A DNA stretch of 64,000 nt from Candidatus Omnitrophota bacterium (GTDB lineage Bacteria; Omnitrophota; Gorgyraeia; Gygaellales; Profunditerraquicolaceae), in the NCBI GenBank assembly GCA_963805065.1, contig CAWDSS010000010.1, positions 536,359-600,358 of the forward strand, in the 5' to 3' direction. The translations under genes were made by a program, and so were the position numbers. Below the pieces are notes generated by a model. It searched no databases, was not told where the DNA came from, and saw only the letters and a program-made list of their open reading frames with translations. Below are positions 1 to 64,000 of the stretch, one piece after another; position 1 is the stretch's first letter; every line of letters starts with the position of its first letter.

Positions 1-468
1 GTGCCTAAGAATTTCACGCCTGCTAAGTCTGTGTAGAGTAAACGTACGGCATCCAGGCCGCCCTGCTGATTGAAGCTGGCAGCATTCTTGTAGCTATTGA
101 TGATATCCTGTAAGGTCAGGGCTGTATCTAAGGTGGTAGTGATCACAGCGCCGGTGTCGATGTCTACACCCTTGATGGAGGTCTTGCCGATGTTGGCCAC
201 GGCATCAAACACGATCTGCCTTAACACAGCGCTCTTGGTAGAGACGCCGATTTTCTCATCAGTGGTGCCTAAGAATTTCACGCCTGCTAAGTCTGTGTAG
301 AGTAAACGTACGGCATCCAGGCCGCCCTGCTGATTGAAGCTGGCAGCATTCTTGTAGCTATTGATGATATCCTGTAAGGTCAGGGCTGTATCTAAGGTGG
401 TAGTGATCACAGCGCCGGTGTCGATGTCTACACCCTTGATGGAGGTCTTGCCGATGTTGGCCACGGCA
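1..468 (-). repeat. Perfect in-frame tandem repeat, period 264 bp (88 codons), truncated by the window edge
   Basis: Bases 1-204 are identical to 265-468 by direct comparison. The encoded unit contains ...GKTSIKGVDIDTGAVITTTLDTALTLQDIINSYKNAASFNQQGGLDAVRLLYTDLAGVKFLG. Confidence 0.95.
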
Positions 469-3400
469 GAAGTAATAACAACGCGGAATAAATAAGCCTG
501 AGTTGCCATGTCAATCCCATAAAGATCAACTATCAATTGACCGTTATTTGTCGCATCAATAAGACTGGCGCGATCCCGGATATTCTGCTTAACTTGATCG
601 ATGCTAGTGATAACACGAGCCTCTGATATCGTATCATTACCCGTAAGGCCTACATCAATATCTATATTTAAAGCAGTGTAAGTGCTAGCCCTGCCTGCAT
701 AAGCAAGAACCTGCTCCTCGACTCCAACAATTAAGCGGTGCAATTCATTATTCCCGTCATAGGTGGAATCAACCCTATAATACTTGGCGATGTCAGACCA
801 ATAATCTACCAAAGCCGCTCTATTCTTTATACTTGTCTGAAGAGCCCCCATAGTGGTATATTCACGCGGGACATACTGGTCTATAATTGTCAAGTCCGGT
901 TGCAAGACCCTGCCCAGATAAGTAGCTGTGCGACCAGACAGCATTAACGGTTGATCTTCATAGTCAATTATTTTCCAATCCTGCTCATTATACACATCAA
1001 AAAGCAAGTTCGGGTTATTGAAGTAAATCTTAGTGATGTCCGGCCAAACAGCCAAAAGCTGGGCTGCCTGTTCATAAGACGCAAAAACCGTGGCAACATC
1101 ACGATGTGTTCCATCGCTCTTATAGAAGATGCCATTCTTACTATCAGCAAATGCCAAGAGGTCATCATAGCCAACTCTTCTATCACTTAAATCAATGCCG
1201 AATTTAACCAAGATAAGATCATTAATCTGCTGCTTGAATTGTGAATCAAGCCAAAGCGAATAAAATGGAACAACATCTACCAGCACAGAGAATTCCGGGA
1301 AAGAGAATGCCTTAAGATCATCTATATTATAAGTACCATCCATGATATTTATTCCAAGGGTGCTTAGGACATCGTCATTAATCCTCTGTGCGTTTTTGTC
1401 GCTTGCCCACCCTCCAAATCTATCAATTGCCCTTTCGTAAAAACCTACCACGTGGTATAAGTCCCTCAGTGCGCCCGGTTGATCATAAACACGACCAAAA
1501 TCAGGGTTACTAATAATGGCCAATTCATCAGTATCAATGCCGTAAGTAAAATCTAAGTTAAAGGTGGAAAGAATCTTGTCATTAATCTTAGTCTTGTAGT
1601 TAGAAGGCGCGTTCTGCCAATCCGTGTACAAGGCCTGAACATCCGGTGGCAGATTACTAATATCTATCGCAGGGCCATGCAAATGCCTATCAGTGCCCTT
1701 GTTGAGTACAACGCGAGAAAGATCAAGCGATTTTCCCTGCCTATATTCTTTGTAGAGGCTCTTTAGGGTTAAGTTTGTAGCTGAATCAAGCCCTAACAGT
1801 CCGCCGATTTCATCAGTAACATCTGCTCCTGCTTCAATAATATTCTCATTTGAGCCTGCCTGATCATTTAAATATGCAGGAATTACATATATAGTATCAA
1901 TACCGTTATTGCCAAATTCGCCTGCAGGTTTAAATTTCAATCCGGATTTTATCTTGATATATTCCTGAGCTTTTTGCGGGTTAAGCGCAAACAAGGCTCT
2001 TCTTAAGAAACTGTCAACATGCCTGAATTCACCATACAACGCCTCTTTTTGCTTACCCTGAATTCCCTCTAACGGAGCTTTACCCAACAATTGCTCCAAT
2101 AAGTTTACATCTGTGTCTAAGCGACTGTTAAAGTTTTTGCGGTCTATCAGTGCATCTCTTAACCTTGCCTCAAATTTTGCAAATGGAATATCTTTATAAC
2201 CGCTGGCTGTCTTTAACACCTTTGCCCAGTAAACTATATTCCTGAAATCTCGCTCATTGCCGGAATCCAGCCTCACTTCAGCAAACCTGGCTAGTTTTTC
2301 TGCGTTTACCACATAAGGCATCAATGCCTTGAATCCGCCTACGTCCTTATACGAAGGGGCAATATAACCTTCATTAACAAGTTCCTTGTATTGCTCATGA
2401 AGCATATAGTTATAATAAGGTTGATTCTGGTATGCAGACGTATCTGCCAGGGCTATCCTGAATTTCTCCTCGTTAAGTTCCTGCGTAATCAAGGAAGTTA
2501 TCTCAAGAATCTGTTTAAAACCTGCGCCAGTGCCTTTCATAACCGCCTGCACCTTTAAGACATTGGCAAGTTCTCTCTCGGTATAACGTTGCTTGCCCTG
2601 CCCAAACATTTCTGCGTGAATCTGCTCAGCTTCTCTTAGTGCTCTCTCTTTATCATAACCTTGTTTAAGGAAAAACGCTGTATCGCGTAAAATCTGTCCG
2701 TCATCAACTGTGCCAAAGCTATTATGCTCAATGGCGCCAACCCAGTAGAATAATTCATCCTGCCATTCATCGCCGGCTATCTCGATATCTTTACCCGCAT
2801 GCGTTATCCTGATTAAATCCATTATGGGTGAAAGTAGCTCTGCGTTCAAACGGCTTAAGACTGCCTTGACCCTTTCTATATCAGGCAGTATTGCAAATGC
2901 CCTTGTGAGGGCAGCGTACCTGCTGTCTGCAGCATTAAAATGCCCGCCTAATAAATTAGCTACCTCTGGCCTGATCTTTAAGGAGTTATTGATATATTCT
3001 GCTGTCTTTTGTGGGCCCTCTGTCTTGAGCATGGCTGCAAAATAAACCAGCGTCCAAAAGTCAAGAGGCTTGGTAATGTCTAAGGTGGCTGTGTCAGAAT
3101 CATAATAGAGGTAATCAGCAACCCTGAATCTTATATCTGCAACATCTGCCATATAACCAAGGAGTTCTCTGGAATTTTCAAATACTTTCTTGTCATTTAG
3201 CTTATCAAACGCATCTGCATGGGCGATGAATTTCTTAACATCCTCGTCTTTGGTGATATTGAGCCTTGCCAGTTGAGCTTTTAAATCACTATCAATTTCC
3301 CCGGGCAGGAAACCTTCTACTCCCTTGATGAATGAAACCTTATCTTGTGTTTGCGATGAGCGCACATTTTCCCGTAATGACTTAAACTGGTCAACTGAAC

Positions 3401-6400
3401 ATATTTCACCTACTGGTTCTGCAGGAGCAACCTTTTGATTATCCTGGCTACCGGGGACTGTTCCTCGGGGATTAAACATGTTAAATAGGTTGGCAGAGAT
3501 GCTCATCTGGCTGCCATTATTGCCAAAAGAAGAATTAAACGTGGAATAGCTATTGCCGATATTAAAACTGACACCTTGATCCCTTGTTCCTGAATTCGAA
3601 TCATAGAAGGTGCTAAATCCGCCATTGTTGCCGTCAGGCTTGTTCCAGTTAATACCCCCGGTCGAACCATAACCCTGCCCTGAAGAATTAATATTCACAA
3701 AAGGATTAAACTGTCCACTGGTTTGCTGAGCCTGCACTTGATACACAACCTTATGCGTCTTTAAATCCTCACCTAATCCTGCTGACCAGGTCTCAATTCC
3801 AAAAGGACCTTTGCCTTCTATCCCCAGAGAAAGCGTAGGATGATCTTTATCATAGGTATAAGTAGGGCCAAACTTCATATCTTCCCTGGTTGAAGAAGTC
3901 CTTAAAAATTCTGTGGTAACCCTAACCGTGTTCTGTTTAAAATCATCATCTGCGCGCGTGCGAATCTCAAACCCCTTTGGCGCATAATCCACGAATACGC
4001 TACCGGCTTCATTCGTGCCAAAGAATCCCAGGCTTCCCTTTGCTTCACCCAAATCATATGCCATACGCGCCCCGCCTCCAACAACAGTAACGTTGCCGTT
4101 ATCACCAAGTTCTGCTATTGCAGTAGTAGAGGTGCCGTCTTTTGTTGTGTTAGTCAAAGAAACCAACGTGCTTCTTTTGTTATTTGTATTGCAGGAGTCC
4201 TGGTTATCACTCCAGTACTGCGTTACCTCAAGATTCTGCTTGTTTGTCCCCCCATTTCTTCCTACATCTATGGTAATGCTTTGTTGCTGCGGAGCTTGTG
4301 TTCTGAACCTGCCTACAAACGCCTTCTGATTGAGCTCCCAACTATGAATGATATCAGTATACATGTCTTGGCCCAAGTTAAGCTGCTGGAAGTATCTGCC
4401 GTAAAAGGTCCTTTCGCTATTGGCATCTTTAAACAGGTCGCTCTTTGACAACAAATCTACCTGAGAAATCCCTGTTCCCATAATCATATGGCCGTCCTGA
4501 TAAAACACTCCTTGTTTCAAGGCCTCAAAGAATTCAGTGGCCGTAATATACCTGTATTGTCCTTTGCTGTCTCCAAAACCAATAAACGTTTGATTATTAA
4601 TGTTATCATAGACCATTGTTGCTTTGGGTTGTGAAGCTACCTCTGCAGTAGTTTTGACAAAATTAGATTTAGCCTCTTCTTTTATCAGCCTAAGGGTTGC
4701 CTCTGCTGCATTTTCTATCTTAACATCAGCAGAACGGTCAGGCATAACATCCCCCGCAATACTGGCTAATAAAAGTATTACTCCCACCGTAGGATTAGTA
4801 GCGGTAGACAAGCTGAAATCCTTGGATTTCGTCTTGGTAAATTCCAGGTAAGCCAGGCTTGAGTTAATACTGGCCCTTAATAATGCTTTTTTATAATTCA
4901 GCTCTAAGGTTTCCAGCGCTCGGAGTGCATGCATATCCTTTTCGTCCTGGCTTATAGCAGCCACTTTTATAGCTTCTATTATTGCGTGCTGGATTTTAAT
5001 TACGCTTGGATTACTATCTAACACTTTAAATCCCTCTTTTTCAACAGCGGTTTTAATTGCCTTGAGCCGCTCTCTGAGTTCTTCTATATTTATATTGTAT
5101 TTATTGAGACTCTCTACAATGTCTTTATTATCCAGCGCAGTTAAGATGTCTCTTGCATAGATTGAATATGCCCTAAAAGCATATTTGAGGAATTCATAAT
5201 ATCCGGATGATTCTTTGGATTCTGCTGGTTTTGCAAAGCTTACGGTGCCAAAGGCAAAGTTAATCAGATTAAGTTTAATGCCTTCATCTAAGACTGCACT
5301 ATATTCTTTAAGGAAGTCAATTAGGGTGGGGATTTTATCATTATCAGGAACATTTTTAAGGTAAGGCTTAGCTAAATCATAGTCCGGAGGTGGATTTTCC
5401 AGTAAACTCTGATATTCAAGTCGTTTATTATCATTAATATCTTGGAATATTTTAAGCAGTTGCCTTTCTTCTTCTTGTTTTTCAGGGCTTAAATACCTTT
5501 CGTAATTTATGAGGAGCGTTTTAAGTTCGCCGGGCCCGGAAATTTTACTCGTAGCCTCTAATGGTTCTGTTGTCGGCTGAACAGGAATGGATTGCTCATT
5601 TAGTACTTTTAGTACTTTACCCATAAGACGATTGAGCCTAGCTGCATCTATTGCCTTGTCATACTCGCCTGTCTTCTGAAGACAAGTCTCTTCAGTTTCC
5701 CTTGCAATCAGTTGCACAATGTTTATCGCTTCTTTTATCCAAGTTGGGGAATCCATTTCACCTTCACTATTTTTGACCTGATCTAAATATCTGGCGTGGT
5801 TTAAAAAGTCCCTAAGCGCTGTAAGAACGGCTGTTTCGAAGAGTTTACGAACCTTCGAATCTAATTGCGCGTCCCCTAATATTTCTACGCATATTTCAGC
5901 TGGGCATTTTCCTCCCAGTTCCTCACTTGGCACAAATGCCACATCCCAAAGCTTGTTGTAGGCAGCCTGTTCTTCCTTTTCAATCTTCTGGCGCCTCTCA
6001 GATGAACTCAAGAAATTATCCAGGGCCTTTCTTGCCTGCTCAGACTGTTTTTTCTTTGCGTCTTTCAGTGTTTGCCTCACGTAAACTAACTCTTCATCAA
6101 GGGTTTTTTCTTCATTTACAATTGCAGGGATAGCTTTTTCAATTTCCGCCTTCCTTTCAACCTGCGAAACAGTAAGCTTTCCTGCTGCCATCTCCAATAA
6201 TTCATTCTTAAAATTTCTTTCTTCTGCCAGAAGGGTTGCAATCCTAGAATCAACATACCAAAGCCTTGCATATAAAAGCTTTTCTCTGTCTGGCTGCTGA
6301 ATTTCAGCATAGCCAGCATTATTAAGGTATTTAATAATGTCCTTGAAGGAAACTTTGCTGTTCTTTGCCAAGAATTCCGCAATTGCCTTGACCTCTGTAT

Positions 6401-9400
6401 CTCTGAATCTTCCCTTAACGCCTGTCACTGCCATAAGTTCTTCAATGAACGTATCATAATCCTCTTCGCTTAAGGCGCGGGTAGATAACTTATCCTTATT
6501 GCGCTGGGCAATCCTTAAAATTTCGTAAATAGACATCTCCTTAGTAACAGACAGGGGCTTAACAGTGCGGGTGACATTCTTGTCAAAATTATCCACCATT
6601 TGCTTGACCTGCTTTGCCGTTTCGGTTGCTGATATTTTTTGCGGCTGCTTTAATTGATCGAGAATTTTTTTCTTTTGATCTTTGCTATAATTTTTCTCAA
6701 CGTTCAGCTTAGACAACAGCGCTTTAGGATTAAAGGCTTTAAGATTCTTTATTGCTTCCTCACAAAGTATGCTGTAGTAAAATGCTTTGTAGCGGTCGGC
6801 AATAGGCCTGGTTGAATCATCAAACAATTTGACAAAACCTTTCTCGCCTTGCTCAAGCCCTTCTATTTCATCCTTGATTTTTGCATCCTGATAATAATCT
6901 TTTAAAGCAGCTATAACCAGATCGAGTTGTTTTTTGTGATCAAGCAATGTTATGCCCAACACAAATCCTGCATTCAGGCTCTGTGAACTTCCTGTTTCTC
7001 TACTAATGCTATGGTTAAGCCCTACATTAAAGAAAATAGAAGATAAGATTCCCCGGTCTTCTTTCTCTAGTGCAAACCTCCCGGGGATATTTTTAAGAGA
7101 TTCTGAAAGCTTGTTTCTGTAATTATCGAAGTCTTTTTGGATAACTGCCTTGACTTCATTATCCATAATATCAAGGCTTACATACTGGTTAAATTGCTTA
7201 AAGTAAGCCTCTTGTGCATCAACATATTCATTATAGGCTTGCAAATATTCCAGCGTTACCCTTTCTTTTTCTTTGCTGTTTAAATTCTCAATAGCGGCAA
7301 ACACGCGTATTCTGAGCGCTTCTGTGGCATTAAGTGCCTTATCCATTTCATTCATAAAAGCATTGCCTAACTCTGCCAGTTCTTCCATACTGATATCCTG
7401 GTTGCCCGTGAGAAGGTTAATAAGCTTGTTCCGGAACTCTGAAATTACACCTCCGAAATTAATGCCCAGGTTTGTATTCTTTAATAAATCGCGGCTTGAT
7501 TCTCCCTGAACCCCTCCACTAATATTTAATTGATTTGTGGTAGCCTCGTTGTGGGGTTTACCTATAACCTTTTCTCCATCGAAGGAAACATTGATTTCTG
7601 CGGGCTGCATCTTTTTATATTCCGGGCTGCCCGGCTTGAATCGGGGGATAGCTTGTCTTTGTTTATAAATAAAATCGAGGGCAATCATCAAAAGCTGATA
7701 CACGTCAGATTCTACAAGCACGCCCATGAAAATGTTGGCATCCAGCCAAGCCTTTAAGGTATTATAATCATGATACGCCTTAACAGGCGGCTGCATGTTG
7801 ATGCCTAAATTCTTAAGGGCTGCTGTAACTGCGTCTTGAGAAATAGCAATAATCTGGTCGCCGATTTCCTGCGGATTAACCTCTGAAGAGTTATTGTCGC
7901 TCACCCCTGCTAAGCCTGAACGGGAATCCAGCTTTCTTTCTTCTTTTTCCAGATTTCCCTTTTCCTGATAAAGCACCCAGAGTTTCCGGAAAGCACCTTG
8001 ATAAGAAGGCGTCATTCCCTTCAGGACCTTAATAAGGTCGCTGGCGCCCTTTAATGTCAATCCTTCTGCTCCAGTAATAACGCCTATTAGTGTCTTAAGC
8101 TTTGCCTCGATTCTTTCGTCCCGCAAAGGCGCCCTCTCTGCCCTTAACACCTGCAATACCTTTCTCAGTAGTTCTATTTTCTTATAATTGAGGCCACTCT
8201 TATCGGGATTGCTTTGTGCTTCAGCCAGGAGTTTTTCTATTTCAGCTACAGTATTGCGCTCCATTTCCAGGAGATTGATTTCTTTCTTGATTGCCTCCTC
8301 ATCCTGGCGGATTTTCTCTAATTTCTCATTGTCAGCCTTGCTGAAGGATTTAATTATAATCTTGTTGTCTTTGCCTATTTTAATTTCTCCTGCCTTAACC
8401 GCATGGTTGTAGAAATTGAATTCTTCTCTTAACTTTCCGGCAAGTTTCTTATGCTGCAGAATAAGGTTATTTAACACTCCTTGCATTTCTTGGCTTCTGG
8501 CTTCGCAAGCATCTTTTTCCAGCTGCCTCTGCTCTTCTTCTCTCCAAACTTCTTTTAAATACTCCTGGGTATTGTTGCCTTTGGCTGCCATAGCATCATA
8601 GTAGTCCCTATAGAAGTCTTGAGCGTTGTGCGGCAGGTATTCTCTGGGAATACCGTTACAATTTAACAAAGACAGGCGCGCTGCGTATAAAGAGCCGCCT
8701 TGTATAGTTTGGGCTTCATTGTAAGCCTGATAAATATTACGAATTGTCACCAATGGCTTGATTTCTGCCAAAGCACGCTGTAAAATTTTATTCTTTGCCT
8801 CCGGTACATAACCACTGAACAAATTATTTAAAATCCCTTCGATAGCCAGTAATTCTTCCAAGGAGCCGTTTACTACATGAACATTGATAATATTCGATAT
8901 TCTGTTGTTAATGGCCTTAATTGCATCTGCATAATCGCCGTTCTCTGTCGCTTTGCCTTCTTTGCTTCTAGTGTCTTTCAGTTGGTCCGTTATTATCTCT
9001 TTGAGAATGTTTTTCAATACGGATTTTTCTTCTTCCGTAATAATATTCAATTCGTATTTTTTCTTAAGCGCTTCGAGCAGCGATTTCATGGCATTATCAA
9101 AATCAGCATTCAGGAGAAATTCAACTGCCCTATCTGTATCCTCAGAAATTTTCTTAAGAGAATCGATTTTCCCATTGAGAGATTCTAATTCCTTCTTGTT
9201 CTTTTCAATATCAACTCCCTTTATCTCTGCCTCTAATTTCTCCCGGTCAATGGCTATGCCTAAAACCTTCATGGCCTCGGGGCTCAGTTTCAATTCATCA
9301 AGAGTTTTTGCGTAAGACAACTGATGTTGTTTCTTTTCATAATCCTTGACCTTAAGATCGAGTTCTGCCTGTTGTATCAACAAATCTTTATTCTCCACAG

Positions 9401-12400
9401 CTGTATTCTTGGTTAGCTTGTCCTTTTCTTTGGGCAAATCATTTACTTGCTGTTGTAAAATCATAACCTTGGCTAAATCATAGAGTGCGCTCAGATATTG
9501 CGGCTGCCTGGCAGAGTCAGCGATGGCTGCGTTAATCAATAGCCTAACGCGTTCTTTAGTGCTGTTATCAGCTGAAGTTAATAAACCGCAGAGGGTATTC
9601 TTGTCTTCTTTGGAAGCATCAGCCTGTTGCGGATTAGTCATTCCTGATTGTAACTCAAACGCTGCCTCCTTTACGATTTCTGCCATCTCACTTGCGCTAT
9701 CTCCCTTGGCTTGCAATTCTTTGTATCTTTTCTGTAAATTCTCCAATTTTTGTTTCTTGCTCTGGAAATCTTCGCCTTTTGACGCCTGAACACTTCCCAG
9801 GCTCATCTTCAGTTCATTCAATATCTGAATCTCTTTTTGATCCTCATTTGTATCTAAGCCAGGGACTCTCATCTCTATCAAGGCCGCTACCCTGTGCAAT
9901 CCTGCATTTTTGTATTCCTCAAGCGACTTCAGGCGTTCCTGGGCTTTCTTAGTAGCTTTCCGGACTTTCTCAACTTCTTCCTGGACATAAAACTTCTTAC
10001 CTTGCTCAATCTCATCTTTCTTGGCTTCAGCGATTTTTTGTTTTGCTGCTTCAATTTTTAAATTCATTAAAATATCTTCTATTTCCAGGATGCGTTTTGC
10101 ATTCTTCCGGAAACGAGTTTCCTTATCTTTGCTTTGCTGCTCTTTCTTAAGGATGCTCTGATAACTAGTCACTAACGATTGCTTTTGTTCCAGGAGCGAG
10201 AGCGTCCGCTCTGTATCATCTTCTGCCTTCAGGAACTTAATAGCAGAGTTAAAATAGGAGATTAGCGCAGCAGCTTTTTTGCTATTCCCCTCCATATCAA
10301 AATCTTTCTTATAGGTGACGGACAACCAGATACGGTTCTTTTCTACATCCACAACTCCCACAGGATACTCTGCCTGCAGGTAGCGATTCATAAACTCTTT
10401 GGCTTTGGGTTCGGTGATATCATTAGGCGAGGCTTTATTCTTGTTCAACAGATCCAAAATGTTCTTAAATGTATTAAGCTCATCAATCAGTTCTTTATAA
10501 AACTCTGTTTTTTCTCTGTTGGCTTTCTCATGATTCCACCAGAATAACTCTTTTATCCAATGCCTTGGCTCTTTTTCCCCAAAAGCTTTTCCCTCATCAG
10601 AGGTATTAGCAGCAATAAGCAATGCCTTTTCTGCCTTGAACTTATCAAGAGCGGCGGATATCTCGGCTTTCTTTTCCTGCAGCGGGTTATTTTCCTCCGG
10701 CTCTTTTATCTGCTGCTTAATCTCATTAGACGGATACTTTTCTTTAAACTCTGCAAATTTAACCCGCTCTAACGCCTCCTCTTGTTCTTTAATTTCACTG
10801 TCTTTTCTCTGAATATCTTGAGCCTTTGCTACGAGCATCTCAATAAACTTAGAGAATTCAGGCGTATTCCAATACCCAGCCAGTTTTTCCAGATTCTCCT
10901 TATTTACATCCGGTTTATTAATTCCTATATATCTTAATATCGTCTCCAGTGCTTCTTTAGAAGATTTGTTTTTCAGGGCTTCTCTGAAAGACTGTTGTTT
11001 GAATTCAGCAGAGTTAAGCATCTTCAGTGCCTCTTGCGGCTTTATGGGTTCTTTCTCTTGCGGGACGTTCTTTAAAGAAATTTTCTGGACCATGTCTTTC
11101 AGCTCATTCAAAGTCAAATTCTTATGCCTTTCTGAAGCCTCCTTAATAAGCTGCGCTCTGATTCCGTTAAGAGCCTCTTGCCAATTAATCCTGCCTTGAC
11201 GATCCCTGACTAAAGAAAGCCTAACTTTTTGTTTATTAATTCCATTCTGCTTGTTAATATCTTCTATGTATTTTACAATTGCCTCCTGGTCAGGCTTTCC
11301 AATAACCCCCGCTTTTCCTTTTTCAAATAACTCATCTACCAGTTTTTTGCTAAAATAGCGGCTGGTGAGCTGCGATTTCATCTCTTCTTTATTTAATAAT
11401 TCAATGATGAGATTCTTGCTGGCTTCAGGAATGTTTTTCCAGTCCAGCTGGTCGTTCTTAAGCACATTATCCAATACCTTATCATCAAGGCCCTTAAGCA
11501 TTGCCCTGTTATCCTCAACATAAATTCTCGTCTGATTATATTGCATCCAGGCATCCAAATTCATTCCTTTAAGCAGGACAATATTAGGTAAAATCTTTCC
11601 CTCTTTGGTTTCTCTCAATTCCTTGACATTTGCCCCGAATTTAGGCAGCTGGTTCTTTAGTAAATCTATTGCCTTCTTAACTTTATCTGCCATTGTGCCT
11701 TTTTGGCTAATCACCAGCTCTATGGCAACGGGTGCTCCGGGAGATAACTTCTTGTTATTAAGCCGCTTTACAAAATCATCTGTGAGGTGGGGGAATTCTT
11801 TTGCGTTTTCAGAGACGAAAATAACCTTTTCCGCAGTATGGATAAGAAATCCTGTCTCATCCTTCTCAGAAGATACTATACCAACCACAGCAACCAGTGC
11901 CTGCATGTCTTTGGCTATCTTCATAAGCTTATCCGGACTTGCGGTATCGACAATAAACATCATCTTGCCCAAATCTCCGCTTAATGCCTGTACCATCTGA
12001 ACCCCTAAGTCCTCTTTCATCTTCTCCCAGGCTTCTTGCTTTTCTTTAGTCGGATTTATCTTTAGCCGTTTTAATTCTTCAATTGTGGCAAGTGGTAGAT
12101 TTGCCCTGCCTTTATTAATGGTATCCAAAATCCCCTGAATTTGTTTTGTGTAAGGATGCCTTAGGCCATCCATCATATCTGCGAATTCGGTAGATGTCGG
12201 GAAACGATTGTTATGCTCTGCTCTCCATTTATTCAATTCAGGCTTGACTTGTTGTCTAAGCTCCGGAGCTATGTCTTCTTCTCTGTTGTCCTTAATAGAT
12301 ATCCAGAGTGATATGTTTGAGGCCTTATCAGTACATACCGTATCCCACTCCTTAATATTCAGCTTGCCATGTAACGCCTCATGTGTGAACTGAGCAAAAT

Positions 12401-15400
12401 CAATACCAGTAGCACCATTCACAGTGTCCAACATAGACTGGCCCCATGCAATAGCACCATATTTACCTTCAAGGTTCTGTGCGAATTGATCCAGCGTTTT
12501 ACCTCCAAAGTCTGCAAATATGGACCGGTCAGGATCACCCAACACATGGGCACTCTTAATAATACCTCCAATTTCAGCTGAAACAATCCACATATACCAA
12601 TAGCTCTGGGCAAACTCTTTGCCTCCGTGTAGCCATACATAAGTATAAGGTTTATTCTTTTTAATATCATCCAACTTTACCCTTGAGAATATACGCCACA
12701 CTGGATAAACAATCGCAGAAACAGGCGCTGTTAATGTATAAAATACCGCTCTTACTGCAGGCAACACAAGATATTTTCCAACGGCGAAATTCCTCTCTTT
12801 ATCAACAAATGCCTTAAATGCATCTTTGAAAGATTTACTTGTTGCGGCATTACCTGCGTAATATGCTCTAATAATCATATTTACCAACCCTGGGTCGCGA
12901 ATCGAACGCACCAACCCAAGAGTAATAGCTTCGCCGATTTGTGTTTTAACTTGCTCTAACTTACGCAATTCATCTGCACTCAATCCTTCTTTATTCTGTT
13001 CTGCTTCATTTATGGCAATAATCATATTCCACAAATACCTTGGATCCAAAGATACCGGAAGATTTCCTGGGACCTTCCTAATCTTAATATCTCTTAAGAT
13101 AGTCATTAATCCTAGTATTCTCTGTAACCTAAGGCCGACCACAATAACTACCAGCCTTGCAAGCTCCTGTAATGTATGAGGTAAACCGTATTCCGCGCAT
13201 ATTTTTACCAGAAATGCTGGCAAGGGAGACCAGGTTGCGATATTTTGTGCTGCTTCAACCGGTATTAATCCAAACACTGTAAACACCAGGGGCAAAAATG
13301 CATGAGCTATAACATATCCCCAAAAAGTCATCTGTCCTCTAACCAGGGCAAATGTGAATAAACCCATAAAAACAGGGAAGGCTTCATTCAGCCTTAAATA
13401 AGCGCTCTGGATGTTATAGCTTCTCTTGCCAAACCAACCAGCTGCTTCATATTTTTTATCATAATGTTTAACCAGAGCTATAAACTTTTCATCTTTTCTC
13501 AACTCTTCAAACTTATCTTTGCTATTATCAACGTTGTTCTGCATATCAGAGGTAAAGAAGTTATTGGTTACTTTGGCCAGAAATGGGAATAAGAAACCAA
13601 CGATCACGCCCGTAGCCACATCATGACACATCAGGCCAAAGGTAGCTCCGATTGCACCACCGATAATAATGTTTGCGATAGCATATTTATTAAAGATGTT
13701 TTCTTTCCCGTATATCTTAACGGAAAAAAGCGGGAGAAGTAATCCAACTATTGCTCCCAAGGCTATATTGGTCCAAGTGAGGCCAAATGCAGCTCCCAGC
13801 ACTATACCTATCGGTATATTCACTAATAGAGTGTATTTATTAAGCAGGGCCTTCTTAAAAGATAGCTCAACAACATCCTGCGTCTCTTGTGCCTTTTTCT
13901 CATTCCGCATGTCTCTTCTGGCAAAAAACTCACTTCTTCGAGCATGCCAGGTGTTACTGATCTTGCCGAAGATAAATGTCGGTTTTTCACCTTTTAAGAG
14001 CGCTTTGATATTATTTGTTGCATAAAGCATTGTTATGATTGTGGCGCCGCCCGCAACTAACATATTAAACAATCGTGGAAAATAAGGATGAGCATTAATA
14101 AATGCTTCTGATAATAATTCTTGGGCAAGATTGGGGAGGTAATTTGTGCTAACATAGAGCATACCGACTATTATAGGAAGGATGCTTCCATTGCGGAGAA
14201 ATTCGAATTGTTTCTTGGCGTAATTTCCCGTTAAATATTTTGCATATTCATCCGGTCCGCGTATCCCGCCATTATGGATATCCAAGGCTTGCTTGAAGAA
14301 TTTATAAGAGGCATAGAGAAAAGCTGAAGACAACGCTATAGCAGGTATCGGCATAGCCAGGATGAATCCAACCGCAGTTAAAACTGTAGCCACAGCAAGA
14401 TTAGCCACGCCCAATATAGCCGAGCCCCTTGTTGCCATACGTCCATCTTCGTGGGAAATCGGCGAGCTGGAGTGCGAGGTAAGTGGTGAATTGGAAGATT
14501 CATTTGGCTTGCTAGCTTGTTCAGAATTTTGCCCAGCAACTTTCGCAGGATGCGACTTCAATAATCCGTTATATCTAACTTCTAACGCTTCTGTGCTTTG
14601 TTCTGCCAGGATGGCTTCAACCATTATACGTTTACCATCGCTATCTAAAGCCGAGAGGTCAAAATATGTTGATTCTACAAAGCCTATATTCCTGATAGCA
14701 AAGTAAGTCTTCCTTAATTCATTTTTTACTTCGCGTATAACATCCTCATCCCTTCCTAACTTGTGGGCAACGCCCAATACTACATCAAGATTCACTAATC
14801 CCACAATAAATAACTTTCCGCACAGGTATACCAGATCCGCAAGCATATGAAAAACAGTAGAAACATAGAAGTGAAAAGTTAACATGCTGTTATTGAAATT
14901 GCGAAGTGCTTGTATTTTTCTTGAGGATTTTTCAATTTCCCTGAAGATTGACATATGCGGTTGCGGCTGTCTTAAATCTCTCTTAAATTTCACGGGTGAA
15001 CTGGAGCGTTGGGTAAGCTTCGAAATAATTGAACTGGAAACAGTTTTGTTGCTGGACTTAATTTTATAAGAAACGGCATATTTTTCTGGTTTAAAATTCT
15101 CAGGCATTAGCGCTAAGCTTGCAGATCCAATAACTATATAAAAGATATTGAAAGGTTCGAAAGATTGCAAGGAAATTAATATAATCGCACCGCTAATTCC
15201 ACGGATAACAAAACTTGTTATACCGTGGATAAAGTCATCTGCTTTATGACGGAATGCGTCTTTGGTATCGTAACCAATGTAAAGTAAAACAGTGCCTAAA
15301 CCGCCGAATATTACCGTTACAATTAGATCTAAGTCAATATTCATATTAAATGCGGTCAGGCCAAATAATTTTTGTTCTAATCTTAATAATGTCGGTGTCA

Positions 15401-18400
15401 TGCCAGCTATTAAAAGTAAATTTGAATACACATATTTGTAACCCGGAAAATAATTTAATGATGCATACTTAAACAATGTATTGCGTAATTTCTCCGCGAG
15501 CACAAAAATCAACCCGCCAACAATTATTGGATTTGAAATTTCTCCCATCGGATGCGAAATGAAAGAGATTACGGTAAGTAAAATACCGGTCAATGTGTTC
15601 TTTGTATTAACACCTTCCACCGGTGAGCTGCCTTTTATCAAAGAAACAATCTCTCCATTCTTCTGGACAGGGAATTTCGTAAGTAGCGACTTAAGTGCCG
15701 CAACGTCAAAATGCCTAAAGAGCATAACATCATGCTTAAAGCTTTCATATTCTTTCAAATCTAAAATGTTGCGAGCATTGCGAAGAGTTGATGCTAAGAA
15801 TTTATTCATTGCCAGGACAATGTTTTCGTTGGATAGATCTGCCAGGGCTATATTTAATAGCTTTGTAAATTTCTCTTCAAGTGCGACTCCCACCTGTTGC
15901 TGTTTCCTACCAACAGAAATATACTCTGACGAACCGACGTAAACGTGTATACGATCCTTGATAACAGACAAAATAAGCTGCGCTCGCTTCGCCGCATGGC
16001 TGCTATTTAAGAATCTCGAATTCGGTAAACTCTGCAAAGCAAAACTCCCATTCAAATCTGATAAGAGCCCTTGAGCGATTTCATTGTAATGGCTCTCAGG
16101 CAAAGCTGCTATTTTTCTTGAATAACCTGCGGGACGTATTCCTGAGGCGGGCAACTTAGTAAATCGTGAAACATATCCCATGACATCATAAGCTAAGGCA
16201 TGAATGAGTTGCTTTATTTGAGAAATAGAGGCGGCTTCGAGAATAAGGGGGCTATAAATTTGGTTCAGGATTTCATATCTGTCATACAAGAACTCTCTGT
16301 CAGCGAAACCTTTAAGATTTGCTTTTAGGGTTTCACGAAATTCGCCTATTAAATTCAGCGCCTTCTCCTTAACATCTGATTGCTCCAACATACCGCCACG
16401 CAGAAACTTAACTATAGGCGAAGAACCCTTGTTGTAAAAAGACGCTCTGGAAGCCAGGAATAATGAATATACCTCACTATCCTTTCCCCATACCTTTAAA
16501 ACCTGCTCATCAGCAAAATTCCTTACTTCTTCGTTAGTCAGGCGGCCATAGTTCTGGTTAATTCTCATAATGAGTTTCTGCGGTTTGCTCTTGTGATTAT
16601 CAATGTAGTCCTTTAATGTTTTAAGTAAGAACGTTAACACATCCGAGTTAACCATGTCTTCTAAATCTTTACTAAATGGATGATCCGGAGTCATAGCCTT
16701 AAGGACAACCTCATTCCCCAGCACTCCTGCCCGATTTAATCCTAATTCATGATAGAGAATTAATGTGCTGATATATTCTATATGCTCTTCGCTGAACCAG
16801 CCAACAAATGTCCTAAGGAACTCCTCAGCTATCTTAGCATTCATCATGGCGTGGAGAACCAGCTTGCGGAATTCTTCATCCAGCTGAGGATTGGAAAGCT
16901 TTGCCGGTTCAAGCCAATTGAATTTACGGCCATGGTCGTGGTTAAGAAACGCAATCTCCTTGTAAATGTCTCCCGGAGTAGCTAATCCGTATTTCCGCAA
17001 GAGGTAGTAAGAATCCAGAGTTTGCTCGTGATGATAGCGGTCAGATTTTTGTAAATAAGAACCTATGGGATGAAGCGCTGCGCCATAGCTAAAATCTAGC
17101 ACCTGCTTAACAGCCTCAAATTTCTTACCATCATTCGGCCCATCTCCTACACTCCTCCTTGCTTCCAAGGCTCTTTTAGTTACGCCAAACGGAAGCACAA
17201 CACGAGCCTCTTGAACTTTCTTGTATAATGCCCAAGCTTCATCCAGGGACATAGGGCTTGAACCGATTCTTTGGATATGCTTTCTTGAAGGCCTAATTTC
17301 AAAGATTGCGGCTTCTTGTTTTATTTGGCGTCTGCTGTCAAATATAAACTCTACATTGGTTGCTCTAATATGCTTAAATAGATGCACGGGTAACAAAATC
17401 CTGCCACCTTCTCCAACATCTAAAACCTCGGAAAGACTAAGAGCAATGTATCTTAAGCGGTTATCACTGAGTATTTCTTTAATTGCATTTGTATTGGGAT
17501 TGAGAACCAGATATGGCGCTCTTCCCGGAATAGTAAGCGACCTCGAAACAAGAACCTTTGTTCCAATAAGTTCTTCAAAGTCTTCGGGTAATATTAATTC
17601 TCTATCCCATTTGGCAAGACCGTAACTAAAAATGACTTGGGTTTTTGAAAAGTCAGGCTGTCCAAAGATTGATTTAAATACTTCTATTGGCTGGTAGCCT
17701 TTTAATAATAAAGAATCAATGTTTGCACCTAACCGCGGTAACTTATTTGCGTTGGCTCTCCAAATCTCCTTCCTTGAAAACGCCGGAGAACCAGCTAAGT
17801 TTTCTAATTTTTGCAGTAAATTAATAATTCGGGGTTGATTGGTTGCTTGCATCGGCGAGCTGCCATGAGCGGTAGAAATAATTTCATCTATTCTAATCAA
17901 AACCTTCTCGATTCCAGAAGCAACATCAACGACCGTGAAGCTCATCTTCGCTATAGCGCCGTATATGTTGCGTAACTCTATTCCCTTGCTTGTTCTCATT
18001 AATAAAGCATCTTTGACGTTCACCTTAATTTGCCTGAATATGCATTCAATAGGTTCATCTTGTATATGACGCCTTATTAATTCATGATTTAGATATTCAA
18101 CTATGGACAAAATGTCGTTCAAAGATTGCTCAAAAGGTTCGATAGATTCTTCGGAAACAGCAGTCCCTTGCATACCCCTGACACTACTTTTGAGCTCCTT
18201 AATTATTTGAGTAATTTCTACAGATCCCTGAAGAACTGCTGCTTTTAAGTCTCTAAACGCTTGTTCATAATAACCCACCGGCGAAGAGGAAGTGCGGATG
18301 ACATGGCCGTCTTTTGAGAATAGAATCGGTTTTTGGGTGAAAGGTTTTTCGTAGTAATATCTCAAAAATCTCTCGACTTCAATCCTTGTTTCCCTCCACG

Positions 18401-21400
18401 GACGTCTGCCTTTTTTATTGGGCGTTTCAGACAACTGTTTCAGCCAATCCTCTGGGCCATACGTCTGTAGTGCTTTGTATGGAGGCGTGCGTCCGGAATT
18501 GTACATAGCCACAGCTGCACGTACGTAACGGTAACCATAGAAGAATCTATTAAAGGAAAGAATGCTTATTTGTTCAAAATGGTAGCCTTCCTGGTTTTTA
18601 TTCTCGACAAGGCGGTGCTCACGCGTAAACTTAAGATCGCAATAGAATATCGCTGTGCCAATAGCTATATTATAGTCTGGGCTATCGTAAACCTTTTGGC
18701 GGTTAATCTTTTTAACTTTTTCCGGAGCAATTCCTTCGGCAGCTCCGATAATCTTTCTCAAAACTGGAGCATATTCGTCATTATTGTGTATCGATGCATC
18801 AATCATATCCATGCCCTGTGGAGTTATTTGCATAATGCCAATGGCGCCGGCCCAAGAAATAATGACTCTACGTTTGCCATTTTTACCAAAAATCCAGTGA
18901 TTTATATCTGTCTCTGCTCCAGCGATAGATCTTGTGATACGTGGATTGAAGTGGGCGATAAGAGCATATTTTGCAAACGAATCAAACTCAATGACTAGTT
19001 TTTCAACTTCCTTCTTGATGAGGTTCTCTACAATTTTCCTCACAGGCTCGGTTTTTCTTTGAGGGGTAAACTGAAGAGGTTCAGATGTCGGTTTATCTTC
19101 CTTTATTATTGGTGCAGTTTCAATTTTTGACAACTGGGAGGATTTCCAAGTAATTGGCTTTTCTCTTGTGGGCCGCGGCAATTTGTGTCGAATATCCTGA
19201 TTAATCTTTTTGTCTGACTGCGGCTTACTCTTCTTAACTGGCAACACTGGTTGAGTTTCAACTGGCTTCTGAGGCTTCATTATTTCTGGTAAGCGTTTAT
19301 TATTGACCTCAACAGTAACTGATTCTTTTACTCCTTCTTTCTCTGTTACAAATACTAGAGGCTTATTATGAGCAATAATACCTTTATATTCGAATTGAAG
19401 CGCAAAAACTCTAATCTGTTCTTCAGGATATGTTTGGTCACTGGTCACATATACTTTTTCTATTTTGCCTTTTTCATCTTCAACCTCAACCACATGGCTA
19501 GGGATTCCTATCTCTTCTAGTTTATCAACAATTTTAAAGCCGACTTGTCTATCATATTTAAAGCCGACTTGTCTATCATAAACCTTAATGTTAAATTTAC
19601 CTTCTGGCGAAGTTTGATATGCTGTGTTAAAAGATGGAAGTAGATGCTCCAAATTAATACTAGACGCGTTAATATCAGTAAGAAACACGTTGCCTGCAAA
19701 GACAACAGCTACAATTGTACTAATAGATTTTACCAGCACGCCCTTAAACGTCATTGGTGAAGAAGTACTATCTAATAGCTTTTCTATTTTACCTATATTT
19801 GTATTATTGCTAATTTCTGCTGTATTCTTTACAAAAGCTGCTTTGTCAATCTTCGTATTTATAACTGAAGATGCGGCTGGGCTGGAAGAGACATCTTCTT
19901 TTCTCATATAAGCTCGTAACGCCCAAATGAATCCAAAAGCCGCGACAACACCTAGGGCAATCTTTCCTGCCCCAATTTTGCTAGATTCTTCTACTAATAC
20001 GCCATTCTTGAATTCTAATACTTCGATGTTTTGCAATGTGGCGTCATATGCCCGCGCCTTGGATTCATTATCAACATCCACATACAGCTTAGGATTGCTG
20101 AAAGAGATATCCTTAACACTATGGAATTTACCTTTGAGTGCCGATATCAACTCAAATCTGGATAACCTGTTATTAGTAGAAATTGTATTTACAACTAACT
20201 TCTCAGGCTTAAGGCCATACTTTCTTAATATAGTAATTAAATTATCGACTTTTTGCTCTATCTCTCGAGAGCTATTCCAAGTTTGATCATCATTAAAAGG
20301 AGAGAAGTGACCCACTATTACTTTATTGCTGGAAGTACCATCTATCACAAACACTACACATTTATTGGTCTGAATGGCATTTGTGGTAATATAACTACCT
20401 CTATCAGCGACTGCTAATGTATTCTCAGCAACCGTGGTATATTCATGTTTTGCTTTTACAGAAATAGCCGGATTTAATAAATCGTATACTGTGATAGAAG
20501 CAAACGCCTGCAAGGCTGGGGTAAGCCATATTACCAAGCTTACCGCAGCTATAGCGATAACTTTGGAAAAAGAGGCTCCTCTGGCCTCCTTATGATAAGA
20601 GGAGCCTATTAATCCTGTAGGTAGGGACTTTGCCATAAGCTGATTCAGCGCGTTGCCGGACAATGTCGGCACAGCCACATTCCAATTCAAGCCAAGCCTC
20701 GCCGCTCTGCTGCTTAATAACCCCGTTGATAAGGAAATTAGCTGTCCTGCCGCTACCGTTGACCTTTGCGGAACCAAATACCGTGCCATCACTGTTGTCA
20801 ATAACAAAGTGGATAAACTCCAAATCACTATACTGTTTACACATGGTACACCTCCTATTGATGTTGTCATGAGGGCGGTGATGGGGGTCAGTTCCCGGAG
20901 GTATGATGGGACCATCACCAGCGCCTCATGAGCAACAATAGCCGTAATTGCTACTATTCCTGCCACGGAAGGAGTAGCTAACGGCCGGATTAAATTCAAT
21001 ATATTTTCTGTTAAATGTTGGGTTGCTGTATGTATAGTTGTTGTAATAGGGGTCGCAGGATGGGTCAGTCTCTGGAGGAGAGATCCTGCGAAACCCCTAT
21101 ATACAACAATAGCCGCTACTATGTTCCTGCCACGGAAGGGATAGCTAACGGCTGGATTTCTAATGTTTATTATTAATTTCTTGATTAAGGAAGTACTTAA
21201 GGAAGGTGTTTTATAGACAAAAAGACCACTAGGAGTTTCTTTAGTGGGCGGACTAAGTCCGTTTAAGGTTTTGACAGGATTTCTACCGCTTAACTCAGAT
21301 CTTTCCACAACTTTGCCGGATAATACTGGCGAAGCTGCTAATTGCAGTTTCTCTGTCTCAACCGCACTATTAGAATCTATAATAGTTCTGTTACCAGAAC

Positions 21401-24400
21401 TCTTACTTTGTTCCTTACCTGTATTTACAGGTGAGGTTCTTTCAGCTGGAATGCTTTTAGCTGGAGTTTCGCCTCTGGCATTTTGCTTAATTATGTGGAG
21501 CTTACCTATATTGTAGGGCTCTACATTAATTAGCTTCCAGTTGCTCAGAGCACTGACCCCTATGAATCTAACCTTAGAGGTTGCACTCCAAGAACCTGCC
21601 CTAGCTGCATCTTTTATAGATGCACTTCTAGAACCTGGCGTAGCTCTATAAGCTGAGCTTACACCTTCTGCACTAAATTGTGCAGCTTTGTAACCTTTTG
21701 AACCAATATTTGTACTCGCTATTCTTTCAGATCCACGACCTGCGATCGCGAGAATCGCAGCCGCGGGTCTTATGGGGCCGGCGCGCTGGCGCAACATCCA
21801 AGCAAGAGAGTTAAGATCAGTCAAGGCTCCGCTTAGAGTTGCAAGGGAATTCTTTTGCAGATAAGTTTGTAAGCTAGGGAATTGTGAGACAATCACAATC
21901 AATGCCAATCCTCCCGCAATCCAAGGATTAGCTGTATTACCTATATATAGTAGGGCGAATGGCACAGCCATAGGCATTCCCAACGGCTGCTGCTTAGGCC
22001 CTCTATTCTGCAAAGGAGAGCCATTTGCCTGATCATCAAATGGCGCTTTGAGTTTCGGCATATTCCCTAGATAATCACTCCTGCCTATAATACTCAAAGG
22101 CGCTATAGGCTTGAGTTGCTTAACTACTAATGCCTTAAATTTGATTACGGATGATGCAAGTTTTGTTGCTTTCATAAACGTAAGTGGCAACAATGGACTC
22201 TTTGCTATCTTAGCCGTATTGGCCATTAACATGTCTTTGTTATTATAAAACACGGTCGTAATAAGCGACCCTTGCCTAAATGGAGTTGAACTTGCTGTTA
22301 TTAAAACAACTGCCATCTTAGCGCCTTGCGGAGCAATAATCCTGATTTCTTCTGCCTTGGTTAATGCTGCATTAAGTGTTAAACGCGCTACTAAATCAGG
22401 CGATCTGACTATTATTAAAGTAGGTAGAGTTGCCTTTCCGACGTCAGGAGCAAGTTGTTTTGCTTGTGCTGCTGTAAGGCGTATATTTTCCGCAACCTCA
22501 GGCCCAAGCTTCGTAGGCTTACCTATTATTGCTAGGCGAAATGCCGTATCAGACAAAGGCTGACCAGATCCCTCTACAGCCGCCATTATCGTCCCACCAG
22601 TATCAATCATCAGGTTTAATACCCCTATAGGGCTAGCACAGAGGCTATACTGCTCCAGTAACGACTGTAGCGCCTCGCCTACTGTTGGTATCTCTTCTAT
22701 CGGCGTGCTTCCGACGCGTAAACTTACCCCCGGCCTTACCGGCAACGCTTCAAAAACAGGCGAAGACGTTATTTTAACATCCACGCCTACTTCTGATGTT
22801 TTTTCAATTAGCTTAAACACGACCGCACCGTTAGGCTTAATATCTTTTACTTCAATTTTTGCTCCTTGCTGTTCAGCCAAATCTATTACATGTGTTGTGA
22901 ATGCTCTAATTTTAGCTTCCTGTTTAATGTTGTTAATGAAATCGTGTTTTACATAAATCAACCCCTGAGGTTTCAATACGCGGATAACTTCCTTCATTAC
23001 ATCTTGTTCTTTAGCCCACCTAAAAAGATCAATAACACTAACTTTTGTGACGCTATTATCGGCGAGAGGAATTTTTCTTGCATCAGCCCTCAGCACCGAA
23101 ACATTGGCGGGGATTGCTTCAGCTTGCTTATAAGATTTACTTAAGTTATTCAACTCCTTAGAAATATCAACCATCGGCTTCATGGCGAGCTTATCCGTTA
23201 AATCTGGTATCGTAGGATTATTTACAAACTTTAATAAAGGTACAACTAAATTATTGATATTCTTTTCTGATATATCAAGGTATATGGATTTGATGCCTTT
23301 CAATGATGCAACCGCTATATATGTTCCAGGGCCACCGGCTAAGTCAAGGAACGTATCTTTGTCATTTAGATCAAGCGCCTCCATTACTGCAATTGCAGGA
23401 ACTGTACGCTGTAACCTAAGTTGTGTCATGGGTGATGCAGAAATATTGATATCTTCTATATCCCCAAGATAATCTTTGCGTGGCGACGCAGACTGCGCCA
23501 ATGGCGTGGGTTTTATTGCTGTCTTCGCCATCGGCGAACTTGCAGCATTGGTTTCAATGCCGCTTTGTTTAACCAAATTCTGCAATGTAGCAACCGGAGC
23601 AATGTGCATAATTTCATCAATGCCGGTTTGCTTGTAAATAGCTTCAAATTTCTGGCCTAATTCAGGAGTAGAAAGTATCTTATCTGCCGCTTTAACCATC
23701 TTTTCATCTACTGCATAATAACTCTTGGCAACTCTATAAGCAGCAAAGAACGGAGTCATATGCCCAAAGAGTTCTATGGCTACTCCGAAATCAGTCTTCT
23801 CAATCTTGGAAGCTGACTTTACTAAATTATCCCATTCCACCTTAACCGGCGTGCTATCTTTGATTGCCACGCCGATATCTGCTATTGCCCCTGCTGCCAG
23901 TGTTGTGAATTTCTCCACTGCTATACTGGTACTATCGAAATCAGGGCTTTCTTTAATACGCCCTACCAGTGCTTCTAATGCCCTTGCCTTTATTATGGGA
24001 GCCTTATCGCTATCTCTAATTGCCCTAACATATTTGGCAATACTATCGTAATCAGTTCTTAAATAATCTACTAATACTTTTACAGACTCAACATCTTGTA
24101 ATTCTTTCACAAACTGCTCTAATGCTACTTTGTTATCTTTATACGCATATCTTAATCTGGCCTCGGCAGGATCATGTGTAAAGGCTATAAGGTTTTCTGC
24201 TGTAGGAATCAGTTTATCTTCTCTGATTAAGGTAGCGCCTACGCCATTACCATATTCTACTGAGTTAGCTAACATACTTGTCCTTGCGCCTTCAATAATG
24301 CCCAGGGTATTTAGTAATGTAGTTTCGAAATCATCTTTAGAAACTATCCTTGCTATCTGTTTATCTATAGTTGCCTGCTTTATTTCTTCAAATAGCACTT

Positions 24401-27400
24401 TCTCATTATCATTAAGCCTGGCTCCTATATTGCCAACGCTCGTGGGCAACCCGGATTCAAAATTATATTTCTGCTTGTTTTTATCCTTAGCATAGAAAGA
24501 TGCCATGTAGCTATTGGGATAGAATTTTGCCAAGGAAGGAGTTGATAGTTCACTTCCGAAAGAATAGGACCCGCCGTTCTTTACCAAATTATATTTCGTC
24601 CTATGGCTTAAGGCAGCATAATCGGGATTCTTGTATCTTAAGGCATTTAAGACATATCTTCTGCTAATACCCTGCAGGAACATCTTGGACATTTTTTTTA
24701 GTTCTTGGCTATTTTTATTAGAATAATAAAGTTCTGAATATTGCCTCATAAAGTCTTTAAAGGAACCTTTTTCCTTCATGGATTCAGGCTTAAAGAAATA
24801 TTTTACCCTTTCGCTAAAGGTTAGAGGCGTAGTGCCGGTGATATCTCTTACGTATTGCATCTGATCAGGGATTAAAATCTCCCCTGACTTGAGCTTCTTA
24901 TTCGCCCACTCTACTGTATCAATAGCTGTATAGGTGAGGGCGAACCATTCTGTAGGATTGTAACCCCAGAGGCTATCACGGCTCTCGCCTAAAGGAATGC
25001 CTGCTAATAAACCGAAAAGGTGACCTAATACTTCATGGCGGCTTTCAACGTTGCCTACTGATCTAATCTTAAAGCCGTATCTTCCATCTTGACCCAAGAC
25101 TGTTTCGAATCTATTCAAAGGAAGCCATACTTCAAACTTCTGCCCCATTTCATCGCTCTTGTCGAAAAGTTTTACTGTAGTGATATTTGGAGGCGCAGCC
25201 TTTAATACAACCTTACCTTCCAAGAATAGCATTTTTAATTCATCCATAATGGCTTCCGCACTCTTACCATTCATTAACGGCTTAACTTCTTCTGTTGCAG
25301 CCATAGTTTGCATTAATTTTTCCTGGATTTGCTTACGCTGTCCGGGATCACGAATACTGATATAGATTTCCCGTTGTAATTGATTGCAACCAGACTGCAA
25401 AGAATCAATCTTGGAAAGATCGACTTTTTCCGGTAATAATCCATTAGCTTTTAAGGCAACCGCCGTAGAAATACTTTCTATAAGCCTATCAGTGCCGATG
25501 TTCTGGCTATTTGATAAGCCCAATTTTTCCTGCAGGCCTTTAAAATCAGTATTATATTCTGAAACTAAATATTTTGAAACATCCTGTATCTTATCTGTTT
25601 TAAGTACATCAATCTTAGTGCTGAGATAATCCTTATTACTCTTGCTCTGGAGCACCTCTTGTAATACCGCTAATTTTTCCAATCTGTTTAATAAGTTTTC
25701 TACATTGCTACTCTTTTCATTTATCTTTTCAAGGTCTTCGAGATTTGCCCACTTCACAAACAGATCCTTTACATCAGCTACCTTCTCATCAATCAATGCA
25801 TCGGCAATGTTATATAGATATTTACCGCTAGATACTACCTCGATGTTCGCTTTAGCCTTATATCTTGTTTCTAATAGTTTACTATAATTTTTGAAGAGGT
25901 TATTCAGACTGGCCTTATATATTAATGTATCTTGGGCATCTAATTTAGAGGAATTCATTTTATCTACCAATGAATTTATATAATCGTCTACGAATGCTTC
26001 CTGCATTTGAGGCATAGCTAAACTTATCTCCCGTGCCAGTCTCTTTTTAGCTAAAAAATGATAGGCCCAATCCTCTGTGCTTATAGAAAATGTGGATTCG
26101 ATCTTGGCGAATTTCTTATCAAAAGATAGCTTCTTATCAACCAAAGTTGAATAAATAGTAAAGTTGATGTCTTTCTTTAATTCCTCAGAGGAAATTTCTT
26201 GGTTCTCCAATCCCGTTCCCTGCTTATATTGATCGAATTTTGTTTTAATTGAGGCAAATGCACTATCTTCTTCCCCTATTTCACGGGCCTTTTCTATGCT
26301 CGTCTTAAATTTAGTCTGATAGTATTGGATGGTCTTGTTAAATAACGGCTGGTCGAAATTATTTTCTCCCAAATTATCTTTTATTTCGTCAGCCAATTTA
26401 GTTTGGATATCTGGAATATTGATTATGTTTTGAATCTTATCTGTGTAGCTGATGGCTTGATCTTCTTGTAATTGTTTTAAGGCTAATTTCTGGTAAGCAC
26501 TGTTGTAGGCTGAGGTTAAATATTTAACTTTTTGAGCAGGAAATTCTTTTTCAGATAAAACAGAGGGCAGCGTCTTTACAATTACTTCCCTTAATTGCTC
26601 TTCTCTTTGCTGCTCTTTCTCTAAATCACTATAATCTTCTACCAAGCCTTGATATTTTAAAATCTTAGTAAATGATCTTAACTCTTCTTCATTAATTACT
26701 TTGTCTGTACCCGCTATAGCCTGCGCCAAAGAAATTTTATTGCCGTTAATTTCGATTTCTTTAAACATGAGGTTGTCTACAGCGTATAGCAAATCATCTT
26801 TATCAACTTTTGCTTTTGGTGCAGCAGGCTCTGTGGTTTTCTTGGCATCTTCTTTTAATAGGCCTTGCTTAAGCATAAACTTCTTGGCATCTTGCAATAG
26901 GCCTTGCTTCTCAACTGGAGTGTTTACATTTATTAAATCCTCCAGTTTAAGCCTCTGCCACAAAAGCTCAACCGCGGGATAAAGCCCAATGCTCTTTCTG
27001 ATCCTGCCTAATAAATCCTCCTGCTGGTAATTGATAATATCTTGTAAGGAAACCTTACTTCCCAGATTCTTGAATAATTCATCAGTAGCTTTTATCTTTT
27101 CTAGAGTGGATAACCCGTCATTATCGCTGTAAGAGACCTTGTATAATTTATCGAATGTTGTGCTGAATATTCTGTTCTTTTCTTCGAGTTTTTGGTAGAA
27201 CTTACCTGATAGTGAAAATGGACGGATAAAAGAAGCTATTCCTGCAATAGTCGGATATTCTCTTGTTGAAGCATACTGACCTTTTATGCTGGCATTAACC
27301 ACAGCCAGGCCAAGCAAGTAATTAGATAACTCGGCAGAACCACCTGCGATTTTCATTATATTCTTTTGAATATTGGCAGTCCTATTGATAACGGGCAAAT

Positions 27401-30400
27401 GTAGACGAATTAAGCTTGGGTTAATTGTAGCTGAAATCTTTCTTAAAGAAATTCCTTCATTAAAATTAACTGGATTGACCAACGCATGCTTTAAAATATT
27501 ATCTGCTCCCTTATCTCTATAAAGATGAATAAATCTAGAAACGATGGCCGTAGGGCTTATAGCATCGGCCATGGTGAAATATTTCATTAATAAGGTATCA
27601 TTGGTTTGCGCAGCAAAAGGAATATTGTTTACTAGCTGCGTATTTGCCCTCTCAAGCAATAACTTTTGGTCTCTAAATTTAGAAAGCCGCCCATAGGTAA
27701 CAGACGGGTTGATACTTAAGGATACAATCTGTTTTATATCTTGCTGGTCAACAGGAGCTAAGTTATTAATACCGGGTAAGGAGGTATCAATATACTGAAT
27801 TAAATTAGCTGCAGAAACCTGCACATTGAAATTAGTTGAGATATTCTGCCATAAAGCATTATTATGCTGTAAAGACTGCAGAGAATTATATAGAGTATTG
27901 GCAAAGGCATTGTTATTAATTTGAGGCCCGACAATACCTGCTACGATTTTAACGAGATTGGCGCTAGTTAAGGTATGCGTGCTAAAACCATCTATTGTCT
28001 TACGTATTGCATCTTTATCAGCCTCTGACACTGCGATTTGTTTGCCTTCTAATGTCCTGATTAATTGCTCTGCGCCTTCCCTTACCTGCATACTCTGTTT
28101 CATTAGGTCCTCTGAAGAATTGGAAGATGTTCTAATTGTAGGAAGTAAGAAATCTTCGGCTAACCTCTTTGCAGAAGGAAGGATATCCTTGACTGTCTGG
28201 ATATCTCTTATACCTATAATTTTTCCAGAGGATGCGCCAAACATCTGTTCTTCGAAGTTTTTATCTTTGGTGAGGTCCCATTCAGCGCTCCTGAATGCTA
28301 ATTCTATCTGTCCACGCTTAGCATAATCCTCTCGGAATGGAGACTCTTCTGCTAATAACCTAAGCTTGGAAGAAGTAGGCTCATAAGTGCGGTCCTTTGT
28401 CTCAAATGCCCTAGAATTGCCTTCCAAGACATTTACTAATGTCTTTACCTGTTTACCCAGGCCTTCCAATCTTTGTTTTACTATATCTTTAGGACGTGCA
28501 ATATCTTCGAAGGCAATGGTAGTATAGAGTTCTGAATTTCTGTCCAGAATAACCTCTTGATAAACCTTTTGGATAAAGTTGCGCTGCTTAGCATTCCAAG
28601 ATTTACCCATAAACTCTTCAAATGTACGTGTCAAGAATACCTCTTGCATGCTTCTTGTAAATATATCCAATGCTGCTTGGCTTCTATCTCTATATTCCTG
28701 TATATGAAAAGCTAGCTTAATGGCTTCTGGGTCAGAAAGATTCTTGTTATCTAGCGCATCAATATAGTTCTCAAGCTCAACACGCTCTCTTGATCCATAA
28801 GCAAGTTTACCTGCCTCTTTTTGCCAGCGTTCTTTTAAATATTCCTTTACTGGGGCTATATCCTTGAAATAAGCATCTGCTTGTCCGCGAGAGTAATAAA
28901 AATCTACTTTTGCGCCACGATCACTGTTACGGTTGATACGTGCTATTGCCTGCAAAGCTCTGGACATGTTGGTGATAGAAGGATTTTCCGCATAGAACAA
29001 ATTCACATCCTTGGCAACGTTAACTCCCTCTTCGCCGATTTCTGTGGTAATAATGATTTTACCTTTGCCGCTTAGCTGCTTTGCCTCACGGACTAGGTCT
29101 CCTTTATCAAAAGAGTCTGAACTGCCGTCAAATGACCGCAGATGTTCTCCACTTAACGAATCTAAATCTATGCCGCGATCTAATAATTCGTTCCTTAAAT
29201 AACCTTTGAACTCTCCCAGATTTTCTGCTCCCACAATTACATAAGCGGATTTACCTGATTTGCCTCTTTCCTTGCCAGCAATATTAGTTGCAATATTTTC
29301 GGCAACTGTCTTAGCCATTTCTTTCAGCGGCTCTGCTTTATCGTTGAGCTTTATCTCGCTGACGATTTCATTACCTACCATATAGAATAATTCATTATTT
29401 CTTATAACTAATCTTGCTTTTTCTCCGGCCAGGCTAAATTCCTTGCCATTCATAAAGGAAATGATCTCTGAAGGTGTTCCGGTTAATGCTGAGTTTCTTC
29501 CGCCAATCTTAGTAAAAAGCTGTAATACAGAAGAGGAAATAATTGTATCTCCTCCAGCAAAAGACTCGTTCCATTTAATCTTGTCTACAGGGATATTCTT
29601 TTCCTCTGCTTGTTTTAAGGCACTGGCTACCATCAAGGCTTTATTGTGTAAAACCATATCTGCCTGTAAACCATCCATCTTGCTAGACACCTGCACTCTG
29701 CCATCGGTAATAGCAACAGAAATTCCCTTCTTAATGATTGCGGATGCAATACTGGTAATATCTGCATCGGTAATGGTTTTGTCATGATTTAACTGAGTTT
29801 TAAGATAATCTAAGGCTGATTGGGTAAGAGCAACGCTATCGCCTTCTATAGCATAACCTCTTGTGGTGATGTCTTCTCTGGTCTTGGAAGGCTGTTCGCC
29901 TTGTTTAGTATCAACTTCTGCCAGCTCTAATTTAGTAATTGCCTTGCTATTTATGGCATCCTTTATCTTGTCATAAGCCAACTTGTATTTATTGTAGTAG
30001 TTGGAAAGCTTGGTGTGATCGCGTCCGACAATTGCTTCCAGGCTCTTAATAGCATTCTGTCCTTCATCAAAATCAACCAGGTGGTTGTTTTCTCTTAAAT
30101 ATGTGAATAACTCATCCGCGCTCTTCTTTGCCATATAATCAGAGACCATTCTGCGGTTAAACAGATGCGGGAATTTCTCGTAGCTTGCTACATTAATTGT
30201 ATTGGCATCTTTTAAGCTGGATAAAATCAATGATGTGGGAGTGAGAGGATTAGAAACAGCATTGTCTATGTTTTTGATCTTAAGTCCGAATAATTCTGTC
30301 CAGAAAGTTGCCTGGTCCATCACAGACTTAACCAAGGTTGTATTCTTGGTAAGATATAAAGAAGCTGTGTCTTTACGCGCCATGCTCTCTGATATCAAAG

Positions 30401-33400
30401 CAAGAGATATTGCTAAAGTTTTCCCCTGATTCATGGCAGCTTCGATATTCTCGCCCTTCATGATATCAAGCAATTTATCCGCTTTTTGCACCTGATTTAA
30501 AGACAGGAAATCAGTGTCAAGCTTACATGTCTCTACATCGGTAAAGATATCTTTTCTTATGCAGGCACGGGCGAACCATTCCATATCCTTCTTAATAATA
30601 TCTTCGGCGTTAGCACCTTTTTCTTGCTTAACTTTCTCTATTGCTTCCGCGAATGCCTTAGAGTATCCTTTATCAAATCCAGTAATTTTAGTTACGTCCT
30701 CACCTTTTTCATTAGTTAAGATATTGTAAGTAAACTCAATATCGATTTTGTCTACACCTTTAGAAACTTTTATTTTTATAACATCCGCACCATCTCGCAT
30801 GCTATTTTCTATACCCTCAATTACTACGCTCTTCGTTCTTAACATATCCCTGATCGGGCTACCAGAGGTCGATTGATCCACTATCTTTTCTGCAATCTTA
30901 GCGCTAATCAAACTGGTTATATCTGCATAATTAAATGGTTTGTCTAATTGAGCCTTCTCTATTAATTCTTGTTTAATCCCATCTACCAATTGCTGAGCAA
31001 GAATAGCTTTATCTGCTTCTTTTACAAATTTGATTTCTTTTAAATCGTCTTTTGTATAGCTAACTTGTATGTCTTCTGACCTACTGCCGTCTTCCTTTAT
31101 AAATGATACCCCTAACACTCCTTTGATTTCTTTTGTCAGCGGATCCATATTTTCTTTCAACACCCTTACTTCAATAGAATCCATGCGATTGTTAATTATG
31201 TCTTTGACTTCCTGGAATTTGGCGGGATTTGTCTCTGCTAATAAGGCTATATTACCTTTATTTGCATTTATGCTTTCGACGCCTCTCGTTACAAGGAACT
31301 CTATGGCTTCCAGCTTATTAGTATTCTCATCCTTAGCTGCTTCAATAAATAGTCTATTGAGAGACTTCTGATACCCTAACCAATCCTTGCTACTGCCGGT
31401 TTCAATGAATTTCGCTTCCGCTACCTCAAAATTTTCTATAGGAGATTTTTTCTTGTTTAACCAAGCATCTATCCAAGTAGTTTTCTGCATACCAAATAAT
31501 TCGCTGGGCATTACTGGCATCTTCGGCAGCTCTTTACCAGCATTTATTGCCTCTAGCTGCTGTTCCTTTATCCCCTTCAATTGACTATGCTTTTTCTCAA
31601 CTTCAACCTGCTGCTCTAAACGAAGCAATTCCTTCTCTCTTATGCTCTCAGGTTGCGAAAGAGGATTTTTCAAGTAATCAACCATTGCATTAGCATATTT
31701 TTTCTCTGAGTCAAATTTAGAATTCTTGATTTTCTCATTAAACTTCGCTATTTGTAGCAACCTATCAACAACCCCTGAGAGGGTATAAGGATTATCTGCT
31801 TTGATTTCTTTGCTACGATTGTCAACCAGCTTTACCTCTTTCAAGCGACCAAATATTGTTTTTGCTACATCAAAAATGTTATTTACATCGCTATCCTTTA
31901 CCTCTAAACCTTTTTCTCTTAAGATGGATTTGATTTGATCTATCTTTGCGCCTTCTTCTGCATTACTAAACACAATCGCTTCTATCGCCTTTCGTAAATC
32001 TGCTCTCGCATCCGTCAAATTCTTTTCTGCACGGCTGTCTGTAATGATATTGGTTATGGCACTGTCAAGATCGTGTGATAGTTCTCTGATTTTTTCTCCG
32101 GATTCGGAAGAAAGTTCGTTAATATCAACTCTCTTTGCGTTAATCGAACCTATAATATATTCTGCATTGTCAACGGAGACTGTTATGTCTTTTAAACCCC
32201 TTAAAGACCAAGGTAATTTAATACTGGTGTTTACCAATGCCTCTTGCCAAGTCACCTTGCCATCTCTTATGTCCTTGAGTTTCTCCGCCAGATTATCGGC
32301 GAGTTTAATCTTCTCTGTACCATAGTTACTCAATATTCCAGCCACAAATGAGGCGCGCTCTTCATCTCTATGTTTTAACAAGCGCTCTACGCCTTCTGTA
32401 ATTTCAAATTCTACTTTATCTATCTTTCCGTTTCTTGTCTCTTCCAGGGTTATCTTTCCGTTAGACATTACCTTGGTATGATTCATAGGAAGCTTTGTAA
32501 TCAGTACATTATCCAAGGCCTGGCTTAATGCCGATGTTTTATATTTCCCTTCTTTATTGATATCGAAGGCGAAATCTTTCCCTAAATCTATCTCTTGTGC
32601 GTTTACTGCTTCTGCTTCCTTGACTTTATCCTGTATAAACTTTAACTGGTTAAGGCTAAGATGAGAAATGCGCGTCATATCAAGGATAGCTTCTGCTTCT
32701 GATAACATGGTAACCGGTAGGGTTCTGGTTCTATAGGAAACAGTGATATTCTCTATCTTATCGGAGAGTTCGGTGGTAAAGTTGGCTAGGTTACTATAAA
32801 AATCTTCATTTCTTAAGAGGTTGTCTTCTGCGGCTTTGAATTTCTCCCAGGTAGCAAAACCATAGTATTTAGCTAATTTCTCCTGGGAAATTTTTGTATT
32901 ACCAGAGAACATGAAATCTTCTTTGAAGCTTAAATCAACAGGAGGAGAACGCTGTTGATCGGCGAGGTCTATATGGGCCTTGTAATCACTGGCAAGGTCC
33001 TTAACCAAATTCTTTATGTAATCCTCTCCTAACCTGCTCTTCATATCCCTGATTAAGAGATCGGGATTATCCTGATACATCTTTTTTAAAACATCTGGTT
33101 TCGTTTGGTAATGCTGTTGAAGTGTTCCTTCCCAGCCAGTATCGTTATGTTCTGCTGCTTGTTTATTTATGAAATCTTCCTTTTCTGCAAGCCTGGTTAT
33201 GGAATTTTTCAATACCATCTCTTCTATTGCTTGATCAAGGTGCGCTTGTGTGACCTTCGGGTTCTGGGGATTTTCTACTTTTGCAATTTCCGTTGCCTTA
33301 TCTATTACAACTTTGGAGATATTTTTTAAGCCCTGTTTATAAAAAACTTCCGCTGTTTCATCTAAAGATTTTCCAAACATATCTTGGGCTAAATTATTTT

Positions 33401-36400
33401 TGTTGATGTCTGAATCTGACAAGCCCTTCGCATTTAATTCCTCTTTTAGCTTAGAAGATAAGGCTTCTCTGTAATTTTCTAACCTTATAACTCCTAGCCC
33501 TAATCTTTGCGCTTCTGCATGTATACCAGCAATAAAATCTTGCTGACGATCGGCGTTAACCTTTATTTCCATAGTTTCCAAGTTTTCGGTTGTAGGTGTC
33601 ATGCTTAATCTATATGCGTCTTTATTAACAGCCGGAAGAATATCCTCTACATGACTTACGACGGATTTTATTAAATCCTCGCGTTTGAACTCACCGTTAG
33701 GACCAACATAAGCTCCGGCTTTTGTCTGTTCACGTAACATTTCCACTATGGGGTTTACTACGTAGGCGTCGATATCTTTTCCTAGTTCCTCAGGATTGTT
33801 GGCATAATGATTTTCAAGAATCCATATCCTGTCCTCTATGGCAGCATCCTTCATAGGAGAGGAGCTGTATTGCCTTCCCGCTACTATTGAAGCCACCAAT
33901 TCTTTTGCGCCTAGTCCGGAACTCTTAATTACATCGCCTATGCTGTTTTTGATATAGGTATTAATGGGAGTCAGGATTTCTGCTTCTAAAGCTCCTGGAT
34001 CATTAGAACGAATAGTATTAGTAACTAAGGTTCCTAAATCCTGCTTGTTTTCTCTTAGTCGAGAGATTATTTGTAGCGCTGTATCCTCCCTATTAATCTT
34101 CACATCTTCTCTGCCAATATCCTTGCCTTCTGCAACATAAGCTCTTAGGGTTCCCAGAGTATTTTCGGAGATTCTTCCGCCCATAGGCATACCTAAGAAA
34201 CCTATGAAAGAATAAAAACTAATTGCTTCTTTGGAAAAACCTTCATTTTGACCCAAATAGCCTTTAAGAATCTTATCATTTACCAATCCAAGGGCACCTT
34301 CAACGCTGCTTACAATTGCCGGCATGGTGATTACTGTTGATTCAACCCAATTCCCAAGACTCTTCATGGCGCCTTCTGAACCTTGGCGTAAAATAGCCTT
34401 TTCTATTGCATAAGCAGGCGCCCCTTCAGAACTTCTATTTATTGCGGCTATTCCTTTTTTCAATTGAATACCCAACCAGCGAGAAGGAGAAGTCAATAAT
34501 CCGAACTGCAAACCAGGCTCTAATGATTGCGCCTGAGCTAATCCAAATGTTGCGGGCATCCACCTACCAGAAAGAGAAGATTGCAAAACAGAGAACATAT
34601 TAGTAATGACAAGGTTCTTCCAGGTAAAATCCAATTTATTATTCACATCAAAAGGATTATCTAACTTTAAAGGCTCACCTGTAATCTTATCTGCTATCGC
34701 CCTGGCTGCTACTCCTCCTATATTAAATGCCGGGCCAACCGCAAGCCAGTTTGCCACACCTGCAGCATTAGTCTTATAAAGCCACTGCGCTCCGGAGAAA
34801 CGCTCATCTGAACCTAAACCAAATACTTTTACAGGCTCTCCTTTGCCGATTAACTCGATATTCTTAGTAAAACTCTTGGATAAATTTCCTAAATACCAGA
34901 AACTTAAGCCTCCCTTAAGTGCGCCCTTAATGTTATTAGCCAAAAAACTATTAACATCCGGCAAGCTCATGTAGTTAACTGCGTAGCTTACATTTTCTAT
35001 GCCTGCTCCCACTAATGTACCATATGCTATTTTTTTCCATCCCTGCGTCCAGCCATTCCATTCACTAATTCTTGATACGGCGCCGTTCCATTGAGTTATC
35101 CCTTGTGCTTCATTTTCTGTAAGTCTCCAACCATTGGATTTCTTGCTACCAAAAGGATAAACCATGGCTGCACCCCATAAAAGACCTGTAAAATAATTAT
35201 TGGGGTCAGATAATGAATTCTTCATGGAATCAATAAAGCCGCTATTCCCTTGCGAATAATTCCAAATCCCCTGACCAATAGGATTTAATATTGCCCCGGT
35301 TGCCGGATAGGTAAATACCCGGGTTGGTATCCTATCGGCAAAAGGCAGTTTAGCCAAAGTAGGTCCCGCTTCGGAAAGCTTGGCTTCAGGAGAATATAAC
35401 TTGGCAAAAGCTGATGTTCTTTCTTCTGCGTTTGTTGTAGTCATCTGTTTGGCTAAGCTAGGCGTCAACTCTAATACACCACCTATGGCGGCGCCAAAAG
35501 CTGAACCCTTTAAGAACCCGCCGCCAAAATCATACGCCATTGAAATAGGATTAGTTGGCTGCCCCAAAGCAGTTCTTATGCCTGTATTAGCTACAGCCTC
35601 GGTTCTTCCCCAGAAAATCCCAGTTGGAATAACATAGCGGGAAATAAAGCTGCTTTCTTTAGCCATTGCTAAACTCTCCCCCTTGTTTCCCAAAATTCCC
35701 AATACGCCAACCGTAGCAAGGTTTTCAAACGTATAGAAATCTCTTACGCCTTGTAATGCGCCTGCCCAAAAACCTTTTCCGCTGCCACCATCGCGCCAAC
35801 CGTTTATCCCGCCGCCTAATCCAGCAAATGCAGTGTAATAAGACAATTCTCTCAAGGCAGCGCCCACAGCATTCTTGCTTAAAACTAATTTTGCTCCCTG
35901 ATAAGCCATATCCCCGAGAGCTGCTGAACCTGCTTCGCCCAATAAAGGTAAACGGCCAGCAAGGCTAGTACTATATTCTTTAATTGTTAAAGCTGCGCGC
36001 TCAGAAAATGAAGCTCCCGCTGTTTCCTTAACCACTCCTTCTGTAGCTGCTGCAAAAGGAGCTGTTACTAATCTTGCACCTATGCCTAAGGTTAGAACAT
36101 CAAAACCTCCTTGCAAGGAAAGCAAGAAACGTTCAGTTGAGTTCTGAGCCCTATATAAACCGTATACATCGCTAGCTCTCCCACTTAATACTTCATAACC
36201 ACCTATGCCGATACGTGAAACTATAGCCATAGGATCAATAGGGTTTAATTTACTTGCCTCTCCTAAAGTAATCCTTAATTTTGCAAAATTATCATTGCCT
36301 ACGTTTTCGTATTTATAGCGACTATCTATTGCATTAGTCACTGCCTGCGCTCTTGATATAAGTGGGTCAACGACGAATTTAGTTGCAGGATAAACTAGTA

Positions 36401-39400
36401 CACCCAAAACAGGAATTCCTAACAGTTGTTCAGACACCGGAACTTCTAATGCCTTTGCAATAGCTTTATCAATATCAGCTCTGCTTGGTTCTGGAAGCTG
36501 TTCAGTGCCTTGTGGAGTGACGAAATTATAATTTGACATTGCTTTTCGTAATGATGCTTGAGTGAATGATGCACCAGTTCCTCCATTAGCAATGCTATAG
36601 GGATCCAAATCTAAAGTAACCCTTCCCAATACAACTGAATTCACTGTCTTCTGGCCTTGACTTCGCAGAGAAGCAGCAGTATTTAAATCTACAAGCTGCT
36701 GTTTAACTTTTTCATCTTCTTGCTGGAATTTTTCTGGGGTGGGGTATTTCTCTCTGACGTATTCGCCGATTGTGGTCATTGTTACAATGCCCCCTGAAGG
36801 ATTTAAAGGAGTTATAACTTTATAAGGAGTTTTGCTGTCAAGCAAAGATAAATAATTAGCATGGTCTTGGTCTTTTGTGTAATGTTCCGATGCATCACGA
36901 AGTAGTGCCAAGTCTGACTCTACGCTCTCAGGCAAAATTATATCAGGATAATAATATTCGCCCTTGCCCATTGCTTTATTATATAAAGTAATAGCACGCA
37001 GATTCATAGCGGTCGAATAATTATTATATTTATCTAGAGCTATTATTGATCCAGCATAATTCCCATTTTGGATGCCGAGCTCTGCTTGTTTTAAAACGCG
37101 ATCCTTTTGGTAAAGCACATCCTGTTCAGTCCCAATTTGCTTCTTTGCCAACTCTTTTAACCCATTAGCCATGCCTTCAATTCCTAGGTCAGAAGTAAAC
37201 TTATCGAAGTCCAAATGCTCACGAGTTTCTTGTACTTGCTTGCTTAATACATCTTTGGCTAATTTTGCGCCTTGATCCGTCAGGATATATGTTTTACCTT
37301 CGACAACAAAAGAACGTACTCCATTTTCAGACTTATTAAGATCCGTCAGGTTTTGCCATTTATCACCCTGCTTAATAGCATATGGCACACCTTCTCCTGC
37401 GGGAGAAACTTGATAAGCAACTCCGTTAACTTCATAAGTCTTTCCTACGGGTACAGGTACCGTTAGCCCTTCAACTTTTTTGGCATAAGCATTGATTGTA
37501 ATTTGGCCTTGAACTTCATCTAAGACCGCTTGCTTAAGTACATCTCCGAGTTGATAAGTGCTTCCGATTTTACGCCAGGCATTATCTGCATAAACCCAAA
37601 GCGGATCTCCCTTAAGACTATAGGCAACATTATTTTTTATAATAAAAAAACCATCTCCAGACTTATTTGGCATTACTGTTACAGTCTTTTTCCCGTCCCG
37701 CGGATATAAAGTCAAATCCCATGACAATGAATCTTTATTTGGGCGTGCCTTTAATATAGATGCTTCCAAACCACTTATGTCATCTTGCTTTGTTACTCCG
37801 TTAATCTCATAAATACCATCTAGGAATTTATTAAATATTTTGTGGGCATTCTCTGTTTCTGGTCCGGAGAACCCATCGGGATTTATTTTATTAGCGTTCA
37901 ACCCTTTGTCAATCAGGCTATTAAAGAATTGTTGAAATTCCAGCGTATATTTCTCTCGTCCGTCAGGATAATAAAAAGCTACCTTTTGTTTGTCTAAAGT
38001 GGCTAAAGGATCTTCTATACTCAATCCATCTTTTTGCAAAATACCAACAAACTTCTTGCCATCTTTAGTCGTTATGTTGAACGTTGTGCCTACGGGCAAC
38101 TGTTTGCCTTTAGTAACATCAAGGAGTTTCCCGCCGGCATATACCACATCATCCTTACCCATTTTACCGCCGGTAATAGCTTTTGAACCATTATACAACG
38201 TGTTATTCATTACTGCGCCATCCTCTAAATGGAAAATAGTGGTAGTAGCTATACTGCCTTTTGACCCCTTCAGCGCTAACTCACCGCCAGATAACCCCGT
38301 AACCAGACTAACCACCTTGCCGTCTACTAATTTCTCTCCGAAACGAGCTGCTACTTCTGTCGCGCCTTTGTCGATTTTATAAAGAGACAGGTCTTCGCCG
38401 CCCCAGCCCACTGAAGCCTCGCTGCCTTTTTCAAAGGTAATTTTACTACCTGGGGTACCGGCTAATGATTGCAAGCCGCCATCTTCAGTAAAAGCGAATT
38501 GCAACTCCGTCCCCTGCCCAAAGCTGACTACTTTTTTGTCTGTACCTATATTTTGGATTTTTTTAAGATTAGTTAAAAGCCCGATGTTATTATCCAGGCC
38601 GGTATGAGGCTTATTCTGATTCTTTGCTCCGCCATACTGGTTAGCTTGCAGGACGTAGTCATGGAATATTTCCTCTCCTTCATTTGCTGAAACAACAATT
38701 CCAAACTGGTTAATATTCCCTTTATTTAGATAAAAATAAAGGCTATTTATGGAAGCTTTTCCGATATCTCCTTTCGGCGTCCTGGTCTCAAGCACTCCTG
38801 GCGCATTAAGCCATGCCAATGGATAAAGTTTTTCCTGATATCGATTATCCTCTTTTTCCAATATGGTGAATTTCGTTATGTCTAAATTTTGTGCTTTAGC
38901 AATTGTTCCTTGAGGCATTGTTGTGCTGACATCCGTTTTTACATTAATAGCTGCTAAAGGAACTAATCCTTCCTTCCGCCAGCTCTCAACCAAAGGTGCC
39001 TGCTCTATGCCGTTTAAGCCAATGGTTAATTTTCTGTTCCAAACATCCTGCTCGCCGACCGGCAGGCTTGAACTTAGCAAAGCATTCAACTGCTCGGCGG
39101 TTATTGTCTGCCTAGCCAATATAACATTAACATCCTTTATATTATTTCTCTTATCACGGTTGGGTATATAGAGTATTACCTCTTTATCATTATTGTCTTT
39201 ATTTTCTATCTTGATTTCTGCTTCCCGATGTTGTTTCGCCAGCTGAACAATGTTATCATTGAGCGTCTTAAAACCTGTTTCCTGGATATTATAAATATTA
39301 GCTCCCCAGAAGAGATGAGTAGAAACTGCTGAAAGGCCTTGTTCTGTTGGGACTAGCTGTACAAAGACATCTCCGGACAAGGCATCCATCACCAACCTGC

Positions 39401-42400
39401 TATCAGCGTCACGCTTAGCAACTACATTATTAAGAAAACCTGTGGGAGGAATATATCCTATTTCTGAAGGCTTAGAACGCTCACTGTTATTCCTGCTTGC
39501 AAGGCTTTGCAGGAAAAGGGGATTTTTATCGACATTAATTGAGAATCCCATCACATCCCTGTATATTGCAGAAGGGTTTCTTCTTAATTCAGTTATGCTG
39601 CCCGCTGCTTCTAATTCTGCTAAAGTGCCTTTTGCGGTCTGCCAGTCTGCGTAAAGTTTATTATATGATTCCAGCAGGTTTTCATAAGCCTCTTGTTGCT
39701 CAGGAGTCTTGGTTGGCTGAGCCACTAACTTCTCCAGTGCCTTCAATTGCTCTGCCTTGTTAGATTCAACCATCATGTTTGCCAATCCGAGCTTGTTTTC
39801 TCTATAGAGGTTCAGGCTATTAATTTGCAGGGGTCCGTTAGCAGTTTCAAACACAAGCGGCTTAGAAAGGTAAGTTAAACCGGAATTATAAAACTGTCCG
39901 GATTGAGGTTCAAGTGTTTGAACCAAGGCAACTTCTCCTTGTGTTATATTAACATTCTTACCTTGTTCAAGCGTATTTAGTTGCTGGGAAATCTTATCAT
40001 ATTCATCCCGGGGCTCTGATTTTGAAACAATCTTTGCTAACTCAGTCTGCTTTGCTTTCTGAAGCCTAGCGATTTCTGAACTCGTTTGGGAATCCTTTGG
40101 CATATTTTCAATCGCTACCCCTGCCATATTGTAATACACGACGCGGACTGCAGGGATATTCTTGTCTGTTTGGCTATATTCGGCTTTATCGGCATATCTT
40201 ATGGTTGTGCCGCCATAAGAACCGCCTTCATAGCTGAATAAACCATCTGGCCCCTTAAGGCCGTCCATTTCATTTTTAGAAATCTCTATCGTTGCCTCAA
40301 GATTTCCAAAAGGTTTCCCCTCTGTGCCGCGATCAAAAATTTCTATCTTCCCGCTTGTTTCCCCAAATGTCATTTTGTAAGAATATTCATCAGTAGGATT
40401 TAATATGAGTTTAAAATTAGCGTCCTTGTTATGCTCTGTCACAAATTCATTCCACTTTTTACTCTCTATATTTATACTCGAGCCGGAAGCACCGAGCAAC
40501 CCAGTCATTCCAGTCAATTTTCCGTGGGTGTCAAAATCTAAAAGAAATTCTAATGATCCGCTCACGAATTGGCCTTTTGCATCTTTGGCACCAATCAGCG
40601 TGGTACCATTTGAAACTATCTTTGTGTTGCTTGGCGGTACATCATTATGTTTATAATCCTGGGTATAAAAATGATCTATATCGGTAATGAGTCGAGCTGC
40701 TCCCGAATCATCAATATAAGCTCCTGTAATTTGCCCAACATTCAACTTGCCATTTTCGCCTATCTGAAATATAGGATTATTAGCTCCTACTACAGCCATG
40801 GCCACATTTTTACCGGTAGCTAAGTTCTGCGTAAGCCAAGCCTGTCCTTGAGTAGCAACATTATAATCTGATAACAAGCCTTTAGTCAAATCTACACTTG
40901 CTTTGTCTTTGGGCAAGATAACGTTTAAATCCGCTAGAGAAGCACGGTAACTATTAGGATTCCCGTTTATGCCTAATGCATATTGCTCTAACGTACCTAT
41001 CCGCTCGGGAGAAGAATAAACACCGAGAGCCGAGCCCAACAAAGGCAATAAGCCCTGGATGTTTTCCCGGTTATAAAGCTCAGATTCTCCCAGAGAGACA
41101 CTATGTCTTGCTTCTGTTAGAGAAACCGGGCCTAAACTAACTGGTTTTTCTCCAAAAGAATTCAGTAAACCTTGTATTGCATAAGCACTGCCTTCCCCTT
41201 TATAGGTGTCAATTTTCGCACCCGTAAACAGCAACATTGCATTATCAACCGCCGCATACTGCAGCCCGTTAGCAGTATAATTTACCAAAGAATAATAAAA
41301 CCCTGGAGTTAGTTTATCCAGCTGAGTACGCTTAAGTTTATTCCAAGACAAACCCGACTCTTTCTTTGCCTGGTCAACATTATAGACAAAATCAGTGTAG
41401 CCTGCGAATTGTCCGAGTTTTTCATTATAAGCATTGAAGTAATACCCGCCTGCACCGCCGGTGTATAAAGGAGAGGTGCCACCCCAACTAGTAAAGTTCT
41501 GGCTGAGGTTTGAAAATTGCGTCAAGAATGCATATTTACCAGTGTCTTTGTCTGTTTCCAGGGCAGCTAATCCGGAAAATAGAGAAGCTGTTGCTAGCCA
41601 ATTTAAACTGGACATCTCTACATTAGTCAACCCCCACTTATTCTTTCCTGTATCTCTATCGAATTTACCGCCTAATTGGCTTAGCCCACCGGCAATTGCG
41701 CCCTTAAGCGCACCTGACATAATTTGCTGATAATAATCCTGAGCGGTAACGCCTGAATTCACAGCGCCACCAATGCCGCCGCCTAATAACTGAGACCATT
41801 CTCTCTGGTGCGTTGCATATTGCACGCCTAAGCTGACTACGTCTGTGATTAGCCCACCGTTGTAAACACTGTCCTGCCACGATGCCTTTATTGCATCCAT
41901 AGGACTGTTAATTTGTGCATAGGCATAAGGCTGATTTGTTATGGGATTATTCAATAGTTCTTGCGGAGTAAACTGCATTGTCGTATCGCCAACAAGAGGA
42001 GAATACAATATCCCGCGTTTCATCTCTAAAATAGACAGTGGCGTATTAGCCTCTACCGGAGACTTAATACCGGGGTTCATCCCTGCGCCGTAAGCAAGTA
42101 GATTAAAACCTGCTTCGCCAACAACCCCTCCTGCCATAGAAGCCAATTGGTTAGCAATGAGCGGATTCCTTTCAGCAAAACCTGTATTTTTGATTAAATC
42201 ATAGGCTGCCAATTTGCCTGCTCCCTGGAATGCGCCCTGGGTGAAACCTCCAACCGGTCCGCACAAATAATTATTCCAAAGATTAGCATCATTACCCATA
42301 GTGAATATATTGGAATTTTGGAACATCGAAACTGTGCCGGTTAACATGCCGCCTACACCATATCCGAACACCATGGCGCCTGCCGGGCTCATGTCCCATT

Positions 42401-43478: not shown

Positions 43479-43527
43479 TTTATTTACCTATATATAAAAG
43501 AAAAAAGTTAATGCTTCCCCTTACCCC

Positions 43528-43568
43528 AACCACTGATTTCACGGATTTTTCAATCACGGATTTCACGG
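43528..43568. repeat. Left arm of inverted repeat bracketing the giant-gene promoter and leader
   Basis: AACCACTGATT-T-CACGGAT-N8-CACGGAT-N2-CACGG. Its partner lies at 44063-44101. Confidence 0.8.
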
Positions 43569-43650
43569 TTTCGCCTCATTTAAAAAGCTTTATAAAACTT
43601 ATTAGTAAGTCCTTAAATAAAAAAGGTTGTCAAATACTGACTTTTCTCGT

Positions 43651-43750
43651 CGATATTCGGCAACCCGGCTATCTTTTCTTGCTTGACTTGGAATCTCCAA
43701 GACCCGTGGCTTTGCGCCCCCTGATCACTCAGGGTTTACCTTTTCGATCC
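43651..43750 (-). promoter_or_regulatory. GEMM-I (c-di-GMP-I riboswitch)-like aptamer candidate in the giant-gene leader
   Basis: Minus-strand RNA GGAUCGAAAAGGUAAACCCUGAGUGAUCAGGGGGCGCAAAGCCACGGGUCUUGGAGAUUCCAAGUCAAGCAAGAAAAGAUAGCCGGGUUGCCGAAUAUCG. It has GGUAAAC, then a 6-bp hairpin with a GNRA loop (CCCUGA-GUGA-UCAGGG), then GCGCAAAGCC, a second hairpin, and AGCCGGGUUGCCGAAU. From memory, the Vc2/GEMM-I blocks are GGCAAAC ... GACGCAAAGCC ... AGCGGGGUUACCGAUGG. Confidence 0.5.
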
Positions 43751-43772
43751 CCTACTTTTCAATTGCATTTCA

Positions 43773-43801
43773 AGTATAACATTTCAATAATCCCTTGTCA
43801 A
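43773..43801 (-). promoter_or_regulatory. Sigma-70-type promoter of the giant gene
   Basis: Minus strand TTGACA (43796-43801), 17-nt spacer, TATACT (43773-43778), about 295 nt upstream of the ATG. Confidence 0.6.
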
Positions 43802-43852
43802 GCCGAAAGTTAGGAATTAAAGATAACGCTTTCTTATCCCCATCTTTTTACA

Positions 43853-43909
43853 GGGACACCCAATATTTCAAAGCAGGGACACCCTTGTTTCTGAAGCTAA
43901 AGGTGTCCC
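43853..43909. repeat. GGGACACCC REP-like element, type 1 (half-site plus hairpin)
   Basis: GGGACACCCAATATTTCAAAGCAGGGACACCCTTGTTTCTGAAGCTAAAGGTGTCCC. It is near-identical to 54795-54851. Confidence 0.8.
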
Positions 43910-43957
43910 CTCTACCCTAAAATCTAGTAGATTATCCTTACAAACCTAATTCTACAT

Positions 43958-43993
43958 AGGGACACCCTTCCGATTGATTTCGAGGGTGTCCCT
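43958..43993. repeat. GGGACACCC REP-like hairpin, type 2
   Basis: AGGGACACCCTTCCGATTGATTTCGAGGGTGTCCCT. It differs at one base from the copy at 56838-56873. Confidence 0.85.
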
Positions 43994-44062
43994 GCTGTTC
44001 TATGTTTGCGGTGAATGAACCAAATTTTCGGGCTTTAATGATGAATTTTCGGGTATTTCTTT

Positions 44063-44101
44063 TTCCGTGTTATCCGTGTACGTTCCGTGTAATCAGTGGT
44101 T
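44063..44101. repeat. Right arm of the inverted repeat (reverse complement of the left arm)
   Basis: Reverse complement reads AACCACTGATT-A-CACGGAA-N4-CACGGAT-N2-CACGGAA. The first 11 bp are identical to the left arm, and both arms carry three CACGG sub-repeats. Confidence 0.8.
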
Positions 44102-44102
44102 C

Positions 44103-44154
44103 AGATTGGACATTTTTAGCATAATATGACAGGCTTATCTCAGATTGGACATTT
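44103..44154. repeat. Two direct copies of the 13-mer AGATTGGACATTT
   Basis: Copies at 44103-44115 and 44142-44154. The same 13-mer pair occurs at 54717-54792. Confidence 0.85.
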
Positions 44155-44174
44155 ATAAAATAACTTATATTGGT

Positions 44175-45044
44175 TTAACCTTTGAACAAATTACCTTGCG
44201 TGAATTGTAAGATAATTGGACCGGCGATAACTATTCCTATAACCGGCAATATGCAGAATATAAGCGGGATAAGCATTTTCATGGGGGCTTGTAGGGCTAT
44301 TCTTTCTCCTCTTTGTGCCCGTTGCATCCTGACGTCCTCAGACAACATACCCAGGACCTCAACCACGGGGGTACCCATTCTTTCTGCCTGGGTGAGAGTA
44401 TTGACAAAAGAGCGTATCTCCGGAAGCTCTATCCTTTTGGCCATATCTTTTAAAGCCTGTAAACGGGGCTTGCCCCATTTTATTTCTTCCAGGACAAACG
44501 CTAATTCTTCTATCATAGGGTTGGTTTTGGTCTTCTTAACTATCCATTCCATGGACATGGTAAAATCTAATCCTGCATCCATGCACAGGCTCAATAAATC
44601 TACTACCTCAGGCAGCACTTTCGAAATAACTTGCCTGCGTTTTGCTATTCTCTTGCTTAGCCAAACATCAGGAATCATATAACCAAATGCCAAAGCCGCA
44701 ACTATGGCAGGAGCTACAATCTTGCTAAATATAAGATAGGTTACAAATACTAAAGCAATCATTAATACAAACTTTAGGCTGAAGAATTCTACGGGTGTCA
44801 GCTTAAGGCGGGCAGCATACAGCCTCTGGTAAATCTTTTCTTTTAACTTGGGGTTCTGCAAGGCGAAGTTGCTGAGCCGAAACACCGGTTTTAAATACCT
44901 CAGGAAATCCGCCTTTACTCCCGTAGGTAGTTCTGATGAGGGAAGGCGCTGGCGTATCTGGGCGTTACTGTTCATAATGCCCAGGGTTGCCGTAAGCACA
45001 AGGCCGATAGCAACGATGAAAAATAAGAAAATCAGGTATATCAT
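44175..45044 (-). CDS. tadC: Tad/Flp pilus inner-membrane platform protein TadC (T2SS-F family)
   Basis: 289 aa. GspF-like core LPEVVDLLSLCMDAGLDFTMSMEWIV ... RSFVNTLTQAERMGTPVVEVLGMLSEDVRMQR with N- and C-terminal TM helices. It is the second of two tandem paralogues. Confidence 0.8.
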   Translation of the reverse strand: MIYLIFLFFIVAIGLVLTATLGIMNSNAQIRQRLPSSELPTGVKADFLRYLKPVFRLSNFALQNPKLKEKIYQRLYAARLKLTPVEFFSLKFVLMIALVFVTYLIFSKIVAPAIVAALAFGYMIPDVWLSKRIAKRRQVISKVLPEVVDLLSLCMDAGLDFTMSMEWIVKKTKTNPMIEELAFVLEEIKWGKPRLQALKDMAKRIELPEIRSFVNTLTQAERMGTPVVEVLGMLSEDVRMQRAQRGERIALQAPMKMLIPLIFCILPVIGIVIAGPIILQFTQGNLFKG

Positions 45045-45046
45045 GT

Positions 45047-45895
45047 TTAGAAATCTATCTTACTGAATTGGATTATTAAAAAAATCCCCAATATCTGCAG
45101 GAAAGCAGCTGCCATCAAAAACATCCTGCCGACATCGCTTTGCAGCATAATATCAAAATGATGCCTGTTTATCGTAAGCACCCATCCGATAAACGCAATG
45201 GGTAATACCGACATGACTACGCCCTGAATCTTTCCCTGAAGAGTCAAGGTGGTTATCTGGTCTCTGAGTTTACGTTTAGCCCTCATGGTTTCGGCAAGCC
45301 TAGAAAATACCTTGGTAAGGTCGCCTCCTGTTTCGCGCGCCACAAGTATGGAACTTACCATCAGCTCAAGGTCATCAGATTGGGTGCGTTTATTTAGGCG
45401 GGCAAGACTCTCCTCCAGGGGAATCCCTACCTTGTTCTCCCTTAAAACCAGGCTGAATTCCTGGTTAAGGGGTGGAGGCATTTCTTCCACTACAACTTCC
45501 ATGGCCTGCAATAAAGATAGGCCTCCTTTTAATGCCGAGGAAAGCGTCATCAGCGCATCTACAAGCTGGTTTTGAAACTTTTTCTTACGCGTCACTTCGA
45601 TTCTCTTGATTATAACCTCAGGCAAAATAAAACCTGCGGCCATGCCGATTAATACGAAGGCTATCTTATTAAAAATAAAAAAAGCTGCTGCTGCCAAAAT
45701 AACCGGGCTTAGGGTATAATATAAAAAGAGCTTGCTGGTGGGAACCATCACGAACATATCTTCCAGCTGGGTCTCTGCCTGGCTTACCTTCTTTCTCTGG
45801 GCGCGGTGAAATTTATTGGTAAGAAAAGGCACCAGCTGGCTGCCAATCAAACCTACCGAAGCAAACATAAATATCAATATGATTAGTTTAAGCAT
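45047..45895 (-). CDS. tadB: Tad/Flp pilus inner-membrane platform protein TadB (T2SS-F family)
   Basis: 282 aa. LVDALMTLSSALKGGLSLLQAMEVVVEEMPPPLNQEF ... LMVSSILVARETGGDLTKVFSRLAETMRAKRKL. TM helices at both ends. Confidence 0.8.
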   Translation of the reverse strand: MLKLIILIFMFASVGLIGSQLVPFLTNKFHRAQRKKVSQAETQLEDMFVMVPTSKLFLYYTLSPVILAAAAFFIFNKIAFVLIGMAAGFILPEVIIKRIEVTRKKKFQNQLVDALMTLSSALKGGLSLLQAMEVVVEEMPPPLNQEFSLVLRENKVGIPLEESLARLNKRTQSDDLELMVSSILVARETGGDLTKVFSRLAETMRAKRKLRDQITTLTLQGKIQGVVMSVLPIAFIGWVLTINRHHFDIMLQSDVGRMFLMAAAFLQILGIFLIIQFSKIDF

Positions 45896-45910
45896 AAATA
45901 AACCTGGCTG

Positions 45911-46132
45911 CTACTCGAACCTGCCGCAGGGAATGAGGTTTCCTGCGGAATCATAACATTTGGTGCCGGTCGGATAATACTGCCTGCCGTGGCCGAATGT
46001 ATCTCCCACATCACGCCACCTGCCGGTTATCGCCCTCCTTAAATAAACTGACATGGCAAGCAATGCAGCTACGATTATTGCGATTAACACTGCGTACTCT
46101 AATGAACTAAAGGCCTTGCGTATATTAATCAC
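45911..46132 (-). CDS. Flp/pseudopilin-like small protein
   Basis: The N-terminus MINIRKAFSSLEYAVLIAIIVAALLAMSVYLRRAITGRWRD shares the xSxLEY + hydrophobic helix + Y-x-(K/R)R motif with the pilin paralogues at 50.7-52.8 kb. Confidence 0.55.
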   Translation of the reverse strand: MINIRKAFSSLEYAVLIAIIVAALLAMSVYLRRAITGRWRDVGDTFGHGRQYYPTGTKCYDSAGNLIPCGRFE

Positions 46133-46580
46133 CTGCCCCCTCCCATTGTATATTAATCAACTTCTTTCCCCCTGATTCGAACAGGGTGAATAAAACTGTT
46201 TTTGATTTTAGATTATAATCCGCTGATACGACTGTTTCTAAGCCGCCTTTTTGGTAAATGCGCCAATTAGTAACTGCTTGAAATTTTCCTCCCGCCTGCC
46301 TTGAGCCTCGGGCAAAACTTTTATAAAATTCTCTCCTGTAAGCTTCCTTTTCCTTTGCGTTAGCAAGCTTACTATAGGTTGCCCCCACGTCTAAACCTAA
46401 AGCCTTCAGATGCTCCCAGTCAACGAACTTTTCCATGTCTTGTTTTCCTTCCACAAAGCCCTGGAAAATACCGCGGCATAATTCTATATCGTTAGGCTGC
46501 TGTCTGTATAAATAGACGGCGAGGATTAACGCAAGGATGATTAGGACAAACCCCAAAACCTTCTTATATTCATTATTCAT
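46125..46580 (-). CDS. Hypothetical membrane-anchored protein
   Basis: 151 aa with an N-terminal TM (VLGFVLIILALILAVYLY). Tightly packed within the operon. No family recognised. Confidence 0.5.
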   Translation of the reverse strand: MNNEYKKVLGFVLIILALILAVYLYRQQPNDIELCRGIFQGFVEGKQDMEKFVDWEHLKALGLDVGATYSKLANAKEKEAYRREFYKSFARGSRQAGGKFQAVTNWRIYQKGGLETVVSADYNLKSKTVLFTLFESGGKKLINIQWEGAGD

Positions 46581-46583
46581 AGC

Positions 46584-49415
46584 TTAGTGCGTTCCAGACA
46601 AAGACACGTCTGTAGCCGTATAGCTAGCGCGGCTCGTGCGTTTAATGGTAGTTGTCGGCCCGGCAACAGGACTCCAGATTAAACCCAGGTTAGCCGAGCC
46701 AGAATGAGTAAGCGCCGTTCCCGCAGGGTCAGTTCGGGTAATTTCTATCCAGGTGTTTTTGGAATCTTTGTCCCACCAAAGTTTCTGGCACTTCTTACCC
46801 CTAAGCCAGTTTCCCGAAGAAGTCTTGTGTAAATAAGGGAACAAAAATGCCCCGGTTTCCACCCTCACAGAATGTTCTCCTTCAGTATCCTTCCAGCTGT
46901 ATTCTACTGCTCCTTTTCCATCTTTAGCGCGATTATCCGGAGAGCTTATCAAGACATCGTTAAACTGCTGTAATTCCGGAAGAAAAGCATTGATACTCTG
47001 AATTTCATCTGTCAGTGTATCTAAAACCGGCTGAAATTCATCTTGGTTATCTTGGTCTATGGTAGCAAAGGTATCATCAGATGCGCCATTGTAAGTAAGG
47101 TTGCTGATGTAATTTTGCAACGCTGTTAGGCGGCTATTAAAAGTGGCTGGGGCTGTTGCTGGTATATTCAGATCAGGCGCGGCAATACTACGGCTTACAG
47201 TGCCCCTGCCTGACCCGGGGTATGTTGTTGTGGTGGTTGTGGTAGTGGTGCAACCAGCGTTGCCAGTTTGAATGCAGCTGCAAGTCCACCAGCCGTAAGG
47301 ATTCCAAATGCAAGGAGACGCGCAACAGGGTGAAGTCGGGGCGCATACACTGCCATATACAGGCCATGCGCCTGTGCCATCAGGAGCAGGACGCGTAGTG
47401 CCTGCCACTGATAGAGTTCCACATGAAATTGGGGTGGTCGTGCTTGTAGTACAAGTGCAAGTATATGTATATGACACATCCCAACTCATTGTTCCAGAAC
47501 CAGGGGGGCCCAACGGCGTGGTACTACAACCGCTATGAATAGGGCTGGTTAGTCCCACGCTATTTATACTGGTTATTGCAATACTGCCAACAGAACATGT
47601 GCCGGGATAAGGACAGGAAGCTGCAGAATAGCCTGTAGTGGGCGGGCTTAAGTAGTTACTTCCGGCAACAGCTATCTCATTAAGCAGGATAGATTTGTCT
47701 GACGGATAAACTTTACATATAGGATTGGGGAAATAGGGACCGGTAATGCTTGTTCCGGTCAGCCTCCAATTACAGGAATAATCACTATCATTGCAAGAAT
47801 ATTCTGCTGCACTTTCTTCTTTATAAACAGTGGTGCTACCCGTGTTATATGCCAACTGGCAACCCGGCAAACTATTCCTTACCCTAGTAATCTGGTCTTT
47901 CCAATCATTCATCCAAGTAGCAATTCCTGCTAACATATTGTAGTGATCCATTGTCGTAGCTGTATGATGCGAGTAATACAGGTTATCAAACCAGTCCCAA
48001 TCATCAGAGCCTCCGCTGGGATATCTTTGCTTTAACTGTTGGCTCAATTGATTTGCGTCATATTTATAAAAGCCGCAGGAATCCGGCTTTAATATGTCTT
48101 TTGCGTCTTTAAGGAAATCTTCGTAATGCATGCGGGCGTAATCATAATCATCCAAGCTTGATGGCAGGTCAGGGCAATCAGTATCGCTGTTTTCATTACA
48201 ATTATAATAAGCATCGAGGTCGGCTTGTGTAGGGCCGGGTATGTAGAAAATAGCATACCCGCAATGCGCAATAGCGTCCAACAGACGGGTCATCGGAGAC
48301 TCTGAGCCTAAATAATACGCGGACGTGCCGGAACCCATTGCGACCTCTGGACCGCAAGAACATTCTATTTCTTTTCTATCCATCTGCTTAATGAAATCCG
48401 AAGCCTGCTCATAAAATGGAATCAGGGAATTAGTTAAGAAATTATTTACCAAATCCTTGAGATTGGTAATTGAGTTTTGCAGGTTCTGCAGATGATTATA
48501 CCACCAATAATCAAAACAGCGAGTCCTTTCAGCGGTTATGCCGTCGTGGTCTAAATCCAGGGGGTCTCCTCCGGAAACTACGACCGAGGAATCATTCCAG
48601 GTAACCCAGTTGCCGTCAGAGGAAGTCCAGCCAACTGAGGTATTTTCACCACAAGTAACGTCTTTGGAAAGATTAGTCATAGTCGGGTCATCCACCACCT
48701 GATTAAGCGCATAGAGAAATATCCCTTCCCTGGCAGCTTCATATTCAGGCAAGCCGTTTAACATCTTATTTAATGTAGACATATTCTGGCTATTTATTGC
48801 TGCCTTGTTACTTGCGTTATAAGCAATGGCTCCTGTGCCAACTGTCCCTGTTGCAGCTGAAGCTACAGCTACTACATCGCCTATTGATATACTGGACAAT
48901 TCTCCTGATGCTAAACCAGCAAATTCCTTTGCTGCAAACTCGGACCCTCCAAAAAAAGCGCTTGCCGCAGCAAACCCCTGCAGCGCTCCCATTCCAGCCC
49001 CATTTACTCCTTGCACAATCATGTTTCCAATGGCTCCTGCAGCTGTAACTAAACCGAAAAATCCTACCCATCCCCATAAGCCTGCTGGCGGACAGCAAAT
49101 TGTTAAAACTAATGCTACTATGAAAGCAAGCACAACGCCTAATAATCCACTCCTGCTGCATTTGCTATAGCTATTACCCAATGCCACATAGAGATAATGA
49201 GCTTTAGAAGCAAGCGTGCTTCCTAAATAAAGCGCAGTAGAATCAGCTGCATTGGCAACTGTGGTTGCCCTATAAGAAACAGTGCCCAGGTTAAGCGTAA
49301 CCAAAATAAACACTATCACCGCCACCATTATCAGTATAAGTATAGTGGCGATTTGGCCTCCAGCCGCCTGTATTTGGAGGTTGCGTAACGAAGATATTCT
49401 CTTTAAATAAATCAT
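46584..49415 (-). CDS. TadG-like large pilus-associated protein with a Cys/Thr-rich C-terminal half
   Basis: 943 aa. The N-terminal GGQIATILILIMVAVIVFILVTLNLGTV resembles the TadE/G-like anchor. A Gly-rich hydrophobic block follows (GLWGWVGFFGLVTAAGAIGNMIVQGVNGAGMGALQGFAAASAFFGG). The C-terminal half has many Cys and a T9 run (CTTTTTTTTTYPGSG, about 47215-47260). Confidence 0.6.
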   Translation of the reverse strand: MIYLKRISSLRNLQIQAAGGQIATILILIMVAVIVFILVTLNLGTVSYRATTVANAADSTALYLGSTLASKAHYLYVALGNSYSKCSRSGLLGVVLAFIVALVLTICCPPAGLWGWVGFFGLVTAAGAIGNMIVQGVNGAGMGALQGFAAASAFFGGSEFAAKEFAGLASGELSSISIGDVVAVASAATGTVGTGAIAYNASNKAAINSQNMSTLNKMLNGLPEYEAAREGIFLYALNQVVDDPTMTNLSKDVTCGENTSVGWTSSDGNWVTWNDSSVVVSGGDPLDLDHDGITAERTRCFDYWWYNHLQNLQNSITNLKDLVNNFLTNSLIPFYEQASDFIKQMDRKEIECSCGPEVAMGSGTSAYYLGSESPMTRLLDAIAHCGYAIFYIPGPTQADLDAYYNCNENSDTDCPDLPSSLDDYDYARMHYEDFLKDAKDILKPDSCGFYKYDANQLSQQLKQRYPSGGSDDWDWFDNLYYSHHTATTMDHYNMLAGIATWMNDWKDQITRVRNSLPGCQLAYNTGSTTVYKEESAAEYSCNDSDYSCNWRLTGTSITGPYFPNPICKVYPSDKSILLNEIAVAGSNYLSPPTTGYSAASCPYPGTCSVGSIAITSINSVGLTSPIHSGCSTTPLGPPGSGTMSWDVSYTYTCTCTTSTTTPISCGTLSVAGTTRPAPDGTGAWPVYGSVCAPTSPCCASPCIWNPYGWWTCSCIQTGNAGCTTTTTTTTTYPGSGRGTVSRSIAAPDLNIPATAPATFNSRLTALQNYISNLTYNGASDDTFATIDQDNQDEFQPVLDTLTDEIQSINAFLPELQQFNDVLISSPDNRAKDGKGAVEYSWKDTEGEHSVRVETGAFLFPYLHKTSSGNWLRGKKCQKLWWDKDSKNTWIEITRTDPAGTALTHSGSANLGLIWSPVAGPTTTIKRTSRASYTATDVSLSGTH

Positions 49416-49431
49416 CCTGGCCTCTTAATCG

Positions 49432-49692
49432 CTAAAAATTCTTGAAAAAATCTAAATTTGCCAACTCATCTTCATTAACCTCTACTGTCCAGTTGGTCGC
49501 AGTATCTGCTGCTATTTCCCGGCCACATTCAGGGCTGCTTTCATAATACTGCTGGCGGATGACCAGTCGGTTATTCACATAAAGGAATATTGCCACTGCT
49601 GCCCAAAAAAGAAGCAGCACGATGACCATGGCAAAAGCGAATTCTAAAGTTACCTGGCCGTTACCAGGGTGTTTCCTGGGTCTGTTTTTCAT
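49432..49692 (-). CDS. TadE-like minor pilin
   Basis: 86 aa. GNGQVTLEFAFAMVIVLLLFWAAVAIFLY matches the TadE-like N-terminal motif. Confidence 0.6.
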   Translation of the reverse strand: MKNRPRKHPGNGQVTLEFAFAMVIVLLLFWAAVAIFLYVNNRLVIRQQYYESSPECGREIAADTATNWTVEVNEDELANLDFFKNF

Positions 49693-50743
49693 TCCTGTTC
49701 TCGGTATTGGTTATAGGAGTCTCGGTAACTGTACTAGTTCCATAATGCCTGAACACAATCATCCTGATATTGCTATAATTTTGGCTTAAGGTATCGGTTG
49801 TAGTTATGCCTGTAGTTGCCTCCTGTTTCCTTAATGTGTTATTCTTTATATGGGTATCTGTGTAATCCTGCTGCACACCCATGCTCTTTAAATTGTTGGC
49901 AGCAACACTAAAAAGATTATCTAACTCACTTCCGCAATACCAGGGAATCTCAATATCGGGGCTGCAGAGTTGGGAACAATTGGTTCCTGACTCAAGCTGG
50001 CATTCTTTTACGCAAAAATTCTTGTCGGTTATAGTGTTGCACTGCCTCTTACAACCGCTATAATCCAAAATTTCTCCTTCGCAGGAATCAATAACCTTTA
50101 TAGAGCTTAATGTATTCCAATTTGGATCTTTTTGGTCCCAGTTGCTTCCACCGGAAGTTAACCCTTGCATATTTTGAGCAGTGTATATCAATGCATATTT
50201 TTGCCACCTGCGTTCTTTTTCGCAATTGTCAGTGGTCCCTATGGCAATATTGCGGAACCCCGCAGTAAGATAATAACAGGGAGGATTACTTCCCGGCGGC
50301 GAAAGCCGGCAATTGTTTCTACACGCACTATCATTAGCTGCGCAAGTCCCACAAGCTACCGCTCCGTCTGGCCCGCCGCTGCCAGGACAAGTGCTGCCTT
50401 TAATATCAATTGCCATTGCTGGCAATTCATCAATATAATCTGCGGTTTCATTCATTGTATAATTACGTATAACAGAGGCAGCGGAATTTGCGGGGATAAA
50501 AGAACCCTGCCCAAAGGCATCGCTGGGATCGGGTATGTGCCTATCGCTTATATATATGTAGCTGGCTGTTCCTTTTTGCTTGGCGAGTATTAATGCCCTT
50601 CTAAATGTTTGCTGCGTTATCTGTTGCAGGTAATTATTTTTTAGGCCGTAAGAAAGGAGGGCTGCGATAAAGGCTATTAACAGGGCTCCTAAGATGGAAA
50701 TTTCCAATAATGATTGCGCCTTTTTTTTCCTATGAATTAGCAT
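49661..50743 (-). CDS. Pseudopilin-like protein with a large Cys-rich domain (TadF/minor-pilin candidate)
   Basis: 360 aa. The N-terminus is KKKAQSLLEISILGALLIAFIAALL. About 15 Cys are spread through the C-terminal 250 aa. Confidence 0.5.
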   Translation of the reverse strand: MLIHRKKKAQSLLEISILGALLIAFIAALLSYGLKNNYLQQITQQTFRRALILAKQKGTASYIYISDRHIPDPSDAFGQGSFIPANSAASVIRNYTMNETADYIDELPAMAIDIKGSTCPGSGGPDGAVACGTCAANDSACRNNCRLSPPGSNPPCYYLTAGFRNIAIGTTDNCEKERRWQKYALIYTAQNMQGLTSGGSNWDQKDPNWNTLSSIKVIDSCEGEILDYSGCKRQCNTITDKNFCVKECQLESGTNCSQLCSPDIEIPWYCGSELDNLFSVAANNLKSMGVQQDYTDTHIKNNTLRKQEATTGITTTDTLSQNYSNIRMIVFRHYGTSTVTETPITNTENRNEKQTQETPW

Positions 50744-50756
50744 CGCTTAACAACTC

Positions 50757-51134
50757 TTACGGTAATGGCCCAACATCCTCCCAGCCGTTCTGTCTTGTAT
50801 TATCATGACTGGAAACAGTATCTGTGGTCCTTAGCCTTCCCCCTACTTCATTAGTAGTGGCGCTGGAAGTGCTTGTACTGTTCGATGTAATGGTGATATC
50901 GGAAGTTGTGTTTTTTGGTTCGTAGGAATTGCCAATCTGATCGGCACTATCTCGGTAATTGCCCTGGAAGCTTCTTTTTATATATGAGGACATGCTTATG
51001 AGTGCAGCTACAAACACTGCTATGACCACGGCATATTCCAAAGCTGATTGCGCTTTGCTTAATTTAATAAGTCTTGTCTCTGTCTGAATGCGATTGGTCA
51101 TGCGGCACATCGCCTTGTGACGCCTGGTTAACAT
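50757..51134 (-). CDS. Flp-like pilin paralogue (start uncertain; the track start overlaps the upstream gene by 71 nt)
   Basis: LSKAQSALEYAVVIAVFVAALISMSSYIKRSFQGNYRDSADQIGNSY followed by an S/T-rich tail. Confidence 0.6.
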   Translation of the reverse strand: MLTRRHKAMCRMTNRIQTETRLIKLSKAQSALEYAVVIAVFVAALISMSSYIKRSFQGNYRDSADQIGNSYEPKNTTSDITITSNSTSTSSATTNEVGGRLRTTDTVSSHDNTRQNGWEDVGPLP

Positions 51135-51411
51135 CCGTTCTATAACTTCCGTCTACAAAACTTCTTTTTCTTGTGACCCCGGAGCTGCTGCCAGTTTGAG
51201 AAGATTCATCTATCCATACACCATCCTTAGCCGTCTCGTTAGCATCTTCCTGGCTGCCTACCTGGTCCGCTGCTACTCTTACTACTGCCTGAATCCCGCG
51301 CTTCATGTAAACCTGCATGCCAACGAGAACAGCACTGACAATTGCGATTAGTATAACATATTCCGCTATACTTTGTCCACTATAAAGATGTCGTAATTCC
51401 TTGCTTTCCAT
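51064..51411 (-). CDS. Flp-like pilin paralogue
   Basis: SGQSIAEYVILIAIVSAVLVGMQVYMKRGIQAVVRVAADQVGSQ. Confidence 0.65.
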   Translation of the reverse strand: MESKELRHLYSGQSIAEYVILIAIVSAVLVGMQVYMKRGIQAVVRVAADQVGSQEDANETAKDGVWIDESSQTGSSSGVTRKRSFVDGSYRTDVNQASQGDVPHDQSHSDRDKTY

Positions 51412-51453
51412 GATCTTTTCGCGAATTTGCCAGTGCTGCCCCCTATTAGCTTT

Positions 51454-51777
51454 TTACGGATACCACTCCTGATCCAAAGCACCCACGTTCTCACTGGTAT
51501 TCTTATTTTGAGCCTGATTCGTGACCACGTTAGTTGTTGACCCTGGTCCTCCTGATATGGTTTCTACAGAATGACCCTGCGTTATACTTGTAAGAGAAGT
51601 ACTTGATGTGGTCTGAGGAGAAAACTGATCGCCAATATCATTGGATGAATCTCTTAGTTTACCCTGAACACCACGTTTAATATAACTGGACATAGCAATT
51701 AATGCAGCTACGATTACTGCAATAACTACAGCATATTCAAGCGTATTCTGCCCTTTTTTATTTAAATGAATAAACAT
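51454..51777 (-). CDS. Flp-like pilin paralogue (start moved to the ATG at 51777)
   Basis: GGAGGTG lies 6 nt before the ATG. MFIHLNKKGQNTLEYAVVIAVIVAALIAMSSYIKRGVQGKLRDSSNDIGDQF. The track start at 51786 is a GTG inside the SD. Confidence 0.7.
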   Translation of the reverse strand: MFIHLNKKGQNTLEYAVVIAVIVAALIAMSSYIKRGVQGKLRDSSNDIGDQFSPQTTSSTSLTSITQGHSVETISGGPGSTTNVVTNQAQNKNTSENVGALDQEWYP

Positions 51778-51807
51778 TACTTTCACCTCCTTAGATTAAA
51801 CTTTTAT

Positions 51808-52134
51808 TTACGGCGTTGCAGTCATAGTCTGGTTACGATTAGCTGTTGTATCCATGTTGGAACCCCTGGTTGTTGCTCCGCCTAAACTTACATTTTCATT
51901 CTGGCTTCCAGTCTGATCAGTTGTGGTAGTGCCAGTAAGATAATACGGTTCGTATTGTTTGGTGTCTGTGGTAGTCGCCATACCCGAACCCATATTGTCT
52001 ACCACGTCCTTAACCTTTCCCTGTAACCCTCTTTTTACATATATCTGCATTGCTGTAACTGCAGCTACTACTAAAGCAATTAAGATTGCGTATTCAGCGG
52101 TGGTTTGTGCCCTTTTACCAATTTTACGTAACAT
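51808..52134 (-). CDS. Flp-like pilin paralogue (start moved to the ATG at 52134)
   Basis: GGAGGTG lies 6 nt before the ATG. MLRKIGKRAQTTAEYAILIALVVAAVTAMQIYVKRGLQGKVKDVVDNMGSG. Confidence 0.7.
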   Translation of the reverse strand: MLRKIGKRAQTTAEYAILIALVVAAVTAMQIYVKRGLQGKVKDVVDNMGSGMATTTDTKQYEPYYLTGTTTTDQTGSQNENVSLGGATTRGSNMDTTANRNQTMTATP

Positions 52135-52149
52135 TCGTCTCACCTCCTT

Positions 52150-52314
52150 TTAGAAATTTATTTTCTGTGCTTCATTATTCATCTGCGTTGCCGCGTTTTC
52201 TAATGAGCTCTGGACCTTAGGCTTCAAGAAATTGTTAGCGAAGATGATTATTACTGCGATAATCGCGGTCAAGATAATCACGTACTCTAATACACTTTGT
52301 CCCTTCTTGTTCAT
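52150..52314 (-). CDS. Short Flp pilin (54 aa; start moved to the ATG at 52314)
   Basis: GAGGAGGTGA lies 4 nt before the ATG. MNKKGQSVLEYVIILTAIIAVIIIFANNFLKPKVQSSLENAATQMNNEAQKINF. Its size and G-QSVLEY motif are typical of a mature-pilin precursor. Confidence 0.7.
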   Translation of the reverse strand: MNKKGQSVLEYVIILTAIIAVIIIFANNFLKPKVQSSLENAATQMNNEAQKINF

Positions 52315-52378
52315 TTTGTCACCTCCTCTCATATTTATGCTCAATAAATATCTACCCATCTATCACCTCCTTCAATAA

Positions 52379-52537
52379 TTACTGTATCGATTCTACATTG
52401 GTCTGTTGCTGGATCATTAATAAGTTTGCGTATATTGAACGCCTTACATATAGGCTTATCGCCATTATAGCCGCTAAAACAATGGTAATAAGCAAGCTGT
52501 ACTCCAACACACTCTGGCCTTTATATTTTCTTATCAT
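52379..52537 (-). CDS. Short Flp pilin (52 aa) absent from the ORF track
   Basis: The ATG at 52537 lies one base after the TAA of the upstream gene, and AAGGTG precedes it. Hand translation: MIRKYKGQSVLEYSLLITIVLAAIMAISLYVRRSIYANLLMIQQQTNVESIQ, stop at 52379-52381. Confidence 0.65.
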   Translation of the reverse strand: MIRKYKGQSVLEYSLLITIVLAAIMAISLYVRRSIYANLLMIQQQTNVESIQ

Positions 52538-52538
52538 C

Positions 52539-52754
52539 TTACCACACCTTGTTATCAGCGTTAATTATGGCATCAAACCCTTTTTGAGCATAACCTGGTG
52601 TTGCGGAAGTGCCTTGCGCTGTATCTCTCACGCTTCCAAAAAAGCTATTTATCGTACCGCCTAATGTAAGCAAGGTTAAAAAAATCACCGCTGTAAAAAG
52701 TAAAAAATACTCTAAAGTAGCTTGCCCTCTTTTTAAAGACTTTTTTAAAATCAT
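52539..52754 (-). CDS. Flp-like pilin paralogue, first gene of the pilin operon
   Basis: GAGGAG lies 6 nt before the ATG. MILKKSLKRGQATLEYFLLFTAVIFLTLLTLGG. Confidence 0.7.
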   Translation of the reverse strand: MILKKSLKRGQATLEYFLLFTAVIFLTLLTLGGTINSFFGSVRDTAQGTSATPGYAQKGFDAIINADNKVW

Positions 52755-52795
52755 TATTAACTCCTCAAAAAATAAACCGAGTCACACGAATCTCT

Positions 52796-52950
52796 AACGG
52801 CATTCGCTAACCCGGTTAACTTACTCGCTTAGACCCAAAAACAAAAATAAAAACTTTTTTTCCGGCGAGCATATCCCGTGGCTTTGCGCATCCACTTACC
52901 TCCATAAGTGAGATGCTCCCTCCGTAACCCGGAGGAATTTCGCTGCCGTT
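52796..52950 (-). promoter_or_regulatory. Leader RNA of the pilin operon sharing GEMM-I-like blocks with the giant-gene leader
   Basis: Minus RNA has a closing stem AACGGCA...UGCCGUU. Inside it are the hairpin CCUCCG-GGUUA-CGGAGG, an extra hairpin CACUUA-UGGAGG-UAAGUG, then UGCGCAAAGCCACGGG and later AACCGGGUUAGCGAAUG. The two blocks GCGCAAAGCCACGGG and CCGGGUU-CGAAU also occur in the giant-gene leader. Confidence 0.35.
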
Positions 52951-52974
52951 ATTTATATCTTTAATGACACTTAA

Positions 52975-53003
52975 AATATAACATCTATAACATCAAGTGT
53001 CAA
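52975..53003 (-). promoter_or_regulatory. Sigma-70-type promoter of the pilin operon
   Basis: Minus strand TTGACA (52998-53003), 17-nt spacer, TATATT (52975-52980). Confidence 0.6.
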
Positions 53004-53033
53004 GGACATTTCGGGTTAAAATGAAAGCGCTTG

Positions 53034-54707
53034 CTAAACTGCAAACCAGAGCCTTAATTTCTGGGAGGTTAAAATTTCCCTTTCGTTCAATCTGCGGCAG
53101 GCATACTCAAGATCTTTTAATAATGGGAACCCCTGTGGTGGTTTGAAAGTTATCCTTAACCCATCTTTTTCTTGGCTTATATCAGTGGTTAGTTTGTAAA
53201 AGTGTTCTTTTGTGAAGGCAAAATCCTTATTTTCATATCCCACGGGTAAAAAGTGCCATCTTACATATAAGTCTAATGCTTCCAGATAGTTACTGAATAG
53301 AATCCCGCTTTCAGGGTTGGTTTCTTTCTCTAATTTAAGTATTTCTGTAGAAAAAAACCTGCCAGAAGCACCGGTATATGTGAAAAGTTCAATTTTTCGG
53401 CTGTAGTCATGGAATGCCTCTTCAAAATTCGGCCAGTGGCTTAGATATGCATTTAGCCATTGAGAAGCAGGTGCATCATCAACAAAATTAGTCAAAACAA
53501 TTAATCTTGTTTTCTCGGTCAAATTTGTTTTTAAAGCATTGCCTCTAAACGTAACATGTTGACTTGTATTTGGTTGTGTTAACTCAATTTCGATTTCTGC
53601 AGCATATATTTCTTTGCCCAGCGGTTCTGCAAAAAATGGCTTAAATTCCCCTATCTTTTTCACTTTTCTATACTCTACGAACTGCCAAGGCCATAACCCG
53701 AAGACAAAATATTGCTTTTTATCCTGGTTTATAGAAAGGCGCTCCAATTCATCAAAATTACTGTCACAAAGAGTCAGTTGTGTAATTTTCTTTGCCGTAG
53801 AATCAAAACTTAAGATAAAACTAAAGAACTCTTTGGTAGGAGCATCATATCCCGGCGCCATGAACAGCAAAAAAGGAGAATTATCCCGAAAATATCTATT
53901 TATGTAACTCTTGATATCATAAATAGTTGTGGAAAAATCGTGAGGGATATGCGGCGTGGACCAAATTGTATGTAACTGTCCATCTAAATACATGATGCTG
54001 CCATCAGACATATTGACTTTAACACAGCGCACTTCCTGCAGTGTGCTGGATATTATGCGTAATAGATCTAAAGGAATTGATTTAACTGATTGCAATTCAT
54101 TGAGATAAGCTACGATGGTTTCAGCGGGTATTTCCTGGCCTGCTAAGGGATATGCAATGCTTTTTGGCGCTTCTTTAGCACCTTGGAACAAACCAAGATA
54201 AATAAGGCTTTCTGTCTTAGCTAAAAAGTCCTCGTTCGGCCGGTTGAGCCTGGCTTTGATAGCGTCGGAAAAGTAGTAGCTGCCGCCAATAAGGTAATCA
54301 GCTGCCTTAAGTAAGATAGCGCCTGTACAGGCTATCTTTTTAGGCTCTTGAGCCTTAATTTCGACGAGTGGTTCTGCAACCTTAATGGGCTTTGGCTGGG
54401 GCTCTGGAACCGGAATCACTGGCGCAGGCGCTTCAGGCTTAATTTCTACCGGTACTTCAAGCAACTTCGGTTCCTGTGGTTTTTCCAGCATAACTACAGG
54501 CTTACGCCTCTTTTTTTGCCTCCTTCCCACCGGCAGGCTTAACCCCTGTTGCTTTATAATTGAATTTATGCTGGATTTAGAGAGTTTTATCTGAAATTTC
54601 TCTTCTACCAAGGCAGTCATACCGCGACAGCTTAGGATTGGCTTGGTTTTTTTCTCCTCTAAAATGAAATCTATTATTTCCGGCTTTAATTTGTAAATTA
54701 CGCCCAT
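53034..54707 (-). CDS. HTH-domain protein, possibly transposase-like or a regulator (start moved to the ATG at 54707)
   Basis: GGAG lies 5 nt before the ATG. The N-terminus MGVIYKLKPEIIDFILEEKKTKPILSCRGMTALVEEKFQIKLSKSSINSIIKQQGLS looks like an HTH. A K/P/E-rich linker and a roughly 430-aa unrecognised domain follow. The track start at 54755 would lie inside the predicted promoter. Confidence 0.6.
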   Translation of the reverse strand: MGVIYKLKPEIIDFILEEKKTKPILSCRGMTALVEEKFQIKLSKSSINSIIKQQGLSLPVGRRQKKRRKPVVMLEKPQEPKLLEVPVEIKPEAPAPVIPVPEPQPKPIKVAEPLVEIKAQEPKKIACTGAILLKAADYLIGGSYYFSDAIKARLNRPNEDFLAKTESLIYLGLFQGAKEAPKSIAYPLAGQEIPAETIVAYLNELQSVKSIPLDLLRIISSTLQEVRCVKVNMSDGSIMYLDGQLHTIWSTPHIPHDFSTTIYDIKSYINRYFRDNSPFLLFMAPGYDAPTKEFFSFILSFDSTAKKITQLTLCDSNFDELERLSINQDKKQYFVFGLWPWQFVEYRKVKKIGEFKPFFAEPLGKEIYAAEIEIELTQPNTSQHVTFRGNALKTNLTEKTRLIVLTNFVDDAPASQWLNAYLSHWPNFEEAFHDYSRKIELFTYTGASGRFFSTEILKLEKETNPESGILFSNYLEALDLYVRWHFLPVGYENKDFAFTKEHFYKLTTDISQEKDGLRITFKPPQGFPLLKDLEYACRRLNEREILTSQKLRLWFAV

Positions 54708-54743
54708 TTTATCTCCAGATTGGACATTTATAATCTCAATACA

Positions 54744-54772
54744 AATATAACACACATAGAATAAGCTGTCAA
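54744..54772 (-). promoter_or_regulatory. Sigma-70-type promoter of the HTH gene, flanked by AGATTGGACATTT copies
   Basis: Minus strand TTGACA (54767-54772), 17-nt spacer, TATATT (54744-54749). The 13-mer copies at 54717-54729 and 54780-54792 bracket it. Confidence 0.55.
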
Positions 54773-54794
54773 GTAATTTAGATTGGACATTTTA

Positions 54795-54851
54795 GGGACA
54801 CCCAATATTTCAAAGCAGGGACACCCTTGTTTTTGAAGCAAAGGGTGTCCC
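54795..54851. repeat. GGGACACCC REP-like element, type 1
   Basis: GGGACACCCAATATTTCAAAGCAGGGACACCCTTGTTTTTGAAGCAAAGGGTGTCCC. The hairpin arms lie at 54818-54826 and 54843-54851. Confidence 0.85.
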
Positions 54852-54859
54852 TCACCCCA

Positions 54860-56340
54860 AACGAAAAAATCTTTGTTAGAAATAGTGACCTGATACGTCT
54901 GTTATGTTAGAGAGTGTCAAACTTTATTACATGATAGACCTGCCAGCTTTTAGAGCCTTTTAACTTTCTGTTATGCGTGGCATGCCGAAATTTCGGCATC
55001 GCACTATTTAATTTTGCGTTTGGAGCCTAGGGGTCCCTATCTATTATCGAGCCTTATAGCTCTGACGTACGACCGAGTCATCCCCAGAGGCAAGCGTTGC
55101 TTGTGGCTCTTAAGGCTTGGCATCTAAATATTAGCGATGTATTCACGCTGCTCTTTTAAAACTCTATAAATAATCAAGGTTAATTTACGCGCCACCGCGA
55201 CAATGGCTTTACGTGAGCCAACCTGAGGATGATGTTTAGCGCGTATGCGATCGTAGAATTGGCGCAGCCGTGCATCTTTGTTAATGTTCGCCCAGGCAGC
55301 TTCAACCAGTAAGGACCTAAGCACAGAGCTGCCTAAATGGGTGATACGACCTCGCAAGATTCGTTCTCCTGTTGAGTATTCACTAGGCACGAGTCCCGCA
55401 AAAGCAGATAACTCTCTGGGGTTACGCAACTGCTGTGGGTCACCAATGCTTGCAAGAATAGTTATAGCGGTAATAAAGCCTATGCCGGGAATAGAGCGAA
55501 GATAATGTATATTGCGTTTAAGGCTTGCATCTTGCTCAGAGAGCTTTTTAAGCTCTTTAAGGATTATCAAAGTTTGGTTACGTGAATACTCTAGGTCATT
55601 AAGGAGTAAATCTAATCTTTGGCGCGTAGCCGGGCTACAGGGTAGTTCTTTGAGTCGTTTAATATGTGCATAAGACCAATACTGGGTCGTATCTTTTAAT
55701 AGTGTGTGCAGATGGGCAAAAAGTAGAAGCGATTTGATGCGTTGTTTGCTTACTTTACGCATATCGACATATTCTTCACGCGAACGAAGCAGCTGGCGCA
55801 GCTCCCGGCAATCGTAATCCGGGATACGAATAGGTTGCATATCGCCGTTCTTTAAATGCTGGGAGATTCTCTCTGAATCAAGGCGGTTATTCTTGATACG
55901 ATCATTACTGGCTTTGGGGATTGATGGAGGCGGTACCATTAAACACCTTATGTTTTTTGATGTTAAATAATCATGCAGATAATAACCAGTTACTCCGACT
56001 TCATAAGCGCAGATAACCCTTTTATTATTATACCTGTTGCGTATATGTTGGTAAAGATTTTCCGGATTAGCCGGTATTTTGTGCGAGTTGTTCATGGTAT
56101 CGTGATTTTTGACGGTAAATGAGAAGCTTTTCTGATCAACGTCTATGCCTATGAAAATATCGTACTCGTTGGGGCTGTACGCCATGCTTTCCTCCTGGTT
56201 AAACGGTTAAACTATTTACCTTTAGTTTACACCATATTTTGGAAAGCTCGGCACTCTAAACATATTATCTATTATAGTAAAGGCAAAAGTAAAAAGCCAA
56301 AAGGAAAAAGTTAGGGCTAAGTCAAAAATAAGAGGAGGTG
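54860..56340 (-). mobile_element. IS110-family insertion sequence (ends not determined)
   Basis: A single DEDD transposase gene has about 260 nt of structured non-coding sequence downstream and about 160 nt upstream. IS110-family elements lack classical terminal inverted repeats, so the boundaries cannot be read off. Confidence 0.5.
55124..56185 (-). CDS. IS110-family (DEDD) transposase/recombinase
   Basis: 353 aa. N-terminal IFIGIDVDQKSFSF (RuvC-like DEDD). C-terminal LRSIPGIGFITAITILASIGDPQQLRNPRELSAFAGLVPSEYSTGE...GRITHLGSSVLRSLLVEAAW, typical of the IS116/IS110/IS902 family. Confidence 0.85.
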   Translation of the reverse strand: MAYSPNEYDIFIGIDVDQKSFSFTVKNHDTMNNSHKIPANPENLYQHIRNRYNNKRVICAYEVGVTGYYLHDYLTSKNIRCLMVPPPSIPKASNDRIKNNRLDSERISQHLKNGDMQPIRIPDYDCRELRQLLRSREEYVDMRKVSKQRIKSLLLFAHLHTLLKDTTQYWSYAHIKRLKELPCSPATRQRLDLLLNDLEYSRNQTLIILKELKKLSEQDASLKRNIHYLRSIPGIGFITAITILASIGDPQQLRNPRELSAFAGLVPSEYSTGERILRGRITHLGSSVLRSLLVEAAWANINKDARLRQFYDRIRAKHHPQVGSRKAIVAVARKLTLIIYRVLKEQREYIANI

Positions 56341-56346
56341 ATATAA

Positions 56347-56829
56347 ATGCCTAGAGGTGCACGATTATTTGTAAATAATGCCTATTATCATATTGTCAAT
56401 CGCGGAAATCAAAAAGAGAAAATATTCATAGAACCCCCCGATTTTGAAAAATACCTACAGCTGTTAAAACACTACAAACGTAAATACGCTTTCGAAATCT
56501 TTGGCTATTGCCTCATGCCTAATCATGTTCACATAGTATTAGGGGCTAAAGCGGCGCATAAGTTGCCAAAGTTTATGCAAAGCTTGACTCAAACATACAC
56601 TATGTGGTTCAATGGCAAATATAATAAAGTTGGCCATCTTTGGCAGGGAAGATTCAAATGCATGATTATTCAAAGAGATGAATATTTTCTGGAAAGTATA
56701 TATTATGTTGAGGCTAATCCTGTAAGAGCCGGTATGGTTCATTCTCCTAAAGATTATGTTTGGAGTAGCTATAAAGACAGGATCTTCGGTAATAGAAACG
56801 GTTTGTTAGATCTGCCTGATTCAACCTAA
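56347..56829 (+). CDS. REP-associated tyrosine (Y1, HUH) transposase, RayT/IS200-like
   Basis: 160 aa. HUH motif in GYCLMPNHVHIVL. Tyr region SIYYVEANPVRAGMVHSPKDYVWSSY. AGGAGGTG SD. GGGACACCC hairpins lie immediately downstream. Confidence 0.8.
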   Translation: MPRGARLFVNNAYYHIVNRGNQKEKIFIEPPDFEKYLQLLKHYKRKYAFEIFGYCLMPNHVHIVLGAKAAHKLPKFMQSLTQTYTMWFNGKYNKVGHLWQGRFKCMIIQRDEYFLESIYYVEANPVRAGMVHSPKDYVWSSYKDRIFGNRNGLLDLPDST

Positions 56830-56837
56830 TAGCTGAT

Positions 56838-56873
56838 AGGGACACCCTTCCGATTGATTTCAAGGGTGTCCCT
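56838..56873. repeat. GGGACACCC REP-like hairpin, type 2
   Basis: AGGGACACCCTTCCGATTGATTTCAAGGGTGTCCCT, 9 nt after the RayT stop. Confidence 0.85.
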
Positions 56874-56881
56874 TGATTGAA

Positions 56882-57238
56882 TTATTGGGTGTCCCTATTT
56901 ACAAAGAGAATCTCGTCACCTGCGGAAGTATGATGGGTTTCTATTGTGCCTGCGGGAAGTTCGATAGCTAACTGAGAGCTAAAATATATTGGGGTAAGGT
57001 GAAAGGGCATTATGGAGGAAACGGCTTTTACCACGCGGTTATGTTTATCCAAGAATAATACATCAATGGGAAAACGCATAAACAAGGTATGAATTGAATT
57101 GCAGGGGTCCAATATCAAAGCTTGCCCTTTAAGAAATTTTTTCCTGCCTAAAAGGCCCCTCATCCTGGTAAGTGGGTTATTCGCCACTACAGCATTATCT
57201 GCCAAGATATTATTGTTGGTTTTATTAATGACCTGCAC
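56882..57238 (-). CDS. DUF192 (COG1430) family protein
   Basis: 118 aa. NNPLTRMRGLLGRKKFLKGQALILDPCNSIHTLFMRFPIDVLFLDKHNRVV ... AIELPAGT matches the DUF192 pattern. Confidence 0.7.
   Translation of the reverse strand: MQVINKTNNNILADNAVVANNPLTRMRGLLGRKKFLKGQALILDPCNSIHTLFMRFPIDVLFLDKHNRVVKAVSSIMPFHLTPIYFSSQLAIELPAGTIETHHTSAGDEILFVNRDTQ
56887..56895. repeat. Isolated GGGTGTCCC half-site overlapping the 3' end of the DUF192 gene
   Basis: TATTGGGTGTCCCTATT. On the minus strand it encodes the last residues ...NRDTQ and the stop of ORF 56882-57238. Confidence 0.8.
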
Positions 57239-57240
57239 GG

Positions 57241-59403
57241 TTAGCTGGCTTTGAAGATGTCCTGATTAAGCGGAATATTACGAACCTTTATTTCTTCTAT
57301 GAAGGAAGGCACGTATCCGGTAGCCTGAAAATCTCCCAGGACTTTACCCTGGCTATCAATGCCTTTTTGTTTGAATAAAAAGATGTCGCGCAGGTCCACG
57401 TGCGTTTCATCTTTCATGCCGCAGAGCTCGGTTATCTGTATAATCTTACGGCTTCCGTCGGAAAGCCTGGAGGTATGGATAATCATGTCCACGGCTGAAG
57501 CAATCATCTCGCGTATTGACCTTAGGGGAAGATCGACTCCTGCCATAAGAATCAGGGAATCCATCCTCATTAAAACATCCTGGGTAGAGTTGGCATGAAG
57601 CGTGGTCATGGAACCGTCGTGCCCTGTGTTCATTGCCTGAAGCATATCCAGAGTCTCATTGCCGCGGCACTCTCCGATGATTATCCTATCAGGCCGCATC
57701 CTTAATGTATTCCTGAACAACTCCCTCATGGTAATTGCACCTTTGCCTTCTATGTTTGAAGGCCTAGATTCCAACCGCACCCAATGCTCCTGGCTCAGCT
57801 TCAACTCTGCCGCGTCCTCAATGGTTACTATGCGCTCGTTTTCAGGTATAAAGGAAGACAGTACGTTTAACATTGTGGTCTTTCCTGAACCGGTAGCGCC
57901 CGATATAATAATATTTTGCCTGGACAAAACACAGGCCTTAAGGAATTCCCCCATCTGCTGGTTTAAAGTATTTAACCTGACTGCTTCCTCTACGGTAAAT
58001 CTTTCTTTTTTGAATTTTCTTATGGTTAGCGTGGGCCCGGTCAAAGAAAGCGGGGGTATTATGGCATTTACGCGTGAGCCATCAGGTAACCGTGCATCTA
58101 CCATGGGCACCGACTCATCAATATGCCTGCCGATAGGGGCAATAATGCGTTCTATAATCGTCTTTACCTGCTCGTTAGTAATGAATCTCTTTTTGGTAAG
58201 TTCAATTTTTCCGTTACGCTCAACATAAATTTCATCTTTATTATTAACCATGATATCGTTTATTTCCGGGTCGGCGATTAAATCTTCTAATGGCCCCAGG
58301 CCCAATGCTTCATCCAGGATATCTTTAATCAGCTTCTTTCTCACTTCTGAAGATGAGATAAAACTACCTGACTCCTCTGCCAGTAAATTAGAGACGATGA
58401 CCTCGGCTTTCTCTTTCAGTTCTTTTGCCTTTTCTGCATCGGTGAATACTGCAAGGTCCAGCCGTTTTATGTTAAGCTCTTCTATGAGCCTGCTGTGAAT
58501 TTTACGTTTAAGCAAAAGCGTTTCATCTACCTCTTCCTGCGAAGGCATTAATTCAGACAAAGGGCTGGTCATGCCTAAAAGCTGCCAGAATTTTCCTGAC
58601 TTATCTACTAAGCCCGCTTCTTTTAAACGCAGCTCATCTATTTCCTGGCGCGCCATAAACAACTTATCATTGCGGGTTAATTCACGGACAAAATTCTTTA
58701 TACTTAAGGAGACTTTTGTCCTGGGGTTATCTATAACAACAGGAATCCCCCTGTTTACAGCCTGGCCCACCACTTTACCCTCAGAGGGGATATGGGCAAT
58801 TATATCTATGGGCAGGCTCCCCTTGACCTCTCTCCAGTTAATGCTCGACGCTGACTCTGACCTATTGAGGATGACTTTTACCATGCTGATGGGAAAATGC
58901 AGGAATTGCAGCGTATCCATAACCCATTTGGTTTGATAAATAGAGAGGATATCCGGCGTAACGACTAATAGTATCAGGTTGGCCTGATTTAAAACAGCAA
59001 CGCATGTTTCACTAAATCCCTTTCCGGCATCTACAATTATATAATCATAATATTTATCCAGTAAATTAAATACGTCTTTTATCTTGAAGGCGTCTAGATG
59101 CGGGGCTTGCTGGGGGTTAGATACACCCGCCAGGAAATCTATGCCTAAAGGAGAGCTTTTGGTCAGGTAATCATCTTTCTTAATATTTTCCGGAGATGTC
59201 TTAAGATGGTATATTAAATCCGCCATGGACTTCTGCGGCTTTAAATCCAGCATCCTGGCTATGTCTCCTACCGCCAGCACGTCCAAATCTATGAGGCAGA
59301 CTCTCCAGGAGAAATCCCGGGCTAAACTAACAGCAATGTTTGTGGCAAGCAGGGTTTTACCTACTCCGCCTTTTGTGCTAAAGATTATTATTCTTCTAGC
59401 CAT
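57241..59403 (-). CDS. cpaF: Fusion of a TadZ/CpaE-like ParA/MinD ATPase domain with the CpaF/TadA secretion ATPase
   Basis: 720 aa. N-terminal RRIIIFSTKGGVGKTLLATNIAVSLA (deviant Walker A). C-terminal T2SS-E core IIISGATGSGKTTMLNVL, IVTIEDAAEL and RMRPDRIIIGECRGNETLDMLQAMNTGHDGSMTTLHAN. Confidence 0.85.
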   Translation of the reverse strand: MARRIIIFSTKGGVGKTLLATNIAVSLARDFSWRVCLIDLDVLAVGDIARMLDLKPQKSMADLIYHLKTSPENIKKDDYLTKSSPLGIDFLAGVSNPQQAPHLDAFKIKDVFNLLDKYYDYIIVDAGKGFSETCVAVLNQANLILLVVTPDILSIYQTKWVMDTLQFLHFPISMVKVILNRSESASSINWREVKGSLPIDIIAHIPSEGKVVGQAVNRGIPVVIDNPRTKVSLSIKNFVRELTRNDKLFMARQEIDELRLKEAGLVDKSGKFWQLLGMTSPLSELMPSQEEVDETLLLKRKIHSRLIEELNIKRLDLAVFTDAEKAKELKEKAEVIVSNLLAEESGSFISSSEVRKKLIKDILDEALGLGPLEDLIADPEINDIMVNNKDEIYVERNGKIELTKKRFITNEQVKTIIERIIAPIGRHIDESVPMVDARLPDGSRVNAIIPPLSLTGPTLTIRKFKKERFTVEEAVRLNTLNQQMGEFLKACVLSRQNIIISGATGSGKTTMLNVLSSFIPENERIVTIEDAAELKLSQEHWVRLESRPSNIEGKGAITMRELFRNTLRMRPDRIIIGECRGNETLDMLQAMNTGHDGSMTTLHANSTQDVLMRMDSLILMAGVDLPLRSIREMIASAVDMIIHTSRLSDGSRKIIQITELCGMKDETHVDLRDIFLFKQKGIDSQGKVLGDFQATGYVPSFIEEIKVRNIPLNQDIFKAS

Positions 59404-59412
59404 TGTTTAATC

Positions 59413-61017
59413 TCAATTCAACCGGTATTCTATAGGGATATCTATCCAAAGGTCCTTTGAAACGATAGAGGGAGGAAAAGGCGGATAAGCAGAAATTCCT
59501 TTTACTACCGCGATTGCGTTATCGTCGATAATTTTGTAACCCGAGGAGTCTTTTACCAGGGCATCCATTAATTCCCCCTTATAAGAAAGGTGCAGGCTCA
59601 ACTTTACCGTGCCCTGGAAACCCGCATCTTTTGCAGCTGGAGGATAATTCACATTTTGCAATATGCGTTTTTGGATAACCTGAGAATAGCCCACTAATTC
59701 TGGAGGCAAATCTGAAGCAGCTGCCAAAGAGGTATTTTCAGTATTTTTATTTTCTTGCTTAGCCAGGGTAACCTTAGATTCTTTTCCGGAAACAATAGTA
59801 GGCGTGAGAGTGATGAATAATTCGGTTTCTCCGCGGTTGCCGGCGCCATCGCCTATTTTGGTTTGTTTTCTCCTGAAGAGTACGCCTAATATAGGCAAAT
59901 CGCTTAAGAATGGGGTTTTACGGATATCCTCCTCGTTTTTACGTTTTATCAACCCCCCTATTGCCAGGGTCTGCTGGTCATCGAGAATAAGCTCTGTTGA
60001 GGCATTACGCTTGGTCAAGGGATAAGCCAAAGCAGTAGGCTGAGAAACAAGGCCAAGGACGACTGCATCACCCACTTCGCTTACCTCCATCTTTAATGAT
60101 AATTTTATACGCCTATCTTCTCTGACTACGGGCTTTATTTTAAGTTTTATGCCGAACTCTTTGTAATCAACCGTAGTAGAATTTGACCCACTTGTACCGG
60201 ATACTACCTGGCTGGTTAATGTGGGTTTCTCTCCGCCGACTAACAACTCGGCTTCTTTGCCGCTTTGGCAGGCAAGTTTTGGCCGGGAAAGAATTCTTGC
60301 CTTTCCCTCCTGCACTAAAGCATCTATCGACCAGATGAATGCTGCGCGTTGAAAATTTACTACTTTAAATAAATTTGAAAATTTGGCTCCTGTGTCGGAA
60401 ATGCCTGGTGAACCCACCTCAGTTACACCTATTGCCCCTGGCCAGCTGAAGCCTAAAGTATTAGTAGCATCTCTGTCTAACTCCAACAACTGCACGTCAA
60501 TTTCCACTATGGCTTCTTCTTCCTTCACTTCCACTAAATCCATGATTTTTTCTTTTAGGGTTGTTAATGCATTTGTGATCTTTTCTTTATCCGAGACGTT
60601 TTTTACGCTACCCATAATAACCACTTTACCTTCGTCTTCATCCGCCTTGGAGTAAACTGCGGGAATATTAAGGTCGGCTAATATATTATCAACGCGGCCT
60701 TTTATTGGTTCAATATCTTCGGCGAAAACTTTTATTTTGTAAGACAGCTCGCCGAATTTATCCCAAATCACCAGGGTAGTGCTACCCGCTGCTTTCGGGC
60801 TAAGCGTTATTTCGCTACTGGTTACATTCATTACGTCGAGGATATTGGGATTGCCTATCACGATCCGCTTGGGGCCGTCTACCGAAAGCATTTTTGCTTC
60901 GCCTAACAATAGCTTGAGTTCCTCTGCCTGCGAATCAGCCGCATAATATTTGGCCGGAAAAATCAATACACCGGCAATCATCAGCATAATCAAGAAAAGG
61001 CGTCTTTTCATCGTCAT
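59413..61017 (-). CDS. cpaC: CpaC/RcpA-type secretin with a C-terminal TonB_C-like domain
   Basis: 534 aa with a signal peptide. Pilus N-domain (LLLGEAKMLSVDGPKRIVIGNPNILDV). Secretin core AIGGLIKRKNEEDIRKTPFLSDLPILGVLFRRK...ELFITLTPTIV. Then VNYPPAAKDAGFQGTVKLSLHLSYKGELMDALVKDSSGYKIIDDNAIAVVKGISAYPPFP (59413-59700), a TonB C-terminal signature. Confidence 0.8.
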   Translation of the reverse strand: MTMKRRLFLIMLMIAGVLIFPAKYYAADSQAEELKLLLGEAKMLSVDGPKRIVIGNPNILDVMNVTSSEITLSPKAAGSTTLVIWDKFGELSYKIKVFAEDIEPIKGRVDNILADLNIPAVYSKADEDEGKVVIMGSVKNVSDKEKITNALTTLKEKIMDLVEVKEEEAIVEIDVQLLELDRDATNTLGFSWPGAIGVTEVGSPGISDTGAKFSNLFKVVNFQRAAFIWSIDALVQEGKARILSRPKLACQSGKEAELLVGGEKPTLTSQVVSGTSGSNSTTVDYKEFGIKLKIKPVVREDRRIKLSLKMEVSEVGDAVVLGLVSQPTALAYPLTKRNASTELILDDQQTLAIGGLIKRKNEEDIRKTPFLSDLPILGVLFRRKQTKIGDGAGNRGETELFITLTPTIVSGKESKVTLAKQENKNTENTSLAAASDLPPELVGYSQVIQKRILQNVNYPPAAKDAGFQGTVKLSLHLSYKGELMDALVKDSSGYKIIDDNAIAVVKGISAYPPFPPSIVSKDLWIDIPIEYRLN

Positions 61018-61022
61018 CCTTA

Positions 61023-61979
61023 TTATTTAGATAAAGGGATTCTCTCTCTTCTTAAGCCGCGATATATCTCTACATACTCTGTTGGAGGCGCTTTCACGGT
61101 TGCTTCTTTTGTCTCTGCGCCTGTTGATTCAGCGTTTGGCATAATATATTTAAATAAGGTGTCCCATGTCGTGGGGACCGCCGGCTGGACTTGAGAATCA
61201 GCCGGAGAACGCAGGGTAAGACGAATCTTTCCCTGTTCCTGTACAAATGCAATAAGATTAGCTTCCTGGGGATTAAGCGCCAGGGTAATAAGCTGGCCAC
61301 TGTTGCTGCCACTGCTGCTTTCGGTTTTGCTGGCTTCCGCTGCTTTAGAATACCTGCCTACTTCCGGCAAAGCGGAAGCAGAAGGCCTGCCTATCTCGCG
61401 GCCCACGGCTAAGACTAACACATTCTGGAATAAAGGCGCAACCGCCACCTGGACGCTTTGTTTTTTATCAGGCGTATTAACCGGCACAGGAATCAATCCG
61501 ATTACATCTACATAATCGCCTGCCTTAATCATGCCGGCGAGGCTGGAAATATTGTCAACTGAAATAGTTATCGCCCTCTTACCGACGGGAGTAACCATTG
61601 CCAGGCTTCCCGCAGCAGCACCGCTGCTGGATGTTTGTTTAGGCCATACCAGTTTACTCAGGGTAACCTGTTCGCCCTTGGCTATGGGCACTATGGTGCT
61701 CATACCGTTAATCCTCTCTACAGAGCCAACTGCCTGCGGTTGTACGAATTGCTTGGGCGTCATTTGCACTTCCAGGTTTTCAGCTTCTATGGGCGAATCT
61801 TTAGGGATGTCTTTTTTTGCCACCAGGACCGGCACCGTGCTCTCCTGCACCTTTTGCATTCTATTCTTTGCCTGCTGCTCTAAGATGCTTCGCTGCTGGT
61901 CAAGATAAACCTTTACCAAAAATACCGCAATTACCCCTAAGACAATCCCGATTATTAAAATCAGCCTTTGTTTTTGCAC
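61023..61979 (-). CDS. cpaB: Flp pilus assembly protein CpaB/RcpC
   Basis: 318 aa with an N-terminal TM. SAF-like VPVLVAKKDIPKDSPIEAENL...VPIAKGEQVTLSKLV, followed by GKRAITISVDNISSLAGMIKAGDYVDVIG...VLVLAVG. Confidence 0.75.
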   Translation of the reverse strand: MQKQRLILIIGIVLGVIAVFLVKVYLDQQRSILEQQAKNRMQKVQESTVPVLVAKKDIPKDSPIEAENLEVQMTPKQFVQPQAVGSVERINGMSTIVPIAKGEQVTLSKLVWPKQTSSSGAAAGSLAMVTPVGKRAITISVDNISSLAGMIKAGDYVDVIGLIPVPVNTPDKKQSVQVAVAPLFQNVLVLAVGREIGRPSASALPEVGRYSKAAEASKTESSSGSNSGQLITLALNPQEANLIAFVQEQGKIRLTLRSPADSQVQPAVPTTWDTLFKYIMPNAESTGAETKEATVKAPPTEYVEIYRGLRRERIPLSK

Positions 61980-62951
61980 TTATTTTATCTCCCCTTCATA
62001 AACTTCTATTTTTGCGGAGCTCGATAATTTGCCGACGAGATCTTCAATTTTCTGCTGCTGTTTTAAGAAAACCAGCCCTCTTTTTATATCATCCCACATG
62101 TCAGCTAAGGGTTTCTGTTGGCCGCCTTTCTTTGCTTCTAATCTCAATATGTAGTAGCCGTCAGGCCCCTTGAAGATATTGCTGATTTTACCCGCTTCCA
62201 GGGAATCGGAAAAAGCTATGCTGTCAAACTGGGAAAACTTCTTTCCTTTTTGAATAAAACCTAAATCCCCTCCGTCTTTGGCGCTGGCAGACTTAGACCT
62301 TTCCTTTGCCAGGGTAGCAAAATCCGCTCCCTGTAACAGTTGAATCATTATATCCTTTGCCTCGGGCTCCGTAGCCACTACAATCTCCCTGACATTTCTT
62401 TCTTCGGGCGATTTTAATTGTTCTTTATAGGTATTATAATAATCTTCCACTTCTTTGGAAGTAACATCCACTTTATCTGCTTCTTGACGCACCAGCTGGC
62501 TGACCAAAAGATTTTGTTTTATTTTATCCATAGCCTTCTGGACATCTTCTGTCCTGTCCAATCCTCTGTCCAGGGCCTCTTGATACAGAAGCATCCTGCG
62601 CACTAAGTCATTCTTTAAATAATTTACCTTCTGTTCGTGAGTCGTAATCTTTAATTCGGGCTTTTCCGCCGGGACCATATTATTATAAGCATCAATTTCT
62701 TCATTTAACCCTTCCAGCGTTATGGGGGTATTATTTACCTTGGCAATAATAGTCCCTTTAACCGTAATCACAGGGGCTTCCTTTTTAGGCTCCTCTTTCT
62801 TAGGGGTAGCGAAATTAAGCTTGTCGCAGCCAGCCAAAGCTGAAAACGCAAAAGCAAAAGCTGAAAGCACAATTAACTGATATAACCTATTGCCTAAACC
62901 ATTCTTCATTATTGCCTCCGTGAAGTCATTGTTGTTTAGTTTCGCTGCCAC
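61980..62951 (-). CDS. PpiC/parvulin-type peptidyl-prolyl isomerase lipoprotein (SurA/PrsA-like)
   Basis: 323 aa. Lipobox FSALAGC. Rotamase core VREIVVATEPEAKDIMIQLLQGADFATLAKERSKSASAKDGGDLGFIQKG...GPDGYYILRL. Confidence 0.7.
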   Translation of the reverse strand: MAAKLNNNDFTEAIMKNGLGNRLYQLIVLSAFAFAFSALAGCDKLNFATPKKEEPKKEAPVITVKGTIIAKVNNTPITLEGLNEEIDAYNNMVPAEKPELKITTHEQKVNYLKNDLVRRMLLYQEALDRGLDRTEDVQKAMDKIKQNLLVSQLVRQEADKVDVTSKEVEDYYNTYKEQLKSPEERNVREIVVATEPEAKDIMIQLLQGADFATLAKERSKSASAKDGGDLGFIQKGKKFSQFDSIAFSDSLEAGKISNIFKGPDGYYILRLEAKKGGQQKPLADMWDDIKRGLVFLKQQQKIEDLVGKLSSSAKIEVYEGEIK

Positions 62952-63186
62952 CGCCGATAAATGAAATTATCTTGATTAATAAATCCGCGATTTTAGCGAT
63001 CAGGAACAGGAAGAAAAAGAAAAATGCATAAATACCCAGAATTAATACCCCCATCCAGCGCGGATTACCGGGTACAAGGCCTGCCAAAACAGCGATTCCT
63101 CCGATAACGCCTAAAAATAAAAAAATCCAGGCAGCGATTTTAACCACTAGACTGGAAGCCCTTAAAAACCCCAGGTGTTCCTTCAT
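62926..63186 (-). CDS. Small two-TM membrane protein
   Basis: 86 aa with two long hydrophobic helices. No family recognised. Confidence 0.45.
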   Translation of the reverse strand: MKEHLGFLRASSLVVKIAAWIFLFLGVIGGIAVLAGLVPGNPRWMGVLILGIYAFFFFFLFLIAKIADLLIKIISFIGGGSETKQQ

Positions 63187-63283
63187 GTTACCTCCTATTT
63201 TATTGTTATTTTTTTATCACAAACCCGGCCTGAATGCAAGAGAAATCTTAAATATTATAGCAACTCTGTATTAAAAGTCAATA

Positions 63284-63688
63284 TTAAACAAGCTTTGTGC
63301 TGAATTGCTTTTTCACCGATGGCCTGGTTAGGCAAAAAAACAAAATAGTATGATAAACAACGGAAATAACGTTCTTTATGCCGGAGGGGATGCTGGTTTC
63401 CAGCGCCCCGGAAAGGACAATAATACCGAAGAATATGAGAATTTTACTCAGGATAATTACAGTCGAGAAATATAACACGAGATAATAGGCTATGAGGTTG
63501 GATTTTAAAATACCTATGCCTATGATTAAAGAAGCTACGGAGGTTAATAATACAAACCCGAGGATTGCCGGTGGCTTATGGGAAGTGCCTGATAACAGGC
63601 TAAACACAACCGCAGCCAGAGTGACTGTGCCGATTATGATTTCAACGCTGCCGAAAAAAATTATTGCCCGGTGGATTCTGTTTGGCAT
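63284..63688 (-). CDS. Four-TM membrane protein
   Basis: 134 aa with four hydrophobic segments. No family recognised. Confidence 0.45.
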   Translation of the reverse strand: MPNRIHRAIIFFGSVEIIIGTVTLAAVVFSLLSGTSHKPPAILGFVLLTSVASLIIGIGILKSNLIAYYLVLYFSTVIILSKILIFFGIIVLSGALETSIPSGIKNVISVVYHTILFFCLTRPSVKKQFSTKLV

Positions 63689-63707
63689 AAAAGTCGGTAC
63701 TATGTAA

Positions 63708-63782
63708 TAGCCCCAACGAGATTTGAACTCGTGTACTCAGCTTGAGAAGCTGATGTCCTAGACCGGGCTAGACGATGGGGCC
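63708..63782 (-). tRNA. tRNA-Glu (anticodon CUC)
   Basis: Minus strand GGCCCCAUCGUCUAGCCCGGUCUAGGACAUCAGCUUCUCAAGCUGAGUACACGAGUUCAAAUCUCGUUGGGGCUA. It has a 7-bp acceptor stem (G1-U72 wobble), a GUCU/GGAC D-stem, an anticodon stem UCAGC/GCUGA with loop UUCUCAA, and a T-arm ACGAG-UUCAAAU-CUCGU. No CCA is encoded. Confidence 0.85.
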
Positions 63783-64000
63783 AAAGTTTCATTAAAATAA
63801 TAGCATAATTCTAAGGACTATCAATAATTATGTTGACCCGTCTTTGCAACTATTATATACTGATTTTATTTACAACCACTTAATGACTAATGCCGAAATC
63901 CGAATGCCTAATAAATGCCTAATTCTTAAATGTTTAAATGTCTAATTAAGCATTAGAAATTTAGACATTAAAAATTAATTAGGAATTAGAATTTAGAAAT

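Follow-up and report, generated by a model that had tools for sequence, protein, structure and literature searches.

The window, a 64-kb stretch (64,000 nt) of an Omnitrophota genome, carries on its minus strand a Tad/Flp pilus operon followed by the beginning of a giant gene, each preceded by a promoter and a structured leader (Table 1). Omnitrophota are uncultured nanobacteria thought to be predators or parasites, and Tad pili and giant ORFs are their hallmarks. The first pilin gene behind the leader has a weak match to the Pfam family Class_IIIsignal. About nine small prepilins with the [GA]Q..LEY motif of the class III/Flp-like kind are encoded downstream of the leader in all, and the ORFs of the operon are uninterrupted. 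Pfam matches in the operon included T2SSF at 80.6 and 60.5 bits and Tad at 22.0 bits against a cut-off of 22.3, with Class_IIIsignal and Flp weak and below their cut-offs. Upstream, beyond the reach of a riboswitch in the leader, lie genes for RcpC, a secretin, a TadZ-TadA fusion (a T2SSE ATPase joined to a ParA-like domain), a DUF192 protein, two IS transposases and a conserved 573-aa protein. The prepilins, TadB and TadC, the TadE/G-like pseudopilin, and the ATPase and secretin nearby identify a Tad/Flp pilus operon, whose genes from the first pilin to tadC are presumably transcribed as a single unit. The giant ORF begins at 43478 and continues past the edge of the window, with no stop codon over at least 14,492 aa.

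Table 1. Features of the two leaders and the pilin operon in the window, and aptamers found on contigs of other genomes (in the coordinates of those contigs)
Feature	Position	Strand	Composition	Basis or remark
Promoter of pilin leader, sigma-70-type	TTGACA 53003-52998; TATATT 52980-52975	minus	TTGACA, 17 nt, TG-extended TATATT	11/12 consensus positions
P1, 5' strand	52951-52944	minus	UAACGGCA	RNAfold; helices 1 and 2 of subfamily structure
P1, 3' side	52795..52806	minus	C52806-G52805, AA, UGCCGUUA (52802-52795)	RNAfold
Hairpin A	52917..52937	minus	UUCCUCCG-GGUUA-CGGAGGGA	J1/2 insertion between CGAAA and position 20
G21-C22, A23 and P2	52891..52916	minus	G21-C22 (52916-52915), A23 (52914), P2 (52913-52891)	Subfamily covariation
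15-mer	52875..52889	minus	GCGCAAAGCCACGGG: C44 (52888), G45-C46 (52887-52886), A47 (52885), A48 (52884), start of P3 5' strand	Rfam alignment
P3	52809..52883	minus	Base AGCC-A-CGG with CCG-GGUU; long distal A-run/U-run extension	RNAfold, subfamily structure
J3/1	52807..52808	minus	A52808, G52807	G52807 = position 92
Intrinsic terminator	52767..52817	minus	AACCGGGUUAGCGAAU, loop GCCGUUAGAG, AUUCGU(G)UGACUCGGUU, then UAUUUUUU	16 bp, 52817-52775
Start of first pilin-like gene	52539..52766	minus	Shine-Dalgarno GAGGAG (52766-52761), ATG 52754, 71 aa, MILKKSLKRGQATLEY...	
Rest of pilin operon	44175..52537	minus	About 8 small Flp-like pilins, 360-aa protein, 943-aa TadE/G-like protein, TadB 45895-45047, TadC 45044-44175	
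Giant-gene leader	43646..43801	minus	Promoter TTGACA-17-TATACT with TG (43801-43773), GEMM-I aptamer 43754-43646	
L163	2083-2226; 11272-11387		Pilin-type switch; second GEMM-I	Downstream ORF 15,506 aa
L165	3297-3435; 14183-14280		Pilin-type switch; second GEMM-I	Downstream ORF 16,878 aa
L167	7960-8145; 15812-15930		Pilin-type switch; second GEMM-I	Downstream 994 aa, then 16,402 aa
L164	13650-13766		GEMM-I; no pilin-type switch (118-nt gap)	Downstream ORF 30,181 aa

The promoter proposed for the pilin leader in the initial annotation is present, including the TG extension, and on sequence comparison the block TTGACA...TGTTATATTTTAAGTG occupies the same place in related pilin leaders. Transcription likely starts near 52968, giving a leader of about 215 nt up to the ATG. 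The initial annotation, which gave about 220 nt, had recognized promoter and leader but not the intrinsic terminator. When folded with RNAfold the 214-nt leader reached -68.1 kcal/mol (z = -4.5 relative to shuffles), and the proposed 7-bp stem AACGGCA/UGCCGUU was recovered and extends to 8 bp. Within this closing stem lie, in order, two hairpins, UGCGCAAAGCCACGGG, a long A-run/U-run hairpin and AACCGGGUUAGCGAAUG. A second assembly (L001) carries an identical leader sequence.

Two sequence blocks are shared with the leader of the giant gene, as had been claimed. The 15-mer GCGCAAAGCCACGGG is found exactly twice within the 64 kb (43703-43717 and 52875-52889); with two mismatches allowed, 0.07 matches are expected and none of 100 shuffles reached two. 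The second block, described earlier as CCGGGUU-N2-CGAAU, is present as CCGGGTTNNCGAAT, exact in the window only at 43655-43668 and 52802-52815. Each leader has one copy of each block, located between promoter and gene. A dispersed repeat was considered as the source of the 15-mer and rejected, there being two copies in 64 kb, which correspond to the J2/3 and P3 core of an aptamer.

One may ask whether the leader is a riboswitch at all, or whether the shared blocks represent a dispersed repeat, a protein-binding site or some other leader element unrelated to GEMM-I. This reading draws on the silence of Rfam, since at gathering thresholds the pilin leader was not reported. A sensitive scan of 52700-53100 (401 nt) gave RF01051 (GEMM-I) 16.1 bits (E = 1) against a threshold of 35, with P2 almost deleted in the alignment; taken alone, this outcome of the search that the initial annotation had proposed goes against its GEMM-I assignment. 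A different result was obtained through the relatives of the leader. A search with the first pilin protein gave a single homologue, on a 1.1-kb contig (L002), and this contig carries a clearly homologous leader. A pattern scan of metagenome contigs gave 20 independent relatives, L002 counted; 34 loci came from the GTDB species genomes, scanned without any constraint on position 92, and almost all of them belong to Candidatus Omnitrophota MAGs; and look-ups that started from TadC and from the 573-aa protein conserved upstream yielded closer relatives as well as long contigs. Of the approximately 65 related leaders, nearly all come from Omnitrophota MAGs and nearly all lie just upstream of small Flp-like pilin genes, nearly every one being followed by a small [GA]Q..LEY protein that starts with M(S/T)(L/F)KK.LK. 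The RF01051 threshold was passed by 21 of the 23 related pilin leaders scanned, namely all 20 metagenome relatives (35.3-49.9 bits; L002, 38.8 bits) and L165 (44.6 bits), with L163 (31.8 bits) and L167 (not reported) falling below it.

These relatives also allowed the window copy to be scored against its own family. A covariance model (R1), built only from relatives, 16 simple ones that pass Rfam, matched the pilin leader of the window with 80.5 bits (E of about 5e-25, positions 1-147). In the same window R1 gave the giant-gene leader 48.1 bits and otherwise a single match of 8.2 bits (E = 0.77). Over all loci it found 63 pilin-type matches of at least 76 bits, the window included, with other GEMM-I elements at 64 bits or less. 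The alignment of homologues for covariation that the initial annotation had called for supports P1, P2 and P3: in the 69-sequence model alignment 96% of the pair cells are standard and 19 of 32 pairs show compensatory changes, none of 500 shuffles came out as high, and sliding the 3' partners left 23-43% paired. Note that the invariance of J2/3 and of the P3 base arises in part from the search patterns, which fixed CGCAAAGCCACGG and CCGGGTT, and is uninformative. The full-length homology to a family that mostly passes the Rfam threshold, the covarying helices, and the placement of just two copies in 64 kb, each between promoter and gene, stand against an element unrelated to GEMM-I; we regard that reading as refuted by the Rfam-passing relatives, the R1 score and the covariation, and accord it a negligible probability. 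Rfam itself reported the giant-gene leader (43655-43749) as RF03167, c-di-GMP-I-GGC, with 63.6 bits against a threshold of 59. The variant base of RF03167 is G47, and both window leaders have A47; because position 47 is A, the label reflects overall similarity rather than the variant base. The candidacy of both leaders as GEMM-I elements is thus borne out, the two aptamers being homologous by the Rfam score of the one and the R1 score of the other. Judged from sequence, the pilin leader is a divergent descendant of the c-di-GMP-I (GEMM-I) class, belonging to an Omnitrophota subfamily located before Flp/Tad pilin operons.

Positions in the aptamer were numbered from the Rfam alignment, with Vc2 numbering as used in PMC4744006. 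The window copy has the three-helix P1/P2/P3 junction and adds a fourth helix, hairpin A, within J1/2. Most relatives have the canonical layout CGGCA(G/A)CGAAAAG-GC-AA(G/U)-[P2]-UGC-GC-AAAGCC..., and because they do so the hairpin at 52913-52891 is identified as P2 and that at 52937-52917 as the J1/2 insertion. The extra hairpin mentioned in the initial annotation therefore exists as a lineage-specific J1/2 insertion, the hairpin adjoining the 15-mer being P2; the U-rich insertion is likewise real as a stretch of sequence, and we re-identify it as the long P3 of the subfamily, in which GCUCGCC...GGGUCA.AAGCGAG is a subfamily trait. P2 consists of UC(U)CACUUAU, a GGAG loop (52903-52900) and GUAAGUGGA. 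All nine of its pairs covary in the subfamily, its 3' strand is identical in L002 and L163 with an altered 5' strand that still pairs, and the Rfam alignment of L163 places the equivalent hairpin as P2. The P2 loop is GGAG in the window and of GGAGG type across the subfamily, rather than the GNRA tetraloop that in type 1 elements docks into a receptor in P3, and GCAA is shortened to GCA in the window copy. A47 of J2/3 (CGCAAAG), the base that intercalates between the guanines of the ligand, is present as A52885 within GCGCAAAGCC.

Two other assignments of P2 were rejected. Hairpin A was discarded in this role as most relatives do not have it. The alignment produced by Rfam itself reads GGAGGUAAG as 'G20-GCAAA' and nearly deletes P2; it was set aside because the relatives show this stretch to be the loop and 3' strand of P2. 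The GGUAAA of the giant-gene leader had made the 'G20-GCAAA' alignment attractive at first.

Hairpin A and P1 distinguish the window copy from most of its family. The last base of hairpin A, A52917, occupies position 20 and pairs into the hairpin in the predicted fold. L002 has the same CCUCC/GGAGG stem, as CCUCC[91 nt]GGAGG, and L163 also has a J1/2 insertion. At this site about 12 of the 61 distinct members carry one or two hairpins that covary and are unrelated to it. In P1, G52943 is bulged and the inner pairs join C52942-G52941 to C52806-G52805. The window P1, at 8 bp, is the longest among 55 members, the true CGGC/GCCG helices of the relatives having 4-7 bp; only helices containing CGGC/GCCG are comparable here, as the helix search returned spurious A/U-rich helices in some members.

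Compared with the GEMM-I class as represented by RF01051 and Vc2 of Vibrio cholerae, the window copy is intact in its overall fold: it keeps the P1/P2/P3 junction, the G21-C46 and C22-G45 pairs, C44, a J2/3 of CGCAAAGCC with A47, the P3 base AGCC-A-CGG/CCG-GGUU, a J3/1 that starts with A, and a terminator-based platform. It differs from that class in having A20, G92, GCA for GCAA, A in place of G83, the J1/2 hairpin insert, the GGAG loop of P2 and a P3 of about 75 nt. The most pronounced difference lies at position 92, which is G52807 in the window. Every one of the 60 distinct relatives has C there, the closest (L002, L157/158, L159 and L163) among them, and so do all 95 GEMM-I cores sampled. 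The J3/1 dinucleotide is AC in 59 of the 61 distinct sequences, GC in one and AG in the window alone. Position 92 was unconstrained in both collection scans, and no second sequence with G92 was found in any scan of metagenome contigs, GTDB genomes or closer relatives. Position 20, A52917 in the window, is mostly G in the relatives, with C in about seven and A in about six. The equivalent of G83 is A52816, so that the C44-G83 pair is absent even as its partner C44 (C52888) is present; among 55 members this base is G in 48, A in 4 and U in 3. Over all relatives, A is shared by about five, L163 included, and A or U is found in about seven. A20 and A83 thus occur in otherwise canonical relatives, and only G92 is truly private to the window. 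The failure of the window copy with RF01051 is due to A20, G92, the shortened GCAA and A83; L163, which has a J1/2 insertion and A83 and keeps G20, GCAA and C92, scores about twice as many bits.

These positions are important in characterized GEMM-I aptamers. According to 10.1101/617340, the ligand guanines are contacted by G20 and C92, whose substitution disrupts binding; G83U disrupts the structure of Vc2, and a higher c-di-GMP level in vivo rescues the defect of Vc2 C92U in part. The interhelical C44-G83 pair has been called universally conserved (PMC4744006). G20A confers cGAMP binding and G20A/C92U c-di-AMP binding (PMC7288161), and the Vc2 double mutant G20A/C92U is quoted in PMC9049102 as binding c-di-GMP at 4900 nM compared to 0.011 nM for the wild type. 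A potential concern is whether the window element is simply decaying. It differs from the family at 3 of the 43 columns conserved in at least 95% of members (family median, 0), two of these three deviations being in part alignment artefacts. Because about 40 of the 43 conserved columns are kept and the window copy is not the worst member, the element is not broadly decayed. The strong terminator, in which G92 pairs with a U, and the recurrence of the sequence in the second assembly (L001) also speak against simple decay.

The expression platform is an intrinsic terminator, which directly follows the aptamer in every member of the family and is succeeded by a U-run, a Shine-Dalgarno sequence and the ATG. 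For its 5' strand the window terminator uses the P3 3' strand together with J3/1 and the inner segment of P1, and G92 pairs within it with U52786. In the relatives two types of terminator are found: in the first the 5' strand is the P3 3' strand, J3/1 and the first bases of P1, with GGUAAYCCGGYU as its partner, and in the second it is ACCGAAAGCC, with GGUUUUCGG as its partner. The terminator is the minimum free energy structure of the full window leader, at -65.1 kcal/mol as compared to -62.6 kcal/mol for the aptamer-constrained fold, a gap of 2.5 kcal/mol; this comparison treats a kinetic process as if it were at equilibrium. The same comparison across the family is indicative only, as the constraint does not cover terminators of the second type and L002 was truncated by the U-run detection. 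Because aptamer and terminator are mutually exclusive, an aptamer stabilized by ligand would allow read-through, and the predicted structures point to an ON switch by antitermination as the design of the leader.

According to this model, RNA transcribed from the strong promoter would fold P1, the inserted hairpin A, P2 and the long P3 as it emerges. An aptamer that stays folded until the polymerase has passed would keep the terminator from forming, and the pilin-tadBC genes would be transcribed; if it does not hold, transcription would stop at the U-run. In the relatives, binding of c-di-GMP to the junction (G20, A47, C92) would stabilize the aptamer, resulting in an ON switch, and the giant-gene leader would use the same aptamer class with the same platform logic. 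The window copy would have to operate with an altered pocket (A20, G92, GCA and A83) and a P1 lengthened to 8 bp. We consider it probable, with some reserve, that its response to c-di-GMP is weak or absent and that it allows partial read-through on its own, as a leaky ON switch helped by the long P1. The altered pocket bases, together with the disrupted binding published for substitutions at positions 20 and 92, support such a weakened response, as do the longest P1 in the family and a terminator favored by only 2.5 kcal/mol. Speaking against it are the good preservation of the rest of the element, with a strong terminator adapted to G92 through a G-U pair, and the very high affinity of wild-type Vc2, which might leave even a mutated pocket able to answer to micromolar c-di-GMP. 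The kept scaffold and the G92-adapted terminator look like those of a working regulator, not of a relic.

The element could instead still work as a c-di-GMP ON riboswitch, by which pilins and giant protein would be co-induced by c-di-GMP as in the relatives. The intact fold with A47, G21-C46, C22-G45, C44 and the P3 base would permit this, as would the intact and adapted expression platform and the uninterrupted ORFs of the operon; A20 is tolerated in otherwise canonical relatives, and Vc2 C92U keeps a partial response at high c-di-GMP (10.1101/617340). We nevertheless consider this rather unlikely, as G92 cannot form a Watson-Crick pair with the ligand guanine, and 60 of 60 relatives and 95 of 95 cores have C92. 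Both recognition bases are changed here, and in the comparable double mutant of Vc2 the affinity drops about 4x10^5-fold by the values quoted in PMC9049102. The change of GCAA to GCA and A83 add to this, together with the Rfam score of 16.1 bits as against 31.8 bits for the close relative L163.

A more far-reaching explanation is that the A20/G92 pocket has been retuned to another cyclic dinucleotide, which would provide a second signal for the pilin operon. A20 might, for instance, recognize an adenine in the manner of cGAMP riboswitches, with G92 pairing to a pyrimidine such as that of 3'3'-cUMP-AMP. In favor of this, it is the two ligand-reading bases that have changed, scaffold and terminator being preserved; positions 20 and 92 set specificity elsewhere (PMC7288161); and the subfamily itself varies among G, A and C at position 20. 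With such a pocket the expression of the Tad pilins would no longer be coupled to the c-di-GMP control that the giant gene retains, and it would represent a natural GEMM-I specificity not described before. It is improbable nonetheless: the window copy is a singleton, with no second G92 sequence in any scan and none among the 95 GEMM-I cores, the shortened GCAA and A83 point to damage rather than retuning, and there is no known candidate ligand or synthase here. Among known systems, the GEMM-Ib cGAMP riboswitches of Geobacter and Vc2 G20A likewise have A20 on a GEMM-I scaffold. These keep C92, the combination by which cGAMP riboswitches are recognized, whereas the window has G92 and its A20 is able to pair into hairpin A. 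The engineered Vc2 G20A/C92U (3MUT/3MUV) resembles the window copy in the change of both ligand-reading bases, upon which its c-di-GMP affinity collapses (as quoted in PMC9049102), and differs in that its pair is A20/U92 and binds c-di-AMP.

Returning to the weakened, leaky switch as the preferred reading, the window copy belongs, as a divergent member, to a known riboswitch class; G20 and C92, two features that define the functional c-di-GMP-sensing class, are both replaced in it, and its ligand response is uncertain. It constitutes a natural experiment in which scaffold and terminator are conserved and both ligand-reading bases are changed. The riboswitch class is well known, and the result is an extension of it rather than a new principle. 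The predicted ON control of a pilin gene through blocked termination is similar to that of pilA1 in Clostridioides difficile (PMC4744006), which employs a c-di-GMP-II riboswitch of the unrelated class II fold to control type IVa pili in a Firmicute, in contrast to the Tad/Flp-like operon of an omnitrophote considered here.

The initial annotation had proposed that the Flp pilins and the giant protein belong to a common regulon. The giant-leader aptamer keeps G20, A47 and C92, and a terminator-like hairpin with a U-run lies at about 43664-43600, built on the same aptamer segment as the pilin terminator. A GEMM-I element precedes a giant ORF (15,000-30,000 aa) in four further genomes (L163, L164, L165 and L167), three of which also have a pilin-type switch (Table 1). 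The pairing of the aptamers recurs in L163, L165 and L167, which indicates that the location of the two units behind one kind of cis element is ancestral and conserved in the lineage, and at this level the proposal stands. It cannot be assumed for the window genome, because G20 and C92 are changed in the pilin copy, and present-day co-regulation of pilins and giant gene there is doubtful. In the lineage c-di-GMP-I aptamers that share one ON-type terminator logic precede the genes of both hallmark traits, and we hypothesize that pilins and giant genes would be expressed at high c-di-GMP, as in attachment to a surface or host. A limited search of the Omnitrophota genome literature that treats Tad pili, giant ORFs and their adjacency found no mention of riboswitches or c-di-GMP. 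The GEMM-I pair could serve as a simple regulon marker in MAGs. A further contig (L069), which stops 53 nt after its second aptamer and before any downstream ORF, carries the two aptamers about 8.7 kb apart.

The base equivalent to G20 (Vc2 numbering) was found to vary among the relatives of the window's pilin leader, being G, A or C inside one tight subfamily of Omnitrophota GEMM-I leaders in which C92 is kept. An A occupies this position at the related loci L024, L050, L070, L076, L125 and L135, and a C at L048, L058, L130, L137, L159 and L160. Judged by sequence, the binding pockets of the A20 members look like that of the cGAMP-type (GEMM-Ib) riboswitch. Directly beside position 20, J1/2 is interrupted by one or two extra hairpins in about 12 of the 61 distinct subfamily sequences (for example L005:1545-1630, L009, L024, L112, L142, L145 and L163:2040-2095). 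The inserted stems vary in sequence between members but maintain their pairing, and they convert the three-way junction of the aptamer into a four- or five-way junction. To our knowledge, such an insertion has not been described for GEMM-I.

The P2 loop also sets the subfamily apart, as across the window copy (52900-52903) and all relatives it almost always contains GGAGG where type 1 GEMM-I has a GNRA tetraloop. In the few members whose loop lacks GGAGG (L104 and L152), the conserved GGGUCA of P3 is missing as well, and this joint absence hints at a P2-P3 contact of another kind. The GGAGG of the loop resembles a Shine-Dalgarno sequence.

One metagenome contig, L098, contains two divergently oriented pilin-type riboswitches, at 2954-3093 (minus) and 5153-5298 (plus), each followed by a pilin-like gene. 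One relative, L164, has the same Tad-pilin-giant ORF layout and retains an aptamer ahead of its giant ORF, but the gap before its first pilin is only 118 nt (L164:2478-2596) and the pilin-type aptamer is absent from this gap, indicating that the pilin switch is dispensable in some lineages.

The giant ORF of the window is a single reading frame (see table), and relatives have ORFs of 15,506, 16,878, 16,402 and, in L164, 30,181 aa at the equivalent place, with a GEMM-I aptamer ahead of each. Despite the Rfam label of the window's giant-gene leader, its position 47 is A rather than G (CGCAAAG), and A47 is likewise found in the homologous leaders of L069, L163, L164 and L165. All five look like ordinary G20/A47/C92 aptamers that simply resemble the seed of the RF03167 model. 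Past the end of tadC and ahead of the giant-gene promoter lie two similar hairpins (see table) and then a third copy of GGGTGTCCC; they could act as a terminator closing the operon or as a repeat bound by a protein.

The gene for a 573-aa protein is syntenic with the pilin leader. The protein had no match in Pfam and has at least 428 homologues, essentially all from Omnitrophota, some of them named helix-turn-helix. Its gene is co-oriented with the pilins in the window, L157, L163 and L164, but runs opposite to them in L165 and L167. The protein could be a regulator, or its gene could belong to a unit that is invertible or mobile. In L157 and L164 the 573-aa gene directly adjoins DUF192; in the window two transposases lie between them. 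A Y1 transposase is found at the equivalent spot in L165 and L167, and beside the homologue in L161.

Table. Features located in the window
Feature	Position	Strand	Remarks
Giant ORF	1-43478	minus	ATG at 43478; uninterrupted; runs past window end; at least 14,492 aa
Giant-gene leader	43655-43749	minus	best Rfam label RF03167 (c-di-GMP-I-GGC), a variant family
Two similar hairpins	about 43860-43995	minus	arms GGGACACCC/GGGUGUCCC
573-aa protein gene	53034-54755	minus	immediately upstream of pilin promoter
IS110-family transposase	55124-56185	minus	
IS200-like Y1 transposase	56347-56829	plus	
tRNA gene	63708-63782	minus	Rfam RF00005, 59.1 bits
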